Source: a virus (taxonomy: Duplodnaviria; Caudoviricetes). Taken from it: DNA of 56,742 nt. The stretch is taken from positions 1 through 56,742 of the IMG/VR virus record IMGVR_UViG_3300042521_001523; one strand, 5' to 3'. The notes beneath the pieces were generated by a model that saw only the letters and a list, made by a program, of their open reading frames with translations, was not told where the DNA came from and ran no database searches. This document shows positions 1 through 56,742 of the stretch, piece by piece. How positions within the stretch are numbered: position 1 is the first letter of the stretch; every line of letters begins with the position of its first letter. The position numbers and the translations under genes were made by a program.

Positions 1-127
1 TGAACATGCTGGAGCGTGAGCTTGGTAAGAAGTGGTCAGTGGCGGTGGTGAACGGTGCAGTGAGCGCATCAGAGCGCAACACGATCTTTCGCAACTTCCA
101 GGAGGCCAAGGACCCGCACGTGCTGAT
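1..127. repeat. 127-bp terminal overlap identical to 56616-56742 (circular assembly)
   Basis: Exact identity of first and last 127 bases; lies inside the helicase ORF; length equals a common assembler k-mer. Confidence 0.95.
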
Positions 128-380
128 TGCCCATCCGGCTACGATGGCGCATGGCTTGACATTGACCGCTGCCAGTACTGTGATCTGGTACGGTCCGATC
201 ACCAGCAACGAGCAGTACGTGCAGGCGAACGGTCGCGTCGAACGCATCGGCAAGCGCCATGTGTCGAACGTGATCCACATCGAGGCGACAGACCTTGAGG
301 CGCGGATCTATGACCGACTGAAGGGTAAGCAGAAGCTGCAAGGCTTGCTGCTCGACCTGATCCAACAACAAACGAGGTGA
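1..380 (+). CDS. C-terminal part of SNF2-family helicase (continues from 55451 across the junction)
   Basis: Helicase C motifs HGLTLT and QANGRVERIG; ATG at 6 corresponds to in-frame ATG at 56621. Confidence 0.9.
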   Translation, partial: NMLERELGKKWSVAVVNGAVSASERNTIFRNFQEAKDPHVLIAHPATMAHGLTLTAASTVIWYGPITSNEQYVQANGRVERIGKRHVSNVIHIEATDLEARIYDRLKGKQKLQGLLLDLIQQQTR

Positions 381-384
381 ACAA

Positions 385-792
385 ATGCCTGAACTAAACG
401 TGGATCAAGTGATCTCAGCGTACCTCAAGCTGAGGCACCAGAAGGATGCCGTGGAGAACGCGGCAAAGCAGGAGGTGCAGGTCATCAAGGATAAGATGGC
501 CAAGCTGGAGTCGTGGCTGCTGTCGCAGGCCAACGAGCAGAGCGTCACTTCCTTCAAGACCAAGAGCGGCACGGCCTTCGTCACCACGACGGACTACGCG
601 AACGTGGCTGACTGGGATGCGGTGCTCGCTTACGTGAAGGCGAACGAAGCCTTCGACATGCTGGAGCGGCGCGTCAGCAAGATCGCAGTGCGCGGCTACA
701 TCGAGAGCAAGGGCGCTGTGCCCGCTGGTGTGAACTACGGCACGAAGATCGAGATCAACGTGCGCAAGCCGACCGCCAGGGTGGATGACTGA
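385..792 (+). CDS. Conserved phage replication-module hypothetical protein
   Basis: 135 aa, SD GAGGTGA at 374, N-terminal coiled coil, between helicase and SSB-like gene. Confidence 0.8.
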   Translation: MPELNVDQVISAYLKLRHQKDAVENAAKQEVQVIKDKMAKLESWLLSQANEQSVTSFKTKSGTAFVTTTDYANVADWDAVLAYVKANEAFDMLERRVSKIAVRGYIESKGAVPAGVNYGTKIEINVRKPTARVDD

Positions 793-1111
793 GATGATCA
801 AGGGGCTGGTAAGGAAGGTGGTCACCTGGGCGCTGAAGGATAAGTCCGCCGTGACGACCGAGTTTGGGGCACGCAATCTGACCGGCATGATCCGCGAGGG
901 CAGCGTACCGGTGATAACAGTGTGGCCGATCTCCAACGGCTACCTGATTGTGAACGGTTATAACCCTATGATGATGAACGACCCCACGATCATCTACGTC
1001 AAGGATATCGCAGAGATTGGTGAGCAGATCGCCACCATGCAGGCGCGTGTTGCGATTGGGGTGCCGAGCACTGTGAAGCTCCGCCCTACCTTCAACATCG
1101 GCAGCCCGTGA
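785..1111 (+). CDS. Hypothetical protein
   Basis: 108 aa ORF overlapping the upstream stop, fills operon gap. Confidence 0.65.
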   Translation: MTEMIKGLVRKVVTWALKDKSAVTTEFGARNLTGMIREGSVPVITVWPISNGYLIVNGYNPMMMNDPTIIYVKDIAEIGEQIATMQARVAIGVPSTVKLRPTFNIGSP

Positions 1112-1134
1112 CTACCAACCCAGAGGAGAGAACT

Positions 1135-2130
1135 GTGAGCAACATCGTTCCCGCTAACATCAAGGTTCCGGCGCACCTCGCGGCGCGCGTCGGCAAGCCG
1201 TCTGCCCTGGCTCAGGCCATGGCCGGTGGCATCACTGGAGGCTCGGACTTCCCGCGCATCTCCATCAAGGGTGCGCGCTTCCGCATCGTTGAGGATGGCA
1301 CCGAGACGGTGATCAACCAGACCAGCCTCGATGTGGTCGTGGTGGGCGCCAACCCGCGCCTGTCCAAGACGTGGTATGCCAAGGAGTGGAACAAGGATGC
1401 CGAGCCTTCGGCACCGGACTGCTACTCGCTCGATGGCGTCGGCCCGAACCCGGAGAGCACCAGCCCGCAGAGCGATCTGTGCGCGTCGTGCAAGTGGAAT
1501 GCCTGGGGCTCCAAGGTGGCTCCGAACGGTCAGCAGCTGAAGGCGTGCTCCGACAAGAAGCGCCTCGCGGTGGTGGCTGCCGATGACGCCACGGGTCCGG
1601 TGTATCTGCTGGAGGTGACCCCGGCTGCGCTGAAGGGCCTGAACGCCTATCAGAAGGAACTGTCGGTGCGGGGCATCGCCCCTGAGATCGTGCGCACGCG
1701 CATCTCCTTCGACACCGATGCGTCCTTCCCGAAGCTGATCTTCAGCTTTGGTGGCTTCCTCGATGAGGCTGCCATGGAGGCCATCGACAGCCTGTCGGGT
1801 TCCGATCAGGTGGCCGAGATCACGGGTGAGAAGGCGCAGGCCGTGCCGGTGCAGCCCGCTCCGGTTGAGGCTCCGCGTCGTGCGCCGCTGAAGACGGTGG
1901 CTGCTCCTGCCCCGGCTCCGGTCGAGGAAGAGGAGGCTCCTGCTCCCGCCCCGGCTGCGCCGAAGCGTGGATTTGGTGCGGCGAAGGCAGCCCCGGCTGC
2001 TCCTGCCCCGGCTCCGGCTGCTGCTCCGAAGCCTGCGGCGAAGGCGGCTGCTGTGGCCCCGGCGGGTGCGTCGTCGCTGGCCGACGAGATCGCTGGCCTG
2101 CTCGACGAGGTGGGAGCCGATGACGCCTAA
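1135..2130 (+). CDS. Putative ssDNA-binding/annealing protein with Cys cluster, Ala/Pro linker and acidic tail
   Basis: GAGGAG SD before GTG 1135; FPRISIKG, C..CASC..C, long AP-rich linker, C-terminal DEVGADDA. Confidence 0.6.
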   Translation: MSNIVPANIKVPAHLAARVGKPSALAQAMAGGITGGSDFPRISIKGARFRIVEDGTETVINQTSLDVVVVGANPRLSKTWYAKEWNKDAEPSAPDCYSLDGVGPNPESTSPQSDLCASCKWNAWGSKVAPNGQQLKACSDKKRLAVVAADDATGPVYLLEVTPAALKGLNAYQKELSVRGIAPEIVRTRISFDTDASFPKLIFSFGGFLDEAAMEAIDSLSGSDQVAEITGEKAQAVPVQPAPVEAPRRAPLKTVAAPAPAPVEEEEAPAPAPAAPKRGFGAAKAAPAAPAPAPAAAPKPAAKAAAVAPAGASSLADEIAGLLDEVGADDA

Positions 2131-2401
2131 GGCCATCGACTTCAACAAGGTCGAAGCCCTCCGTCAGCACTTGATGCTGACGGCAGGGCAGCTGGCACAA
2201 ATGCTTGGGGTCAGCCGCATGACTTACTACAACTGGTTGCGCGGCAAGCCCATCAGCAAGGCCAACGAGACCACCGCTCGTGCGGTGATCCGCAACCTGA
2301 TCTTCCTCATGCACGCGCACCAGTGGCCTTCGGAGGAGATCACCAAGATGACTTCTAAGCAGAGGCACGAACGCCTGCTTGCTCTGCTCGCTGAGCGTTA
2401 A
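2120..2401 (+). CDS. XRE/Cro-type HTH regulator
   Basis: LTAGQLAQMLGVSRMTYYNWLRG helix-turn-helix; ATG 2120 after GAGGTGGGAG. Confidence 0.8.
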   Translation: MTPKAIDFNKVEALRQHLMLTAGQLAQMLGVSRMTYYNWLRGKPISKANETTARAVIRNLIFLMHAHQWPSEEITKMTSKQRHERLLALLAER

Positions 2402-2407
2402 TACACT

Positions 2408-2433
2408 TGGGTGGGGAGTTGCCTCCCCACCCA
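2408..2433. promoter_or_regulatory. 11-bp perfect intergenic hairpin before primase
   Basis: TGGGTGGGGAG-TTGC-CTCCCCACCCA; no U-tract. Confidence 0.55.
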
Positions 2434-2457
2434 CCATAAAACTAGGGTAGGGGAACC

Positions 2458-5325
2458 ATGGACACGGCAGAGTTCCTTGGGCGGGTGATGCCGCCGCAGG
2501 GGTATTATTCCGTCATTACCATCCAGGGTAGTGCACCGCGTCAGCGGTTCGTCGATGACATCGAGACCCTGGCGGAAGTTGTGCTGCGCCTCAGCGCGCG
2601 TGGCGAGAACGTCTACTATGCCGTGTCGTCGTTCCGAGACAGCACGAGCCGCACGCAGAAGAACGTCCTACTCACCAAGGCGCTCTATCTCGACATCGAC
2701 TGTGGCCCGGGTAAGCCCTTCGCCGACTGGAAGGAGGGGCTGCTGTGCCTACGTGACTTCATCGCTGGGAACGCGCTACCCAAGCCGACCATCGTATCAT
2801 CAGGCAACGGCCTGCATGTGTACTGGATCTTGGATGAAGCCATCCCACCCGAGGACTGGCAGCCCATGGCTGACCGCCTCAAGGCTCTGATCCCGCGCGA
2901 TCCCACCAGTGGCACGCCGATGTTCGATCCGGCGGTGCCTGCCGACAGTGCGCGTGTGCTGCGTGCTCCAGGCACGACGAACCCGAAGGGCAACAAGACC
3001 GTCCGAGTGCTGATCGAAGCACCAGAGGTGCCCGTCGCTGAGATGCGCCGCGTGCTGGGAAACCCCCAACCTCGCATAGTGCAGGCACAGAAGTCCAACG
3101 TGCTGGCATCGATGGCGGTGAAACAGGAGTTCCCGCCTTCCGACCCAGTGACCGTTGAGCGCAAGTGCGCGCAGGTTGGCTGGGCTGCGGGCCACCAAAC
3201 CGAGGTGGAGGAGCCGTTCTGGTACGCCCTGCTGGGCATCGCAGCTTTCTGCCAGCAACCTGAGGAGACGGCGCTCGCATGGAGCGAGCAGCACCCGGGC
3301 TTCGACGAAGCCAAGACCCTCAACAAGCTGGCTCAGTGGCGCTCCAGGGCCACGGGTCCTACCACCTGCAAGAAGTTTGAAGAGCTGCGACCTGAGGGCT
3401 GCAAGAAGTGCCCGCTGAAGGACCGCATCTCCACACCGGCTGCGCTGGGCATCCAGTACCAAGAGGTCGCCATCGCAGAGGACGCGCCAGATGAGGGCGC
3501 TGAAGCCATCCCCATGCCTCATGGGTTCAAGCGGGCGGCGCAGGGCATCGTGCTCAGCCTGGACGGTACGGACATCCCCCTGTGCAGCTTCGACATCTAT
3601 CCGCTGAGCTACGGGCGTGACGAGTCCCTGGGCTACGAGACCGTCCGCTACCGCTGGAAGCGTCCGCATGTGGGCTGGCAGACCCTGACCTTCCGGCAGG
3701 CGTACTTACCCGACAACGCAGCTCGGGAGTTTGCCAGCACCATCGCCGACCAGGGCATTGTCCTCACTACACGCAAGCAGACGGAGACATTTCAGCACAT
3801 GCTGCGCTCCTACATGGAAGAGCTGCGCAAGCTCCGCAGCGTGACCAACCTCTACTCCACGATGGGGTGGAAGGAAGACAACACCCAGTTCCTCATCGGC
3901 GACACTCTCATTCGACAGAACGTCGGTGGCTCCGTGGTGCACGACGATGCCACCACGGCATCGGCCATCCAGCGTAACTCCGAGGCCATGTTCACCTCAT
4001 CCGGGAGCGTGGAGGAGTGGGCATCGTTCACGGCGCTGTTGGAGAAGGCCAACATGCCGATCCATATGTTCGCCCTGTGCGTGTCGTTCTCAGCGCCCCT
4101 CTACCAGTTCTCCGGTCTCAAGGGCCTGACGATCAGCCTCTACGGGCAGACCGGTGCGGGCAAGACGCTGGCTCAGCTGTGGCAGCAGTCCATCTGGGGC
4201 GACCCAACCAAGCTCCACTTCACAGCGAAGTTCACTCAAAACGCCCTCTTCGCTCGCATGGGTCTCTACAACAACCTGCCGGTAACTATCGACGAGACCA
4301 CCATGCTGCCGCCCAAGGAGGTGGGTGACTTCCTCTACTGGGTGACACAGGGCCGGGACAAAGCCCGCCTTACCCGCGCTGCTGAGGAGCGCGACCACAA
4401 GACCTGGGCGACAGTGGTCATCACATCGGCCAACCGGTCCATGGCCTCCATGCTGGCGGCAACGGGGATGGAGTCCGACGCGCAGATGGCGCGCCTCCTC
4501 GAAGTCACGATGAACCCCCACCCCCTCTTCGTCCGCAGCACCGATGCAGGCAAGCGGATCTACGACTTCATCACCAGCCACCACGGCACTGTCGGTCAGG
4601 CGTTCCTAGATGCACTGGTCGCCATGGGTGAGGCGGGTATCCGGGCTGCGCTGGCCCACCACCGGGAGCGGTTCTTCCAGAAGTACAACTGCGCCTTCAC
4701 CGGCAATGAGCGGTTCTGGGAGCAGGGCATCGTCCTGGCCGACTTCGCTGGCGAGATGGCAGCATCGCTCGGCCTGATCCAATTCGACTACACCAAGGGC
4801 ATCAAGGTCGTCCTCACGCAGATCGGTGCCATGCGGAAGGTTGTGCAGGAAAACAGCCTGGATACTTTCGACCTCATCGCCGAGTACCTCAACGTCCATG
4901 CGGGCCAGACCCTCCAGGTGGTCCACAACGGCAACCCGAAGCCCTTCATCGACGAGAGCCGCCTGCCACGCGGCGAGGTGCATGTGCGCTACGATCTCTA
5001 CGGGCCGAAGGGTTCCATCGCTGGCCCCTTCGATGGCGGCACCGTCACGCTGGATCGGCGGCACTTCAAGCAGTGGGTGGCGAACAGAGGCGCTGACTAC
5101 CGCACCATCGTGCGCGACATCACCGATCAGGGCGTGAACGTCACGCCCACCAGCGAGAAGGCGTATCTGGGCAAGGACTCGCCCATCAAGATCGGCCAGC
5201 AGTACGTGCTGTCGATCAACCTCAAGCACGCCCGGCTTGAGGGCATCTTGCGCGACGTGGATATCGCCACGACCAACGCTGCCCTCGACACCGTGCCAAA
5301 GGTGGTACCGCTGCGGAAACCCTGA
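2458..5325 (+). CDS. Primase-helicase (AEP/RepB-like primase, PriCT-like region, DUF927-type helicase)
   Basis: LYLDID, SSGNGLHVYW, RVLRAPGT primase motifs; Walker A GQTGAGKT, Walker B TIDE. Confidence 0.85.
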   Translation: MDTAEFLGRVMPPQGYYSVITIQGSAPRQRFVDDIETLAEVVLRLSARGENVYYAVSSFRDSTSRTQKNVLLTKALYLDIDCGPGKPFADWKEGLLCLRDFIAGNALPKPTIVSSGNGLHVYWILDEAIPPEDWQPMADRLKALIPRDPTSGTPMFDPAVPADSARVLRAPGTTNPKGNKTVRVLIEAPEVPVAEMRRVLGNPQPRIVQAQKSNVLASMAVKQEFPPSDPVTVERKCAQVGWAAGHQTEVEEPFWYALLGIAAFCQQPEETALAWSEQHPGFDEAKTLNKLAQWRSRATGPTTCKKFEELRPEGCKKCPLKDRISTPAALGIQYQEVAIAEDAPDEGAEAIPMPHGFKRAAQGIVLSLDGTDIPLCSFDIYPLSYGRDESLGYETVRYRWKRPHVGWQTLTFRQAYLPDNAAREFASTIADQGIVLTTRKQTETFQHMLRSYMEELRKLRSVTNLYSTMGWKEDNTQFLIGDTLIRQNVGGSVVHDDATTASAIQRNSEAMFTSSGSVEEWASFTALLEKANMPIHMFALCVSFSAPLYQFSGLKGLTISLYGQTGAGKTLAQLWQQSIWGDPTKLHFTAKFTQNALFARMGLYNNLPVTIDETTMLPPKEVGDFLYWVTQGRDKARLTRAAEERDHKTWATVVITSANRSMASMLAATGMESDAQMARLLEVTMNPHPLFVRSTDAGKRIYDFITSHHGTVGQAFLDALVAMGEAGIRAALAHHRERFFQKYNCAFTGNERFWEQGIVLADFAGEMAASLGLIQFDYTKGIKVVLTQIGAMRKVVQENSLDTFDLIAEYLNVHAGQTLQVVHNGNPKPFIDESRLPRGEVHVRYDLYGPKGSIAGPFDGGTVTLDRRHFKQWVANRGADYRTIVRDITDQGVNVTPTSEKAYLGKDSPIKIGQQYVLSINLKHARLEGILRDVDIATTNAALDTVPKVVPLRKP

Positions 5326-5326
5326 C

Positions 5327-8300
5327 CTATTCGGTCAGGGCGTCCATCAGCTGGCGGATGTCGTCCTGAGCACCACGCGGAGCGGCGCGCAATGCCCGCT
5401 CACCAGCGCCACGCTGGGCTTCGCGGAGTGCCCGGACGGAGTTCGGCACGAAGCGGGTGATCTCCAGGGGCGTGCCCCGGGCACCGTCGTTCCAGTTGTT
5501 GACCGCCTCGACGATATCGCGCGCACCCTGGTTATCGCCACGCATGGTGGCCTTGATCCACGCCTGCCGGTAAGCCGCGACGACCTCCTTCTGGTAGTCG
5601 GACTCGCGCTGCGCGATGCGGATGACATCGTACTGGGTAGCCGCCCGCTCAGGGTAGAAGCCCAGCAAGCGCGTGATGACCGTGCCCGCATCCATCTCCG
5701 GGCTGACCACATAGCCCCGGCGATCCACCACAGCCCCAGAAGAGAGGTAGGCCGAGGTGTCACCCATGATGCGCAGGAAGGTGATCGGCGAGCTACGAGC
5801 CACATCCTCCAGGGTCTTGGTCGAGGAGAACGGGAAGGTGACGACATCACGCGCCGTGCTCGCCAGACCCGTGACGAAGCCCGTTGCCGGACCCAGGATA
5901 TCCTGGAGTTCGCGGGTAACGTTGGCCCCGGCCAGTGCCACGCCAGTGCCCGGGAGGAAGTTGCCTGCCGAGGTGCGAGAGGCCACGTCAGCCGGGACGA
6001 TCTGGTTAACCACGCCGCGCAGGAACACCGCCGACATACCGGGGAAGCTGCCTTCGATGTGGCGGATGATCTCAGCCCGGATGCTGCCCTGGCGGAAGCC
6101 GAGGCCCTGGGCCAACGTGTCGATCAGATCCTCCAAATCCTCAGCGAATGGCAAGCCGGTGGCACCAGCCAGGAGCCACATGGCGCCCAAGGTGCTGAGC
6201 TGCGCCGGGCGAGAGAGGCGCGCCAGCATCTGGATGACCGTGGTCGGGTAGGTCTTGTACATATAGAGGAAGGATTGGATGCCGTTCCTCCACGCGGGCG
6301 GGCGGTTCAGAACCGAGTACTCGCCAAGCGTCAGGTCGATAGACCGAACTGCTTCCTCACGCGCCCGATCAGATGCCTTCGCCTCGCTCAGGCCAGCAGC
6401 AATGGCCCGCTCGCGGAAGAGCCGGTAGGCAGCGAGGAAGGCAGCCCGGCGAGCAGCTTGTTCGGACAGATTAAAGGGCGCCATCCAAGTATCAGCGAAC
6501 CGGCGCATCCAGCGATTGGTCATGTACCCACGCGCCGTGGCGACGAGGGCGTTCGACTGCGCCGGGATGAGTTTACCCTCACGGATTTCGCGGGCGACAA
6601 CCCGGGCTTCCTCAGCGGTCAGGCCATAGCGACGCTGGAGTTCAGGGCTTTGCGCCACGCCGGGCTTCCACGTCTTGGCCAGCGTCGGATCGGTAGGCTT
6701 CGCCCCGGCGTCGTAGAAGTCAGCCCGGTTCATATCCATGCTGGTGACGCCGCGAGCGCCGATCTTGGCGAAGGCTTTGTGGTACTCCGACTGCACTTGC
6801 CCGAGACCGAAGCCGCCACCGAAGGCGTTCTTGGTGTTGTAGGACGCCATGTAGGGCATCCAGTTGGTGTAGGGGCTGAGCAGGTTCAGCGCGCCCTGCG
6901 CCACCGAGGCACCAAGCTGCATCATGCTGGTGTAGGCACGCACGCGAGAGGCGACCGGCCCCGCGCCGAAGTTGGACTCATCCACGAACTGGCTGCCATC
7001 AAGGTAGCTCAGCGTGCCCGCAGCTTGATTGTAGTACACCATGCTGCGACCGGCCCGGCCCTCCGGGTTGGTCGTGCGGAACATATACTCTGCACGATCC
7101 AGTTGCCGCTGTGCGTCCTTCTTCGCTTCGCCGGTCAGGCGGGCGACCTCATTACGCATGCGCGTGACGTTGGCCTCGTCGCCCTCCCACAGCGCACGAG
7201 AGCTGGGCAGGTTGAGGTTCATCAGCTCGCGCAGCGGCTGACGCGTCGTGGTCTTAGCGATGGTGGAGGCCCGCGACTCGATGTGACGCGAGAGCGCGTA
7301 GATACCAGTAGTGTTGTCGAAGCCCGGGGTCTGCGAGAACTCCAGGCGCGTACGCGCCGCGTTCTCCTGGCGGGTCAGGGTGGTGACCAGTTTCTCCATG
7401 ACCTTCGGCGTGGCATCGATGCCGAAGAGGCTCATACCGTACAGGAAGTCCTGGAGGTTCAGCTGCGGATCAGCAGCAACAGCATCCAGCACCCGCCCAG
7501 TCGTTGCCCGGAGCGTCACCTTGGTAGGGACAAACTCACCGTTCGCGTTGCGCGCCAGCAGCTCAAAGGTCTTACCCTTCAGCTCGGTGTTGAACTGCTG
7601 CGCCATGGTGTTAGCGCCGCCTTCATTGTCGAACTGCGAGTAGGCGAGCAGCGCCTGATGGCTATCCTTAACCTCCACCGGCTTGTCACCGACGAACGCC
7701 TGGAGGCGCATCTGGTAGTTGCCCTCGCGCAGCACAGGGATGTAGCCAGTAGCCACACCGCGTCGGGCGATACGCTCGCGCACACCGAGGTTGTAGGTGT
7801 TCAGGTAGAACTGCTTGACCTGATTTTGCAGGTCGAACTTCATCTCCTCAGGGAGATCCTTCCGGCGACCCTTCATCGCCACCATCTTCTCGATGAAGGC
7901 ATCTGCCGCAGACTGGCTGTCGAAGAACTTGGCGACCTCCGCGTTGCGATCAGTGCCCCGCCCGATGAAGGCGGCGTTCACGGCGGCAAGGAACTTGTCG
8001 GCCTCAGCCATGGAGGCCGGGTTCAGCACCTGGATGCCCGCCGAGTTGATCTCAGCGTCCTTGCTGTAGAGATCGCCGTACTTCCTCACGTAGGCCGTGA
8101 CGAACGCCTTGTCGGCGTTGTCGAGCTTGGCGTCCTTCATCAGCTGCCCAAGCTCGCGGTAAGATACGCGACGGTTAGCCGCGAGGCTGGCGTACTCAGC
8201 CTGGAGCATCTCAAATTCAACATCCATGACCGCCCGGCGGGCGCGCACGTAGAGTTCGTAGTCGGCGTCGGAGAAATCCTTGAAGCCAGCAAACTTGCGA

Positions 8301-11300
8301 GAGATGGTTGCGGGCTTGCCGTCGAGCCCTTCATACGAGTGGGTGTAGGAGAACCCGTTGCGAATCTGCTCCTTCGTCAGCAACCCCGCCTTGAAGAGCC
8401 GCTCAGCCTCAGCGTTGTTGCGCACGATGTTGCCATCGTCGCTGACAGAGAACAGCTTCTCGCCGCGCAGCAGCTTGTTGTCGAAGTTGGCGATGGCATA
8501 GCTACGGCCCGCGTACATGGCTTCCGAGATGCGCGCCTGGGTCTTTTCCGGGGCATCCATCAGGGGGCGCAGGTACTCGTTGAGGCGGTCCTTTGTCGCC
8601 ATGGTAATCTGGTTGGCCAGACCCATCAGCCCGTCGAACTCCATCAGACCCGGGTTCTCCAGAGCGCGGTAGTTGGCGAGGCTGAAGAACTTGGCCTTGA
8701 TGTCGTCGAAGGTGTTGGCGAAGTCCTTCCCCTTCTCGAAGATGAAGTTCAACGTCTCACCAAGGTTGGCTGGCCATGCGCCAACCTGTGCCTGGAAGAT
8801 CTGAGCCCTGGTGCTTGCCGAGAAGGCCGCAGTTGGGCTGAAGCGACCCGTACCCGCCAGACCAGTCTCGACCGCGTGCAGGCGCTGCGCGACTGCCTCG
8901 GCATTGAAAGTCACACCCTGGCTCCCGTCGCGGACGTAGCGGCGGGACTGGTCTAGGAAGTAGCGCGTGGCGCTGTCGCCGAAGCGCACACCAAGGCTGC
9001 TCAGGATGTTCTTAATAGCATTCCACACCCGCATGACTGTGTTGGTCGCCAGGGTGGCAGCGTAGTCGGAGAGGTACTCCTCGACCGCTTCAGCCTTCGA
9101 CAGGCCACGCACTTCCATAGCAGCGTCGGCTGCTGCCTGTGCCTGCGGGTCGGTGTCGTAGATACGCTCCATAAGCGCGTCGAAGCGGTTGCCCGGCATG
9201 ATGCCGCGCATACCGAAGTGACCAAAGACCTCGTGCGCCAGTACGAAGCGGAGGTGCTGCTCGTTGGCGATGCGGTCGGTGAAGATGATGACGTTGCCGT
9301 CGCCAAAGGAGTAACCAGCAGCCTCTGCCGTGGCGAAGTCACCCTGCGAGCGAGCAGCATTGGCGCGAGCGTAGAGCGCAGGGTTGGTGCGGCGCAGCTC
9401 TTCCTGATTAGCGACGACCGTGACGTTGGGCCGTGTGGCCAACTTCGACAGGAAGGTCTGCACCAGCATCCGGGCGCGGCCCGCACCCAGTGGGCGCACT
9501 GGCGACCCATCCACGTTGCGCGCACCGGTCAGGGTGTTCCAGCTGTTCAGCGACCAGCGGCCTGCCTCGGGCGTCGCCTTCGACACCACGGGGCGAATGC
9601 CAGTCTGTTCATCACGAGGTCCGAAGTTGAAGAACTCCGGGCCTTCCTTGATGTAGTCGCTGAGCTTACCCGTGCCGTAAGCCGGGTCGGTGCCTGCCTT
9701 CTTCAGACGCGTCCATGCCTGCGACGCCTGGAGGCGCATCGCAGCGGTGAGTGGTGCACCCGCGTTGACCTGTTCGATGATGGTGCCCAGCGTGAGGAAG
9801 TCATCATCGAGCTGGAGCTTGTCGCCAGCCTCCTTCCCAAGCCGCTGCTGCCGGTCAACGACCTCAGCCGCCTTATACTCGAAGGAGTCAAACCCAACCT
9901 CATTCTCCAGGTAGTCCTTGGCAAACGCCTTGGCTTCCTTGGAACCATCCTTCGACCAGCCAATCAGAGCAGCAATCGCCTCGATACGGCGACGCCCTTC
10001 CGTCAGGTTGGCTTCAGTCGCCATGGCCTGCGCCTCTTCCAGTTCATTCTGCGGAAGGGCTTCAGGCTCCGGGGTCGGTGCAGCCGCGCGCTGCTCAGCG
10101 GCGGGGGTTGCGGATGTTGCTACTGGCGCCGCCACCGGGGCGGCGGGTGCCTCTAAAGGGCGCGGAGGGGCTGCCTCCGCAGCCGGGGCAGGTGCGGGTG
10201 TCGGGGTTACTTGGGGTTGCGCTGCCGTCCCGCCTTGGACAGGGCGATTGCGACGGCCTGCTTGACCGCCGCCTGCTTGTTCTTTGGCCTGCTTGAGCCG
10301 ATCCTGCCCTTCGCCTGCCAGTCGTCCACCAACGTCTGTACGTTGGCCGACACCACCTTGTTCGACTTCCCTCGCTTTAGCGGCACTGGCACGACCCCTC
10401 TTCAGATTGGTGGGAGTTGCGGGAGCAGCAGGGGCTGCGGGCTGCACCATGGCAGGCGCGGCCAGCGCAGGTGCGATCTCAGCAACAGGTGCAGGCAGAG
10501 CCGTGGGGATCGCCGCTTCACCCGGAGCCGTCTCGGCAACAGCGGCAAGCTCAGCCCGGAACCGGTTTGCCTGCGCAGGCGCCAGTGCCTGGACACGCTC
10601 AAGGAAGCTGGCTTCGCTGTTTCCGTACCCTACCAGGACCTCATCCTGCTGCGCCTTGGTCAGCTGGTTGAACTGACGCACCACGGCCCGGCGGGCGTTG
10701 TCGGCGATGCGGTTGCGCCCGGTGGCCACGGCTTCCGCATCCAGAGCGAGCGGCTGGTTGGCCGTAGCCTGAGCCAGCGCCGCTTCGTAGTCCCGCTCAG
10801 CCGCAGTCGGGGCAGGCGGTTGGGCCGCACGCTGAGCCTCAGCCTGCCGAAGTTCCATCTGGCGACGGAGCGCCAGCAGCTGGTTACCAGCCTGGGTCTC
10901 GCCAAGCTGTGCGGCGGGTGCTGCCTGAGGAGCAGGACGGCGCAGTGCCTCCTGACCCGGAGCCGTAGCCATACCAGGGACAACGAAGCTCGCAGGCGTG
11001 CGAGGGGCCGGGCGCTGAGGCACCACGGGCGGGGGCATAACCGGTCCCGGCGTCGGGATGAAGCCAAACAGATCACTCTGTCCGGCAGGCACCGGAGTTC
11101 CAGGTGCCGGTGCCTCAGGAGGCAACGCTGCGGTTGGCGGTGAGACGCCACCAAACAGGTCCAGCTGCCCAGGCTGGGTAAGGAACGGAAGCGTCAGCTG
11201 TTCGCTAGGCTGGGCAGGGGCAACCGTAGGCTGCGTAGCAAACAGATCACCCTGCGCGCCGGGTGGCGGCGGAGCAACTCCAAACGAAGCACCCTCACCC

Positions 11301-12745
11301 AACGGGAACAGTTCGCCCTGAGTACCGGGACGCTGCGCTGGAAGCGCAACGCGCCCTTCCAGAATAGGCGAAGCGCCGAGGTCAGCACCGGGGAACAACT
11401 CGCCCTGCGCAGCCGGGGGTGTAGCAGGAGGGGTTGGCTGCTGACCCTGGTTTTGGAGGATGTCGCGCGGCTCACGCCCGGTCTCGATGAACCGACCCGC
11501 ACCACCGAAGCCCGCACCCAGCAGAGCACCAGCACCAGCGGCGATCAGCGCGTTCTCGCCGTACCGCTCAACGGCATAAGGAGCGAGGGCCTTCCAATCG
11601 TTAGCCGTCAGCAAGCTACGGAACTGCGGGTCGAAAAGCGCCTGCTCCACCACCGTCTGGAGCGCCTCGGTCCCGGCTTCTTCCAGGCCACTGCGAACCG
11701 CAGCACCGCCCACCGACTTGGCCCGCGCCAAGCCCGTGACTGCACGCTGGCTGGCTTCTTCGATGGCACCGGACAGGGTGCGCGAGATGCTGCCCGCCAC
11801 ACGGCCAGGAGCGATGGCATCGATGAGGCTGGTCGCCAGGGCGCCGCCAGCAATCTGCAACTGGATCTGCGAATTGGTCACGTCATAGGCGGGCTGTCCA
11901 TCCGGGGTCCGCGCATCACGCGCCGCCTCATAGAAGGTGTTCAGCTGCTGCGGGAAGCTGGTGGCAAGGAGACCGCCCACCGCACCAATGGTGCGTGCAC
12001 GCGCCAGGGTAGCAGCCGTAGCTGCACCCGCAGCAGCACCTGCCGGACCGGCGACAAGACCACCCACAGCGCCACCGGCCAGGGCCGCCGCACCACTCGT
12101 CAGGACCGAGGGTACACCCTCAATCGCAGCGTCCACGATGTTGTTGAAGAGGGAGTTGCTGCGCTGGATCAGCGCCGACCGCTGCTGGTCGAACTCATCC
12201 TGACCCGTGATAGCTTCACCAACCCCGGCAATAGCACCGCCTATCTGGGGCGCACCCAGCATCTCAATACCACGACCCACGCCGCCAACGAGACCACCAA
12301 CAGCAGCACGACCGCCACGCGCCAGCAGCTCACCCGTACCCCGGCGCTCAGAAAACCCAGCAAGGTAGTCGGTGAAGCCGCGCTGTGTCAGCGGCTGCCA
12401 GCCAGCGCCCGAAGGCGGGGCAGAGGGGGTAAGCGACTGCGACGCCTGGAGCGCCGAACCCACATCACGGATATCGAACGCCCGCCCACCAGCGAACATC
12501 TGGTTGGTGACCGGGTTGTAGTAGGCCGAGGCCGCAGGAGCCGCAGGAGCCGCAGGAGCCGCAGGGGGGATGAGGCCGGGCGTGCCAGCACCCACCCGAC
12601 CCAAGGTCTGCTCCCGGAACGCAGCCCAATCCGCCTGTGACGGAGCAAGGTTGCCAAGGCCAGATGCCTGCGTGACGCTTCGCGGCGCCCCGGAGATCTC
12701 CAGCCCAAGCGCAATCTGGTCCGGGGTGGCGAAGAAATCAGACAT
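5327..12745 (-). CDS. Very large internal virion/DNA ejection (polyvalent-type) protein with zincin-like motif
   Basis: 2472 aa, last late gene; LAHEVFGH followed by AVEEYL; Pro/Ala-rich linker with repeated QGELF/QGDLF. Confidence 0.7.
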   Translation of the reverse strand: MSDFFATPDQIALGLEISGAPRSVTQASGLGNLAPSQADWAAFREQTLGRVGAGTPGLIPPAAPAAPAAPAASAYYNPVTNQMFAGGRAFDIRDVGSALQASQSLTPSAPPSGAGWQPLTQRGFTDYLAGFSERRGTGELLARGGRAAVGGLVGGVGRGIEMLGAPQIGGAIAGVGEAITGQDEFDQQRSALIQRSNSLFNNIVDAAIEGVPSVLTSGAAALAGGAVGGLVAGPAGAAAGAATAATLARARTIGAVGGLLATSFPQQLNTFYEAARDARTPDGQPAYDVTNSQIQLQIAGGALATSLIDAIAPGRVAGSISRTLSGAIEEASQRAVTGLARAKSVGGAAVRSGLEEAGTEALQTVVEQALFDPQFRSLLTANDWKALAPYAVERYGENALIAAGAGALLGAGFGGAGRFIETGREPRDILQNQGQQPTPPATPPAAQGELFPGADLGASPILEGRVALPAQRPGTQGELFPLGEGASFGVAPPPPGAQGDLFATQPTVAPAQPSEQLTLPFLTQPGQLDLFGGVSPPTAALPPEAPAPGTPVPAGQSDLFGFIPTPGPVMPPPVVPQRPAPRTPASFVVPGMATAPGQEALRRPAPQAAPAAQLGETQAGNQLLALRRQMELRQAEAQRAAQPPAPTAAERDYEAALAQATANQPLALDAEAVATGRNRIADNARRAVVRQFNQLTKAQQDEVLVGYGNSEASFLERVQALAPAQANRFRAELAAVAETAPGEAAIPTALPAPVAEIAPALAAPAMVQPAAPAAPATPTNLKRGRASAAKAREVEQGGVGQRTDVGGRLAGEGQDRLKQAKEQAGGGQAGRRNRPVQGGTAAQPQVTPTPAPAPAAEAAPPRPLEAPAAPVAAPVATSATPAAEQRAAAPTPEPEALPQNELEEAQAMATEANLTEGRRRIEAIAALIGWSKDGSKEAKAFAKDYLENEVGFDSFEYKAAEVVDRQQRLGKEAGDKLQLDDDFLTLGTIIEQVNAGAPLTAAMRLQASQAWTRLKKAGTDPAYGTGKLSDYIKEGPEFFNFGPRDEQTGIRPVVSKATPEAGRWSLNSWNTLTGARNVDGSPVRPLGAGRARMLVQTFLSKLATRPNVTVVANQEELRRTNPALYARANAARSQGDFATAEAAGYSFGDGNVIIFTDRIANEQHLRFVLAHEVFGHFGMRGIMPGNRFDALMERIYDTDPQAQAAADAAMEVRGLSKAEAVEEYLSDYAATLATNTVMRVWNAIKNILSSLGVRFGDSATRYFLDQSRRYVRDGSQGVTFNAEAVAQRLHAVETGLAGTGRFSPTAAFSASTRAQIFQAQVGAWPANLGETLNFIFEKGKDFANTFDDIKAKFFSLANYRALENPGLMEFDGLMGLANQITMATKDRLNEYLRPLMDAPEKTQARISEAMYAGRSYAIANFDNKLLRGEKLFSVSDDGNIVRNNAEAERLFKAGLLTKEQIRNGFSYTHSYEGLDGKPATISRKFAGFKDFSDADYELYVRARRAVMDVEFEMLQAEYASLAANRRVSYRELGQLMKDAKLDNADKAFVTAYVRKYGDLYSKDAEINSAGIQVLNPASMAEADKFLAAVNAAFIGRGTDRNAEVAKFFDSQSAADAFIEKMVAMKGRRKDLPEEMKFDLQNQVKQFYLNTYNLGVRERIARRGVATGYIPVLREGNYQMRLQAFVGDKPVEVKDSHQALLAYSQFDNEGGANTMAQQFNTELKGKTFELLARNANGEFVPTKVTLRATTGRVLDAVAADPQLNLQDFLYGMSLFGIDATPKVMEKLVTTLTRQENAARTRLEFSQTPGFDNTTGIYALSRHIESRASTIAKTTTRQPLRELMNLNLPSSRALWEGDEANVTRMRNEVARLTGEAKKDAQRQLDRAEYMFRTTNPEGRAGRSMVYYNQAAGTLSYLDGSQFVDESNFGAGPVASRVRAYTSMMQLGASVAQGALNLLSPYTNWMPYMASYNTKNAFGGGFGLGQVQSEYHKAFAKIGARGVTSMDMNRADFYDAGAKPTDPTLAKTWKPGVAQSPELQRRYGLTAEEARVVAREIREGKLIPAQSNALVATARGYMTNRWMRRFADTWMAPFNLSEQAARRAAFLAAYRLFRERAIAAGLSEAKASDRAREEAVRSIDLTLGEYSVLNRPPAWRNGIQSFLYMYKTYPTTVIQMLARLSRPAQLSTLGAMWLLAGATGLPFAEDLEDLIDTLAQGLGFRQGSIRAEIIRHIEGSFPGMSAVFLRGVVNQIVPADVASRTSAGNFLPGTGVALAGANVTRELQDILGPATGFVTGLASTARDVVTFPFSSTKTLEDVARSSPITFLRIMGDTSAYLSSGAVVDRRGYVVSPEMDAGTVITRLLGFYPERAATQYDVIRIAQRESDYQKEVVAAYRQAWIKATMRGDNQGARDIVEAVNNWNDGARGTPLEITRFVPNSVRALREAQRGAGERALRAAPRGAQDDIRQLMDALTE
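12531..12566. repeat. 9-bp tandem repeat GCCGCAGGA x~4 (encodes PAA repeats)
   Basis: Seen directly. Confidence 0.85.
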
Positions 12746-12760
12746 ACGCCCGTCCTTTTA

Positions 12761-14569
12761 TCAGCGTTGCCCCACCGTCAGCGGCTCGATAGTGAACGTA
12801 GGCTGCGCACCAGCGGCACTACCAGGGGGCGGCGGTACCTGGATTATGCGGGAACCACCCACGACTTGACCAGTGCGCTTATCGACAACGACCAGAGACT
12901 GCTGACCGCTGGCATCAGTGATCCGCTGCACGTCCAGCTCGGGGGCCGACTGCCGCAGGCGCGCCTTGACCTCTTCGAGAACGCCTTCGGCGCTAACCCG
13001 AGCCCGCTGCTGGATAGCTTCGCGTGCGGCGAGGACAGCCAGCTCGATGCGCTGCTGACGCTCCTGCCGAACCTGCTGCTGGAAGTTGGTGTCGAAGAGC
13101 ATACGCGCCTGAACTTCAATCTCCTGGCGGGTCACACCCTGGCGCGACAACTGCCCATCAAGGAACACGTTAAACGTACCATCTGCGCGCGGTTGGAAAG
13201 CTAGACGATTCCTGGACTCCGTGTGGAGCATACCAGCCAAAGGCGCCACGTTCCCGTTCTGGAACTGGGTGATCGCTGACATACCGTTCAGATACGTCAT
13301 CTCCTGGTTGATCTGGTTCATGCGCGTGGTGATCTGATCCAGGGCTGCCCGATCCCGAGCCGCCAGGGCCGTCTGATAGCGGCGCTGAAGCTGACCATAC
13401 TCCGTGGTCAGCCTGTTCTGGTCAGACCCAACGCGAGCAGCATCGTAGATAAGTGAGAGCGGAGCGTTTTCCGTACGCGCGGTGGTCGTACCCGCAGTGC
13501 CTGCCGGACTCCGAGACTGTGCAGCCTCAAACCGCTCGATGGCCTGCTGGTCAGCCGTGGGAGGGACAAACGAAGCACCAGAAGTCGGTGCCTCGAAAGG
13601 CGCACCTACGCCATCAGCGGTATAGGTTGCACGCTCAGTAGGTGTGGCCTGGGCACGCTGCGCCAGAAGCAACCGAGCCTCACTTGCCAGGGCAACGGCA
13701 CCCGCACTTGGCGAACCGAAGAATGACCGCTCGCCACGCGCGATAATCTGCCGCAGCTGGGCATCCGATTGAGTCCTGAGAAAGTTAGTGGTTGCATTAG
13801 TTTCAGTGGCCGGTGCTCCACCCTCAGGCGTCGCGCCCTGTTCACCCTGCGCCCCGGGCGTCAGACCGGTGGGCAGGCCAGTGTAATCACTGACACCCGC
13901 GCTCGCCAGCTGCGGATTGCCCGGCATATTCACACCAGCGAAGCGCCGCTCGCCAAACTCGGGGCTCACCCACGAAGGAGCCTCAGCCCGAGGTGCCACG
14001 GGGAGTGGAGCCTGGGGACGGGCAGCTGGGGCGGGTGCCGCAGCGGCAGGAGGAGTAACAGTAGCGGGAGCAGCGGCAGGGGGCGGTGTCGTGGCCCCAC
14101 CCTCAGCTGGGATAAAGCCAGGGGTAGCACCGAGGGGGCCAGTACCGGGAACCACTGGCACGGGGGCGGCAGCAGCAACCGGCGGCGGCGCAACCTGAGC
14201 GCGGAGAGCCGCGATAGCGGCGTTCTGCTCCGCAATGGTACGCTCAAGACCCTGGATCGTCAGCTCGCCGCGACGAAGCTCCTGGGGCAGCAGCTGCTGC
14301 GAACGGCTAACCCCAAGGGCAGTCTGCTTCATAGTGAGCGGGAACTGCTCAGCAGTACGAGCTTCTAGTGCCTGAGCACGCTTCTCAGCCTGCTGCGCCC
14401 GCTGCTCTTGAAGCTCACGCATCTGCGCAAGCTGGCGCATCTCGTCCATACGCATCGCGTTGGTCTCGATGGCCTGACCGCCCACGAAGCCACTACGGAA
14501 CGCCTGACCCGGGGACTCCGGCTGCCCGGAACCCTGATACGGCGTGTACTGGTAGAGCGAACCGGACAT
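12761..14569 (-). CDS. Putative internal virion/ejection protein
   Basis: 602 aa Gln/Ala-rich helical protein upstream of the largest protein. Confidence 0.6.
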   Translation of the reverse strand: MSGSLYQYTPYQGSGQPESPGQAFRSGFVGGQAIETNAMRMDEMRQLAQMRELQEQRAQQAEKRAQALEARTAEQFPLTMKQTALGVSRSQQLLPQELRRGELTIQGLERTIAEQNAAIAALRAQVAPPPVAAAAPVPVVPGTGPLGATPGFIPAEGGATTPPPAAAPATVTPPAAAAPAPAARPQAPLPVAPRAEAPSWVSPEFGERRFAGVNMPGNPQLASAGVSDYTGLPTGLTPGAQGEQGATPEGGAPATETNATTNFLRTQSDAQLRQIIARGERSFFGSPSAGAVALASEARLLLAQRAQATPTERATYTADGVGAPFEAPTSGASFVPPTADQQAIERFEAAQSRSPAGTAGTTTARTENAPLSLIYDAARVGSDQNRLTTEYGQLQRRYQTALAARDRAALDQITTRMNQINQEMTYLNGMSAITQFQNGNVAPLAGMLHTESRNRLAFQPRADGTFNVFLDGQLSRQGVTRQEIEVQARMLFDTNFQQQVRQERQQRIELAVLAAREAIQQRARVSAEGVLEEVKARLRQSAPELDVQRITDASGQQSLVVVDKRTGQVVGGSRIIQVPPPPGSAAGAQPTFTIEPLTVGQR

Positions 14570-14587
14570 TGAGACCCCCGGACTGCG

Positions 14588-15850
14588 TTAGGAGAAGAGA
14601 GACTTCTGCTGGGTGGACGACCGACCACCAAAGGCGCTCGCCAGACCGCCAAAGGCGCTCGCCAGATCCCGGTTGTACTCACGTTCGCGGCGCTCGACAT
14701 CACGGTAGGCAGGCAGCGCCAGAGTGGCAGCACCGGCAGGAGCTGTGGTGGGCATCGCGTTCAGACCCGCCGTCGTAGCCGTCGCCGCCCGAGCGTACTC
14801 AGCCGGGATAGCAGACGCACCAGCCTGACCACCAGCAATCTCACCACGACGGATGTCAGCGTCACTACGCAGACCAGCCTCACGGAAGCGGCGCTGCGTG
14901 CCAATGTTGGCCTGAGCAAACGCCTGCTCAGGATTGGCCGTGCCCTGCTGAAGCAGGCGCCGCGCCGCCGACACACGTTGGTCGAACATCTCGCGGTTGG
15001 TCCCCGCCAGACGGGAGGTCTCTTCAACGTAGGCGCGCTCCTCAGGGGTCAGCCCCTCGGGCGGCTTGTTGTACATGGTCATGGCAAGCTGACCAACGCT
15101 GGCAATACCAGACGGCGTAGTAAGACCAGAGGCAAGGTTACCCACAGCGCGACCCAGGCCCTCAGCCGAGAAGAAGCTCGGCGCAGCCGCACCAGCGACG
15201 CTACCACCAAAGCCCGGAGCAGCACCAGTTGCCAAGCCTGCACCGCCAGTAGCAGCGGCACCACCAGCAGGCTGGCCGGTCAGACCAGCCATGAACCCCT
15301 GCCCAAAGGAAGCCTCGGCTGGAACCGTCGCGCCACCAGCGGCACTACCGATGCCCGTGGTGGAGATCGGCGCTGTGGCAGCCTCGTAAGTCATGGCTGG
15401 AACGGGGGTATTGGCAAGCGTAGTACCAGCCTCTGGCACCCCCGGCGCCACACCAACGCCGCTCTCAATCGTCGTCGGGCCGTAATACCCAGCCTCACCA
15501 ACAGGCGCGACAGTAGCAACTTCAGGGCGGGTGTAGCTCACCGTAGTAGCCGTCTCTGTCGGAGCGCCGAAGAGAGCGTTCTGCGTAGCCTCGATACCGC
15601 CACCCTGGACGAAACCGCCCACAGCACCACCAGCGCCGCCGATCAGCGCGCCGCGACCCATATCGCCAGTGATTGAGCCGGACAAGGCGCCAGTGGCTGC
15701 GCCGTAAAGCGCGCCAGCTGCCGTCGAGGCCGCGACAGCCGTGCTGCCAAACACCGCAGTAGCGATAGCCGGAACGGCAAAGGGGAGTGCGACAGCGGCC
15801 ACAATGCCGATAGCTGCACCAAGAATGCCCTTGCTCTTCTTACCACCCAT
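14588..15850 (-). CDS. Putative DNA ejection (pilot) protein
   Basis: MGGKK start, Gly/Ala-rich hydrophobic N-terminus, LASAFGG x2 at C-terminus. Confidence 0.6.
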   Translation of the reverse strand: MGGKKSKGILGAAIGIVAAVALPFAVPAIATAVFGSTAVAASTAAGALYGAATGALSGSITGDMGRGALIGGAGGAVGGFVQGGGIEATQNALFGAPTETATTVSYTRPEVATVAPVGEAGYYGPTTIESGVGVAPGVPEAGTTLANTPVPAMTYEAATAPISTTGIGSAAGGATVPAEASFGQGFMAGLTGQPAGGAAATGGAGLATGAAPGFGGSVAGAAAPSFFSAEGLGRAVGNLASGLTTPSGIASVGQLAMTMYNKPPEGLTPEERAYVEETSRLAGTNREMFDQRVSAARRLLQQGTANPEQAFAQANIGTQRRFREAGLRSDADIRRGEIAGGQAGASAIPAEYARAATATTAGLNAMPTTAPAGAATLALPAYRDVERREREYNRDLASAFGGLASAFGGRSSTQQKSLFS

Positions 15851-15859
15851 GACGGCCTC

Positions 15860-16288
15860 CTACAGTGCCATTCTAACGTATGAACAAGTTTCGGTGAACC
15901 CAAACTTGCGCAGGTAGATCTGAGCCAGTCGGGGCTCAGCATAGGCATCCACGTACTGTGCGCCGTTTTCCTTGAACCACGCAAGGATAGACGGCCAGAA
16001 CGCAGCCTTAAATGCAGTCAGGTCCCGACCTGCAACCGCCAGGATGGTGGCAGTCCGTACACCCTTGGAGCGCCCAAACTCAAACGCTAGGACCATGGCA
16101 AGGTCGTCGCCATCATAGAACGCCAGGACGTGACAGACCCCATGGATAGCAGCGTGCCAAATACCCTCAGCATTCAGGGGATCAGGAGCGTGACCACTAG
16201 ACTGAACCACCTGATTTATGAGCGGTTCAATGCTAGACCACAGCTCCTTAACCTGCCCAGGATCTAGCAGCTCAACTCGACGAGTCAT
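15860..16288 (-). CDS. Hypothetical protein, possibly GNAT-like virion assembly protein
   Basis: 142 aa; YLRKFGF C-terminal GNAT-like motif; position before ejection genes. Confidence 0.5.
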   Translation of the reverse strand: MTRRVELLDPGQVKELWSSIEPLINQVVQSSGHAPDPLNAEGIWHAAIHGVCHVLAFYDGDDLAMVLAFEFGRSKGVRTATILAVAGRDLTAFKAAFWPSILAWFKENGAQYVDAYAEPRLAQIYLRKFGFTETCSYVRMAL

Positions 16289-17093
16289 CGCTGTATTCTT
16301 CGCTCTCGTAGCTCTCTTCCATCTTGTTCTTCGGCTTGCCGCTCTTGGTGTAGGACGCCAACATCTTGTCGAAGAACTCGGTGCCCTTGGCCTTCACGAT
16401 GTGCGCCGGGATGACGTACTCGCCCTCATGGAGCTTGGCGACCACAGGATCGCTCCTGCTATCGCCCTTGTTGGGGACCGGCCCGCCAGCCTTGAAGGAA
16501 GGGATGACCCCGCCCTGCATACCGCCCTGCATACCGCCCTGCATACCCGCCTGCATGGCCTCACCCATCAGCACCAGGATGAACACCAGGCCGGGGTCGA
16601 ACTGCTCGCTGATCTCGCCGGGTTCAGCCACGCCACGCTGGATGGCGATGCGCCGTAGCTGAGGATAGAGCGCCGGGTTCTGGGCTGCCGAACGGGCCAT
16701 CTGGATGACCATGTTCAGCTCTTCGCGGGTCAACTCGCCGGTCTGAAGCAGCCGCTGAAGCTCGGCCAGCATCTGCTGTACCTGCTGTGGATGCTGCTGC
16801 ACGAAGCGTTGAGCCTCGGGGATAATCTGCTCAGGGCGCAGCATCTGCTGCGACGCGCCGGGCGGGGCAAGACCAGGAGCGCCCATGCCGCTCAGCACAT
16901 CGGCACCCATCCCCGGGGGACGCATCGGCGTGCCGCCAGGGCCAACCATACCGCCCATTTGGAAGGAGGGCATCTGCGGTGCCATCGCAGCAGTGCCGAT
17001 CCCCATCGGCGGGGTGGGACCCATTGGCGTGGTGCCAACGTTGAGCAGGCTGGCCAGCGCCGGGGGCAGGTCAGCGGATGTGGTGTAGGCCAT
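16272..17093 (-). CDS. Putative virion protein (Met/Gln/Gly-rich)
   Basis: MQGG repeats (12-bp tandem ~16510-16550); GGPV..SD.V.AKLHEGEYVIPA motif. Confidence 0.6.
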   Translation of the reverse strand: MAYTTSADLPPALASLLNVGTTPMGPTPPMGIGTAAMAPQMPSFQMGGMVGPGGTPMRPPGMGADVLSGMGAPGLAPPGASQQMLRPEQIIPEAQRFVQQHPQQVQQMLAELQRLLQTGELTREELNMVIQMARSAAQNPALYPQLRRIAIQRGVAEPGEISEQFDPGLVFILVLMGEAMQAGMQGGMQGGMQGGVIPSFKAGGPVPNKGDSRSDPVVAKLHEGEYVIPAHIVKAKGTEFFDKMLASYTKSGKPKNKMEESYESEEYSDDSSS

Positions 17094-17443
17094 TACGACC
17101 CCCTCAGCTGGGAGATAAGGGACACAAGAGCGGACCGTAGCACGGCCACATCCTGTGAGAGCAACTGGAAGTCCCGCAGCAGAGCGGTGTAGTCATCTAG
17201 GGTGGGCACCTGAACACCTGAGATTGTAAAGCCATTGCCCTTGGCAGACAAGCCTTGGAACTGGGCTACAGCAGGTGGGCGCGTAGTAATGTTGGAGCGC
17301 AGCACAGCCGCACTCGCACCATCGGTTTCGTTGCGGATACCCGCCAGCAGCTCAATGTTCTGCTTGATAGCCTCAAGCGTACGGAACTGCCACTCATCCA
17401 CGCCGCTCTGCGGGATATCGGGGATACCGGTGAAGCGCGACAT
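17093..17443 (-). CDS. Hypothetical structural protein
   Basis: 116 aa, stop/start coupled with neighbours. Confidence 0.7.
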   Translation of the reverse strand: MSRFTGIPDIPQSGVDEWQFRTLEAIKQNIELLAGIRNETDGASAAVLRSNITTRPPAVAQFQGLSAKGNGFTISGVQVPTLDDYTALLRDFQLLSQDVAVLRSALVSLISQLRGS

Positions 17444-19866
17444 CAGACCGTCCTCAGGCTGATCGGAGTGCCACCTAGATAGATCGCCCGCACGCGCACA
17501 AGGCTATCGAGACCAACCTCAAAGGTGTCGGACTTGTAGCCAGTGGGCAGGCGGAACACGCTGCTGTTCGACTGGGTGGTCGTGAAGATCAGCTGCTTGT
17601 TCACGTAGAGCCGAAAGGTGATGGGATCTGGCGCATCCCACAGCTCCTCGGTGACCTCCCAAAGCGTATCCACATCCTCCCAGATGGAGGACCCTGCTAA
17701 GCCGGTGTAGTCCGCTACGACTCGCGCAGCGCCCACATTGGTAAAGTCCTTGGTGATGAAGGTCTTGGACTTCCACGTCATCGTGGTGCTGGGCTGCGTC
17801 AGATCATCCCACTGGTAGATGTCACCAGAGGTCCCGGCAATGGCATATAGGTTGTTGGTTATTGAATCGTACCACGCCGCCGTGAAGGCGAAGTTGTTAT
17901 CCACGAAGGTCGGCTCAGAGCGCCCAACCCCGGGCTCAAAGGTGATTGACGCCGTGGCGTGTGAGGCGATGTAGGTGTCCTTATAGGACACACCTATCAG
18001 CGTATCTGGATTAAGCGCCGCGTTCCAAGTGTCGCTGCTGTGCACCAGACGAGTGAACAGCTGCGCTGCCGTCGAGGGCGCATAGAGCACAAGACCATCG
18101 TGAGTGGCGTAGACCACGCCGAAGCTGGTCTCCACGATGCTGCGCCGGTTCACGCAAGGATAGCGCGCAGAGAGCCGCGACTGCGACATGACCGCCGGGT
18201 TTGAACCCGAGAGGATGTAGGGAAAATCCTCGGTCAGCACGAGTAGCGAGCCGCCGATCTGCGCCAGCCCAACGATGTTGCTATCGAAGGAGCGTGCGTA
18301 ATCCTCAGGCCACGCATGGAAGATGCCGGGCTCAGAGAAGTACACCGTGTTGCCGACGAAGCCAGCCAGAATGCTATTCTGGATCAGCGTGAGACCTTGG
18401 AGCGCGGGCGGCGGTGCATCGTAGTTCGACGTGCGCAGAATATTGGTCAGCGAGCGGAAATCAAAATCGTCGGTAAAAGTGTAGTCACCACCATCGCCCC
18501 AGTAGCGCGCCGTCGTGGTCGGCGGGTTCTCCGACACATCATAGTAGAGGTCACCCGTCGCCGCCACGGAGGTCACGTTGGCCGCCGTCTGCGCGTAGCG
18601 GATGGTGTACTCATCCACCACCTCAGTGACGATGCCGCCTGTGATGTTGAAGGTGGCGTCGCTGCACCCGCTGATCTTGAACCGATCATCCTTGAAGAGC
18701 TGGTGAGGGTAGGTGAAGGTCACCGTCGAGACATTGGTGGCTCGCGCCACGCGGCTGATGCTGTTCGGGAACCATAGCGTGGACACGCGGAAGTACGCAG
18801 CATCGGTCGTGCCCGCAAGCGTGCGGTAGAGCCGGATGCCACGGATGAAGTTACTACCGCTAGGCGGCACGGTCGGAAGGGTCGCCACAGTGACGACCTG
18901 CCCTTCCTTGATGAAGAGCGGGTCAGAGGGTGAGGAGCCAATGGATTCCTCTTCCCAGCCTGTGTACCACGTATAGAGGTAGGTGCGCCCCTGGACCTGT
19001 CCACCAAGATCGATGCGACCATCGGTGTTGGCTGTCGTCGTCACGATGGGACCGGGCGAGAAGTAGCGCAGCGTCGTCGAATTGATGACCGTCACCTCGG
19101 CGGTCGTGTTGAGATCGCCGATATCCCAGCCGACATCGCCCGACGTGGAGCCGGATGCTGTGTCGTTGCAGGTGAAGGTGTCAGTGCCCGTCACCGTGAT
19201 GGTGTAGGTGTTCGAGGTCGCCGTGCCAGAGGTGAAGCGCAACAGCACATCAGCGCCACTACTCAGGCCATGGCTCGTGATGGTGACCGTGATGGTCGTG
19301 CCAGTGCGGCTGTAGGTACCGGTGCGAAAGGCGAAGCCCGAGACCGTGATCAGCGCACCAGACTTCAGATTGTGCGGCGTGCTGGTCACCAGGGTAACGT
19401 TGTTACCCGCTGAGCGAGCAAACGAGGTCGTGGAGACGACCGAGAACGCTGCTGCCGTGGTGGTCGGCTTCACCGTAGGGAGCGGGAGCCCAAGCTCGTA
19501 GTAGTTGGTCGGGTAGGGTGCCGTGCCCTGGGTAGCCAGTGCATAGGTGCTTACCTTCGGCACCCCATCCCCGGTGTAGTAGAACCGCTGCTCACCCAGA
19601 GAGTCCGTCGCAGGCGTTACGATATCGACGGTGTTGCTCCAGGTGAGCCAGACCAGAGCGTCAGTGTCCGGGTTCCGCAGCGCATAGAGCGTGCGGATAG
19701 TCCCAGTCCTCGCAGCGTTGGCAACAATCGTTGGCTGCGGGTACGGAATAAGATCACCAGAGTAGAGCTTGCAGTTGCGAGCAACCTGGGCAGCAGTATC
19801 CGCCAACAGCTCCGAAGCGTTCTTCGGTGCTGTCCCCAGGAACTTGGTGATCTTAATCGCGGTCAC
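17443..19866 (-). CDS. Tail tube/nozzle (stabilisation)-like protein
   Basis: 807 aa beta-rich; VYFSEPG..HAWP, WKSKTF; position before ejection genes. Confidence 0.65.
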   Translation of the reverse strand: MTAIKITKFLGTAPKNASELLADTAAQVARNCKLYSGDLIPYPQPTIVANAARTGTIRTLYALRNPDTDALVWLTWSNTVDIVTPATDSLGEQRFYYTGDGVPKVSTYALATQGTAPYPTNYYELGLPLPTVKPTTTAAAFSVVSTTSFARSAGNNVTLVTSTPHNLKSGALITVSGFAFRTGTYSRTGTTITVTITSHGLSSGADVLLRFTSGTATSNTYTITVTGTDTFTCNDTASGSTSGDVGWDIGDLNTTAEVTVINSTTLRYFSPGPIVTTTANTDGRIDLGGQVQGRTYLYTWYTGWEEESIGSSPSDPLFIKEGQVVTVATLPTVPPSGSNFIRGIRLYRTLAGTTDAAYFRVSTLWFPNSISRVARATNVSTVTFTYPHQLFKDDRFKISGCSDATFNITGGIVTEVVDEYTIRYAQTAANVTSVAATGDLYYDVSENPPTTTARYWGDGGDYTFTDDFDFRSLTNILRTSNYDAPPPALQGLTLIQNSILAGFVGNTVYFSEPGIFHAWPEDYARSFDSNIVGLAQIGGSLLVLTEDFPYILSGSNPAVMSQSRLSARYPCVNRRSIVETSFGVVYATHDGLVLYAPSTAAQLFTRLVHSSDTWNAALNPDTLIGVSYKDTYIASHATASITFEPGVGRSEPTFVDNNFAFTAAWYDSITNNLYAIAGTSGDIYQWDDLTQPSTTMTWKSKTFITKDFTNVGAARVVADYTGLAGSSIWEDVDTLWEVTEELWDAPDPITFRLYVNKQLIFTTTQSNSSVFRLPTGYKSDTFEVGLDSLVRVRAIYLGGTPISLRTV

Positions 19867-19869
19867 TGA

Positions 19870-20019
19870 TTACTTCTTCTTACCGGCCATCGCGCAGGCA
19901 CCAGCAGCGCGGCACTTGGCGGGGGACGGGCAGTTCGCACACGGCTTGAAGCCCTTGACCATCCCACCCTTCTGGTAGGACGCCATCGCTGCCTTGGTCT
20001 TCGGCTTACCACGCATCAT
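19870..20019 (-). CDS. Small basic Cys-containing protein
   Basis: AGGAGAG SD; 49 aa with YQKGGMV and CANC..C..C. Confidence 0.6.
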   Translation of the reverse strand: MMRGKPKTKAAMASYQKGGMVKGFKPCANCPSPAKCRAAGACAMAGKKK

Positions 20020-20125
20020 CGGCTCTCTCCTAAATGACCGGCGTTGTGAAGGTGCCGGGGCAAATACTTTCATACCGCGAGGTCTAGTGAAAGGTCACTT
20101 ACAAACCGCACGGCTAAAAGCCGGA

Positions 20126-20641
20126 TCAGTGCTTGGCCATACGCACAGCGACCTCACCCACATCGACTACACGCCGGGTCCAGCCCTTGCCAAAGGTAGC
20201 GAAGGTCGGGAGGGCCTCAAGGAAGTGCTGCCGGGTACGCTGGTAGGTCTCAATCAGGGTGGCAGGGTCCTGCGCCTGCACGGCGGCCAGCGTCTTGGGG
20301 CCAATCGCGCCATCGGGCACTGCACCCACTGCCGACTGGAGCAACCGCACCGCCCGGCCAGGACCGCTGTTCACCGCCATGTCGAACACAACGTAGTCCA
20401 CGCCAGCGGGGAGGTCATCGCCACGTACAGCATCCCAATAGAGGGTCTTGTAGATCGCCTTGAGATGCTCGTCGGGGATAGCCCGAAGCTCTTCCTTCGA
20501 CGCCGGGCGACTTAGCCACGTCGAGTAGGTCTTGAGGGTGACGCCCTTCATGGTCGCGCCGCCAGGATCAGCAGGATGGTCAGCCCAACCACCTTCATGC
20601 TTCAGCACGTGGGGGAGGCTGGTGTCGAAGTTGCCCTTCAT
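20126..20641 (-). CDS. Endolysin, glycoside hydrolase family 108 with peptidoglycan-binding domain
   Basis: HEGGWADHPADPGGATMKGVT, FDMAVNSG, DGAIGPKT, FGKGWTRR. Confidence 0.92.
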   Translation of the reverse strand: MKGNFDTSLPHVLKHEGGWADHPADPGGATMKGVTLKTYSTWLSRPASKEELRAIPDEHLKAIYKTLYWDAVRGDDLPAGVDYVVFDMAVNSGPGRAVRLLQSAVGAVPDGAIGPKTLAAVQAQDPATLIETYQRTRQHFLEALPTFATFGKGWTRRVVDVGEVAVRMAKH

Positions 20642-21159
20642 CTGTCGCTCTTCAATACCTGATTGAGCTGCTGGGTCTTTTCGCGGGACCCAGCCGAGGA
20701 GCCGAAGTAGTAGCTGATGATAGCACCCCAGGCGGTCCCGAGGGTACCCAACATAACGAGCATAGCCTCACCGCCATTCGCGGGGAGCCCGTTGGCGATC
20801 ATCCATGAGAGGACACCGAAGAAACCGAACGTGACCGCCGCTGCCAGGGCACGCGGGGTCCAGTCGCCAGTCTTAATCTCGCGCTCGCGGGCGCTATTCC
20901 GATCCGCACTGGTGATGCGCTCAAGGTCGATATCAAGCTCGCGCATCCGCACAGCGAAGTCCTGTTCGGCCTGCTTCAATGCCAGCAGCTGCTCTGGCGT
21001 GGCGGTCTTCGCGGCCTCGATCAGCTCGTCCTCAGTACCGTCCGGTTTACCCAGCAGGGCCTCGGAGATCGCACGGGTCGCCATGCCCGCAAGCGGGCCG
21101 CCAACGGCGGTAGCGATGGACGGTGCGACCGTCCTAACGAGGTTGAGGAGCGGTTCCAT
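20638..21159 (-). CDS. Holin (3-TM GTA-release-like)
   Basis: APSIATAVGGP, DRNSARERE, C-terminal TM helices, YYFGSS; adjacent to endolysin. Confidence 0.75.
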   Translation of the reverse strand: MEPLLNLVRTVAPSIATAVGGPLAGMATRAISEALLGKPDGTEDELIEAAKTATPEQLLALKQAEQDFAVRMRELDIDLERITSADRNSAREREIKTGDWTPRALAAAVTFGFFGVLSWMIANGLPANGGEAMLVMLGTLGTAWGAIISYYFGSSAGSREKTQQLNQVLKSDR

Positions 21160-21625
21160 TCCGGGACTCCAAGAGGGCCACACGACGCTCAAGTTCGGTA
21201 ATCATGCGCGTCAGGTCAGCGCGAATGGATGCACGAGCAGCAGCCGCGTCAGCGGTTATCTCAAGTCGGCCACGCTCTATACCCGCCATGCTGCGCTCAC
21301 GGTCCAGCGTCATGTTGCCACGGGCAATGGAAGCGTCGCGCTCCACCTGCTCGATCCGGTTCGACAGTTGCTCGCGGATCTGGGCCATGTCGATGGTCGT
21401 GCCCTGCGGCGGGATCGCCCGGTTGTCCTGCGTCACAACCACGGCAATGCGGGACTTGAGGATGGTGATCTCGTTGTTCGCCGACGACAGGGAGGTCATC
21501 AGGTACACAACGCAGCTGAACAGGATCGGGATAGCGGCGAAAACGACCTTCTCGATCAGCGCGCCCTTCGAGGCGTTAGCTGCCATCTGCTCCGACATTT
21601 GTGCCTGCTTTGCGGCATCCGACAT
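21134..21625 (-). CDS. Single-TM coiled-coil lysis-module protein
   Basis: TM segment VVFAAIPILFSCVVYLM then coiled coil. Confidence 0.6.
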   Translation of the reverse strand: MSDAAKQAQMSEQMAANASKGALIEKVVFAAIPILFSCVVYLMTSLSSANNEITILKSRIAVVVTQDNRAIPPQGTTIDMAQIREQLSNRIEQVERDASIARGNMTLDRERSMAGIERGRLEITADAAAARASIRADLTRMITELERRVALLESRNGTAPQPR

Positions 21626-21637
21626 GGCGCTGATCCC

Positions 21638-21805
21638 CTAGTGCAGCTTGAAGGCTATACCGGCCAAGCCGGTAATGATGGCACCTGCCGCGACCATCAG
21701 GATGGTCTCAAGCCGCTTTAGTCGCGCATTGATGGCCTCATAGCGCAACTGACACACGGCCTCGTGGGATTGCAGGCGGGCCTCAGTTTCGCTGATCTGG
21801 ACCAT
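21638..21805 (-). CDS. Small holin-like membrane protein (not in ORF track)
   Basis: Translated manually: MVQISETEARLQSHEAVCQLRYEAINARLKRLETILMVAAGAIITGLAGIAFKLH. Confidence 0.7.
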   Translation of the reverse strand: MVQISETEARLQSHEAVCQLRYEAINARLKRLETILMVAAGAIITGLAGIAFKLH

Positions 21806-21981
21806 CAACCAGCTTCAGCATCAGCAATCGTGAGTTCACCCGCCGCCACCAGCGCCATGATGTTCTGGTAGTCGGTGTTGGCTGGGTCGAGCGGAACATA
21901 GCTCGTCACGCCGTTAATGTCGCACCGGATGCTAGCCGGGTTGCCGATGGGATCATTGTAGTATTGGGCGTTGGTGTACAT
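21805..21981 (-). CDS. Tail-fibre chaperone-like small protein, copy 1 (not in ORF track)
   Basis: MYTNAQYY..DINGVTSYVPLDPANTDYQNIMALVAAGELTIA; paralog of 24022-24201. Confidence 0.75.
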   Translation of the reverse strand: MYTNAQYYNDPIGNPASIRCDINGVTSYVPLDPANTDYQNIMALVAAGELTIADAEAG

Positions 21982-21984
21982 GGC

Positions 21985-23037
21985 TCAGAGTTCCGCGCTA
22001 AAGCTTGCGTAAGGTTGGTTGGCGGTACTGTTGCTTAGTGCCCGCATCAATTTACCGCGACCATCACCATCGGTCAGGCAGAAAAAGTAAAATCTTTGGG
22101 AGTCGAGAATAACGGCGGTAAGTGTCGTCGATGTCCAGACTCCTGCGTAGGAATAATACTCCACTGTTGTGTTTGATATTGACGCCGTTGGCGTTGCGCG
22201 CATTTGTTCAAAGAACATTTGAATGCCGCTGACTGCACCGGTTCCACCAAAGTACGATATAAACGCATCAAAGGTGGAGCCACAAAACGCAGAGAACCTT
22301 TGAAAATACCTCTGGCATAGCGCCAGTTCCTGCCCGTACTGCCTGCGTTCAAACGGCGTTGCGACGGTGCCGGGCTCAAACTGCACGTTTCCGACGTCCC
22401 AAGTGCCGCTCGTCTGCGCGCCCACGGTGAACAGGATCTCAACGCCGGTCGTCGCCGCCGCAGGCACCGCAATGTTGACGGAGTAGCGCGTCAGCGTGCT
22501 GGTGACCGTAAAGGTGCCGGTGGCAATCTGCGTCTTGGTCGGCGTACCAATGGTGCCGAAGGTGTCGTCGGTCGTAGCGTAGCTTGCCGTCCACGTCACC
22601 GTCGTCAGGAGCGAATTGGCAAGATCGACGGACAGCGTGCAGGTCTGGCCAGCAAGATCATAGCTGTTAAGCGCCTCAATGCGCTGGCCAATACCGACCG
22701 CCGTAACAGATGCGGCGCCCGTGATGCGAAGCAGGTTGCGGTTCGCCCCGGCGCCCGACACCTGTGCTGCCGTGACGTTTGCGCCTGTGCTGTAGACGAA
22801 GAAGCGGTCCACGCAGGGGTAGCCTGTGCTGGCCGTAGGCACGCCCGTACCAGCCGTCACGGTGGCCGACGTTGCCCGCTGAGCAATGTACATATTGCCG
22901 TTGATCAGCCGGTTTCGCAGGAAGCTGCTCGCCATCGCCGCAGTGCCCGCGAACGTCGCGTTGCCCGAGGCGTCGAGGACGATGTTGTTGCTCGCAGAGG
23001 CGGCGGACTTGAGGTTCGTGGCTTGAATTGTGGACAT
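21985..23037 (-). CDS. Tail fibre/receptor-binding protein, paralog C
   Basis: SSFLRNRLINGNM ... FERRQYGQELALCQRYFQ; lower-GC C-terminus. Confidence 0.75.
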   Translation of the reverse strand: MSTIQATNLKSAASASNNIVLDASGNATFAGTAAMASSFLRNRLINGNMYIAQRATSATVTAGTGVPTASTGYPCVDRFFVYSTGANVTAAQVSGAGANRNLLRITGAASVTAVGIGQRIEALNSYDLAGQTCTLSVDLANSLLTTVTWTASYATTDDTFGTIGTPTKTQIATGTFTVTSTLTRYSVNIAVPAAATTGVEILFTVGAQTSGTWDVGNVQFEPGTVATPFERRQYGQELALCQRYFQRFSAFCGSTFDAFISYFGGTGAVSGIQMFFEQMRATPTASISNTTVEYYSYAGVWTSTTLTAVILDSQRFYFFCLTDGDGRGKLMRALSNSTANQPYASFSAEL

Positions 23038-23276
23038 CAGCCGGGCATCCCCAGAGCGGTCTTGATCTCGTCGGGCGTCGCCGCCGCGTCGATATCGGTT
23101 TGCATGGCAGCGTACTTGGCCCGGATGGCAGCGCGAGCCGCTTCGGCTTCAGCCTCAACCGTGCCGGGCAGGCGCTTGGCGATTACCTCGTCATGTGGAG
23201 CGAACTCAGCAGCGCGCATCTGGCGGCGCATGTCGTGCGCGATGGCCTTGGCCTTGTTCACGTTGATCGTGATCAT
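23037..23276 (-). CDS. Tail-fibre assembly-like small protein
   Basis: MITINVNKAKAIAHDMRR..IDAAATPDEIK. Confidence 0.6.
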   Translation of the reverse strand: MITINVNKAKAIAHDMRRQMRAAEFAPHDEVIAKRLPGTVEAEAEAARAAIRAKYAAMQTDIDAAATPDEIKTALGMPG

Positions 23277-23467
23277 TCTGCGTACTCCCAAGCAGCGCGG
23301 AACGTCCGGTCGGTCGGGATGTCCGCGACGCTGACGATCTTCCAGGGCTTGCCAGACGGCACGTCCTTGGCGGCAATCTGCTCAATGGTTAGGCCGCACT
23401 CAGGAGCCGGGATGATGACGGCCACGCCGCCTTCGTCGGTCTTATAGATGATGCGCTGATCGGTCAT
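23273..23467 (-). CDS. Tail-fibre assembly-like small protein
   Basis: IAAKDVPSGKPWKIV..DIPTDRTFRAAW; AGGAG SD. Confidence 0.65.
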   Translation of the reverse strand: MTDQRIIYKTDEGGVAVIIPAPECGLTIEQIAAKDVPSGKPWKIVSVADIPTDRTFRAAWEYAE

Positions 23468-23482
23468 GGTTTTTAGCTCCTA

Positions 23483-24022
23483 TCAGCGGAAGACAGCGAC
23501 ACTGATGTAATCACTATCGCGCAAGATGCCATCCTCGTAGTGCCGAAGCTCTACACTTCCAGTAGCAGCGGAAATAGGGAACGTATCAGAGCCGTTGTTA
23601 GTCACACTCGGCGTCATATCTAAAAAAGTTGCATAGTTTGCGTCGACAATAGCATTTGTGTAGTTCACCCTGTAGGCTCCGACACCCAAATCAGTAATGC
23701 TGCTGACGTTCCCGCTCGCCTTAATTGTAACAGTTCCTCCGGTTCTACCGTCGAAACTCACCCAAGCCCGACAACCATATGCCACGGCTGCCGAACCATA
23801 GCCGGAGTTGAACGACAAGTTGCCGCTGATGGACTGGGTCCCGGTGATGGTCACGCCTGTCGAAGTGCCCAGCAGCACCTGAGTGCCGTTGGCAGCCAGC
23901 GCCACTTGGTCGGCCGCAGGGAAGAACATCCCGGTGTTGGTGTCAGTGCCCTGCACGGCAGGCGTTCCGGCAGAGCCGTCCGTGCCAGAGATGCCGGTGG
24001 AGCCGTTGATGATCACGGGCAT
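23483..24022 (-). CDS. Short tail fibre-like protein B
   Basis: DTNTGMFFPAAD, CRAWVSFDG, SGNVSSITDLGVG fibre motifs. Confidence 0.7.
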   Translation of the reverse strand: MPVIINGSTGISGTDGSAGTPAVQGTDTNTGMFFPAADQVALAANGTQVLLGTSTGVTITGTQSISGNLSFNSGYGSAAVAYGCRAWVSFDGRTGGTVTIKASGNVSSITDLGVGAYRVNYTNAIVDANYATFLDMTPSVTNNGSDTFPISAATGSVELRHYEDGILRDSDYISVAVFR

Positions 24023-24201
24023 CAGGGGGTCTCCGAAGGGGCGATGACAAGCTTACCTTCTGCCACCAGCGCCATGATGCGCTGATAATCGGTGTTGGCT
24101 GGGTCGGTTGGGATGGAGTGCGTCACCCCGTTGATGTCAACCAGAAAATCCAAAAGCCGGTTTGTGGCCGGGTCCAGGATGCGCCTTGCGTTGCTGTACA
24201 T
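24022..24201 (-). CDS. Tail-fibre chaperone-like small protein, copy 2
   Basis: MYSNARR..DINGVTHSIPTDPANTDYQRIMALVAEGKLVIA. Confidence 0.75.
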   Translation of the reverse strand: MYSNARRILDPATNRLLDFLVDINGVTHSIPTDPANTDYQRIMALVAEGKLVIAPSETP

Positions 24202-24203
24202 GA

Positions 24204-25388
24204 TCAAAGCTCCGAAGATGCGGCAGAGCGATAGCCAATAACCTGACATGTTCCAGCGGCGGCAGCTACCAAACTTGCAAATCCAGAATTAACGGATGAG
24301 TACGTTGAGTTAAACGCGTTTGCAGAATTGTTAACAACAATTTGCGTGCTGTTTGGGTCAGCGCCTAGAGCACTAAACGACGGCACAGCCCTCATCTGAA
24401 CTTGAAATGGGGTTTGTATTTGCAAAACATTGCCGCCGCCAGCGGCGCTAAAGCTCATGCTAAACGGAACATGCTGAAAGTACCTCTGGCACAGATCTAG
24501 TTCCTGCCCGAACTGCCGACGCTCAAAAGGTGTGGCTACAGAGCCAACCTCAAGCTGAGCGCCGGTCAGGAGCCAAGTCGCATTGAGTGTGCCGATGACC
24601 GAAACAGCGCCGGTCGCGGATACGAAGTTGCTAGAAGCCCATGCGCCTGCCGTGCCGCTATAAGTAGAGCCGACGCCCAAGCCAAACTGAACGCGAATGC
24701 CGATTCCTGTGTCCGTTAGCCAAGTGCCCGACGTGTCTCCGGGAATGGTAACGGTTTTGTATTCCCAAGTGTTGGCGGCACTGATGCTGTAGGTATATGG
24801 GTAGCTACGATTACCCGCTGAGTTTTTTAGGACGCCGCCGAAAGTACCCGTTAGGGACGAGCGCACCCAAAACGAGAGCGTGACAGTCTGAGCCGATGCG
24901 GTTCCCCAGCCCAAATCTGAGATGTTGGAGCCTTCAATAACCTGCTCCATAATGCAATACTGTAATGCGCTCAAAGAAGCGTCTGCGGTGGTGGTTGTGA
25001 ACTGAAGGGAGTTAACGAAGCCGGTGGGCGCCGTAGTGACCCGTTGTGCGGTCATCGCACCGTCGGTGTCTTCATATCCCCTAAAGCGATCAATAGTGTA
25101 CAGACCGCCGGCATCAAGAGTGACGCTCGCCCCAGCATTCCGCTGGTCGATCCGCATGTCGCCATTGATGATGCGGTTCCGCAGGAAGCTGCTTGACGGC
25201 ACAAGCCCCGCATTGAAGGTCGCGTTACCCGAGAAGGTCGTCGTGCCAGAGTAGGTGACGTTGCCGCTGCCATCGGCAGCCACCACCGTACCCGAAGTGG
25301 CGGGGAGGTTCAGCGTGAAGGTGCTGGCCGTGCTGGGCACGTCGAGGGTGACAGAGCCGCCACCGGAGCTGTTCAGGCGTACAGGCAT
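24204..25388 (-). CDS. Tail fibre/receptor-binding protein, paralog A
   Basis: SSFLRNRIINGDMRIDQR, TLSFWVRS, QLEVGSVATPFERR, ELDLCQRYFQ. Confidence 0.78.
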   Translation of the reverse strand: MPVRLNSSGGGSVTLDVPSTASTFTLNLPATSGTVVAADGSGNVTYSGTTTFSGNATFNAGLVPSSSFLRNRIINGDMRIDQRNAGASVTLDAGGLYTIDRFRGYEDTDGAMTAQRVTTAPTGFVNSLQFTTTTADASLSALQYCIMEQVIEGSNISDLGWGTASAQTVTLSFWVRSSLTGTFGGVLKNSAGNRSYPYTYSISAANTWEYKTVTIPGDTSGTWLTDTGIGIRVQFGLGVGSTYSGTAGAWASSNFVSATGAVSVIGTLNATWLLTGAQLEVGSVATPFERRQFGQELDLCQRYFQHVPFSMSFSAAGGGNVLQIQTPFQVQMRAVPSFSALGADPNSTQIVVNNSANAFNSTYSSVNSGFASLVAAAAGTCQVIGYRSAASSEL

Positions 25389-25389
25389 C

Positions 25390-26169
25390 TCAAACCACCG
25401 TCCATGTGCTGCCAGAGGGCACGGTCACGACTGCCCCACTCGCCACGGTGACCGGTCCAAAGGTACCGGCGTTCTGTCCGCTCGGAATGGAGTAGTTCGT
25501 GGTGACGGTCTGGTCATTAAGGTGGAAGATCTTATCCGACGAACCGCCGGTCGCACCGCCGCCGATGCTACCCCAGGCCGTGCCGTTGTGGCCCTCGAAG
25601 CTGTTGAGCGAACTGTTATAGCGGAGGTAGCCGGTCGCACCTGTGGGGCGCTCGCCGGTCGTACCAACAGGCACCAGGATCGCATCGGTGCTGCTGATAG
25701 CCAACTTCACCGCCGGGGTGGGCGTACCCACACCAACGTTACCGGTCCCCGTCACGACGAAGGGGGTGGAGTCCGTGCTGGCCGCATCCTCAACAACCAG
25801 AGCATTGCCAGCGCCGGTCTGCGTGATGCGAAGCGCATCCGAAGAGGAGTTGTCGGTGATCGCCGCTGCGCCCACCACATCAAGGCGCACACCCGGCGAG
25901 TTCGTACCGATACCAACGTTCCCGCTCGCATTGACGATGAGCGGTGTGGAGTCGGGGTTAGCCTCATCCTCGACGAGGAGTGCAGCACCGGTACCCACCT
26001 GCGTGATCCGCAGAGCGGTTGAGGTGCTGTTGACGTTAACGACCGTAGGACCAGTGAGGGTACCCCCACCGGTCTCCAACTTGTCGCTGTTCAGGTTGGT
26101 AAAGTTCGCATCCACCTCAGCATTTGTGAGGGGTGAGCCCTTACCAGCCCGGGTGATGATCGTTGCCAT
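25390..26169 (-). CDS. Tail fibre protein
   Basis: KGSPLTNAEVDANF; duplicated ALRITQ.G.G.AL.VED...DSTP..V...GNVG.GT repeats; GTTGERP..LRYN. Confidence 0.75.
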   Translation of the reverse strand: MATIITRAGKGSPLTNAEVDANFTNLNSDKLETGGGTLTGPTVVNVNSTSTALRITQVGTGAALLVEDEANPDSTPLIVNASGNVGIGTNSPGVRLDVVGAAAITDNSSSDALRITQTGAGNALVVEDAASTDSTPFVVTGTGNVGVGTPTPAVKLAISSTDAILVPVGTTGERPTGATGYLRYNSSLNSFEGHNGTAWGSIGGGATGGSSDKIFHLNDQTVTTNYSIPSGQNAGTFGPVTVASGAVVTVPSGSTWTVV

Positions 26170-26179
26170 CTAAACCTCG

Positions 26180-26638
26180 TCAGGCCGAGATCGTCACAGT
26201 CCAGGTAACCTGGAGCGTGTCGGAGGCGCCCTTGTTCACCACCGAGAACACCGTGCGGCAGAGCATGGTACCAGAGGTAGAGGCATTGAAGATACCAGCT
26301 TCGGTCACCGCGCCAGTGGCTTCGCCCGCGTTGAAGGTAGTGACATAGACGATGTTCTCGTTGTTCGAGCCGGTGCGGTTGGCGCTATCGAACGTCTTGC
26401 GCGAACCAAGCGCAGAACCAAGAGCGGTATCACCGGCAGCAGCAGGCGACGTACCAGCGCCAAGACCCATGTGGCTCATCACGTTCTGTGAGGTGCCCAC
26501 CATGCGGGAGGTGATGTGGTCAAGGCCGGTGTTCACAACGAGGTTCTTCACCTCGCGCACATCCTTCACCTTCCCATCTGCGCCCTTCAGCACGATGGTC
26601 AGGCGGCCTGTCATCCCCAACTTCTCAACCGGTCCCAT
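26180..26638 (-). CDS. Tail structural protein
   Basis: NLVVNTG, TEAGIFNA..GTMLCRTVFSVVNK. Confidence 0.7.
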   Translation of the reverse strand: MGPVEKLGMTGRLTIVLKGADGKVKDVREVKNLVVNTGLDHITSRMVGTSQNVMSHMGLGAGTSPAAAGDTALGSALGSRKTFDSANRTGSNNENIVYVTTFNAGEATGAVTEAGIFNASTSGTMLCRTVFSVVNKGASDTLQVTWTVTISA

Positions 26639-26647
26639 GGTGTCCTC

Positions 26648-27286
26648 CTAGGTAAAGGCGCGAGAGACGCCCACGTAATCCTCGGCGAAGTAGCTGAAGT
26701 CGCAGTAGTCCTGCATCCGCAAGCTACCGCTATCCGAGGCTACCGGCTGGTCTATGATAACAAGCCTGGGCGCCAAAGCAACGACATCTAGCAAGCTGGC
26801 CGTATCCGTGGGTAGCTTACCCACGGAGCGCACGGATGTATCAGCCAGGGCAGCAGTGTCAGCAAAGCCCTTGGTTATAGAGCGAGTAGCAGCATCCGCC
26901 GCCGTCGCGGTATCGCTTAGGTTCTTCCCAACCCGGCGAACTGCGGTATCCGCTACAGAGAAGCTATCGCTAAAGCTCCTCGGAGCAAAGAACGCTAGTA
27001 CATCCCTAGCTAGGGCAGTATCAGCAAGAACCTTACCAACACTTAGAGCAAACGGGACACCGACATACCCCGGATCGGTATAGTCCTCAGCGAAGTAGGT
27101 CTCACCTTCTGACACCCGTGCGGTGTCAGTGAGAAACTTTAATTTAAAAAACTCACCGAGGGCGTAGCGAAACCTTATGTAGGGTACGACAACCGCCGAC
27201 CCGATAACCCCAGCCTTGTAGGCAGCATTGACCGCTGCGGTGCGAATGACCGCCCGGATGCGCCTAAGGGTAGGGTCTATCCTCAC
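26648..27286 (-). CDS. Structural protein with ~19-aa GK.L.DTA...D repeats
   Basis: Repeats and duplicated YFAEDY visible. Confidence 0.65.
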   Translation of the reverse strand: MRIDPTLRRIRAVIRTAAVNAAYKAGVIGSAVVVPYIRFRYALGEFFKLKFLTDTARVSEGETYFAEDYTDPGYVGVPFALSVGKVLADTALARDVLAFFAPRSFSDSFSVADTAVRRVGKNLSDTATAADAATRSITKGFADTAALADTSVRSVGKLPTDTASLLDVVALAPRLVIIDQPVASDSGSLRMQDYCDFSYFAEDYVGVSRAFT

Positions 27287-27633
27287 GCAAACTGGTCTCG
27301 GAGCCTGAACTTCAGCACGTCGTAGACCGTCTGCCGCATACCCGTGGCAAACAGCACCTCAACCTCGCCATCGTAGTCACCCGGCGTCTGGTTTAGATCC
27401 GAGGCTCCCCAGATGATCAGGGCAACCCCCTGGCTGGCAGTGCCGGTAGGGATGGTCAATGGGCGGCTAACCACCACGGTCCCGGTCGTAAGGGACTTCA
27501 TATACAACGTGGCCGTTGCGCCGCTCAGGTTGATGGGCGATCCGGTGCTCTCATCCGTCAAGGTGAGCTGGATCTGCGGCCCAGTGTCGTTCTTGACCAG
27601 TCGGATACGGTTGTCGGTGATGCGAGGGTCCAC
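27283..27633 (-). CDS. BppU-N-like Ig-fold tail protein
   Basis: NDTGP..LTD...INLSGAT..G.YDGEVEV. Confidence 0.6.
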   Translation of the reverse strand: MDPRITDNRIRLVKNDTGPQIQLTLTDESTGSPINLSGATATLYMKSLTTGTVVVSRPLTIPTGTASQGVALIIWGASDLNQTPGDYDGEVEVLFATGMRQTVYDVLKFRLRDQFA

Positions 27634-27642
27634 GGCTACCTC

Positions 27643-28314
27643 CTAAGCAAACGGCGGGAACCGCACGGAGAGGGACCCCCGGAACACACCAAGGTTGGCC
27701 TGCGCCCGCGCCTCGTTCAGCGTGAAGATGAACTGCTTGGCGTGGTAGGTGGCCAACTCACGATCAGCCCACTCTACCTTCGGCATCACCAGGAGGTTCT
27801 GGAGCGCCGAGTGCATGATGGGCAACTCGTACTCATCGAACACACCCTCATCCATCTCCAGCGCACTGCGCGAGGGCTTGAGGGCGTAGATCATCCGCAG
27901 GGTGTAGGTCACCGCTGCGTCAGGCGCGGGGAGCACGATGTAGCGGTGCACATCGACCTGCGCGACCGAACGCGGCTCCGTGCCGTTCTCCTCGATATCC
28001 TGGCTCGTCGTCGAGGTGACCGGCCACGTCGGGTAGAGGTTCCGCGCGTCGTCGAGAGTGAGGATCTCAAGCGGCGAGTTATTCAGCGTCGCCAGCAGCA
28101 CCGCCTGCACCTGCGTGTCAGCGGGCTTGTTGAAGGTGTACTGGTACTGCCCAGGCGTCAGGTTGAACACGGGCTGCTCGTAGCGCCAAATGAGGGCGCG
28201 CTCGCACACCCGGATCGCAGCATCACGGATGTACTGAACGATCAGCGGATAGGGGCAACCCGGCACACTGGCGCTGACCTTAGCTGAGAGGGTGGAGAAG
28301 GCACGAGATGCCAT
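27643..28314 (-). CDS. Head-tail adaptor/tail tubular A-like protein
   Basis: VPGCP...IRDAAIRVCERALIW; position after capsid genes. Confidence 0.6.
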   Translation of the reverse strand: MASRAFSTLSAKVSASVPGCPYPLIVQYIRDAAIRVCERALIWRYEQPVFNLTPGQYQYTFNKPADTQVQAVLLATLNNSPLEILTLDDARNLYPTWPVTSTTSQDIEENGTEPRSVAQVDVHRYIVLPAPDAAVTYTLRMIYALKPSRSALEMDEGVFDEYELPIMHSALQNLLVMPKVEWADRELATYHAKQFIFTLNEARAQANLGVFRGSLSVRFPPFA

Positions 28315-28316
28315 GA

Positions 28317-28952
28317 TCACCTACCCCTGCTCGGCATACGCTCGTTGTCGAGGATCGCCTGCTGTTGGAGATCCACGCCGAGCGCGCTGGTGAAGGACTC
28401 AAGGAACAGCTTGGCGCGGTTGGAGTTCACATGCTCATCGTCGATGGATGAGGCGAGGAACACCACGCCATCCACCACCACGCCGAGGTAGGTGTCCTTC
28501 AGATACAGGATCGTCTGGTTGATGGTGTAGGCAATCGGCTCCACCACATACTCAACCGTCGCCGTCAGGTTGGCGATGGGGCGCGGATAGAGGAAGAACT
28601 TGGTCGCGTTGCGCGGGTGGCGGATGAAGTTGAACGGAATGCCAGAAGGGTCGGACACCCACTGCGGGTAGGCCCGCTCCAGCACCTCGCGCTCAACCTC
28701 GTTGACCGAGTTGTAGTTGTCGATGAAGAACACCTGCACCAGCCGATGCGCATCGGAAGGCAGATCCTGGATCACCGTATTGGCCGTGAGCGGCACGCTA
28801 ACGATGTTCGTGAACAGCGTCGGACGGAAGACAGCCATCCGCTTCAGCGTCTGGTTCACATACCCCACGAGGTCTGTGTCGCTGTAGCGGTAGGGTGCCT
28901 GGGTATCCTGGAGGAGCTTACGCGCCTCCACGATCACGTCCGAAGGTGTCAC
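28317..28952 (-). CDS. Head-tail adaptor protein (DUF6682-like)
   Basis: ARKLLQD..RYSDTDLVGYVN..FFLYP. Confidence 0.6.
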   Translation of the reverse strand: MTPSDVIVEARKLLQDTQAPYRYSDTDLVGYVNQTLKRMAVFRPTLFTNIVSVPLTANTVIQDLPSDAHRLVQVFFIDNYNSVNEVEREVLERAYPQWVSDPSGIPFNFIRHPRNATKFFLYPRPIANLTATVEYVVEPIAYTINQTILYLKDTYLGVVVDGVVFLASSIDDEHVNSNRAKLFLESFTSALGVDLQQQAILDNERMPSRGR

Positions 28953-29215
28953 GGGAGCCCCCTCGAAGCCTCAGCGTTGAGCGCCTCGTTTGTATAGCCG
29001 GGCTCTTCCGGGATGTCAGCCGTGAACAGGTCCACAGGCTCCCGCTTCTTCCGGCCACGCTTGGCGGCAATAGCTTCGATGGCAGCAACAGGGATGAAAC
29101 GTTCAGGGTACGCCTCTTCCTCCGTCACCTCATAGAGATGCGGGTTGTTCGCCAGGATGGGGTCCCACTCGAAGATCCACCCGTCCTTCCGGCTCTTGAG
29201 GTAGCGAATGGTCAT
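28949..29215 (-). CDS. Hypothetical protein
   Basis: 88 aa from ATG 29215 after GAAGAAGG. Confidence 0.65.
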   Translation of the reverse strand: MTIRYLKSRKDGWIFEWDPILANNPHLYEVTEEEAYPERFIPVAAIEAIAAKRGRKKREPVDLFTADIPEEPGYTNEALNAEASRGLP

Positions 29216-29217
29216 GG

Positions 29218-29451
29218 TCAGACCTTCTTCTTCCGCCCAGAGGGCGTAACGGGCCAAGACTGCCGGGCAGGCCCAGTCTTGCGCGCAGCCACAGATCGCT
29301 TCTCAGCAGTGGTCATTTTAGCAGCAGCGGCCTTCGGGCGGCAAGCAGGATAGCCCCGGCGGTCCTTATCGCCCGAGCGCCCGCACTCCTTGCCGGTCTT
29401 CACATCAACCCACTTCTCACCGAACCACTTGCCGAGCCCGCCCTTAGCCAC
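29218..29451 (-). CDS. Small basic protein (DUF5872-like, C-terminal half)
   Basis: GLGKWFGEKWVDV..CGR..YPACRP. Confidence 0.6.
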   Translation of the reverse strand: MAKGGLGKWFGEKWVDVKTGKECGRSGDKDRRGYPACRPKAAAAKMTTAEKRSVAARKTGPARQSWPVTPSGRKKKV

Positions 29452-29620
29452 GAGGTTTCTTGACCCGGTTGTCCGGGCCTCCCCAGGTTCCACCGCGCTT
29501 CTTGTACTCCTTGGCAGCCCAAGCGTTAGCGTAGGCCGAAGGGTACACGTCGAACTTGGCCTTGGCCGCCGCCTTCACGCGGGACCAAAGGGCAGGGTTC
29601 TTGGGGGTCGAGGCAGCCAT
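29444..29620 (-). CDS. Small basic protein (DUF5872-like, N-terminal half)
   Basis: NPALWSRVK..YPSAYANAWAAKEYKKRGG. Confidence 0.6.
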   Translation of the reverse strand: MAASTPKNPALWSRVKAAAKAKFDVYPSAYANAWAAKEYKKRGGTWGGPDNRVKKPRG

Positions 29621-29874
29621 CAGCAGTTCCAAGCCCGGAGGGACTTGTTGATCCGGCTGTTCGGATCATTCGCCGTCTTGGCGCTGGTCAGCTTCTTTTT
29701 CATCCCCTTCATCCGGGCACAGAAGCTGTCGCGGCGCGGGCCACCCTCAGGCTGTGGCGCCTTCAGGCCGGGTTTCCCAGGGTTGGCGCGGTTGTAGGAA
29801 GCACGCCCCTTGGCGTTCAGGCCACCTTCAGGGTCCTTACCTTCCTTGCGCTGCCAAGCAGGCGTCTTAGCCAT
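29620..29874 (-). CDS. Small basic protein (DUF6321-like)
   Basis: AWQRKEGKDPEGGLNAKGRASYN..SFCARM..SLRAWNC. Confidence 0.65.
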   Translation of the reverse strand: MAKTPAWQRKEGKDPEGGLNAKGRASYNRANPGKPGLKAPQPEGGPRRDSFCARMKGMKKKLTSAKTANDPNSRINKSLRAWNC

Positions 29875-30719
29875 CAGGCATTCACCCCCTTGATCACGAC
29901 GAAGTTGAGCACGGGCGTATCGGACGGGGTAGCGGAATTGCTGTGGTTGGAGACCGTGATCTTGCACGAACCCGCTGAGACCGCAGTGACGGTTACATCA
30001 TAGCTCGCCCCGGTCAGGCCAGAGGCGAAGCAAACGTACACCACATCGGTCGCATCGATGAAGCTGTTGGTTAAGGTAAACTCGTTAGATCCATGCCCAG
30101 AAATCGCCGTAGATGCGAACAGCGTGATCTGACCACTCAGCTTGTTGAGCGTCACCCCAGTCGTGCGGCTCGTTAGCTGCGTGACCGTACCGCCGGTACC
30201 TGAGCCACCATAACCAAACGGAGCAGTAGCAACAATCTCACCAGTACCGTTAGGTGAAAGGGTCAGGTTCTGGTTTGTAGTAGTGGTAGAGATCACACCG
30301 CCATTTATACCAACGCCGTCAGCGACAACCTTACCGGTCCCCTTGGGAACCAGGGTGATACTGATATTGGTATCTGTGCCATCGGCGGTAAACGTGGCGC
30401 CCGTAAGATCAATATGTGCTGCCGCAGCAGTAGTGCTGAAAGTAGTTGCGTTTAAGGTTGTAAACGTAGCAGTCGGGATAACAACTGCACCTGTACCGTT
30501 GGGGGTGATGTTGATGTTGCCGTTGGTGTCGGTCGAGGAGATCGTGTTGCCGTCGATCTTGATGTTATCGACCGAGGCAGAACCCGTACCGAGCGACAGC
30601 GCCGTAGCAACACCGGTCCCGCTATGGACCACCTTCTCAGCACCCGCAGGGCCGCCGTCGATGTGCAGCAGCTGGCTGTAGGTATCCTTGATCTTGTTGC
30701 CAGTCAGATTGATAGGCAC
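29874..30719 (-). CDS. Virion fibre/decoration protein
   Basis: Three N.NI.(I/L).P.GTG repeats; Thr/Gly-rich beta protein. Confidence 0.65.
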   Translation of the reverse strand: MPINLTGNKIKDTYSQLLHIDGGPAGAEKVVHSGTGVATALSLGTGSASVDNIKIDGNTISSTDTNGNINITPNGTGAVVIPTATFTTLNATTFSTTAAAAHIDLTGATFTADGTDTNISITLVPKGTGKVVADGVGINGGVISTTTTNQNLTLSPNGTGEIVATAPFGYGGSGTGGTVTQLTSRTTGVTLNKLSGQITLFASTAISGHGSNEFTLTNSFIDATDVVYVCFASGLTGASYDVTVTAVSAGSCKITVSNHSNSATPSDTPVLNFVVIKGVNA

Positions 30720-30734
30720 AGCGGGCTCCTGAGT

Positions 30735-30766
30735 AAAAAGGAGAATAGGGGCCTAAGCCCCTATTC
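30735..30766 (-). terminator. Intrinsic terminator after capsid gene block
   Basis: 10-bp stem GAATAGGGGC/GCCCCTATTC followed on - strand by TCCTTTTT. Confidence 0.7.
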
Positions 30767-30767
30767 A

Positions 30768-31283
30768 TTAAGACACGGTTGCGCTGAACGGCGTAGCTTC
30801 AGAACCGGTAGCGATAACAGTGCCAGTGACGCTGAAATAACCAGCAGCCACATCAACAATGTTGATACGCTCACCAATCTTCACCGAGCCGGTCGTGGTG
30901 CGGTTCAATGTAATCGTATCGCTCGCAGCCACGGTCCCAAACGTCGTGGCAGTGCCATCGGCGTTATCAACCACGGTCAACGACCCAGACAACACATCGG
31001 TCGCATTGGCCACCTTGATCACATGGCTGTTGCTGGTAGCAAGAGCCTTGGTCACAAAGGTGTACACGTTACCCGTACCGGTTGCCGCAGGAAGCGTCAC
31101 AGTGGAGCCCGCAGCGGCATCCAAAGCGATAATCTTCCCGGCATGGGAAGCAGCGGTCACAGTCAAAGTTGATCCGGCGGAAACCGGAACAGCAATGCTG
31201 GTAACCGTACCAACCACGAGGCTATCAACCTTCGCTTCAATAGCGCGTAGGTTAGACTGCGTAATACCCGTATAGAGAGCCAT
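30768..31283 (-). CDS. Capsid decoration-like protein
   Basis: VTLPAATGTG..YTF; after MCP; AGGAG SD. Confidence 0.6.
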   Translation of the reverse strand: MALYTGITQSNLRAIEAKVDSLVVGTVTSIAVPVSAGSTLTVTAASHAGKIIALDAAAGSTVTLPAATGTGNVYTFVTKALATSNSHVIKVANATDVLSGSLTVVDNADGTATTFGTVAASDTITLNRTTTGSVKIGERINIVDVAAGYFSVTGTVIATGSEATPFSATVS

Positions 31284-31288
31284 GATCT

Positions 31289-31324
31289 ATCTCCTGTGAG
31301 GAGATGGGGGGCCGAAGCCCCCCA
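31289..31324 (-). promoter_or_regulatory. UUCG hairpin plus adjacent SD-sequestering hairpin
   Basis: - strand TGGGGGGC-TTCG-GCCCCCCA then ATCTCCT-CAC-AGGAGAT covering the SD of 31283. Confidence 0.5.
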
Positions 31325-31329
31325 CCGGG

Positions 31330-31806
31330 TTATGCGCTTGGGATGCTACCCTGATCGGCGCCCATGTCGATCACAGCGAGCTGGATCTTCACGCGGGCGA
31401 CATCAACGTTGTTGCTGTTCATGGTCAGCAGCACGTTGGTAGCAGCCGTAGCAAGATAAGCCGCAGTATCGGCATAACCGCCAACCGTGCCGACCGTGCC
31501 GTTCAGGTCGAAACCGTCGATCCAGAAGTCGGTGGTGCCGCCACCGATGCCGACATCGATGTTGGCCGACGCGCCCTCAGCCTTCACAAGCACCGCAGAG
31601 CCGTTCAGAACGAACGTACCCTTTGGCAGCGTGCAAAGGACCAGGGTATCGGTAGAGGCCAGGGCAGCCACACCCGCCGCCGAACGCGCAGCCGCAATCT
31701 TAGCAAAGTCGAGATCAATCTCGATCACCGAGAGGCGGTTGGCGTAGTTCGACGGATAGGACGTGGAGCCCTTATTGAACCCAAGGGAGTCCGTGTAAGC
31801 AGCCAT
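31330..31806 (-). CDS. Minor capsid/decoration protein
   Basis: 158 aa immediately after MCP, AAGGAG SD. Confidence 0.6.
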   Translation of the reverse strand: MAAYTDSLGFNKGSTSYPSNYANRLSVIEIDLDFAKIAAARSAAGVAALASTDTLVLCTLPKGTFVLNGSAVLVKAEGASANIDVGIGGGTTDFWIDGFDLNGTVGTVGGYADTAAYLATAATNVLLTMNSNNVDVARVKIQLAVIDMGADQGSIPSA

Positions 31807-31818
31807 GTCTATCTCTCC

Positions 31819-32748
31819 TTAGGCGAAGGTCACAACGGACTGGGCCAGAGCTTCCGGCTTCACCACCTTGTAGCCATAGACCTGAAGGCCACGGATGACG
31901 TTACCGAAAGTGCTCTCCGAGCGGATGGTCTCCATCTCCGTCATCTGCGACGCGAAGGTGAGGCCCATCTTGGTCCCAGCGACGATGTTGTACTTCCCAC
32001 CCGTGTCAACCTTCAGGTTGTGGCTGACATAGAGCGTGAAGCGATCCACCATGCCCAGGCGGCCATTGCGGATCATCGAGGTGCCGTCACCGACCAGCGA
32101 CGCATCCTTCAGCTCGGACTTCTTGATGAGGCCAGCCATGCGGGCCGGGATCACCAGGAAGCGACCGGCTTCCGGGCAGTTCGCCTCGTCGAGCACGGTA
32201 CCCAGATCGACGATCAGGTCCACCACCGAAGCGGTGCCGCCAGCGCCGTCCTTCGTCACCGTCAGCGGAGAAGCCGTGGTGCCGAGGTTGAACGCGCCGG
32301 AAACTGCACCCGCCGCCGTGCCCTTGTTCAGAGCAGCGATGTCGGGGAGCATGTCGGTCAGCACGCGCTGGTCGATCTTGATCTTCATCTGCTCGGACGC
32401 ATCCTTGGACCACATGTCCATCAGCTTGATGTCCGACTGAACGCGATCAATGTCATCCTCAACGCAGGCGAAGTACTCGCCCTTGTCGATGACCAGCTGG
32501 AGCTTCGGCTTGTCGGGGTTCTCCACGACAATGCCCTGACCCTTCACGTACTCACGGATCGTGATGTTCGGGGTCGTACGGATGTTCACCGTATCACCCT
32601 GGTTGCGGATCTCACCCTCATAGTCGGTGTTCGAGATCGCAGCCAGAACGGTGGCATCGTAGAAGTTTTCGATCAGCTTGCCGGACCAAATCTCGGGGAT
32701 GAAGTTACCCGAGTAGTTGGGGCGGCCAGGAGCAACAGGGTAGCCCAT
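31819..32748 (-). CDS. Major capsid protein
   Basis: NFIPEIWSGK, NTDYEGEI..GDTVNI, RGLQVYGYKVVKPEAL; follows scaffold. Confidence 0.88.
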   Translation of the reverse strand: MGYPVAPGRPNYSGNFIPEIWSGKLIENFYDATVLAAISNTDYEGEIRNQGDTVNIRTTPNITIREYVKGQGIVVENPDKPKLQLVIDKGEYFACVEDDIDRVQSDIKLMDMWSKDASEQMKIKIDQRVLTDMLPDIAALNKGTAAGAVSGAFNLGTTASPLTVTKDGAGGTASVVDLIVDLGTVLDEANCPEAGRFLVIPARMAGLIKKSELKDASLVGDGTSMIRNGRLGMVDRFTLYVSHNLKVDTGGKYNIVAGTKMGLTFASQMTEMETIRSESTFGNVIRGLQVYGYKVVKPEALAQSVVTFA

Positions 32749-32760
32749 GGTTCTCTCCAC

Positions 32761-33768
32761 TTAACCGTTGGCGACAATGCGATTTTCGCGCTGTGCGGCG
32801 AAGATATCGCGTTCGATCCGGTCGCGCTCGGCTTCCTTCCCCCGATAGGCACCACGGCGAACATCGTCAAAGAACTTGGCGATGTCCTTCGAGGAGTAGG
32901 TCTTGTTGGCAGTACCCGTAGCGGGGACAGACCCCCCACGGCTACGTCCAGGGGCGACCTGCTTATCGAGTTGGGAGTCCGACGCACTCCGATGGGGCTG
33001 AGCAACAGGTTGGCCGTTCAGACCCTGCCAAGCAGTGAAGAAAGCAGCAACACGCCGAACATCGAGATTGCGCTGAGCATCTTCCAGATACGTCTGGCGG
33101 GTCAGACCCGTCAGCGGATCAACGTCGAGGAGCCACCTGTGGAAGTCCTGGCTGGTGTTGATATCGCGCCATTCAGGAACCGCCGTAGTCAGCTCACTCC
33201 AGAAAGCCTGCTCAGCCGTCACGGCCTGTCGTTGAGCGACCTGCTCAACGCGCGGGAGAACACTGGTCTGCACCTGCTTCAGCATGTGCTCCAGCTCAGC
33301 GATCTTACGCTGGTATGCCGAGGACTCCTCACGGGAGACGCGCCGCATAACCTCGATGGAATCGCCGTACTCCTCAACATCCTTCTCGGTCACCAGCTTC
33401 TCTGCCGCCGTAGCGGGGACCTGCTGTGGAGCCGCAGAAAGAGTGGCCAGCAACTGCTCTAGTTGCGTAACCCTGCTATTCAGTTGCTGATTGTCCGCAC
33501 GAAGGCGGGCAGTGTCAGCGTTGTACATCCCTTGGAGCGTGCGATACCGCTGCTCAAAGGTCTGTGCGTCACTATTGGTGTCCGGTCGCCGTTGCTCACT
33601 CGGCGCGGACTCAGGCGCAGCATCGGTCGCACTGTCGGCGGGCGCAGGCTGATCAGCAACAACGCCCGTAGCATCCGCCGCATCGGCAGGTGCTTCATTG
33701 GCAGCGTTATCCTGGTACAGCTTGGCAATCGCCTCAGACTGACGACGGACCTGCTCGGGAATGGCCAC
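32761..33768 (-). CDS. Capsid scaffolding protein
   Basis: Acidic low-complexity N-terminus, coiled coil, C-terminal IFAAQRENRI; between portal and MCP. Confidence 0.75.
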   Translation of the reverse strand: MAIPEQVRRQSEAIAKLYQDNAANEAPADAADATGVVADQPAPADSATDAAPESAPSEQRRPDTNSDAQTFEQRYRTLQGMYNADTARLRADNQQLNSRVTQLEQLLATLSAAPQQVPATAAEKLVTEKDVEEYGDSIEVMRRVSREESSAYQRKIAELEHMLKQVQTSVLPRVEQVAQRQAVTAEQAFWSELTTAVPEWRDINTSQDFHRWLLDVDPLTGLTRQTYLEDAQRNLDVRRVAAFFTAWQGLNGQPVAQPHRSASDSQLDKQVAPGRSRGGSVPATGTANKTYSSKDIAKFFDDVRRGAYRGKEAERDRIERDIFAAQRENRIVANG

Positions 33769-33816
33769 AATACGCTCCTTATCGGTGTGCGTGGTTAAGC
33801 AGCTGCTACTTGCGCA

Positions 33817-34047
33817 CTACCCCTTATGGGGGTCCGCACGAAGTTTTGCGGCTACGTCGGGGGCATCCTGTACCAAGCGGTACAGCTCTGTCAACATTTG
33901 ACACCTACCCTGAGCGACCGCGACACTAGCGGGGGCTACAAAGGGTAGTTGCTCTAGTTCGCGCTGCCGCCATTCGGTCAGCCAGGGCAGGATCATGTTA
34001 CTTGCCCGGGCAAGTGCCATCACGACCTCGGGCGGGGGCCGGGTCAT
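33817..34047 (-). CDS. Hypothetical protein
   Basis: 76 aa coupled to portal stop; AQGR motif. Confidence 0.65.
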   Translation of the reverse strand: MTRPPPEVVMALARASNMILPWLTEWRQRELEQLPFVAPASVAVAQGRCQMLTELYRLVQDAPDVAAKLRADPHKG

Positions 34048-36089
34048 TAGGCTTGGCCCGTCATCTGGTTGGCGACCACGTTCATCTGCGAGCCTGGACC
34101 GCCGCCCTCAGGCGAAGGCGCCGGGGCCTGACCCTGCGGAGCCGCTAGCTGGGCCTGCTGCTGGGTACGGATCATGTAGTCGAGCTTCTCGCGCGACGGG
34201 ATAATCTCATCGACCGGCATCTGGAGGCCCTTGGCCACCTCACGCAGCAGCGCCGCACGGCCATCGATGCCGACGATCTGCATATCCACTGGGTTGGCGG
34301 TCGCGTTGAGGAACTCGACGCGCCGAACGTTGACCGTCTCGCGCACAGCGAGGTTGATCGCGCCACGCGGGATGATCTCGGCGTCACCCTTGATCGCCTC
34401 ATCCGGGTCATAGCGCATGTTATAAACAAACTGACGCTTAACGACCGGCTTGATAACGTCGTTATCGATGTGCATGACAACCTGTCGGATGCCCTTGCCC
34501 GCCGAGCCCATCAGCATCGATAGACCAGAAGCAGTGCGGCCCGCGCCGCGCACATCCACGTCGCCGTAGATGTAGGCCGGGATGCCCGAGTGGTCGTCGG
34601 CGAGGCGGGAAAACCGCTCGTAGACCGCCATCAGCGTGCTGGCATTGTCGCTCGGCTGGTTGAAGCGCACCGCCGGGGCCGACGACCCGAGCGGATCATT
34701 CAGCGTCTGCCAGATCTTCCAGGGGTACATCTGGGTGATGTCTTCGTTCGGCGGGATGCGGTCGAGATTCACCTCAACCTGCGGGCCGGACGCCACCGCC
34801 ATGTTGTTCACCAGAGCCCGCGCCGCCGCGTTGCAGACGTTCTGCAAGTCCTCGATGATCTCGGGGATGCCACGGCCCCAGAAGGCACCCGGCGTCTTGA
34901 TGAAGGAGGTCTTGGCGTAGGGCTTCTCGCCCAGCGGGTCGTAGTTTAGCACCGCCTTGATGATGTAGTTACCCACCATCCAGACGTTCGCGTCGTACTC
35001 ACGCATCTCATCCGGCACCTCGGTAGGGTCCATACCCCACTCGCGGAGCATCTTGCCGCTGACCTTGCCCCAGAACTCCAGGGCATCGAAGAGGTCGGTC
35101 GGGCGCATCTCCGTGAAGTACTTGCGCTCCTCCTCTTCGCGCTGCATCTCGATGGTCTCCGAGACCCAGCTCTGGCCCGGACCAGCCTCGATGGCCTTGC
35201 GAATGGCCGCATCGTCGTAGCCCGGCACGCCGATCAGATCGGCCATGGCCGAACGGCTAAGGCGATGGTGCTCGAACAGGTAGCCGTCGTTGAGGCGCGT
35301 GATGCCCGGCTCGGGGTAGATGTTGAACGGGCTAACCCGCTCGAACTCAGGCGCCAGCCGCTCGCTAGCCTCGACCGTGGTGCGGCCATCTGGCCCCTTT
35401 ACCCAGCCCAGGTGACGCTGACGCCGGACAATCGGCCCCTTCACAAAGGCGCAGGGGAAGGTCACCAGATCGGTGATGAACTCGTTGAACGCATCAGCCC
35501 ATCCACCCTGAGCGAACTGGTCGTCGATGCGGATCTTCATCCCATCCACCCGGGCCTGGGCAGCCTGGAGGATTTTGAAACGGTACTCCTGAGCGACGAT
35601 CTCCTTCATCTCCAGCATCTGAGCCGGGCTGGGGGCTTGCCCGGTCTGCTGGATCATCTCAACGACCCGCTCGGCAAAGCCTTGCTGGATCTCTCCTGTG
35701 TGGTCGGGCGAGAGGTCAGGGATAGGCGTGGGCTGCATATCCCACGGGGGGAAGCCAGTATCGAGGAGGATGTCGCGCAGCCAGCTCTCAGCCGCCCGGC
35801 ACTTCACCTCGGTGAGCATCATATAAACTTCGGAGCCACCCTGCTTGCGAATGGCTTGCAGCTTGTCGGCCTCGTACTCGCCATTGCGCTGGCGCATGGC
35901 CTTCAGCATGAGGTCGTTGATGGGGTCCTTGGCGATGCGCGCGGCATCCCAGCACTCGCGCATGTAGGCCGACAGGCCAAGGATCAGGTCACTATTCTGC
36001 CGAGCCTGAACCTCCGCATCCAGCCGTTCCTTCTCGGCCCGCTCGATCTCGGAGTTACTGACGACGCGGAGAATGGTGAGGCCCGGCAT
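34047..36089 (-). CDS. Portal protein
   Basis: 680 aa after terL; VSPFNIYP, FWGRGIPE, RTASGLSMLM, Gln-rich tail. Confidence 0.85.
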   Translation of the reverse strand: MPGLTILRVVSNSEIERAEKERLDAEVQARQNSDLILGLSAYMRECWDAARIAKDPINDLMLKAMRQRNGEYEADKLQAIRKQGGSEVYMMLTEVKCRAAESWLRDILLDTGFPPWDMQPTPIPDLSPDHTGEIQQGFAERVVEMIQQTGQAPSPAQMLEMKEIVAQEYRFKILQAAQARVDGMKIRIDDQFAQGGWADAFNEFITDLVTFPCAFVKGPIVRRQRHLGWVKGPDGRTTVEASERLAPEFERVSPFNIYPEPGITRLNDGYLFEHHRLSRSAMADLIGVPGYDDAAIRKAIEAGPGQSWVSETIEMQREEEERKYFTEMRPTDLFDALEFWGKVSGKMLREWGMDPTEVPDEMREYDANVWMVGNYIIKAVLNYDPLGEKPYAKTSFIKTPGAFWGRGIPEIIEDLQNVCNAAARALVNNMAVASGPQVEVNLDRIPPNEDITQMYPWKIWQTLNDPLGSSAPAVRFNQPSDNASTLMAVYERFSRLADDHSGIPAYIYGDVDVRGAGRTASGLSMLMGSAGKGIRQVVMHIDNDVIKPVVKRQFVYNMRYDPDEAIKGDAEIIPRGAINLAVRETVNVRRVEFLNATANPVDMQIVGIDGRAALLREVAKGLQMPVDEIIPSREKLDYMIRTQQQAQLAAPQGQAPAPSPEGGGPGSQMNVVANQMTGQA

Positions 36090-36099
36090 GGGTTCCCCG

Positions 36100-36453
36100 T
36101 TAGCTCACAGGTCCGCGAAGGACGAGGTACACATCGACCGCATCGCTCGTCCCGCCCGCCACGCTGGGGCGAAAGTAGATCGAGGAGCGTCCAATCTCGA
36201 AGTGGGCCGCCGCCGTGGCGCTAACCGTCGTGCCGTGCACGTCCTTGATGTCGGCGTAGGTGGTACCGTCATTCGACACCTGGAGCTTGGCCGTCGCACC
36301 GCCAAAGGTACCAGCAAACTGCACCGCCGCGTTCAGCCCCAGCCGACCCTGCACAGCGTAGGGCAGCACCGTATCGCCAGTGGCGATGTTCTCCCAAAGC
36401 AGATAGGGAACACCCTCAGCGGTGCGGGAGAGAACCGGAGCAACCGTCGCCAT
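36100..36453 (-). CDS. Hypothetical beta-rich virion protein
   Basis: GTFGGAT.KLQVSNDG; ATG 36453 just after sRNA terminator. Confidence 0.65.
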   Translation of the reverse strand: MATVAPVLSRTAEGVPYLLWENIATGDTVLPYAVQGRLGLNAAVQFAGTFGGATAKLQVSNDGTTYADIKDVHGTTVSATAAAHFEIGRSSIYFRPSVAGGTSDAVDVYLVLRGPVS

Positions 36454-36472
36454 ACCAACCCCCTCGCTGCCC

Positions 36473-36552
36473 AAAAAACCCCTGTCGGGAGCCGGGGGGC
36501 TCAACCGACAGGGAAGTTTGGGAGGTGAACACGGGTACAGAGGCGTGTACCC
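36473..36552 (-). ncRNA. Putative anti-SD small RNA 1 (~80 nt)
   Basis: GGGUACA-CGCCUC-UGUACCC hairpin, single-stranded GUGUUCACCUCCCAAACUU, terminator CCCUGUCGG..CCGACAGGG-G-UUUUUU. Confidence 0.7.
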
Positions 36553-36558
36553 ACCAGG

Positions 36559-36588
36559 ACCCTAACACGCTAAATCTTGGGGGTGCAA
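36559..36588 (-). promoter_or_regulatory. sigma70-like promoter for sRNA 1
   Basis: TTGCAC-N18-TAGGGT with TGn extension; predicted +1 at the first base of the hairpin. Confidence 0.55.
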
Positions 36589-36607
36589 GGCCCTTCTCCC
36601 CATGGCT

Positions 36608-36680
36608 AAAAACCCCCCGCCTAGTGGGGCGGGGGGCAGGCGGGGGAGAGTGAATGGAATCCGCACCATGCGGTCCACCC
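36608..36680 (-). ncRNA. Putative anti-SD small RNA 2 (~70 nt); its terminator also ends terL
   Basis: GGA-CCGCA-UGG-UGCGG-AU-UCC hairpin, linker AUUCACUCUCCCCCG, terminator CCCCCCGCC/GGCGGGGGG-UUUUU. Confidence 0.55.
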
Positions 36681-36682
36681 AG

Positions 36683-36711
36683 AAGGTATCAGGTCCACCC
36701 CACGGCGGCAA
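36683..36711 (-). promoter_or_regulatory. sigma70-like promoter in terL 3' end for sRNA 2
   Basis: TTGCCG-N17-TACCTT with TGn extension. Confidence 0.45.
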
Positions 36712-38098
36712 TCGGCACGATGTCCCGCTTGACCCTAACCATCGCCCCCTCACCCGCATTTCCGATGTGCAGCATCAGGTACTGGAGCGCCTCAGCGATG
36801 TGGCTGTGCTTGTTCTTGTCGATGCCGCCATCCCCCCGGTTCTTGTACCGGTAGCCCCCCATCATGGCCGCCTTGAGCTGCGTGCAGCTGGGGTCCATCA
36901 GGAAGGCCGGGTCGCCATCGACCTGCCGCATCAGGAAGTCATCGACCGCGTTGACCCGGGCCGAGATGCTGTTGGTCCTAGCCGAGATGACCCTGAACCC
37001 CTCAGCCTTGATGATATCGACCGCGCTCCGCTCGTCGGTCTGGGCGCGCTGCACACCCGCCGGGTCGGTCACTATGAGGACCGGCGCCCCTGGGAACCGC
37101 TCGAAGAGCAGCGGCTTGAGCACCGTTCGCACGAACCGCTGGATGCCCATGTCGAAGCTGACCGCCTCAGCCAGGATCAGTGCCCGCCCACGCGGGTCCT
37201 GCTGCCCGATGGCCGCCGCAGGCGTAAGCCCAAGGTCCATCCCCACAACGATGGGCCGCACCCCGTTGGTAATCGCCCGGAGCGGCGCCTTGGCCATGTG
37301 GTAGTCCGGCTTGAAGTACTTGTAGACCGGCGTGCCTGCCAGCGAGAGCCCGTACTCGCCGTCGATGTAGACCCGGACGTACTCATCCGACCGGCCCTGG
37401 GTGTCGTAGTACCCGTCCGGCAGGTTCTCCAGGTTCTCGGCGTAGGGGCTCCGGCCTGACGGCTGCTTGAACACATCCCAGCCGTTCTCGTTCAGCGAGA
37501 CGCCATCGACCGGGCTCAACTTCTCCATCTGGTAGTACCACCACGTGTCCATGGTGGGTGGGTTGGTATCACCCCACATCCCGAACCACGTCGGCCCGCC
37601 GTCCTTGGCAGACGGAAAGCGCCCAATGCGCTTCGACATGGCGTCCACGATGTCAGGGTGGATGTCGCGGCACTCGTTGAACCACGCGAAGGTCAGCTCC
37701 AGCGAGTTCAGGTTGGCCACATCGTCCGCGTCGTCGAGCGCGCGGAACATGATCTCGCACTCCACGTCGCCCACCCTGAAGAAGTAGGTCTTGGTGGTGC
37801 GCATGTACTCCCCGCACTGGCCCGGTGGGAACCAATCGAGGAAGGTCTTGATCGTGGTGTCCTGCAACTGCCTCGCAGTCTCACGTACAATGGCCGCGCG
37901 CGAGCGCCTACGCCCCTGAGCGTCGGGTTTCTGCATGGTAGCGCGCCGCACCACCTCAAAGGAGCAGGTCACGCTCTTACCAGAGCCGACTGGACCCATC
38001 AGGACCCGCATCCGCCGGTTAGAGTGCATGAACCGCTTACCTGTCGGCGGCGGTGTGTAGTCAATTTCGAGTGCCATGGTCAGTGTGGCTTGCGCCAA
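36689..38098 (-). CDS. terL: Terminase large subunit (start may be 38077)
   Basis: Walker A GPVGSGKS, WFNE Walker B, DTNPP motif III, nuclease GMDLG, SHIAEALQY. Confidence 0.92.
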   Translation of the reverse strand: MAQATLTMALEIDYTPPPTGKRFMHSNRRMRVLMGPVGSGKSVTCSFEVVRRATMQKPDAQGRRRSRAAIVRETARQLQDTTIKTFLDWFPPGQCGEYMRTTKTYFFRVGDVECEIMFRALDDADDVANLNSLELTFAWFNECRDIHPDIVDAMSKRIGRFPSAKDGGPTWFGMWGDTNPPTMDTWWYYQMEKLSPVDGVSLNENGWDVFKQPSGRSPYAENLENLPDGYYDTQGRSDEYVRVYIDGEYGLSLAGTPVYKYFKPDYHMAKAPLRAITNGVRPIVVGMDLGLTPAAAIGQQDPRGRALILAEAVSFDMGIQRFVRTVLKPLLFERFPGAPVLIVTDPAGVQRAQTDERSAVDIIKAEGFRVISARTNSISARVNAVDDFLMRQVDGDPAFLMDPSCTQLKAAMMGGYRYKNRGDGGIDKNKHSHIAEALQYLMLHIGNAGEGAMVRVKRDIVPIAAVGWT

Positions 38099-38310
38099 CC
38101 CTCCTCGTACGCCTCGCGGCCATCGGCGCTATGGTGAATGTGGTAGCCCGAGGTTTCGTCGTAGTAGGGATCGCACCAGCAGGGCGGATCTTCGGTGAAA
38201 ATGTGCTCTCGGATGTCATCCGCAGGCACCACATGCCACGACCCATCGGTCGTGTAGCTCTCATCGTCGTCGTACTCGCCGTGGGTGGGCTCTTTGCGAG
38301 TGTTGCTCAC
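38080..38310 (-). CDS. Hypothetical His/Cys-rich protein
   Basis: HVVP.DD.REH..CWCDP..HIHHSADGRE. Confidence 0.65.
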   Translation of the reverse strand: MSNTRKEPTHGEYDDDESYTTDGSWHVVPADDIREHIFTEDPPCWCDPYYDETSGYHIHHSADGREAYEEGWRKPH

Positions 38311-38507
38311 TGGAAAACCTCCACGAGGTAGCGCAATCCACGCTTGCGGGTGTTGGTTATCCGCGTCCGGTAGGACGCTCCACGTGCCATCAGCTCCTGC
38401 TCGACCCTTTTGACCTCTACCGGGCTCTCCAGCTCAATCAGATTCGCTGTCGTCGGAGTCGGACTCGATCTGCTGTGGCGTCGCGTCGATGACCGTCGCT
38501 GTTCCAA
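38307..38507 (-). CDS. Hypothetical protein (start uncertain)
   Basis: Fills gap, stop overlaps next ATG. Confidence 0.5.
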   Translation of the reverse strand: MEQRRSSTRRHSRSSPTPTTANLIELESPVEVKRVEQELMARGASYRTRITNTRKRGLRYLVEVFQ

Positions 38508-38922
38508 GCTCCTGACCCCCCAGGTTGATGGTAATTCTGACGCCGCCAGCGGCAGCGCCGTCGCCCACGTCGTTCTTGGGCTCCAGTCCCGCCCACTTCA
38601 CGGTGGATTTGATGAGGTCGGCCTTCACCGCAGGGCTCACCACGGGGTCGTGGATGAGCATCCATGAGGTTTTGAGCAGCTCTTCAGCCTGCGTGCGGGC
38701 CTTGAGGCGGAAGGTGACCCCCTTATCGCGGATCTCGTCACGGAAATCCGAGACCTTGCGAAGGAAAACTGGGTCTTTGTTGAACACCAGCAGGTCGCCA
38801 GCGACGATCTGGTGCCGCGTGACGATCTCATCGAGGTCCTCACCGCTACCTTCGAGGCGAAGGGCGATGTCGAACGCCAGCCGATTGGTCCATTTGGTCG
38901 GTGAGACGGTCGAAAGGTCCAT
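38434..38922 (-). CDS. Probable terminase small subunit
   Basis: First gene of - arm, helical, C-terminal GVRITINLG strand; positional inference. Confidence 0.55.
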   Translation of the reverse strand: MDLSTVSPTKWTNRLAFDIALRLEGSGEDLDEIVTRHQIVAGDLLVFNKDPVFLRKVSDFRDEIRDKGVTFRLKARTQAEELLKTSWMLIHDPVVSPAVKADLIKSTVKWAGLEPKNDVGDGAAAGGVRITINLGGQELGTATVIDATPQQIESDSDDSESD

Positions 38923-38949
38923 CTGTACTGCTCAGATCCCTGGGTTCTT

Positions 38950-38978
38950 AGCGTATGTGCCTGAGATGTGGGCGTCAA
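38950..38978 (-). promoter_or_regulatory. sigma70-like promoter of packaging/late arm
   Basis: TTGACG-N17-TACGCT. Confidence 0.7.
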
Positions 38979-39122
38979 GGCGAGCTTTTTGCTGGATATT
39001 TCATTACGAAAAGTTAATCTTTGGTATTTTTAGGTCGTGGTTTACGGGGCTTACGCATGTGAGGGGGGGCCTGGATTTTGCCAGTCCAGGTGGGGCCGGT
39101 CCAAGCCGCGAAGCAAGCGCGG

Positions 39123-39136
39123 CGCAGCGCGCTGCG
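39123..39136. promoter_or_regulatory. 14-bp perfect palindrome, candidate operator
   Basis: CGCAGCGCGCTGCG, 20 bp upstream of the -35 at 39157. Confidence 0.35.
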
Positions 39137-39156
39137 AGGCCGGAAACGGGCGGCAT

Positions 39157-39185
39157 TTGACATTTCCGGGCGAATATGTCCTAAT
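39157..39185 (+). promoter_or_regulatory. sigma70-like early promoter
   Basis: TTGACA-N17-CCTAAT with TGn; 5' hairpin GGGCCAGC/GCTGGCCC at 39190-39210. Confidence 0.7.
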
Positions 39186-39262
39186 AATTGGGCCAGCAGC
39201 GAGCTGGCCCCGGCGGCGGGATGGCCCCCACGGGTTGCTCTTTCAAACTGAGGATCAGAACC

Positions 39263-39547
39263 ATGGCTAAGACCGATGATCTCGTGTGGGTCGAGCTGAA
39301 TGTTGCCAGCCTCCCGGCTGAGCTTCAGAAGACGCTGGCGGAAGCGCGAGAGCACACCAAGAAGGCTAAGGAGCTGAAGGAAAAGGCTCGCAAGGCCCTC
39401 GAAAAGCGGTGGATCGACGCGAAGCGGATGCCTGCCACTGAGGAAGTGGTGATCGCGTTCTCCCGCTTCGGCGATGACAAGGTGAACGTGGCGCGGAAGG
39501 AGCGAAAGACTCCCAAGGCGAGCACCAAGCCGACCGTCGCTTGGTAA
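39263..39547 (+). CDS. Early basic hypothetical protein
   Basis: 94 aa from ATG after GAGG; Lys-rich helix. Confidence 0.75.
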   Translation: MAKTDDLVWVELNVASLPAELQKTLAEAREHTKKAKELKEKARKALEKRWIDAKRMPATEEVVIAFSRFGDDKVNVARKERKTPKASTKPTVAW

Positions 39548-39553
39548 CACAAC

Positions 39554-39577
39554 GGGAGGCGCCGCAAGGCGCCTCCC
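39554..39577 (+). promoter_or_regulatory. GCAA-tetraloop hairpin 1
   Basis: GGGAGGCGCC-GCAA-GGCGCCTCCC. Confidence 0.7.
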
Positions 39578-39594
39578 TCCTTCGGAGAAGAACC

Positions 39595-39822
39595 ATGATC
39601 ATGAACGCTGAGGCGCTGAGCATTGCGCCGACCACCTCGGAACTGCAAACCGCGCTTTCCATCCTGCGCCGCAAGGCGATGGCAGATGCGCAGTGCGCCC
39701 GAGAAGCCGAGGCCCAGGAACAGTGGACCACGGCGGATGCCTACTGGGCGCGGGAACTGGGACTGCGCTGCGCCGCCGAACTGGTGCACGACTGCATGGA
39801 AGGCATCCTGCGAGACATTTGA
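39595..39822 (+). CDS. Early hypothetical protein
   Basis: 75 aa, GGAG SD. Confidence 0.7.
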   Translation: MIMNAEALSIAPTTSELQTALSILRRKAMADAQCAREAEAQEQWTTADAYWARELGLRCAAELVHDCMEGILRDI

Positions 39823-39826
39823 CACC

Positions 39827-39848
39827 AGGAGGGGCGCAAGCCCCTCCT
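39827..39848 (+). promoter_or_regulatory. GCAA-tetraloop hairpin 2
   Basis: AGGAGGGGC-GCAA-GCCCCTCCT. Confidence 0.7.
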
Positions 39849-39865
39849 CCTTTGGGAGAGTGAAC

Positions 39866-40084
39866 ATGACACCGGGTTACAAGGCTGGTTGGGCTGCCTT
39901 CCAGCAGTACGTCCTCACTATACAGGCATTCGGGGACGAGGATGCACTTTACGACGAGCTGCCGCAGCTGCGGCGGGAACTGGAGCGAGTACGCGACCAC
40001 GGCATCGACTACATGACGGACTTCCAGGAGGGTTGGGACGACGCCGCCGACCTCGCCGAGGACCAGGACCTCAGCCTCGCTTGA
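39866..40084 (+). CDS. Early acidic hypothetical protein
   Basis: 72 aa, GGGAG SD, very acidic C-terminus. Confidence 0.7.
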   Translation: MTPGYKAGWAAFQQYVLTIQAFGDEDALYDELPQLRRELERVRDHGIDYMTDFQEGWDDAADLAEDQDLSLA

Positions 40085-40089
40085 CACTG

Positions 40090-40114
40090 ACCCCGCCGCA
40101 AGGCGGGGTTTTTT
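40090..40114 (+). terminator. Intrinsic terminator with GCAA loop
   Basis: ACCCCGCC-GCAA-GGCGGGGT-TTTTT. Confidence 0.88.
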
Positions 40115-40199
40115 ATTGCCTTGACACCAGGGCTGTGCGCCGCCTCCGCGTGCTCGCTGCGCTCGCCATACGTCGGGGGCCTCTAGGTCAGCAAAGTGC

Positions 40200-40675
40200 G
40201 CGCATAATGGCGTTCTATAGGTCTGACGGCCTATGGATAGGAAAACAAGTACAACAATCTGTAAAAATAGCCTGTTTTTTTACATTTTATACGTTTGTCT
40301 CCGTATACTGTAAAGTTAGATCTTTACAGATTGTAGGCTAGTTGACACGTAAACACCATGGAAAACCAATGGGTTCCAGGATCTCTCTCTCTATCTATAA
40401 TCTATATTTTCTAACAATCCGTAAAAAAGGAATTTTAACCCTTTCCTCATGCGCGAGGCCCCTGGTGGATACGTAAAGCATGTACAGTGCATTCCCCTTT
40501 ACACCCCCCAACTCTCTTCTAATTTGTGGCGCTCTTTACGAATATTTTTTAGATTATTAGATTGTTGACAGATCCTGCCTCGTAACCCACTAATTTTCCA
40601 CCCTTTTAACAATCTGTGCGCTACCGCGACGTTATACATACAAAATAGATCACGACATCATAATAGATTGTTGCG
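40200..40675. other. AT-rich non-coding region with repeated AACAATCT motifs; putative replication origin
   Basis: Most AT-rich long intergenic stretch; motif copies in both orientations. Confidence 0.55.
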
Positions 40676-40694
40676 ACCATTGATGGGGCCGGAC

Positions 40695-40723
40695 TTGACA
40701 CGGCGGGGCCGCCGGGCTAGCCT
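40695..40723 (+). promoter_or_regulatory. sigma70-like promoter of main early operon
   Basis: TTGACA-N17-TAGCCT. Confidence 0.75.
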
Positions 40724-40775
40724 GGGAACCGGGTCGGCGCTCCGCCGATGCCCCACAACAGAGGTGAATGGACAG

Positions 40776-42290
40776 ATGTTCCAGCTCATTGATGTGTCCA
40801 CTGGCGTTCCTGTCAATGGCGACCTTTACATTACCGCCGATGCTGCCCTTGCAGCTCGTGTCAACTACCCTGGTGTAAAGACCCGTATCCAGCAGCTGGT
40901 TGACGACAGCTGGATGGAGCGAGAAGCGTCCCGTCTGGCCACTGGCCACCACGCGGTGCTGCCGAGCTACATCATTGGCTATACCAAGGATGGCCACTTC
41001 GCTCATGTGTCTAAGGACCGTACCAAGATTGCCTTTACAGAGTCCCCTGAGAAGGGGATGCGTGACATCCAGACCGTGGTGCCTGCCTCCACTTACCTTG
41101 CCCGCTTTGCTAGTGATCGGCTTACCCCCGACAAGATCCGTGATCTGGCGGCACGCTACGAGTCTCGGCTTGTTGTCAACTCTAGTACCCTGGTGATCAG
41201 CCACGCCAGGGATGCCTTCCGGTTTGCGTACAACGATCAGCCTGTCAAGTCTGAGTCTTCCGACCATGTGTCCTGCATGGCCCGTGCTGCTCGTAGCTAT
41301 ACCGGTTCCCTCAACCTCCACCCTGCTGAAGCCTATGCCACTGATCAGGATGGACTGGCGATTGCCTACACCACCGACCCTCAGAACCCCAACAGCGTCA
41401 CTGCCCGAGCTGTGCTGTGGCCCCGTGAGAAGACCTTCGTCCGGGTCTACGGCCTCACCGATCAGTACCGCATTGCCCTGACTGCGATGCTCAGGGAGCG
41501 TGAGTACGAACGGACCACCAGCTTCGCTGGTGCACCACTGAACCGTATCCCCGCTGAGACTGAACTCGATGCCGATGATGAGGATGGCACCTTCCTGATG
41601 CCCTACCTCGATGGTGAGGATAAGGCCGTCGATGACCACCCGGCCAAGCGTAGGTTCTTCATCTGCGACAGCGGCGATTACGCTGCTGATGAGACTGGCG
41701 GCACCATCGAGGTTGGCAACTATTCCCGTACCCAGTGCGGTTGCTGTGGTGACCGTATGCACCGCGACGACGATCAGTACTCGGTGGACGGCGAGACGTG
41801 GTGCCTCAACTGCTATGACAACGAAGCCTTCACCTGTGCCTACTCCGGTGACAGCTACAGCCACAACAATGGCGACCCTACGACAGTGTGGCGCCGTGCC
41901 CGTCGCTCCACTCACAACGGCATTGGTAGCCCCTGGCGTACCTGGGAGGAGCTGTGGAGCGGTGACGCTGCACAGTCCTATGCCTTCCACTGCGAGAACA
42001 CGGACCAGTGGTACGCCGATAGCGACTACACGGCGATGGAAGTCATCGTGAACACCCGTGCTGGTACCCAGACGTGGTGCCAGGAGGAGACTGAGGGCGA
42101 GTACTTCCGCTGCCCGGACTGCGAGGAGATCTTCTCCAACGACATGGTGCATCCCGACAGCATCTACACCAACACCATGCGCTGCCATGACTGCCACAAC
42201 GCTTACGTCGCCGATCAGGAGGAGCGTGGATACCCGATGCCTACCTTCGTCGCTGACGCCAACCAGCTTGAACTCCCCGTCAACCTCTAA
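40776..42290 (+). CDS. Hypothetical protein with Cys-rich C-terminal Zn-binding repeats
   Basis: SD GAGGTGA at 40761; SCM, ARA, PYLD motifs; CGCC, CLNC, CPDC, CHDC. Confidence 0.75.
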   Translation: MFQLIDVSTGVPVNGDLYITADAALAARVNYPGVKTRIQQLVDDSWMEREASRLATGHHAVLPSYIIGYTKDGHFAHVSKDRTKIAFTESPEKGMRDIQTVVPASTYLARFASDRLTPDKIRDLAARYESRLVVNSSTLVISHARDAFRFAYNDQPVKSESSDHVSCMARAARSYTGSLNLHPAEAYATDQDGLAIAYTTDPQNPNSVTARAVLWPREKTFVRVYGLTDQYRIALTAMLREREYERTTSFAGAPLNRIPAETELDADDEDGTFLMPYLDGEDKAVDDHPAKRRFFICDSGDYAADETGGTIEVGNYSRTQCGCCGDRMHRDDDQYSVDGETWCLNCYDNEAFTCAYSGDSYSHNNGDPTTVWRRARRSTHNGIGSPWRTWEELWSGDAAQSYAFHCENTDQWYADSDYTAMEVIVNTRAGTQTWCQEETEGEYFRCPDCEEIFSNDMVHPDSIYTNTMRCHDCHNAYVADQEERGYPMPTFVADANQLELPVNL

Positions 42291-42304
42291 CCCAGGAGAT
42301 ACCT

Positions 42305-43303
42305 ATGACCCGCAAGACCAACGTCAGCGCCATGCCCAGCAAGGTGCGAGAACTCAACCTCAGCAACCCCATCATCAACGAGCTGCTCCAGATGCACACT
42401 TACTGCCGCCCTGCTGGCAGTGAGACCGAGGCGCTGTTCGTCAAGCGTTACCTCGACAGCATCCCCGACATGCGCAGTGACGCCAAGGGCAACCGCTACA
42501 TCAACATCCCCAACAGGGATGGATCGCTGTCACGTATCCTGTGGTCCTCCCATACCGACACTGTGCACGCCAAGGGCGGCAGGCAGCGTATCACCTACGG
42601 TGGCGGTATGCTCTCCCTCTCACCCAACGCTGACAGCTCGTGCCTTGGTGCTGACTGCACGGCAGGTGTGTGGCTGATGCGCCAGATGATCCTCCGCGAG
42701 GTCCCTGGCCTCTACATCTTCCATGCTGCTGAGGAGATCGGTGGCATCGGTTCTCACCACATCGCCGTTGAGACACCCGAGCTGCTCGATGGCATTGACT
42801 ACGCTATTGCGCTTGATCGGCGTGGCACCACCAGTGTCATCACCCATCAGGGTGCACGCTGTGCGTCAGATGCGTTTGGTAGGGCGCTGGCTGATCAGCT
42901 CAGCACCAAGGGCCACACGTTCCAGCTCGACTCCGGTGGCACCTTCACCGATACGGCCAACTACACCGACATCGTGCCTGAGTGCACCAACCTCAGCGTT
43001 GGGTACTACAACGCTCACCAAGCCACAGAGTACCTCGATGTGCCCTTCCTGGTGCATCTGCTGGAGCGGCTGTGTCAGGTCGATCCGGTCACCCTGCCTG
43101 TGGTGCGCAAGGCTGGCGACAGTGACTTCCCCTGGGGCAACTCGGCGTCGTGGCGCAGTGGTGGCACTGCCTCCTACGCTTCGTCCAAGGGCAGCACCCT
43201 GGAGGATCTTGTGTACGACTACCCCAAGGCCGCAGCGCAGCTGCTGGAGGACCTTGGCATCTCTGCTGATGACTTCCAGCAGTACCTGTACGGCGTTCAC
43301 TGA
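42305..43303 (+). CDS. Zn-dependent exopeptidase-like (M20/M28/M42 fold)
   Basis: SHTDTV, LGADC.AG, AEEIGG.GS, DRRG, YNAH metal-ligand pattern. Confidence 0.82.
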   Translation: MTRKTNVSAMPSKVRELNLSNPIINELLQMHTYCRPAGSETEALFVKRYLDSIPDMRSDAKGNRYINIPNRDGSLSRILWSSHTDTVHAKGGRQRITYGGGMLSLSPNADSSCLGADCTAGVWLMRQMILREVPGLYIFHAAEEIGGIGSHHIAVETPELLDGIDYAIALDRRGTTSVITHQGARCASDAFGRALADQLSTKGHTFQLDSGGTFTDTANYTDIVPECTNLSVGYYNAHQATEYLDVPFLVHLLERLCQVDPVTLPVVRKAGDSDFPWGNSASWRSGGTASYASSKGSTLEDLVYDYPKAAAQLLEDLGISADDFQQYLYGVH

Positions 43304-43314
43304 GGAGGATGAAC

Positions 43315-43545
43315 ATGCGTAGGTATCGGTACGTCGAGCGGGATAGTGCGACCGGCACTACCCTCTACGAGGCGACTGGTAACAGCATCGAGGAGACCGC
43401 CGATAAGGTGGGCTTCGATTGGGATGATGCCGCCAATCTCTGGGCTGGTGTTCAGCCTGGGTCGCCGGTCATCGACCGCGACATGGATGGCAAGGGTGGC
43501 ATCACATACAGCCGAGAGTTCCACATTGATATTGCGGAGGGATGA
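43315..43545 (+). CDS. Hypothetical protein
   Basis: GAGGAGG SD spacing favours second ATG. Confidence 0.7.
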   Translation: MRRYRYVERDSATGTTLYEATGNSIEETADKVGFDWDDAANLWAGVQPGSPVIDRDMDGKGGITYSREFHIDIAEG

Positions 43546-43547
43546 AC

Positions 43548-43856
43548 ATGCGTAGGACCATCAAGACCCGTCCCGTAGAGGACCACATCGCGCTCATCGA
43601 GGTTCCGGCCTCGGCTCAGGCGTACACCAAGTGGATGCACTACGAGTACCTGTCGTGCCGACAGGCCGCCATTCTGGAGGTCGTCAAGGCCAACCCTGGT
43701 GCGACCATTGGGGCCATTGCTGCGGTGCTCAACGTCAACAAGCCGTCAGTCACCAGGGCTGCGGATAAGCTGTCCAAGTGGAACCTGCTCCACCGCAGTA
43801 CCGACCTGATGGATAGGCGGCTGATGCTGCTCTGGCCCGGACCTAACAAGGGCTAG
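43548..43856 (+). CDS. MarR-like winged-HTH regulator
   Basis: TIGAIAAVLNVNKPSVTRAADKL...DRR. Confidence 0.75.
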   Translation: MRRTIKTRPVEDHIALIEVPASAQAYTKWMHYEYLSCRQAAILEVVKANPGATIGAIAAVLNVNKPSVTRAADKLSKWNLLHRSTDLMDRRLMLLWPGPNKG

Positions 43857-43920
43857 GCCGAAACGTAGGGTCCGACCCCCTGCGTCCAGCGGTAACGCCG
43901 CTGCTGATGAGGCCACTTGT
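43846..43920 (+). ncRNA. Type II hammerhead ribozyme, predicted cleavage after C43886
   Basis: GGCC-GAAAC-stem III-GUC-stem I (CAGCGG/CCGCUG)-CUGAUGA-GGCC; all core bases and three helices present. Confidence 0.92.
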
Positions 43921-43951
43921 CAGAAACAAACTTACAAGAGGTGAACATGCA

Positions 43952-44944
43952 ATGCGTCCGACTCTTTTAAAAGATACACTCGCTGCGCTGATCCGTGTGG
44001 GCCGCACGGTCTGCGTTGAGGGGGCACCCGGTGGCGGCAAGACCACCATCGCCCGAGAGGTCGCCTCTGATCTAGGTCGGGGCTACATCGAGATGCACCT
44101 GCCCACCATGCTGGTGGAGGACTTCGGCATCCCGGAGATCAGTGGCTCCACGCTGAGCTACAAGCTGCCTGACTGGTACCCTGCGCAGGGCAGCCGCCAC
44201 GATACCCCTGAGGGTGGGTTGCTGTGCTTCGACGACCGCAATCAAGCCGGTGCGGACATCCAGAAGGTTCTGGCCAACATCTGTCAGGCAAGGACGCTGC
44301 ACGGCGTACCCATGGCTAACGGCTGGAGCGTCATCTCCACCGGCAACAGGCAGAGTGACCGGGCAGGGGCTAACCGTGTGCTGGGCCACCTCCGCAACCG
44401 TGAGACGGTGCTGGAGATGGAGACGCACCTCGACGACAGCTCGGCCTGGATGATTGCCAACGGTGTACGGCCTGAGGTGGTGAGCTTCCTGCGCTTCCGG
44501 CCTGGGTTGCTCCATGACTACGACCCGCAGCGTGATCAGAACCCCACGCCACGGTCCTGGGTGGAGGGTGTCTCGGCTGTGCTGGGCGTGGTGCCTGCTG
44601 ATGCTGAGTTCGAGTGCTTCAAGGGCGCTGTGGGTGAGGGCGCTGCGGCTGAGTTCGTGGGGTTCCTGCGCATCTTCCGCAAGCTGCCCAACCCTGACGC
44701 CATCCTGCTCGACCCCAAGGGGTCGGTGGTGCCGACCGATCCGGCGACGCTCTACGCCCTGTCTGGTGCCTTGTCTGCCCGTGCAAGTTCGGGCAACCTT
44801 GACCGTGTTGTGGCGTACTGTGAGCGGATGCCGCCCGAGTTCAGCGTGCTGACCGTCTCCATCGCAGCGCGCCGTGACCCGTCACTGGCCAGCACCCAGG
44901 CATTCACGACCTGGGCCGTAAAGCACCACGAAGTGCTGTTCTGA
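43952..44944 (+). CDS. MoxR-like AAA+ ATPase
   Basis: GAPGGGKT, CFDDRN, STGNR, PTPRSW; SD at 43938. Confidence 0.85.
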   Translation: MRPTLLKDTLAALIRVGRTVCVEGAPGGGKTTIAREVASDLGRGYIEMHLPTMLVEDFGIPEISGSTLSYKLPDWYPAQGSRHDTPEGGLLCFDDRNQAGADIQKVLANICQARTLHGVPMANGWSVISTGNRQSDRAGANRVLGHLRNRETVLEMETHLDDSSAWMIANGVRPEVVSFLRFRPGLLHDYDPQRDQNPTPRSWVEGVSAVLGVVPADAEFECFKGAVGEGAAAEFVGFLRIFRKLPNPDAILLDPKGSVVPTDPATLYALSGALSARASSGNLDRVVAYCERMPPEFSVLTVSIAARRDPSLASTQAFTTWAVKHHEVLF

Positions 44945-44957
44945 GGAGGATAGAACA

Positions 44958-45809
44958 ATGCAGCTCAACGACCGCGCCCTGCTGGTGCAGCTCTCCGTCT
45001 CTCAGTGGACGGCCCGCAAGTACGACAAGCGCGTCTCGCAGCAGGCGACGACGCTCTACCATGCCAGTGCTGAGGCAGGGCGCTTCAACAAGTCCCTGCT
45101 GCCGCTCAACGACTACCTTGAGCGGGTGCACGCCAAGAGCAACGCCATCCGGCAGGACTTCTACTCCAACACCCTGCCCTGGGCGATGGAGGGGGCGCAG
45201 CTGCTGCCTACCTCCAACTACCTCAGCTTCATCACGTCCTTCCGCAAGGCCAAGGCTGAGTGGGAGGCCCTGGTGGCTGACTTCGTGTACAACTACCCGG
45301 CACTGAAGGTGCAGGCTGCCCGGCTGCTGGGTGGCATGTACTCGGACAGTGACTACCCGGCGGATGACGAGATCGCCAACCGGTTTAGGATGGATATCGC
45401 CATCTTCCCGGTGCCTACCAACGACTTCCGGGTGGAGCTGAGTGGGTCGGAGATGTCCCGCATCCAGCAGGACATCACGGCGCGGCTGGTGCAGGCTCAC
45501 ACCCTGGCGACCAAGGATGTCTGGCAGCGGCTGTATGAGCGGGTGGAGACCATCTCCCGCCAGTGCAGCAACCCCAAGGGGCGCATCTACGACAGCATGT
45601 TGGAGCACGCACGGGAACTGTGTGACCTGCTGCCTCGCCTCAACATCGGCGATGACCCCAACCTTGAGAACATGCGGCAGGAGGTGGAGGGCAAGCTGGC
45701 ATCCCTCAGCACCGACGCCATCCGCAATGATCCCACGGTGCGCCAGAGTGCAGCGGACGACGCTGCTGCCATCATGGATAAGATGCGCGCCTTCATGGGA
45801 GGGCTGTGA
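44958..45809 (+). CDS. DUF3150-like protein
   Basis: LLVQLSVSQWTARKYD N-terminus, helical, between AAA and VWA genes. Confidence 0.6.
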   Translation: MQLNDRALLVQLSVSQWTARKYDKRVSQQATTLYHASAEAGRFNKSLLPLNDYLERVHAKSNAIRQDFYSNTLPWAMEGAQLLPTSNYLSFITSFRKAKAEWEALVADFVYNYPALKVQAARLLGGMYSDSDYPADDEIANRFRMDIAIFPVPTNDFRVELSGSEMSRIQQDITARLVQAHTLATKDVWQRLYERVETISRQCSNPKGRIYDSMLEHARELCDLLPRLNIGDDPNLENMRQEVEGKLASLSTDAIRNDPTVRQSAADDAAAIMDKMRAFMGGL

Positions 45810-45810
45810 C

Positions 45811-46923
45811 ATGGACCTCATGAAACGCTTGGCCAAGGCCAAGACCAACCTGATCCTTCAGCACCCCTTCATCGGGACCGTGGCACTCAACATGCCCATG
45901 GTGCTGGACGAGCGTGTCCCCACAGCGGCGACCGATGGGAAGACCGTGTGGTACAACCCGCACTTCCTCAAGGATCTGACTGACGAGGAGGTCACCTTCC
46001 TCGTGGCGCACGAGTGCTTCCACCCCATGCTGGAGCATATGTACCGCCTCAAGGGCCGCGACCACGGCAAGTGGAACAAGGCGGCTGACTACGTAATCAA
46101 CCAGCTCCTGGTGGATGAGCGCATCGGCAAGTTCATCAAGGGCGGCTGCCTCGACAGGACGCTGTACGACGCAGGCAAGGGTACGTCTGAGGGTATCTAC
46201 GCCATCCTGCCGGACAGCGACGGCAGGGACGGTGCCAAGGGTGATGGCCCTGGCGGTATCGGCAACGATCTGCTGGAGCCGGAAGGCTCCCCTGCTGAGC
46301 AGGCACAGGCTCAGGCCGAGTGGCGAGTGAAGGTCGCCCAGGCAGCGCAGGCTGCCAAGATGATGGGCAAGATGTCAGCCAACATGCAGCGCCTCGTCGA
46401 TGAGGTGTTGCAACCCAAGGTGCGCTGGCAGGATGTGCTGCGTAGGTTCATGCACCGGGCCAAGACCAGCACCCGGAGCTGGGCACGACCCAACCGACGC
46501 TTCCTGGCGCAGGGTCTCTATCTGCCGAGCGTATCCGGTGAGGCGCTGGGTGAGGTGGTGGTAGCGGTGGACTGCTCAGGCTCCATCAGCCCCCGTGTGG
46601 TGGCTGAGTTCGCTGCGGAGATCAGGGCGATCCATGAGGACACCAACCCGGTCATGCTGCACATCGTCTACTTCGACAGTGAGGTGTGCCACTACGACCG
46701 CTACGCACCCACTGACACGGTGACCATCACGGCACGTGGCGGTGGAGGCACGGCCTTCTCGCCGATCTTCAAACACGTTGCAGACAACTCGGTGGCACCG
46801 GTCGCCTGTGTGGTGCTGACCGATCTGTACTGCGACGACTTCGGCCCGGCACCGGATTACCCGGTGATGTGGGTAACCAACGGTGCGACCAAGGCACCCT
46901 GGGGTGAGGTGGTCAAGCTGTGA
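45811..46923 (+). CDS. Metallopeptidase-VWA protein (DUF2201-like)
   Basis: TAATDG, AHECFH (HExxH), MIDAS DCSGS, GGGGT, LTD. Confidence 0.85.
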   Translation: MDLMKRLAKAKTNLILQHPFIGTVALNMPMVLDERVPTAATDGKTVWYNPHFLKDLTDEEVTFLVAHECFHPMLEHMYRLKGRDHGKWNKAADYVINQLLVDERIGKFIKGGCLDRTLYDAGKGTSEGIYAILPDSDGRDGAKGDGPGGIGNDLLEPEGSPAEQAQAQAEWRVKVAQAAQAAKMMGKMSANMQRLVDEVLQPKVRWQDVLRRFMHRAKTSTRSWARPNRRFLAQGLYLPSVSGEALGEVVVAVDCSGSISPRVVAEFAAEIRAIHEDTNPVMLHIVYFDSEVCHYDRYAPTDTVTITARGGGGTAFSPIFKHVADNSVAPVACVVLTDLYCDDFGPAPDYPVMWVTNGATKAPWGEVVKL

Positions 46924-47111
46924 GCGAGGGCACGCTCATCACCATCGGCCTCACCCTCTGCTTCTGGGTGGGCTGGCTGGAGTGGAGGCTGCGTCGTGCT
47001 GATGAGAAGTGCGACCAGCTCTGCCACCTTCTCGTACACATCGCCTACGGTCGGCTCACCATCCGGGTGGACCGTGACCGCAAGGTGCACATAACACCAA
47101 CTGGGAGATGA
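46920..47111 (+). CDS. Small membrane-anchored protein
   Basis: 63 aa, N-terminal hydrophobic helix. Confidence 0.6.
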   Translation: MSEGTLITIGLTLCFWVGWLEWRLRRADEKCDQLCHLLVHIAYGRLTIRVDRDRKVHITPTGR

Positions 47112-47113
47112 AC

Positions 47114-47755
47114 ATGGGTACCGTTCGTATTGGCGTTGACCTCAAGCAGCACATCATCCGCATGGCGACGCTCACCTACTTCAAGCGCATCGAGATTGCG
47201 GAGCGTAGCCTCAAGTTCCCGTTCGACGGGCCGACGCTCTACTCCATGCTGTTCGGTGAGTGGGAGAAGCAGATGGAGGCGCTACCCAATGGGTTCCTTC
47301 CTCTGCGCCCTGCCATCCAGATCCGCAATGTAGGCGGCGTCGTGCCTCCCCCGTTCACGTTCTCCTGCGGCGTGAAGCGGTTCCCGTTCAACCTGCCATC
47401 CGCTGGGCGGGACTTCGTGCTGAGCATGTCGTTCACTGAGTACGCCTCTGTCACCCTGCTACCGTCCGAGCGGTGGGAGCCGACCATCAAGGCAGTGCAC
47501 GACTGGAAGCAGCAGCACGACAACATCATCGCTGAGCGCGATGCGTTCATCATGGGGGTGAACAGGGTGCTCGATGCCCACGCTACGCTGGGTGCTGCGG
47601 TCAAGACATGGCCCGCACTGTGGGAGCTGGTTCCTGAGAACGTGAAGGAGCGCCAGCGCAGCACCACCAAGCCTGAGAAAAAGAAGGAGGCTGCACCCTT
47701 GGATATCGATGTTGACCGCATGACGGCGGTTGTTGCGATGAGCAAGATCCTGTGA
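47114..47755 (+). CDS. Hypothetical protein, Nmad5-like C-terminus
   Basis: VLDAHATLGAAVKTWPAL resembles Nmad5 motif; GGGAG SD. Confidence 0.55.
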   Translation: MGTVRIGVDLKQHIIRMATLTYFKRIEIAERSLKFPFDGPTLYSMLFGEWEKQMEALPNGFLPLRPAIQIRNVGGVVPPPFTFSCGVKRFPFNLPSAGRDFVLSMSFTEYASVTLLPSERWEPTIKAVHDWKQQHDNIIAERDAFIMGVNRVLDAHATLGAAVKTWPALWELVPENVKERQRSTTKPEKKKEAAPLDIDVDRMTAVVAMSKIL

Positions 47756-47997
47756 CCCGCTATCAGCCTCAGAAGTGCGCTGTCGATTTCGCACACCCGT
47801 TCGTTGATCTCATCTGGTTCGAGATCAACAAGAGCAAGCTGTCGCAGGCTGATGTCGCCAAGGCTGCGGGTGTCGATGCCCGTAGCCTGCGCCGTTGGCG
47901 TGATGGTGTGGCTGTGCCTTCACTCGATGCCCTGGAGCGTGTGCTCTCAGTGCTGGGCTTCGAGCTGATCGTGCGGCCTCAGACGTTCGACAAGTAA
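47752..47997 (+). CDS. XRE HTH regulator
   Basis: LSQADVAKAAGVDARSLRRWRDG..PSL. Confidence 0.82.
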   Translation: MTRYQPQKCAVDFAHPFVDLIWFEINKSKLSQADVAKAAGVDARSLRRWRDGVAVPSLDALERVLSVLGFELIVRPQTFDK

Positions 47998-48014
47998 CCA
48001 ACCGGAGAGTGAAC

Positions 48015-48503
48015 ATGACGAAGATCCTTGCGACCCTGAAGCACGACCTGACCGCCAAGGCTGGACAGGTGCTGATCCTGCACGACAACGGCAAAATCTA
48101 CGCTGTTGATGGAGACATCGTGGAGCTTGTGGTGCGCAGTGTGCCTGCTACCCCCGCTCCTGAACCCGTCTGGACTGCCAAGGTGGTGACCCCTGAGCCT
48201 GCTCCTGCCCCGGCACCTGAGGTGGATATCCAGTCGGCACGTGAACGGCGGAACCGGCTGGCCGAGGCGAACGCGCTGCTGTTGCAGGGCATGACGATCC
48301 GCATGGTGTCGCACAAGACCGGCATCCCGCGTGGCACGCTGGGCAACTACCGCACCAACCTCGTGCGGGCCGGACTGCTGGAGGGCAGCGCCAAGCCGCG
48401 CAAGAGCCACTTCTTCAAGAACGACAAGACCCTGGAGGCGGCGCGTGAACGTGGCCGCAAGCTGGCCGAGGCCAAGAAGGCGAAGCGGGATGCGTCCGCG
48501 TGA
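48015..48503 (+). CDS. HTH-containing hypothetical protein
   Basis: GMTIRMVSHKTGIPRGTL; GGAG SD. Confidence 0.65.
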   Translation: MTKILATLKHDLTAKAGQVLILHDNGKIYAVDGDIVELVVRSVPATPAPEPVWTAKVVTPEPAPAPAPEVDIQSARERRNRLAEANALLLQGMTIRMVSHKTGIPRGTLGNYRTNLVRAGLLEGSAKPRKSHFFKNDKTLEAARERGRKLAEAKKAKRDASA

Positions 48504-48706
48504 GTGACCACTGCTGGTGCGATCCTCATGGGGATAACGCCACTTGCGACCGGCCTTGTTGCCGGTCGCAAGACCAGCGCCGTGCAGAGGCAGAGGCTAT
48601 CGTCGAAGCAGCGCGCCAAGCGCGCCTGAAGTGGGAGAAAGAACGTGACAACAACTGTGAGCAAGCTACCGCCCGTGGTGCCGCACAAGATCGGCAACAT
48701 CCCTGA
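48500..48706 (+). CDS. Small Cys-rich hypothetical protein
   Basis: GTGA overlap with upstream stop; overlaps next ORF. Confidence 0.4.
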   Translation: MSDHCWCDPHGDNATCDRPCCRSQDQRRAEAEAIVEAARQARLKWEKERDNNCEQATARGAAQDRQHP

Positions 48707-48878
48707 GACGCTGCGCGTCCTGCTGGGTGCGATGGATATCCGGCGGCAGTTCATCAAGCAGGCGTACTCGGACAGCGAGGAGTACTGGCAGTGTCAGCGA
48801 GACCTTGCCAATCTGGAGCGGCGCTGGGCTGAGGCCGAGGCGCTGTGGGCGAAGCATGTGGCGAAGGAGGGCAAGTGA
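48645..48878 (+). CDS. Hypothetical protein
   Basis: 77 aa; TGATG coupling to next gene. Confidence 0.6.
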   Translation: MTTTVSKLPPVVPHKIGNIPETLRVLLGAMDIRRQFIKQAYSDSEEYWQCQRDLANLERRWAEAEALWAKHVAKEGK

Positions 48879-49741
48879 TGAAGCTCATGCTGCCCGACCT
48901 CCTGGAGCATATCAGGAGCAGGAAGATGCCGCTCGTCTCCATGGACGGGAAGATCACACCGACCAAGCCGGGAGATAAGCGGAGAGAGCAGCTGCTGCGC
49001 CCGCTGTTGCCGCTCATTCACCAAGCCGAGAAGTTTATCTTCGACAGCGGGACTGACCAGGATGAGGAGACCACAACGGCGGTGAAGTCCACGGTGCAGG
49101 CCATGTTTGACTTCGGCCTCTACCATCTGCCCGCACCGGTCATATGGATCGAAGATCCGTTCAGCGACGACCAGCGAGGCCCAGCGGATCGTAACTACTA
49201 CCTATGTACAGAGCGTGATGGCATAATAAATGTTTACTTCCTTCAAAGTATTGACCCCACCAAGTTTGGTAAGCCGCGCTTCTACACCGTCTTTGCTGCT
49301 GAGTTAGTTCTTGACCTTGCGCGACCTACCTACTTCGCTGTCGCTGGTGACAGTGATTATTGCGCCCCCTCTGTGGAGAAGATCCTCGGCGAGGTTATCT
49401 ACTCCGTAAACAAGTTCATCGTCACGATGGCCGCACCGCAGACCATCCGTGAGCGTGTCGGTATGCCTAAAGATCGCGCCAGTAGGATCGGTCGGCGCAG
49501 TTACGAGCACACCATCATCCGTGTGCCGAGCTACACGCCCGAGCCCGGTTCAGGCTCAGCGAACGGGCCGCAGGGTAAGCGCCGTATGGGCCTCGTCGCG
49601 GGTTATGTGTGGGGCAAGAACACACGCCCGGTCAGTGAGCAACGCTGGATCGCCCCCCACTGGCGAGGTGACGCAACACTTGGTTTAGTTCCCGCCAAGG
49701 TGCGAGTTGTTGAAACCCGGGAGCTGAAGGAGAGCAAGTGA
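48878..49741 (+). CDS. Hypothetical protein
   Basis: 287 aa from ATG after GGAGG; basic C-terminus WIAPHWRG. Confidence 0.7.
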   Translation: MKLMLPDLLEHIRSRKMPLVSMDGKITPTKPGDKRREQLLRPLLPLIHQAEKFIFDSGTDQDEETTTAVKSTVQAMFDFGLYHLPAPVIWIEDPFSDDQRGPADRNYYLCTERDGIINVYFLQSIDPTKFGKPRFYTVFAAELVLDLARPTYFAVAGDSDYCAPSVEKILGEVIYSVNKFIVTMAAPQTIRERVGMPKDRASRIGRRSYEHTIIRVPSYTPEPGSGSANGPQGKRRMGLVAGYVWGKNTRPVSEQRWIAPHWRGDATLGLVPAKVRVVETRELKESK

Positions 49742-49908
49742 TGTCTGACGAAACCAAGGTGTGGCTGGCGATCTGCGGTGTGGTAGGCGTGATCGTGCTG
49801 GTCGGTGGGCTGCTGATCCTCAGCTACAACACCCATCAGGCTGAGCTGCGCAAAGCAGCCTGCGTGAACCCCGACACTGTGGCCTGTGCCCTGGCGGTAC
49901 GGCGATGA
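49741..49908 (+). CDS. Small single-TM protein (not in ORF track)
   Basis: MSDETKVWLAICGVVGVIVLVGGLLILSY..., TGATG coupled. Confidence 0.65.
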   Translation: MSDETKVWLAICGVVGVIVLVGGLLILSYNTHQAELRKAACVNPDTVACALAVRR

Positions 49909-50081
49909 GTGAAGAGGCCATCGCCCAGGCTCGGCGGTTGCATCACCATGTGATGAACGGCGGAAACGTCACAGCCCTCGACCTATCCAGGCTAGTACAG
50001 GCGATGGAGCGGATGCAGGCTGAGCAGTTGAAGTGCGCAGCCTGTAACCTTCTTACCGGTCTCGAATACAGGGGAGGATAG
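49905..50081 (+). CDS. Small hypothetical protein (not in ORF track)
   Basis: 58 aa MSEEAIAQARRLHHH..., ATGA coupled. Confidence 0.55.
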   Translation: MSEEAIAQARRLHHHVMNGGNVTALDLSRLVQAMERMQAEQLKCAACNLLTGLEYRGG

Positions 50082-50084
50082 CGC

Positions 50085-50444
50085 GTGACACCGGAGGAGT
50101 GGGCGGAAGCCATCTACGATGCGACCGGCTGGACCATCGGCGAGAGTATGGCGAAGGCCATCGGCACCCTCGTGGAGACCCAGGCCAAGGGTGAGATCGT
50201 CCTACTGCGTGCGGAAGTAGAGTGGCTGCGCGATGAGAGGGAGCGGCTGGCTAAGGAGATGGCCAAGGCGCAGCTCGCTGTGCTGCCGTGGATGGATCAG
50301 GTGGGGTTCCTCAACGCTGAGTACGCCTACCTGACAGATGCGCTGAAGAAGATCAGCGCAGCATCCACTGACGAGACTGGTGTGTACGCCCGGCGCATTG
50401 CGCGTGAGGCGCTTGAGGGGAGCAAGCAACGCTGTGAGCAGTGA
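50085..50444 (+). CDS. Coiled-coil hypothetical protein
   Basis: GGAGG SD; ends ARRIAREAL. Confidence 0.7.
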   Translation: MTPEEWAEAIYDATGWTIGESMAKAIGTLVETQAKGEIVLLRAEVEWLRDERERLAKEMAKAQLAVLPWMDQVGFLNAEYAYLTDALKKISAASTDETGVYARRIAREALEGSKQRCEQ

Positions 50445-50700
50445 TCAGAGCAACGCCGCTGCGGAGCGCAGCGCGCATGTCACCAGGGGTGATACACGCT
50501 CCATCCCTGGTGAGAGCTTCCTCGTGGAGGTGAAGCCCGGTGTGTTCCAGATCAAGGCACTCGCCGAGGCCAACCAGATCGTCGCCGAGTTGCAGGATGC
50601 GCTGCGTGCGGCCATCCTCGTGCTGGAGGTGAACGGCATGTCGGCGGGTGACTTCCGTGATGTGCTGAAGCGGAGCCGTCGTGCCCAGACCCAAGCATGA
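50434..50700 (+). CDS. Hypothetical protein (start uncertain)
   Basis: Fills gap in operon. Confidence 0.55.
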   Translation: MSSDQSNAAAERSAHVTRGDTRSIPGESFLVEVKPGVFQIKALAEANQIVAELQDALRAAILVLEVNGMSAGDFRDVLKRSRRAQTQA

Positions 50701-51007
50701 CGAGGAAGCCCTGAGGCTGGCGAAGGCGGTCGGCACGGTTCTCCGTGTCGCCCGCAAGCAGAAGGGCATGAAGGCAGAGAACCTAGCCTACGACATCGGC
50801 GTGGCAGCGCAGACGCTATCCAACTGGGAGACCGGTAAGTTTCTGCCCTACACGCCGCACCTCATGGCTGCGTGCAACATCCTGGGGCTACGCATGTCGA
50901 AGGTGTACGCCGCAGCGGAGAAGATGCTGTGGATGCAGGATGTGATGAAGGCGTCAGCCAAGCAAGCGAAGGAGCGAGCGAAGAGTGAGCGAGGGGAGGA
51001 AGGATGA
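50681..51007 (+). CDS. XRE HTH regulator
   Basis: LRVARKQKGMKAENLAYDIGVAAQTLSNWETGK. Confidence 0.82.
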   Translation: MPRPKHDEEALRLAKAVGTVLRVARKQKGMKAENLAYDIGVAAQTLSNWETGKFLPYTPHLMAACNILGLRMSKVYAAAEKMLWMQDVMKASAKQAKERAKSERGEEG

Positions 51008-51311
51008 TGCGGGCAAGCTGCCATACCAGCTGCTGCCATCCGACGCAGTGGAGGAGATCCTCCGCGTGCTGGACTTCGGTGCGCAGAAGTACGAGCCGCG
51101 CAACTGGGAGAAGGGCATGGCGTGGAGCCGTCCGTTCTCTGCATTGATGCGCCATATGTGGGCGTGGTGGCGCGGCGAGCGCACGGACCCTGAGACTGGC
51201 ATCTCGCACCTAGCACATGCAGGATGCTGCATCCTGTTCCTGCTATCGTACGAGCTGCGCAAGGTCGGTGCCGATGACCGACCGGGAGGAGGCGATGAAA
51301 CTCGACCCTGA
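50985..51311 (+). CDS. dATP/dGTP diphosphohydrolase-domain protein (DUF5664-like)
   Basis: GRKDDAGK, FGAQKYEPRNWEKG, ALMRH, DPETGISHLAHA. Confidence 0.85.
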   Translation: MSEGRKDDAGKLPYQLLPSDAVEEILRVLDFGAQKYEPRNWEKGMAWSRPFSALMRHMWAWWRGERTDPETGISHLAHAGCCILFLLSYELRKVGADDRPGGGDETRP

Positions 51312-51498
51312 GGTCAGAAAGGCTCTGGACGATCTCGGTGTTGGCTATACCATCGAGAAGAGCCGGGACCACTACTTCGCCAGGGTAGCTGGGTACCCGC
51401 GCATCATCGTCGCGGGTAACCACGGCAAAAACAAACACGGTGAACGCAAGGGCACGCTGCGAGATATCCGGCGGCTCAAAGAGCGACTGGAGAGGTGA
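51295..51498 (+). CDS. HicA-like small basic protein
   Basis: 67 aa; G.TIEKSRDH, GTLRDIRR. Confidence 0.45.
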   Translation: MKLDPEVRKALDDLGVGYTIEKSRDHYFARVAGYPRIIVAGNHGKNKHGERKGTLRDIRRLKERLER

Positions 51499-51503
51499 AC
51501 CAA

Positions 51504-51770
51504 ATGCCAAAGACCACGTTCAACGCAACCAACACTGTCTACACTGTCACCACTCCGAGAACAGCAACCGGCACCTTCAGTACTGCTGAGTGGAATCAAC
51601 TCGCCGATATGCGAGACATCGCCAGGACGAATGTAAGAGATGTGCTCGACCGCGAGTTCCCGCCCGAGCTGCGGGAGTTCCTGATCTGGCTGGTCAACAA
51701 CGACGCGCACATCAACGCCAAGTTCATGGCGTTCAGGGCGTGCAAGCGGATCGGCGTGGAGATCAAGTGA
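51504..51770 (+). CDS. Hypothetical protein
   Basis: SD GAGGTGA at 51492. Confidence 0.65.
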   Translation: MPKTTFNATNTVYTVTTPRTATGTFSTAEWNQLADMRDIARTNVRDVLDREFPPELREFLIWLVNNDAHINAKFMAFRACKRIGVEIK

Positions 51771-53653
51771 TGGATATCGTCACCATCGATCTGGAGACCT
51801 ACTACGACCGCGAGTATTCGCTGTCGAAGATGACGACCGAAGCCTACGTGCGCGATCCGCGCTTCGAGGTGGTCGGTGTTGCCATCAAGGTGAACGGGTT
51901 CCCGACTGACTGGTACAGCGGCTCCGACCCGGGCAAGTTCCTGCGCCAACTCAACTACCGAGATAAGGCGATCCTCTGCCACAACACCGCCTTCGACGGT
52001 GCGATCCTGTCGTGGCACTACGGCATCCGCCCGAAGCTCTGGCTCGACACTCTGTCGATGGCGCGGCCACTGCATGGCAGCACGATTGGTGTGTCGCTCA
52101 AGGCGCTCGCCACGCACTACGGCCTTGGTGAGAAGGGCGACGAGGTGCTGCGCACGCTCGGGATGCGAAGGGCTGACTTCACGCCCGACGCGATGGCACG
52201 CTACGCTGAGTACTGCGTGAAGGATGTGGACCTCACCTACGCGCTGTTCCGCAAGCTGGCCAAAGGGTTTCCCTCGCAGGAGATCCATCTCATCGACACC
52301 ATCCTGCGCATGTACACAGAGCCTTCGCTGGTTCTGGATACCGATCTGCTGAACAAGCACCTCGACGAAGTGGTGACGCGCAAGCAGGCGCTGTTGGATT
52401 CCTTCGGTCAGGCTGGTGACGACGACACAAAGTCCCTGCTGATGTCGAACGAGAAGTTCGCAGCATACCTACGCGATTGTGGTGTGACGCCGCCGACCAA
52501 GATCAGCAAGACCACGGGCAAGCCCACTTACGCCTTCAGCAAAACCGACAACGTGTTCACCTCAATGGTGGAGCATCCTGATGAGCGTGTCTCCACAGCG
52601 GTCGCTGCTCGCCTTGGTGTGAAGTCCACCATAGAGGAGAGCCGCACGCGCTCTCTGCTCAGTGTCGCGTCGCGTGGGCCGCTGCCCATCATGCTCAACT
52701 ACTACGGTGCGCACACTGGTCGCCTGAGCGGTGGCGACAAGATGAACCTCCAGAACCTGCCGCGTGGCGGTGCGCTGCGACGTTCCTTGTGTGCGCCCGA
52801 TGGCAAGCTGTTGGTGGCGTGCGACTCGTCGCAGATCGAAGCGCGTGTGGTGGCGTGGCTGGCAGGGCAGAGCGATCTGCTTGAAGCCTTCGCACAGGGG
52901 CGTGATGTCTACAGCGAATTTGCCAGTGCGGTGTACCAGCGCAAGGTCAGCAAGAGCGACAAGCTCGAACGCTTCGTTGGTAAGACCTGCATTCTTGGCC
53001 TGGGCTACGGCATGGGTGCGGCGAAGTTCCGCGACACGCTGGCGCTCGGCATGGGCGGCATCAAGGTGGAGATCGAGGAGGTCGAAGCCTTGCGCATCGT
53101 GAAGCTCTACCGTGAGAAGAACTCTCGCATCGCCATGCTGTGGACCCGCTGCTCCAGTGCGCTCAACAGCATCGCAGGCGGCATGGAGTTCGACATCGCG
53201 CCGAAGGTGCTGGCGTCGCTGGTCACCACGAAGGAAGGCATCCGCCTGCCTAACAACCTCGCTATCCGCTACCCGGCGCTGCAAGAGACCGACCAGAACG
53301 GGTACGTGTATGCCAGCGACCAGCGTCAGTTCCGCGAGGCGCTGAGGGCGCGCGTGGTGGGCGAGCCTGTAGAGGCCGACAAGATGACCCGCATCTACGG
53401 CGGCAAGGTTGTTGAGAACATCGTGCAGGCCGTGGCGCGCATCGTCGTCACCGACCAGCTGGTGGAGATCAGCAAGCGGTACAAGGTCGTGCTTCAGGTG
53501 CACGACGAAGTGGTCATCGTGTGCGACGAGGATGAGGCCGAGGAGGCCAAGGCGTTCGTGATGGGCGTGATGTCCACACCGCCTGAGTGGGCCAAGGGCC
53601 TGCCCGTCGCGTGCGAAGCTGACGTTGGTAAGACCTACGGAGATGCGAAGTGA
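51770..53653 (+). CDS. polA: Family A DNA polymerase with 3'-5' exonuclease
   Basis: Exo DLET, HNTAFD, YCVKD; motif A DSSQIEAR; motif B RFVGKTCILGLGYG; motif C VHDE. Confidence 0.93.
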   Translation: MDIVTIDLETYYDREYSLSKMTTEAYVRDPRFEVVGVAIKVNGFPTDWYSGSDPGKFLRQLNYRDKAILCHNTAFDGAILSWHYGIRPKLWLDTLSMARPLHGSTIGVSLKALATHYGLGEKGDEVLRTLGMRRADFTPDAMARYAEYCVKDVDLTYALFRKLAKGFPSQEIHLIDTILRMYTEPSLVLDTDLLNKHLDEVVTRKQALLDSFGQAGDDDTKSLLMSNEKFAAYLRDCGVTPPTKISKTTGKPTYAFSKTDNVFTSMVEHPDERVSTAVAARLGVKSTIEESRTRSLLSVASRGPLPIMLNYYGAHTGRLSGGDKMNLQNLPRGGALRRSLCAPDGKLLVACDSSQIEARVVAWLAGQSDLLEAFAQGRDVYSEFASAVYQRKVSKSDKLERFVGKTCILGLGYGMGAAKFRDTLALGMGGIKVEIEEVEALRIVKLYREKNSRIAMLWTRCSSALNSIAGGMEFDIAPKVLASLVTTKEGIRLPNNLAIRYPALQETDQNGYVYASDQRQFREALRARVVGEPVEADKMTRIYGGKVVENIVQAVARIVVTDQLVEISKRYKVVLQVHDEVVIVCDEDEAEEAKAFVMGVMSTPPEWAKGLPVACEADVGKTYGDAK

Positions 53654-54051
53654 TCACCCGTACGATCTGGTGCTGCGCATGTCTCAAGGATGTGGAAGCC
53701 CGCCTCACCGATGGCCGGGAGATATACCCACACCGCCCTGACCTAGCCGACCACCCACGCTGGAAGTGCGATACCTGCGGTAACCATGTGGGGTGCCACA
53801 ACCAAGCGAAGATACGCAACCCTCGCCCCTTGGGTAATATACCCACCCCGGAGCTAAGTAACGCTAGGCGACACATCCACGCGATCTTAGATCCCCTGTG
53901 GCAGTCGAAGCGGATGACGCGGAGTGAAGTCTATACCGCCATCTCAAATAGACTTGGGTATCGCTACCATACAGCCGAGATCAAAACTTTATATGAAGCT
54001 CGCTGCATATATTTCATCGTAAAGGAGCTGAGCCGTGAGCAGCTGGCATAA
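53650..54051 (+). CDS. Zn-finger protein (DUF3268-like)
   Basis: CCAC, CDTC..VGCH, PLG, H..LDPLWQ; lower GC. Confidence 0.7.
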   Translation: MITRTIWCCACLKDVEARLTDGREIYPHRPDLADHPRWKCDTCGNHVGCHNQAKIRNPRPLGNIPTPELSNARRHIHAILDPLWQSKRMTRSEVYTAISNRLGYRYHTAEIKTLYEARCIYFIVKELSREQLA

Positions 54052-54481
54052 CTACTTCATGGACCTCGCGCACAAGACGGCCTCCCGGTCCAAGGACCCC
54101 ACCACCAAGGTGGGTTGCATCGTCACCTCCAAGGACAAGGTGGTCGTGGCGTCGGGCTACAACGGCATCCCCCAGGGGGTGGCTGATCTGCCTGAGCGCA
54201 TGGAGCGTCCGGCTAAGTACCTCTGGACTGCCCACGCTGAGGAGAACGCGGTGGCCCTGGCGGCCCGCGTTGGGGCATCGCTGCGCGATGGCTCGGCCTA
54301 CGTCACCCACCACCCGTGCAGCCGCTGCGCGCGGAGCCTGATCCAGGCCGGGATCAAGGTGGTCTACATCGGCGATGGCACCACGAGTATGCCCGCAGAG
54401 GAGTTCGACGTAGCCCGGATGATGTTTACAGAGGCGGGTGTGGAGCTGCTACACTTGCCTCCCGAACCAGACGAAGGCTGA
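54035..54481 (+). CDS. dCMP deaminase
   Basis: SKDP.TKVG, GYNG, HAEENA, PCSRC. Confidence 0.92.
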   Translation: MSSWHNYFMDLAHKTASRSKDPTTKVGCIVTSKDKVVVASGYNGIPQGVADLPERMERPAKYLWTAHAEENAVALAARVGASLRDGSAYVTHHPCSRCARSLIQAGIKVVYIGDGTTSMPAEEFDVARMMFTEAGVELLHLPPEPDEG

Positions 54482-54483
54482 CC

Positions 54484-55149
54484 ATGGCTACGACGCTCTC
54501 TCACTCGTTCTCATCCATCAAGATGTATGAGAACTGCCCCTTCCGGTACTACCACCAGCGTATCGCCAGGACGGTAACCGACCAGGGGGGTGAGGCGAGC
54601 GCCCATGGCGAGCGCATCCACAAGTACATCGAGGACCGGCTGAAGGGGACGCACACCCCCGGCGAGATCGCCGACATCGCTAACCTTGAGCCGGTCATCG
54701 CCAGTGTGGAGAAGCTGGCAGCGGGTGGTACGCTCGCCACTGAGCAGCAGTTGACACTTACGCAGGAACTGAAGCCCACCTCTTGGTTCGCCAAGGATGC
54801 GTGGCTCCGGTCCATCCTCGATGTCATGGTGGTGCAGGGTTCCAAGGCCGTGGTGCTGGACTGGAAGACCGGCAAGCGGCGGCCTGACTTTACGCAGTTG
54901 GAGCTGTTCGCTTTACAGGTGTTCGCGCATCAGCCGGACGTGCAGGAGGTCAGCACCGGGTTCATCTGGACCAAGGATCTGGCCTTCGACCGGGAGACCT
55001 ACAAGCGCGCGGATGCACCCGCGCTATGGGCGAAGCTGCTGGAGCGCATCCACCGGATCGAGCAGTCCGTGGAGACCAACGTGTGGCCGATGAAGCCGAG
55101 CGGCCTGTGCCGCTTCTGCCCGTGCAACCACTTTTGTGATGCGGCCTGA
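54484..55149 (+). CDS. Cas4-like PD-(D/E)XK exonuclease
   Basis: SFSSI...CP, G..IH, DWKTGK, QL, C-terminal CRFCPC...C. Confidence 0.87.
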   Translation: MATTLSHSFSSIKMYENCPFRYYHQRIARTVTDQGGEASAHGERIHKYIEDRLKGTHTPGEIADIANLEPVIASVEKLAAGGTLATEQQLTLTQELKPTSWFAKDAWLRSILDVMVVQGSKAVVLDWKTGKRRPDFTQLELFALQVFAHQPDVQEVSTGFIWTKDLAFDRETYKRADAPALWAKLLERIHRIEQSVETNVWPMKPSGLCRFCPCNHFCDAA

Positions 55150-55155
55150 CTTGAC

Positions 55156-55488
55156 ATGAGCACGCCAGAAGGTAAAGTGAAGGCCAAGGTTGACAGGATG
55201 CTCAACCAGTTTGGGGTGTGGTTCTTCTCCCCCCAGGCTGGTCCTTATGGGCGGGCTGGCATCCCTGACAGGATCGCCTGTGTAGACGGGCGATTTGTCG
55301 GTATCGAGGTGAAGGCAGACGAAACCCGGAAGCCCACTAAGCTCCAGGTCCAGTGCATGGAAAAGATAGAGGCGTCAGGTGGAAAGTGCTTCGTCGTGTA
55401 TGACGAGGCCACACTTGACAAAGCAAGAATGTACATTGCGGAGGTACTAGGTGTTAGTAGTCGAACAGGCAAAGGCCCTAGCCCTTAA
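55156..55488 (+). CDS. VRR-NUC nuclease (resolvase-like)
   Basis: PEGKVK, GIPD, GIEVKA, LQ. Confidence 0.87.
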   Translation: MSTPEGKVKAKVDRMLNQFGVWFFSPQAGPYGRAGIPDRIACVDGRFVGIEVKADETRKPTKLQVQCMEKIEASGGKCFVVYDEATLDKARMYIAEVLGVSSRTGKGPSP

Positions 55489-56742
55489 ACTGAACAACCC
55501 TGCCCGCGTTCTGGAGTCCGTCCCCACGGCGCGGATGCTGCGCCCGGATGTGCTGGTGCTGCCGCACCGGCTGGATGAGACCCAAGTCCTGCGGAACCTG
55601 GGCTTCGATGCACCCTCGCCGATCCTCCACTACTACGGCTGGCCGGGTCGCTTTAAGCCCTACGAACACCAGCGCCAGACGGCAGCCTTCCTGACGCTGC
55701 ACAAGAAGGCCCTGGTGCTAAACGAGATCGGCACCGGCAAGTCCATGAGTGCGCTGTGGGCGGCTGACTACCTGCTCTCCACGCGCAAGGTATCGAAGGT
55801 GCTGATCCTCTCGCCCCTCTCCACGCTGGAGCGGGTGTGGAACGACGCCATCTTTATGAACTTCGTGGGCCGTCGCGCCGTGGTGCTGCACGGCACCGCA
55901 GAGAAGCGGAAGAAGCTGCTGAACAGCGACGCTGACTACTACATCATCAACCACGATGGCTTTGAGATCATCGCTGAGGAGGCCATCGGCAAGTTCGATC
56001 TGGTGATCGTCGATGAGGCGGCAGTGCTGCGCAACCCGGGCACGCGCCGGTTCAAGGTGATGCGCAAGTGGATGAGCCAGAACCCCGATGCACGGCTCTG
56101 GTTGATGACGGGCACACCGACGCCGAACGAACCGACTGATGCGTGGGCGCTAGCGAAGCTGGTGGATAGCCCGTTCTGCACATCAACCTACACGGCGTTC
56201 CGTGATCAGGTGATGATGAAGATCGGTCAGTACAAATGGCTGCCGCGCACAACCTCCATCGAGACTGTGCAGCACATCCTTCAGCCATCGGTGAGGTACA
56301 CGCGCGACGAGTGCTTCGATCTGCCCGATACCGTGGTGCAGCATCGCCGCGTGGAGCTGACACCAGATCAGCGCAAGCACTATGATCGCATGATGCGCCA
56401 CCTCGTCTCCGAGGTGCAGGGAAGTGAGGCAACGATCACGGCGGTGAACGAAGCCGTGAAGATGCAGAAGCTCGTACAGATCGCTTGCGGTGTCGCGTAC
56501 GACGACGATGGCCGCAATGTGGAACTCGACTGCTCGCCGCGTGTAAGCCTCGTGTCGGAGATCATCGAGGAGGCTGGGCAGAAGGTTATCATCTTCGTAC
56601 CGCTCACAGGCACACTGAACATGCTGGAGCGTGAGCTTGGTAAGAAGTGGTCAGTGGCGGTGGTGAACGGTGCAGTGAGCGCATCAGAGCGCAACACGAT
56701 CTTTCGCAACTTCCAGGAGGCCAAGGACCCGCACGTGCTGAT
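55451..56742 (+). CDS. SNF2-family helicase, N-terminal part (full ~514 aa across junction; absent from ORF track)
   Basis: GTG after GAGGT; translated PYEHQ, EIGTGKS, IVDEA, MTGTP; in frame with ATG 56621 (=6). Confidence 0.9.
   Translation, partial: MLVVEQAKALALKLNNPARVLESVPTARMLRPDVLVLPHRLDETQVLRNLGFDAPSPILHYYGWPGRFKPYEHQRQTAAFLTLHKKALVLNEIGTGKSMSALWAADYLLSTRKVSKVLILSPLSTLERVWNDAIFMNFVGRRAVVLHGTAEKRKKLLNSDADYYIINHDGFEIIAEEAIGKFDLVIVDEAAVLRNPGTRRFKVMRKWMSQNPDARLWLMTGTPTPNEPTDAWALAKLVDSPFCTSTYTAFRDQVMMKIGQYKWLPRTTSIETVQHILQPSVRYTRDECFDLPDTVVQHRRVELTPDQRKHYDRMMRHLVSEVQGSEATITAVNEAVKMQKLVQIACGVAYDDDGRNVELDCSPRVSLVSEIIEEAGQKVIIFVPLTGTLNMLERELGKKWSVAVVNGAVSASERNTIFRNFQEAKDPHVL
56616..56742. repeat. 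Second copy of the 127-bp terminal overlap
   Basis: Identical to 1-127. Confidence 0.95.

What the first reader, a model, noticed from the sequence alone, without database searches (positions are those of the whole stretch)
36473..36588. sRNA 1: self-contained anti-Shine-Dalgarno RNA complementary to early-gene start sites
Seen: on the - strand, a promoter (TTGCAC-N18-TAGGGT, TGn) places +1 at a 7-bp hairpin. A single-stranded GUGUUCACCUCCCAAA and a U6 terminator follow. Its complement TGGGAGGTGAACACGGGTAC (36519-36538) matches TGGGAGATGAACATGGGTAC (47102-47121) at 18/20, and one difference is a G-U wobble. That site covers the SD, AUG and first codons of gene 47114. It also matches 39851-39868 at 16/17 with one bulged base. 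Known: anti-SD seeds are how many bacterial sRNAs block translation. Inference: a trans-acting phage sRNA that silences early genes.
Basis: partly seen in the sequence, partly recalled or inferred. Interest (0 to 1): 0.9.

Follow-up and report, generated by a model that had tools for sequence, protein, structure and literature searches.

The report
Phage leader RNA with anti-ribosome-site seed
A lake phage carries, just ahead of its structural genes, a short hairpin-flanked RNA whose exposed stretch is complementary to the ribosome-binding and start sites of at least eight of its own non-structural genes, so it may switch those genes off late in infection, though no experiment shows this yet.

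Summary
On the - strand between the large terminase gene and the next gene lie a promoter-like site, a 7-bp hairpin, 18 unpaired bases with an extended anti-Shine-Dalgarno stretch, and a strong terminator with U6. The 18/20 match to 47102-47121 and the bulged match to 39851-39868 are real.

New evidence: six sequence variants from related phage contigs keep the unpaired stretch, and both stems change by compensating substitutions (7 of 22 pairs). Eight of 41 + strand gene starts share SD-TGAAC-start, the complement of the seed. None of 41 - strand starts does, and four related genomes show no such enrichment.

Against a simple "self-contained sRNA": the element sits in the leader of the structural operon. 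I found no promoter-like site between its terminator and the next gene. Contigs from RNA libraries run across the terminator. The element is homologous to the terminase 3'UTR element of relatives. An energy-based target test is only marginal, and seed/target co-variation is mixed.

Verdict: this is a real structured leader RNA. I put about 45% on an early-terminated small RNA that represses non-structural genes in trans, and about 30% on a cis-only attenuator/terminator. It is a new variant of a known kind.

The parts
36689..38098 (-). Large terminase gene (469 aa); its stop codon is at 36691-36689
   Evidence: phrog_2 terminase large subunit, E 1.4e-25; more than 596 related loci in viral contigs
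36608..36660 (-). Terminase 3'UTR: a degenerate C-rich motif (ATTCCATTCACTCTCCCCCG), then terminator 1 (stem 36636-36613, T5 36612-36608)
   Evidence: 71 of 81 distinct terminase-downstream sequences in relatives have a terminator-like hairpin plus T-run
36559..36588 (-). Promoter-like site: TTGCAC, 18-nt spacer, TAGGGT, with TGT directly before the -10
   Evidence: A site of this form follows the terminator in 64 of 71 relatives, against 36 of 71 on the reverse complement and 21% of shuffles. Not listed by the tool's consensus scan. Activity not shown.
36533..36552 (-). 5' hairpin with 7 pairs; the inferred transcript start is near 36552
   Evidence: three different stem sequences occur in the variants, with compensating changes
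36515..36532 (-). Unpaired seed GUGUUCACCUCCCAAACU (extended anti-Shine-Dalgarno)
   Evidence: Unpaired in the separate folds of 4 variants. The 11-nt core GTTCACCTCCC is identical in all 6 distinct variants. It occurs once in the window at 0 mismatches.
36473..36514 (-). Intrinsic terminator 2: a 10+5-pair bipartite stem and U6
   Evidence: 4 of its 15 pairs show changes on both sides. G-U pairs in L085 fit only the terminase strand.
36100..36470 (-). SD (GAGGGGG), ATG at 36453-36451, and the 117-aa first gene of the structural block. Only 19 nt separate the U-tract from the ATG.
   Evidence: RNA-library contigs 36381-36535 and 36266-36522 bridge terminator 2 into this gene.
372..387 (+). Candidate target start region ACGAGGTGAACAAATG (135-aa gene)
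   Evidence: duplex -17.0 kcal/mol; the product matches phrog_13900 'minor head protein'
39851..39868 (+). Candidate target TTTGGGAGAGTGAACATG (72-aa gene, followed by a terminator at about 40089-40116)
   Evidence: duplex -26.8 kcal/mol
43301..43317 (+). Candidate target TGAGGAGGATGAACATG (76-aa gene, absent from the close relative L112)
   Evidence: duplex -21.9 kcal/mol
43534..43550 (+). Candidate target GCGGAGGGATGAACATG (102-aa MarR-family regulator)
   Evidence: PF01047, E 1.4e-10; duplex -20.9 kcal/mol
43938..43954 (+). Candidate target GAGGTGAACATGCAATG (330-aa ATPase)
   Evidence: duplex -20.1 kcal/mol
47102..47121 (+). Candidate target TGGGAGATGAACATGGGTAC (213-aa gene with no family match)
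   Evidence: duplex -29.9 kcal/mol if the 3' arm of the 5' hairpin opens
48002..48017 (+). Candidate target CCGGAGAGTGAACATG (162-aa gene with a weak HTH match)
   Evidence: duplex -20.5 kcal/mol
51489..51506 (+). Candidate target GGAGAGGTGAACCAAATG (88-aa ORF just before the DNA polymerase A gene)
   Evidence: duplex -19.9 kcal/mol

Best explanation
A short RNA of about 80 nt is made on the - strand from the promoter that, in this phage family, drives the structural genes. It begins near 36552 with a 7-bp hairpin. It then exposes 18 bases holding an extended anti-Shine-Dalgarno sequence (GUGUUCACCUCCCAAACU). It ends at a strong intrinsic terminator (36514-36473).

Most transcripts stop there and are released as a small RNA. 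The rest read through and become the mRNA of the structural genes.

The released RNA pairs with the SD-to-AUG region of at least eight non-structural + strand genes. These genes share the form GGAG, 0-2 bases, UGAAC, 0-3 bases, AUG. Pairing keeps the 30S subunit off and so lowers translation of those genes once the structural promoter is active.

In read-through mRNA, part of the seed (CCUCCCAAA) is predicted to pair with the U-tract plus GGG. The seed would then be free mainly in the terminated form.

Shown: the sequence anatomy, structural co-variation, seed conservation, the shared start-site motif, and RNA-library contigs across the terminator.

Inferred: promoter activity and timing, termination efficiency, pairing in trans, and repression.
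For: 1. Anatomy. Each of 4 variants folds on its own into a 5' hairpin, about 18 unpaired nt, and a terminator plus U-run (z from -5.43 to -2.73).

2. Co-variation. Across 6 distinct sequences, 96.9% of 131 cells are paired. 7 of 22 pairs change on both sides. 0 of 500 shuffles reach this, and slid controls give at most 1 such pair. The 11-nt seed core is invariant, while flanking coding DNA is only 73-83% identical in L084 and L085.

3. Start-site motif. After an SD, TGAAC (the complement of the seed's GUUCA) is the commonest of all 1024 5-mers. It occurs at 8 of 41 + strand starts and 0 of 41 - strand starts. The next independent 5-mer occurs 3 times. In four related complete or near-complete genomes that lack the promoter-proximal form, no 5-mer exceeds 3. 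The orthologues of three target genes there lack TGAAC.

4. Pairing. All eight sites can pair from the SD to the AUG, at -17 to -30 kcal/mol.

5. Seed/target co-variation. In the L004/L089 lineage a seed change A to G is matched by a target change T to C.

6. Terminators. Only four convincing intrinsic terminators exist in the genome, and two of them bracket this unit.

7. Precedent. StxS is a regulatory sRNA made by early termination of a phage late transcript (abstract).
Against: - No transcript ends are known. RNA-library contigs (X19 36381-36535, X20 36266-36522, both from one study) cross the terminator. Read-through RNA therefore exists, or DNA contaminates the library.
- The promoter hexamers are weak, and the tool's scan did not list them.
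- The element is homologous to the terminase 3'UTR element of relatives (scores 37 and 47 against about 19-20 ± 4; 0 of 300 shuffles). Those relatives show no TGAAC enrichment. Conservation of the CCUCC part may therefore serve another purpose.
- Against seeds with the CACCUCC core kept and the flanks shuffled, the energy statistics are marginal. Starts at or below -16 kcal/mol number 14, against 7.7 ± 4.0, and 8% of 300 controls reach that. The mean of the best 8 is -19.6, against -17.5 ± 1.2, and 5.3% of controls reach that.
- The genome-wide duplex ranking shows no gap after the two top sites: -28.1 and -27.2, then -27.0 and -26.7 at places that are not gene starts.
- Some changes are not compensated. 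L112 has seed U to C, and its target has TAAAC in place of TGAAC. L082 has target C opposite seed A.
- The L084 contig has the same seed but no TGAAC start in its 2.5 kb of + strand genes.
- Only one complete genome carries the promoter-proximal form.
Confidence: 0.45

Rival explanations
1. A cis-only element. It is the family's terminase-operon terminator region, which in this lineage ended up downstream of the structural promoter. There it acts as a leader attenuator that sets, or lets a factor regulate, how much transcription enters the structural genes, in the manner of a late promoter with its tR'-type terminator. Under this reading the conserved unpaired stretch serves termination, RNA stability or binding of a factor. 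The likeness to gene starts then reflects a shared Shine-Dalgarno 'flavour' and recombination linkers.
For: - In relatives the order is terminase, element, promoter, gene. Here it is terminase, terminator 1, promoter, element, gene.
- The element is homologous to the relatives' 3'UTR element.
- There is no promoter-like site between the U-tract and the ATG 19 nt later, and none on the - strand until 29344. Structural genes must therefore be reached by read-through.
- RNA-library contigs bridge the terminator.
- 59 of 81 relatives have a CCTCC-like motif between the terminase stop codon and the terminator, without TGAAC starts.
- Gene starts with this motif are recombination junctions. L082 has a different gene behind the same site. 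The window has an extra gene at 43315-43545 flanked by repeats of the site.
Against: - It does not explain why TGAAC, the exact complement of the seed next to the anti-SD core and in the right register, is the top 5-mer at + strand starts only in this lineage.
- It does not explain why the stretch is kept unpaired and letter-perfect while both stems drift.
- I searched no gene against antiterminator families.
Confidence: 0.3
2. The repeated motif is a site for a protein, either on DNA or on RNA. Examples would be a phage regulator or nuclease that recognises GGAG..TGAAC at gene starts. The copy in the leader would then be one more site, and RNA-RNA pairing would play no part.
For: - All nine copies lie in the same orientation on the + strand.
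- The phage encodes a MarR-family regulator whose own gene start carries the motif.
Against: - The motif is not palindromic.
- Sites that overlap the SD and AUG inside operons fit an RNA-level role better.
- In the leader the transcribed strand carries the complement, so an RNA-binding protein would not see the same sequence.
- The G-U pairs and the U-run show that selection acts on the - strand RNA there.
Confidence: 0.07
3. It is a relic of recombination or a chance resemblance with no function beyond terminating transcription.
For: - The energy statistics are marginal.
- GC-rich duplexes of similar strength occur at places that are not gene starts.
- Mosaic junctions lie at these sites.
Against: - Both stems show compensating changes, and the seed is invariant across lineages with 17-27% nucleotide divergence around it.
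- The 20-mer match is expected 0.01 times by chance.
- TGAAC ranks first of 1024 5-mers.
Confidence: 0.08

Closest known systems
StxS, the sRNA made by early termination of the PR' late transcript at tR' in Shiga-toxin phages (PMC7547250; abstract and outline read)
   Same: A short RNA is produced because a terminator sits just downstream of the promoter of the late genes. Read-through gives late gene expression. The short RNA acts in trans by base pairing and also represses a phage gene.
   Different: StxS comes from temperate lambdoid phages with a Q antiterminator. It is processed by RNase E and binds Hfq, and its main trans target is a host mRNA (rpoS), which it activates. Here I looked for no Q-type antiterminator gene, there is no sequence likeness, and the predicted targets are a set of the phage's own gene starts.
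c4 antisense RNA of phages P1 and P7 (passages of review PMC12197685)
   Same: A phage RNA pairs around the ribosome binding site of a phage mRNA and blocks its translation. The complementary stretches are held in exposed parts of a folded RNA.
   Different: c4 controls one operon (the antirepressor) for immunity and is made from the same transcript as its target. Here there are eight dispersed targets on the opposite strand block.
Start-associated sequences (SAS) of Cluster K mycobacteriophages (PMC3203893, passages read; PMC12699233, passages)
   Same: An asymmetric motif containing the SD core lies a few bases before the start codon of a subset of non-structural genes. It lies in one orientation and is absent from structural genes. 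Several phages also have one lone copy in the opposite sense that is not at a gene start.
   Different: The sequence and the host are different. SAS has 11-19 near-identical 13-bp copies, and no complementary RNA has been proposed in the passages I read. Here the copies are looser (GGAG, 0-2 bases, TGAAC), and the lone antisense copy sits in a hairpin-flanked, terminator-ended RNA.
T4 RegA and RegB: proteins that shut off early mRNAs at their start regions (recalled; the review PMC3014915 was seen only in a search listing)
   Same: Late shut-off of a set of early phage mRNAs by acting at the SD and start region.
   Different: These are proteins, a translational repressor and an endonuclease, not an RNA.
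Bacterial sRNAs with C-rich anti-SD seeds (recalled, not tested here)
   Same: An exposed C-rich stretch pairs with G-rich ribosome binding sites of several mRNAs.
   Different: These are host-encoded. No Rfam family matches this RNA.

Membership tests
Trans-acting base-pairing sRNA | Its own promoter and a defined 5' end | tested here: inconclusive
   The hexamers TTGCAC, N18, TAGGGT with TGn are present. They match the consensus at only 3+3 of 12 and were not listed by the scan. A site of this form is conserved by position in 64 of 71 relatives, against 36 of 71 on the reverse complement. There are no 5'-end data.
Trans-acting base-pairing sRNA | Intrinsic terminator with a U-tail that defines the 3' end | tested here: met
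   A 15-pair GC-rich stem plus U6, kept by compensating changes. This is sequence-level evidence only.
Trans-acting base-pairing sRNA | A discrete stable small transcript | not testable with these tools
   Only assembled contigs of RNA libraries were available. They cross the terminator and cannot show transcript ends.
Trans-acting base-pairing sRNA | A conserved unpaired seed | tested here: met
   Unpaired in the separate folds of 4 variants. The 11-nt core is invariant in 6 of 6 distinct variants.
Trans-acting base-pairing sRNA | Complementarity to targets beyond chance | tested here: inconclusive
   The motif test is strong: TGAAC is first of 1024 5-mers, at 8 of 41 + strand starts against 0 of 41 - strand starts. 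The energy test is marginal, with 5-8% of flank-shuffled seeds doing as well.
Trans-acting base-pairing sRNA | Seed and target co-vary | tested here: inconclusive
   There is one compensated change (L004/L089), one wobble (L112) and three uncompensated changes (one in L082, two in L112). No second complete genome carries the element.
Late-promoter leader RNA with terminator (lambda PR'-tR' / StxS type) | A terminator directly downstream of the promoter of the structural or late genes | tested here: met
   The promoter-like site is at 36588-36559 and the terminator at 36514-36473. The first structural-block gene starts at 36453.
Late-promoter leader RNA with terminator (lambda PR'-tR' / StxS type) | Transcripts that read through the terminator into the late genes | tested here: inconclusive
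   Two RNA-library contigs bridge it. DNA in the library cannot be excluded, and both contigs come from one study.
Late-promoter leader RNA with terminator (lambda PR'-tR' / StxS type) | A Q-type antiterminator gene and its binding and pause elements | not tested
   Only 26 of the window's proteins were scanned against Pfam or PHROGs. None of them matched an antiterminator family.
Any Rfam family | A score at or above the family's gathering threshold | tested here: not met
   0 matches in the whole window. The best lax-threshold hits in 36350-36750 score 13-22 bits, against thresholds of 37-71.
Start-associated sequences (Cluster K type) | A conserved asymmetric motif with the SD core 3-7 bp before the starts of a subset of non-structural genes, in one orientation | tested here: met
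   This holds in kind only. Eight + strand starts have it and no - strand start does. The 13-bp Cluster K consensus itself is not present, so this is an analogue and not a member.

The most novel reading that the evidence does not exclude
The phage uses one early-terminated leader RNA as an RNA counterpart of T4 RegA/RegB. Its exposed stretch imitates the anti-SD tail of 16S rRNA (the likeness to 16S is recalled, not tested) but is extended by GUGUU. It therefore outcompetes ribosomes only at a marked set of eight or more non-structural gene starts (SD-UGAAC-AUG). Termination versus read-through at one hairpin decides at the same moment how much silencer and how much structural mRNA is made. 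The seed is masked in the read-through form. If this is true, it also gives a testable idea for start-associated sequences, and for their lone reverse copy, in Cluster K mycobacteriophages.
Probability: 0.35. Interest if true: 0.8.

Novelty: new variant of a known kind. Interest (0 to 1): 0.62.

Why it matters
Few phage sRNAs have a known role, and those described mostly act on host genes or on a single phage gene. A phage RNA that silences a whole set of the phage's own non-structural genes through a shared start-site motif would be an RNA-based early-to-late switch. It would also show that a terminator in a late-operon leader can serve two purposes. It would give a concrete hypothesis for unexplained motifs at gene starts in other phages. 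Finally, the element shows how a 3'UTR terminator element can become a promoter-driven small RNA simply by a change in the order of a promoter and a terminator.

Tried and rejected
Searches and tests that led nowhere:
- Near and distant DNA searches of the phage collection gave nothing useful: no match and one 198-nt hit at 69% identity. The nearest isolates have terminases at 45% identity or less.
- Rfam gave no family, and there are no tRNAs.
- The covariance model R1 found no further member in 1.02 Mb of related loci. It gave only weak hits (E 0.6-0.95) on terminase 3'UTR elements.
- The metagenome pattern scan returned 111 stretches, of which 3 carry the element. The rest are chance hits, mostly in coding DNA.
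- One viral-contig hit (L086) is an unrelated gene start.

Ideas rejected:
- A + strand ORF through the element (36525-36653, 42 aa) is not conserved. In L084 the same frame stops after 15 codons, by my reading.
- A conserved antisense gene start behind the relatives' 3'UTR motif is also rejected. The distance to the terminase stop codon does not keep a reading frame, by my reading.

Trans targets for the relatives' 3'UTR motif:
- Its 14-nt complement occurs only at its own site at 0 mismatches in 3 of 5 records. A fourth record (G004) holds its own site at 2 mismatches, and G005 has no hit.
- By duplex energy, the orthologue of 47114 ranks 8th of 70 in G004 and is outside the top 8 in G001 and G005.
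- Longest-complement lists show only SD-like matches.
- By eye, G005's motif is complementary over 11 nt to the start region of its 47114 orthologue. My filter left that start out, and several other AAGGAG-type starts match nearly as well. I draw nothing from it.

A first gene call based on third-position GC was poor. I replaced it with a strand-block tiling.

Coverage gaps, recorded here only: in the two RNA-library runs no contig lay on 39005-45674 or upstream of 36535. Contigs cannot show absence or ends, so this is not evidence.

Supplementary files of the papers were not opened. The supplements of PMC3203893 and PMC12699233 list all SAS sites and may show whether the reverse copies lie in structured intergenic RNA.
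Full report
WHAT THE WINDOW IS

The window is a complete virus record with direct terminal repeats, 56,742 bases and about 61% G+C. DNA runs from lake water metagenomes hold the stretch; they may be its source.

Genes run on the - strand from 38922 down to 5327. These are a 162-aa protein, the large terminase at 36689-38098, a 117-aa protein, a 680-aa portal/adaptor-like protein, and onward to a 2472-aa protein. Genes run on the + strand from about 39260 to the end and again over 1-5325. They include a family A DNA polymerase, a DUF927 primase-type protein, a PD-(D/E)XK nuclease, an AAA ATPase and a MarR-family regulator.

I found no phage RNA polymerase among the 26 proteins I scanned. The nearest isolated phages have terminases at 45% identity or less. 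More than 596 related terminase loci exist in viral contigs.

THE OBSERVATION

- -35 TTGCAC at 36588-36583.
- An 18-nt spacer ending in TGT.
- -10 TAGGGT at 36564-36559.
- A 7-pair hairpin at 36552-36533.
- 18 unpaired bases, GUGUUCACCUCCCAAACU, at 36532-36515.
- A bipartite 15-pair terminator stem at 36514-36479, followed by U6 at 36478-36473.

The 80-nt RNA folds this way at -37.5 kcal/mol (z = -5.43; 0 of 200 shuffles fold as well). The 18/20 match to 47102-47121 is the only other hit of the 20-mer at up to 3 mismatches, against 0.01 expected. The 16/17 match with one bulge at 39851-39868 is also real.

The weak point is the promoter. Against TTGACA/TATAAT it scores 3+3 of 12 by my count. 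The tool's scan listed nothing in 35800-40200.

IS IT A REAL RNA ELEMENT? COMPARISON WITH RELATIVES

The 195-nt intergenic sequence is found by BLAST only in the closest relatives. Pattern scans of viral and metagenome contigs added more copies. In all, 16 held loci carry the element, in 6 distinct sequences. They fall into three groups:
- the window type, with three close variants (L003, L004, L112);
- L085;
- L084.

Around the element, L084 and L085 are only 73-83% identical to the window. Yet the 11-nt core GTTCACCTCCC is identical in all six, and the following A(A/G)ACTTCC nearly so.

Both stems differ and still pair. The 5' hairpin is GGGUACA/UGUACCC, GGGCAC/GUGUCC or GGCAGGCA/UGCCUGC. 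Counted on the alignment, 96.9% of 131 cells pair. 7 of 22 pairs have changes on both sides. 0 of 500 shuffles reach this. Partners slid by 1-3 columns give 31-50% pairing and at most one such pair. Six sequences amount to about three independent lineages, so the count is small but consistent.

G-U pairs in L085 and the U-run fit only the terminase strand. Each of four variants folds on its own into the same three-part shape. I conclude that a structured RNA on the - strand with a protected, unpaired, sequence-conserved stretch is real.

WHERE IT SITS, AND WHERE IT CAME FROM

In nearly all relatives the terminase stop codon is followed by a short hairpin, a C-rich CCUCC-type motif (often GCAGTTGTCACCTCC), a terminator, and a promoter of the form TTGNNN, N16-18, TANNNN. 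The SD and start of the next gene follow directly.
- Of 81 distinct downstream sequences, 71 have the terminator.
- 64 of those 71 have the promoter-like site. The loose pattern also hits 36 of 71 reverse complements and 21% of shuffles, so this is moderate support only.
- 59 of 81 have the C-rich motif.

In the window lineage the order differs: terminase, a degenerate motif plus terminator 1 (36660-36608), the promoter, then the element, then the gene.

The element aligns with the relatives' 3'UTR element. Against L005 the score is 37, with shuffles at 18.8 ± 3.7. Against L050 it is 47, with shuffles at 20.4 ± 3.9. In both cases 0 of 300 shuffles reach the score. Three other comparisons were weaker, with 8-30 of 300 shuffles reaching the score. 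The covariance model gives weak hits on such 3'UTR elements.

So the element is an old terminator-proximal element of the terminase operon that here lies downstream of the structural promoter. Only 19 nt separate its U-tract from the ATG at 36453. My promoter pattern finds nothing further on the - strand until 29344. The portal and capsid genes must therefore be reached by reading through this terminator.

Two contigs assembled from RNA libraries of one study run across it: 36381-36535 with 2 differences, and 36266-36522 with 10 differences. DNA in such libraries cannot be excluded. By its architecture, the element is at least an attenuator of the structural operon.

THE LINK TO GENE STARTS

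A pattern of SD core, 0-3 bases, TGAAC, 0-6 bases and a start codon hits nine places on the + strand. Eight are at or next to starts of ORFs of 72 aa or more: 385, 39866, 43315, 43548, 43952, 47114, 48015 and 51504. One is internal. The pattern hits one place on the - strand, a 45-aa ORF antisense to the primase gene.

I then used a gene list of 82 starts. It is my own crude tiling. Before counting, I removed two spurious calls inside the intergenic region and added one start, 51504. On this list TGAAC is the commonest of all 1024 5-mers after an SD.
- It occurs at 8 of 41 + strand starts and 0 of 41 - strand starts.
- The next independent 5-mer occurs 3 times.
- TGATC occurs 0 and 1 times on the two strands.

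TGAAC is the complement of the seed's GUUCA, directly beside the anti-SD core and in the right register. Each of the eight sites can therefore pair from the SD to the AUG, at -17 to -30 kcal/mol.

In four related complete or near-complete genomes without the promoter-proximal form, no 5-mer after an SD exceeds 3. The orthologues of genes 385, 43952 and 47114 there have other start regions.

In 530 kb of related loci, a stricter form of the motif occurs only in contigs of the window lineage. The looser SD-TGAAC pattern finds no site in L084, L085 or L087, the other contigs that carry the element.

WHAT WEAKENS THE TRANS READING

- With the CACCUCC core fixed and the flanks shuffled, 5-8% of 300 control seeds do as well on duplex energies. 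+ strand starts beat - strand starts only at p = 0.04.
- Genome-wide, the two top sites (-28.1 and -27.2 kcal/mol) are followed at once by sites that are not gene starts (-27.0 and -26.7).
- Seed/target co-variation inside the lineage is mixed. In L004/L089 a seed A to G change is matched by a target T to C change. In L112 the same seed change gives a G-U pair. L112 also has an uncompensated seed U to C change and a target with TAAAC. L082 has a C opposite the seed's A.
- L084 has the same seed but no TGAAC start in the 2.5 kb of + strand genes on its contig. One start there, GGAGGTTAACATG, comes close.
- The motif-bearing starts are also recombination junctions. L082 has a different gene behind the same site. 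The window has an extra 76-aa gene (43315-43545) flanked by two copies of the site plus the first three codons. Shared descent of these linkers explains part of the likeness among targets. It does not explain the likeness to the complement in the leader.
- The relatives' 3'UTR elements show that the CCUCC part is conserved without a TGAAC set of gene starts.

HOW IT MOST LIKELY WORKS

I commit to a two-in-one reading at about 45%. The structural promoter makes mostly a terminated RNA of about 80 nt and some read-through mRNA. The terminated RNA pairs with the SD-to-AUG region of the marked non-structural genes and lowers their translation.

In folds of the read-through form, CCUCCCAAA pairs with the U-tract plus GGG. 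This holds for the window and L085 but not for L084. That would leave the seed free mainly in the terminated form; this is inference.

The main rival, at about 30%, is that the element acts only in cis as terminator and attenuator, and that the conserved stretch serves something else.

'Early genes' is an inference from gene content. One target product matches a family named 'minor head protein'.

COMPARISON WITH WHAT IS KNOWN

- The closest documented case is StxS, a regulatory sRNA that arises by early termination of a phage late transcript (abstract).
- c4 of P1/P7 blocks a ribosome binding site of a phage mRNA (review passages).
- The shared start-site motif resembles the start-associated sequences of Cluster K mycobacteriophages. 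Their function is unknown, and several of these phages have one reverse copy that is not at a gene start (passages).
- T4 RegA and RegB are protein analogues (recalled).
- The CCUCC core of the anti-SD is stated in an abstract seen in a search listing. That the eight letters UCACCUCC also occur in the 16S rRNA tail is my recollection.

Three full-text searches found no description of a phage sRNA with an anti-SD seed aimed at a set of the phage's own gene starts. The library holds only Creative Commons PubMed Central papers and bioRxiv preprints.

VERDICT

The element is a real, conserved, structured leader RNA. Its action in trans is plausible and now rests on a set of eight gene starts, but it is unproven. 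It is a new variant of a known kind. Interest 0.62.

Noticed in passing
window 39820-39868; L084 7350-7410 and 7655-7710; L112 3965-4030 and 4240-4290: Small + strand genes are separated by a repeated cassette. It consists of a GC-rich hairpin with a GCAA/GCGA-type loop (for example GGAGGGGCGCAAGCCCCTCC), then a T/C-rich stretch, then the SD and start codon. Different genes sit behind the same cassette in close relatives, so the cassettes look like recombination linkers.
   Followed up: partly
window 43301-43550, compared with L112 540-575: The window has an extra 76-aa gene (43315-43545) that L112 lacks. It is flanked by two copies of GGAGG(G)ATGAACATGCGTAGG, as if it was inserted at, or duplicated with, the start site.
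   Followed up: partly
terminase-downstream regions of L029, L030, L050, L052, L081 and others: The 3'UTR of the terminase gene in many relatives carries a small hairpin followed by GCAGTTGTCACCTCC and then a terminator with an internal GTTGAGC. As I recall, hairpin plus tail resembles the last helix and 3' tail of 16S rRNA. Its role there is unknown.
   Followed up: partly
promoter spacers of L016, L029, L040, L050, L052: The structural-gene promoters of many relatives hold a GTATAC palindrome in the spacer, possibly an operator. The window's promoter lacks it.
   Followed up: no
L274 39871-39883 (Mycobacterium phage Anaya, record 59870-59882): Of 17 SAS-like sites (up to 2 mismatches) in the right 41 kb, 16 are on the + strand. 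The single reverse copy lies in the 385-nt gap between gp96 and gp97, about 155 nt after a terminator-like hairpin with T5. A rightward transcript would carry the complement of SAS there. I did not test structure or conservation.
   Followed up: partly
window 5327-12745 (-): A 2472-aa protein at the end of the structural block. Only its last ~530 residues match PHROG families of unknown function, whose profiles reach 3431 positions.
   Followed up: no
window 2419-2448 (+) and 40695-40723 (+): Two + strand promoter-like sites. The first has the same TAGGGT -10 as the site studied here and lies just before the primase-type gene. The second (TTGACA, N17, TAGCCT) lies in the low-GC gap after the terminator at 40089-40116.
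   Followed up: no
window 36454-36466 with 36425-36440 (-): In folds of the read-through leader, the SD region of the 117-aa gene (GAGGGGGUUGG) pairs with CCGGUUCUCUCCC early in the coding region. This could limit its translation.
   Followed up: no

Follow-up and report, generated by a model that had tools for sequence, protein, structure and literature searches.

Natural type II hammerhead ribozymes, together with a pseudoknot between loop I and the tail, were described in 2011 (Perreault et al., PMC3088659). According to that account, clusters of such hammerheads flank single prophage genes, long phage transcripts were proposed to be processed into shorter messages, and rapid cleavage of the construct used depended critically on the pseudoknot at 0.5 mM Mg2+. 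The idea was repeated in a 2019 review, which speaks of differing stabilities and translation after processing (PMC6765202). Three type II hammerheads of Desulfovibrio vulgaris are reported from cyPhyRNA-seq to cut in cells, and at least one of the three loci adjoins phage-derived genes (PMC8782182). The structure of a pseudoknot-containing hammerhead has been solved, and its distal contact is the pseudoknot (PMC11300833).

The hammerhead presented here, from a lake-water phage genome, shares with the type II form of Perreault et al. the core, the permutation, the site between same-strand phage genes and the proposed role. It differs from the majority form of that report, which has the loop I/tail pseudoknot, in that the pairing partner of its tail is the catalytic strand, and from the clustered prophage hammerheads in being a single copy (PMC3088659). 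The D. vulgaris hammerheads provide a direct precedent for activity in cells, the likeness being one of ribozyme type and phage-gene context (PMC8782182). The solved pseudoknot hammerhead (PMC11300833) resembles the copies that precede the same ATPase gene in six related phage loci (L011, L012, L021, L023, L028 and L058), not the lake-water copy. The kind of hammerhead and its proposed message-cutting role were thus already published in 2011. For the hairpin formed by the tail, no description in natural hammerheads was found in the literature searched.

The virus record is a complete genome, 56,742 bases long, and has direct terminal repeats. It is present in lake-water metagenomes, and the sequencing runs listed for it are DNA runs with no RNA run among them. 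The whole of this stretch is referred to below as the window. Terminase, portal and other large genes are encoded on the strand opposite to the block that contains the ribozyme. A 2,472-aa ORF on the minus strand (5327-12745) had no Pfam match at E 1e-5. On the plus strand the genes of the ORF list abut or overlap from about 40.7 kb on. Between the leftward and rightward gene blocks lies a non-coding region (40080-40701) which looks A+T-rich by eye and carries a terminator-like hairpin (40089-40110) as well as CTTGACAC at three sites, each of them on the plus strand. This region is probably the control region driving transcription of the rightward operon. The relevant genes and signals are as follows.

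Plus strand, 5' of the MarR gene: proteins of 540 aa and 332 aa, then a 78-aa ORF (ORF list)
43542-43856, plus strand: MarR-family winged-helix regulator, 104 aa (Pfam MarR 1.4e-10, MarR_2 2.6e-10; PHROG 1687)
43854-43856, plus strand: TAG stop of the MarR gene, overlapping the first G of ribozyme stem II
43936-43943, plus strand: Shine-Dalgarno-like AAGAGGUG, 8-9 nt 5' of the ATPase ATG, read from the sequence
43952-44944, plus strand: AAA_5/MoxR-like ATPase, 330 aa (Pfam AAA_5; PHROG 1297, 2.9e-62)
44958-45809, plus strand: 283-aa protein with no family assigned (weak, sub-threshold DUF3150 hint)
45442-46923, plus strand: protein with DUF2201_N (putative metallopeptidase) and DUF2201 (VWA-like) domains (Pfam 1.4e-47 and 3.2e-25)
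51590-53653, plus strand: family A DNA polymerase; further small genes also lie in the rightward block

Within 43309-47111 the abutting or overlapping genes leave a single sizeable gap, the 95 nt that separate the MarR stop from the ATPase start, and it holds the hammerhead. The preliminary description had placed the ribozyme inside an operon, overlapping a MarR-like stop and cutting 65 nt upstream of an AAA+ start. All of this agrees with the gene map: same-strand genes are tightly packed around the site, no promoter-like or terminator-like sites were found between about 40.1 and 47.5 kb, the TAG at 43854-43856 shares the first G of stem II, and 65 nt separate the predicted cut (43886/43887) from the ATG at 43952. 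Its gene labels fared less well. The DUF3150 label of the 283-aa protein corresponds to a sub-threshold hint (11.8 bits where the cut-off is 24.9; E 0.15), and the protein labelled VWA is DUF2201_N plus DUF2201, the latter VWA-like. The true start of this protein is probably near 45.8 kb, the domains beginning at residue 128 of the longest ORF. The ATPase ribosome-binding site had also been matched to a small RNA; no antisense match to this stretch was found in the 56,742-nt window at up to 2 mismatches. An in-frame AUG at 43907, inside the core CUGAUGA, was considered as an alternative ATPase start that would add 15 codons, and was rejected. It is probably unused, since it lacks a Shine-Dalgarno sequence, which the ATG at 43952 has, and since the alignment of the relatives begins at the latter. 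The ribozyme region gave no match to cultured phages by blastn. With the ATPase protein, the only matches in cultured phages were MoxR-like ATPases of less than 30% identity, those ranked highest coming from Vibrio, Acinetobacter, Salmonella and Shigella phages of about 71-79 kb.

The hammerhead occupies 43856-43914 on the plus strand, and every conserved core base is present. Its parts, all on the plus strand, are listed with the evidence used for them, where R1 is the covariance model described further below.

43846-43850 and 43916-43920: possible stem II extension ACAAG/CUUGU, 5 bp, the 5' strand lying in the last MarR codons
43855: A directly 5' of stem II, the middle base of the MarR UAG stop
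43856-43859: stem II 5' strand GGCC, positions 11.4-11.1 (sequence, descriptor, model R1)
43860-43862: core G12 A13 A14, GAA (sequence, RF02276 alignment, model R1)
43863-43885: stem III hairpin from A15.1 to U16.1, 8 pairs and a 7-nt loop
43886: C17, the last base of the GUC triplet 43884-43886; cut predicted at 43886/43887 from motif position
43887-43903: stem I hairpin, CAGCGG (43887-43892) with CCGCUG (43898-43903), 6 pairs and the 5-nt loop UAACG
43904-43910: core C3 U4 G5 A6 U7 G8 A9, CUGAUGA (sequence, RF02276 alignment, model R1)
43911-43914: stem II 3' strand GGCC, positions 10.1-10.4 (sequence, descriptor)
43916-43923: tail CUUGUCAG, which pairs with CUGAUGAG at 43904-43911

The arrangement is that of type II, with the 5' and 3' ends in stem II and with stems I and III capped by loops. 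By the descriptor, stems I, II and III have 6-7, 4 and 8 pairs. The strands of stem III are 43863-43870 and 43878-43885, and its 8 pairs count A15.1-U16.1 (A43863-U43885) and one U-G wobble. The pairs that abut the core are G43911-C43859 (10.1-11.1) and C43887-G43903 (1.1-2.1). The element thus runs from the stop codon of one phage gene towards the ribosome-binding site of the next on the same strand (MarR stop 43854-43856, ATPase start 43952). Loop I and the tail are complementary over at most 2 bp in this copy, and no pseudoknot of 4 or more pairs can be drawn. When the sequence was read, all hammerhead elements named in the preliminary description were found where it had put them. The extension of stem II that it proposed does exist at 43846-43850/43916-43920 and contributes 1.6 kcal/mol in the nearest-neighbour model, but it is not conserved, being absent in L013 and reduced to 4 pairs in L002; its 3' strand CUUGU (43916-43920) is also part of a better-supported alternative hairpin, which is treated below.

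A type II descriptor of our own was run on both strands of the window and gave one match, at 43856-43914. In 300 dinucleotide-preserving shuffles it gave none, relaxed stem lengths included. For the covariance model R1, 7 hammerheads from other phage loci were used, and neither this genome nor the subclass to which its copy belongs is represented among them. With filters off, R1 scored the site at 32.4 bits (E 7.7e-7). The runner-up in the genome scores 12.4 bits, and the genome is accordingly taken to hold exactly one hammerhead. The search with Rfam Hammerhead_II that had been suggested as a check did not return the site: at the gathering cut-off Rfam had no match in the whole window, and RF02276 gave 19.3 bits against a cut-off of 37, a score obtained only by searching a 79-nt stretch. 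The RF02276 alignment is full length, with gaps falling in the loops and in the 3' tail, which according to Perreault et al. is the part that joins loop I in the pseudoknot (PMC3088659), and the low score is attributed to the absence from this copy of the usual loop I/tail pseudoknot. A first pass of RF02276 over the record did not pick up the true site; its one match, of 10.6 bits at 32224-32279, was dismissed as chance. On the complete core, the shuffles, R1, the orthologous copies and the covariation described below, the assignment of 43856-43914 to the type II hammerheads, as had been proposed, is strongly supported.

Relatives of the ATPase gene were collected from IMG/VR (234), of which 80 loci with 68-80% identity, aligned from residue 1, were kept. 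Clear type II hammerheads are present in 11 of the 80 (L002, L011-L014, L021, L023, L027-L029 and L058), the L002 copy by descriptor match only. Eight loci have a hammerhead directly 5' of the ATPase gene (L002, L011, L012, L013, L021, L023, L028 and L058). Three copies in L058 clear the RF02276 cut-off with 45.8, 40.6 and 37.7 bits. Five further descriptor matches among the ATPase loci have stems of 2-4 bp and were set aside as chance-like. A pseudoknot complementarity of 4-5 bp (UGGCU/AGCCA) is found in L011, L012, L021, L023, L027, L028 and L058. The copies in L002 and L013 belong to the same subclass as the lake-water copy and stand at the orthologous site, and their stems I and III differ from it by several double changes that preserve pairing. 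The remaining 69 of the 80 loci are without a hammerhead near the gene, and most of them couple the ATPase tightly to a conserved small upstream gene.

Several further observations were made on these loci. The closest ATPase relatives (L003-L010) have no hammerhead but do have a gap before the ATPase. In L003-L009 a conserved promoter-like element lies in the hammerhead slot, about 40-70 nt before the ATPase start; in L005 (2931-2959) it reads TTGACA-17-AATGAT with an upstream TG, and the others have GATGAT or CATGAT. Dense hammerhead arrays, with roughly one copy per small gene, occur in L027, L029 and L058 (three each within 1.7 kb), in L089 (nine at 800-5300) and in L100 (four at 2913-4012), whereas the lake-water genome has one copy. 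Rfam at gathering with fast filters gave 0 matches in the 20 loci L002-L021, despite R1 scores of 38-81 bits for L011, L012, L013, L014 and L021. These blanks therefore reflect the filters and the cut-off, not absence, and blank searches of this kind are weak evidence where short ribozymes are concerned.

A pattern of the GGCC stem II and the core retrieved at least 120 stretches in viral contigs and at least 120 in prokaryote genomes. The prokaryote-genome matches listed come from many bacterial phyla and some archaeal MAGs. By descriptor the viral set contains at least 143 unique hammerheads, of which at least 130 lack the UGGCU-type loop and form the subclass of the lake-water copy. It is marked by an A before a 4-bp GGCC stem II and by a stem I of 6 bp whose loop reads UNNNG. 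Among the matches listed, A precedes stem II in 129 of 130 copies, 113 of 130 have 6 pairs in stem I and 5 nt in its loop, the first base of loop I is U in 126 and the last is G in 106 of 130, and H17 is C in 118 of 130. The placement also recurs among the matches listed: in 108 of 130 copies the end of an upstream ORF (50 codons or more) falls between -12 and +5 of the ribozyme start, the commonest layout being a stop overlapping the first G of stem II (37 copies), as here. A Shine-Dalgarno sequence and the start codon of an ORF, again of 50 codons or more, follow within 120 nt in 90 of 130 of the matches listed, where the median distance from cut to start is 58.5 nt, compared with 65 nt in the lake-water copy. 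The nine subclass copies of L089 score 28-39 bits with RF02276 and three of the nine reach 37; the subclass thus straddles the Rfam threshold, with the lake-water copy at the low end.

An alignment was made of 97 matches, consisting of the lake-water copy and matches from 83 further loci. In this alignment, which was fitted to the model and in which stem II is fixed by the pattern that retrieved most of the loci, 98.1% of cells are paired, as against 34-40% when the partners are slid, and compensatory changes are seen in 19 of 22 pairs. As a separate observation, A43855 and U43893 occupy near-invariant positions and could form the stem I/stem II tertiary contact that is otherwise missing.

The minimum-free-energy fold of the region has no stem II. 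Instead CUGAUGAG (43904-43911) pairs with CUUGUCAG (43916-43923) in a hairpin of 8 bp, including 2 G-U pairs, which covers C3-G8 and excludes the active fold. With the nearest-neighbour model, which omits core and tertiary energies, the alternative fold of the lake-water copy is at -30.7 kcal/mol, compared with -27.7 for the hammerhead (-29.3 with the stem II extension), and the pair probabilities are 0.004 for stem II and about 0.98 for the alternative hairpin. As the alternative fold is the more stable, some fraction of transcripts may never cut. The hairpin is also present in L002 (2963-2980, CUGACG/CGUCAG) and L013 (2962-2979, CUGAUG/CAUCAG), and between these two loci N7 and its tail partner have changed together.

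Among the matches listed, a hairpin of at least 6 contiguous pairs from C3 is found in 48 of 130 subclass copies, compared with 2.5% of shuffled tails, and is absent from the other 82. The 48 copies come from 48 loci, namely the lake-water phage, L002, L013 and 45 of L082-L201. In the prokaryote-genome set it is found in 7 of 36 unique hammerheads among the matches listed (shuffled tails, 3.4%). The alternative fold beats the hammerhead in 45 of the 48 hairpin copies among the matches listed, by a median of 1.9 kcal/mol. Among the matches listed, tails with NUCAG within 10 nt combine with N7 as C7:G in 31 copies, U7:A in 10 and the U7:G wobble in 1, with no mismatch; the association between N7 and tail has a Fisher's exact value of 7.5e-9 with relatedness ignored. 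Clustering of the 48 copies among the matches listed at 80% identity of their variable parts gives 26 clusters, of which 16 are all C7, 9 all U7 and 1 mixed. The variable parts of L187 and L197 are 95% identical, yet one has U7:A and the other C7:G.

Over the whole set the signal is smaller. The pair count over the 128 listed copies with a 4-bp stem II is 57.8% versus 57.0%, and 15 of 500 shuffles are as high; this weak signal is put down to the hairpin being carried by only about a third of copies and to A being common after GGCC. The N7 pair alone stands out among these 128 listed copies, with 17 double changes against 9.0 +/- 2.1 and none of 500 shuffles reaching that value. Any pairing of tail and core in the 3' product occurs in 100 of 130 copies among the matches listed, as against 688 of 1300 shuffled tails, a modest excess.

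A second tail motif, AG-(2-5 bases)-GUCUC, was seen in nine hammerheads among the matches listed (L082, L086, L119, L130, L139, L143, L167 and L192), all without the first tail hairpin. When the 3' product was folded, its partner in 6 of the 9 cases was G8-A9 together with the stem II 3' strand (GAGGC). Its link to N7 is partial, with C7/A in 3, C7/G in 2, U7/A in 3 and U7/U in 1.

A large subclass of the phage type II hammerheads, to which this copy belongs, may carry a two-state switch in which a tail of 5-8 nt right after stem II pairs with C3-G8 in competition with stem II. Selection would keep the pairing, since the joint changes of N7 and its tail partner extend over at least 26 diverged lineages. 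This generalisation is put forward tentatively, at somewhat short of an even chance. If it is true, there are two possible effects of the switch: an irreversible cut whose new 5' end is capped by a stack of two hairpins, or control of the fraction of operon messages that is cut.

For the lake-water phage it is considered likely that a genuine type II hammerhead within the long message of the rightward operon cuts after C43886 and separates the two halves of the operon. The transcript would fold three helices around the canonical core and cut itself after C43886. The upstream piece would keep the MarR stop, and its 3' end would be the stem III hairpin, bearing a 2',3'-cyclic phosphate. Its downstream counterpart would begin with a 5'-OH at the base of the stem I hairpin, with no unpaired 5' base, and would carry a 65-nt leader, the ribosome-binding site and the genes for the ATPase, the 283-aa protein and the DUF2201 protein. 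Once cut, the pieces would be joined by no more than the four GGCC pairs of stem II. The tail CUUGUCAG could then pair with CUGAUGAG, freeing the upstream piece and leaving two adjacent hairpins at the new 5' end; in the predicted fold of the 3' product the tail hairpin does form beside the stem I hairpin. Bacterial messages with a 5'-OH, or with a hairpin at the very 5' end, are degraded more slowly by pathways that depend on that end, and a 3' hairpin slows 3' exonucleases. By these effects the operon halves would acquire separate lifetimes, and separate translation is also expected. The closest relatives have a promoter-like element in this slot, which fits a need of the ATPase module for a 5' end of its own. 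The splitting of the polycistron and the uncoupling of the stability of the ATPase message, which the preliminary description had offered as its interpretation, are plausible and restate a published hypothesis (PMC3088659, PMC6765202).

The tail hairpin may also be read in another way, as the mark of a bistable, attenuated ribozyme. The hairpin would then form before the cut, and only a set or conditional fraction of transcripts would be cut, giving control of rate or dose and not a lock that follows cleavage. The tail emerges merely 2-10 nt after stem II is completed, the alternative fold is favoured in nearly all hairpin copies listed (45 of 48, and with a probability of about 0.98 here), and the covariation of N7 with its tail partner places the pairing under selection. 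A hairpin that forms after the cut accounts for the same covariation, however, and the energy model on which the preference rests leaves out the core and tertiary contacts. The hairpin is moreover dispensable for the basic job, as 82 of 130 copies among the matches listed do without it. Attenuation by alternative pairing is familiar from the Alt pairings of HDV and from the inactive folds of viroid hammerheads. The likeness of the lake-water copy to these lies in a neighbouring strand that takes up ribozyme bases by pairing, so that the active fold cannot form. On balance attenuation is judged a serious but rather unlikely account of this copy.

A more sceptical reading of the cleaving hammerhead proposed here is that the element is structural RNA only, an intergenic stabiliser or spacer which does not cut or cuts too slowly to matter. 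The absence of the pseudoknot and the sub-threshold Rfam score would be in keeping with this, and so would the 4 of 18 consensus hammerheads that were inactive when tested, according to Perreault et al. (PMC3088659). Against it, every catalytic base is retained in this copy and throughout the subclass, and the stems are free to change, which is the pattern predicted by selection for catalysis. GUC is the standard cleavage triplet, and H17 is C in 118 of 130 of the copies listed. A purely structural role is improbable on these grounds.

A cut-and-join reaction yielding circular or spliced RNA was raised by Perreault et al. for the clustered prophage hammerheads, but the text of that paper reports that such products were not detected (PMC3088659), and a circle or splice needs two cut sites, where R1 with filters off finds a single hammerhead in the 56.7-kb genome; this is very improbable here. 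Chance resemblance, to which only the Rfam E-value, not significant for the whole window, lends any colour, is negligible in view of the 300 shuffles with 0 matches, the R1 E-value of 7.7e-7 and the same motif in the same slot of relatives.

The synthetic insulator RiboJ consists of a ribozyme with a hairpin behind it, which together give a message a standard 5' end. The lake-water copy is unlike RiboJ, and unlike the HDV and viroid cases, in that the partner strand is a tail of 5-8 nt right after stem II, that it lies in a phage mRNA and that it covaries with N7. The ribozyme adds one well-placed example to a class whose role in phages is only inferred. The case is cleaner than most, as the genome is complete and the single copy stands at the sole sizeable gap of a packed operon. 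The covarying hairpin bears on the function of natural mRNA hammerheads, which may be tuned or locked by alternative pairing, and on the design of ribozyme insulators.
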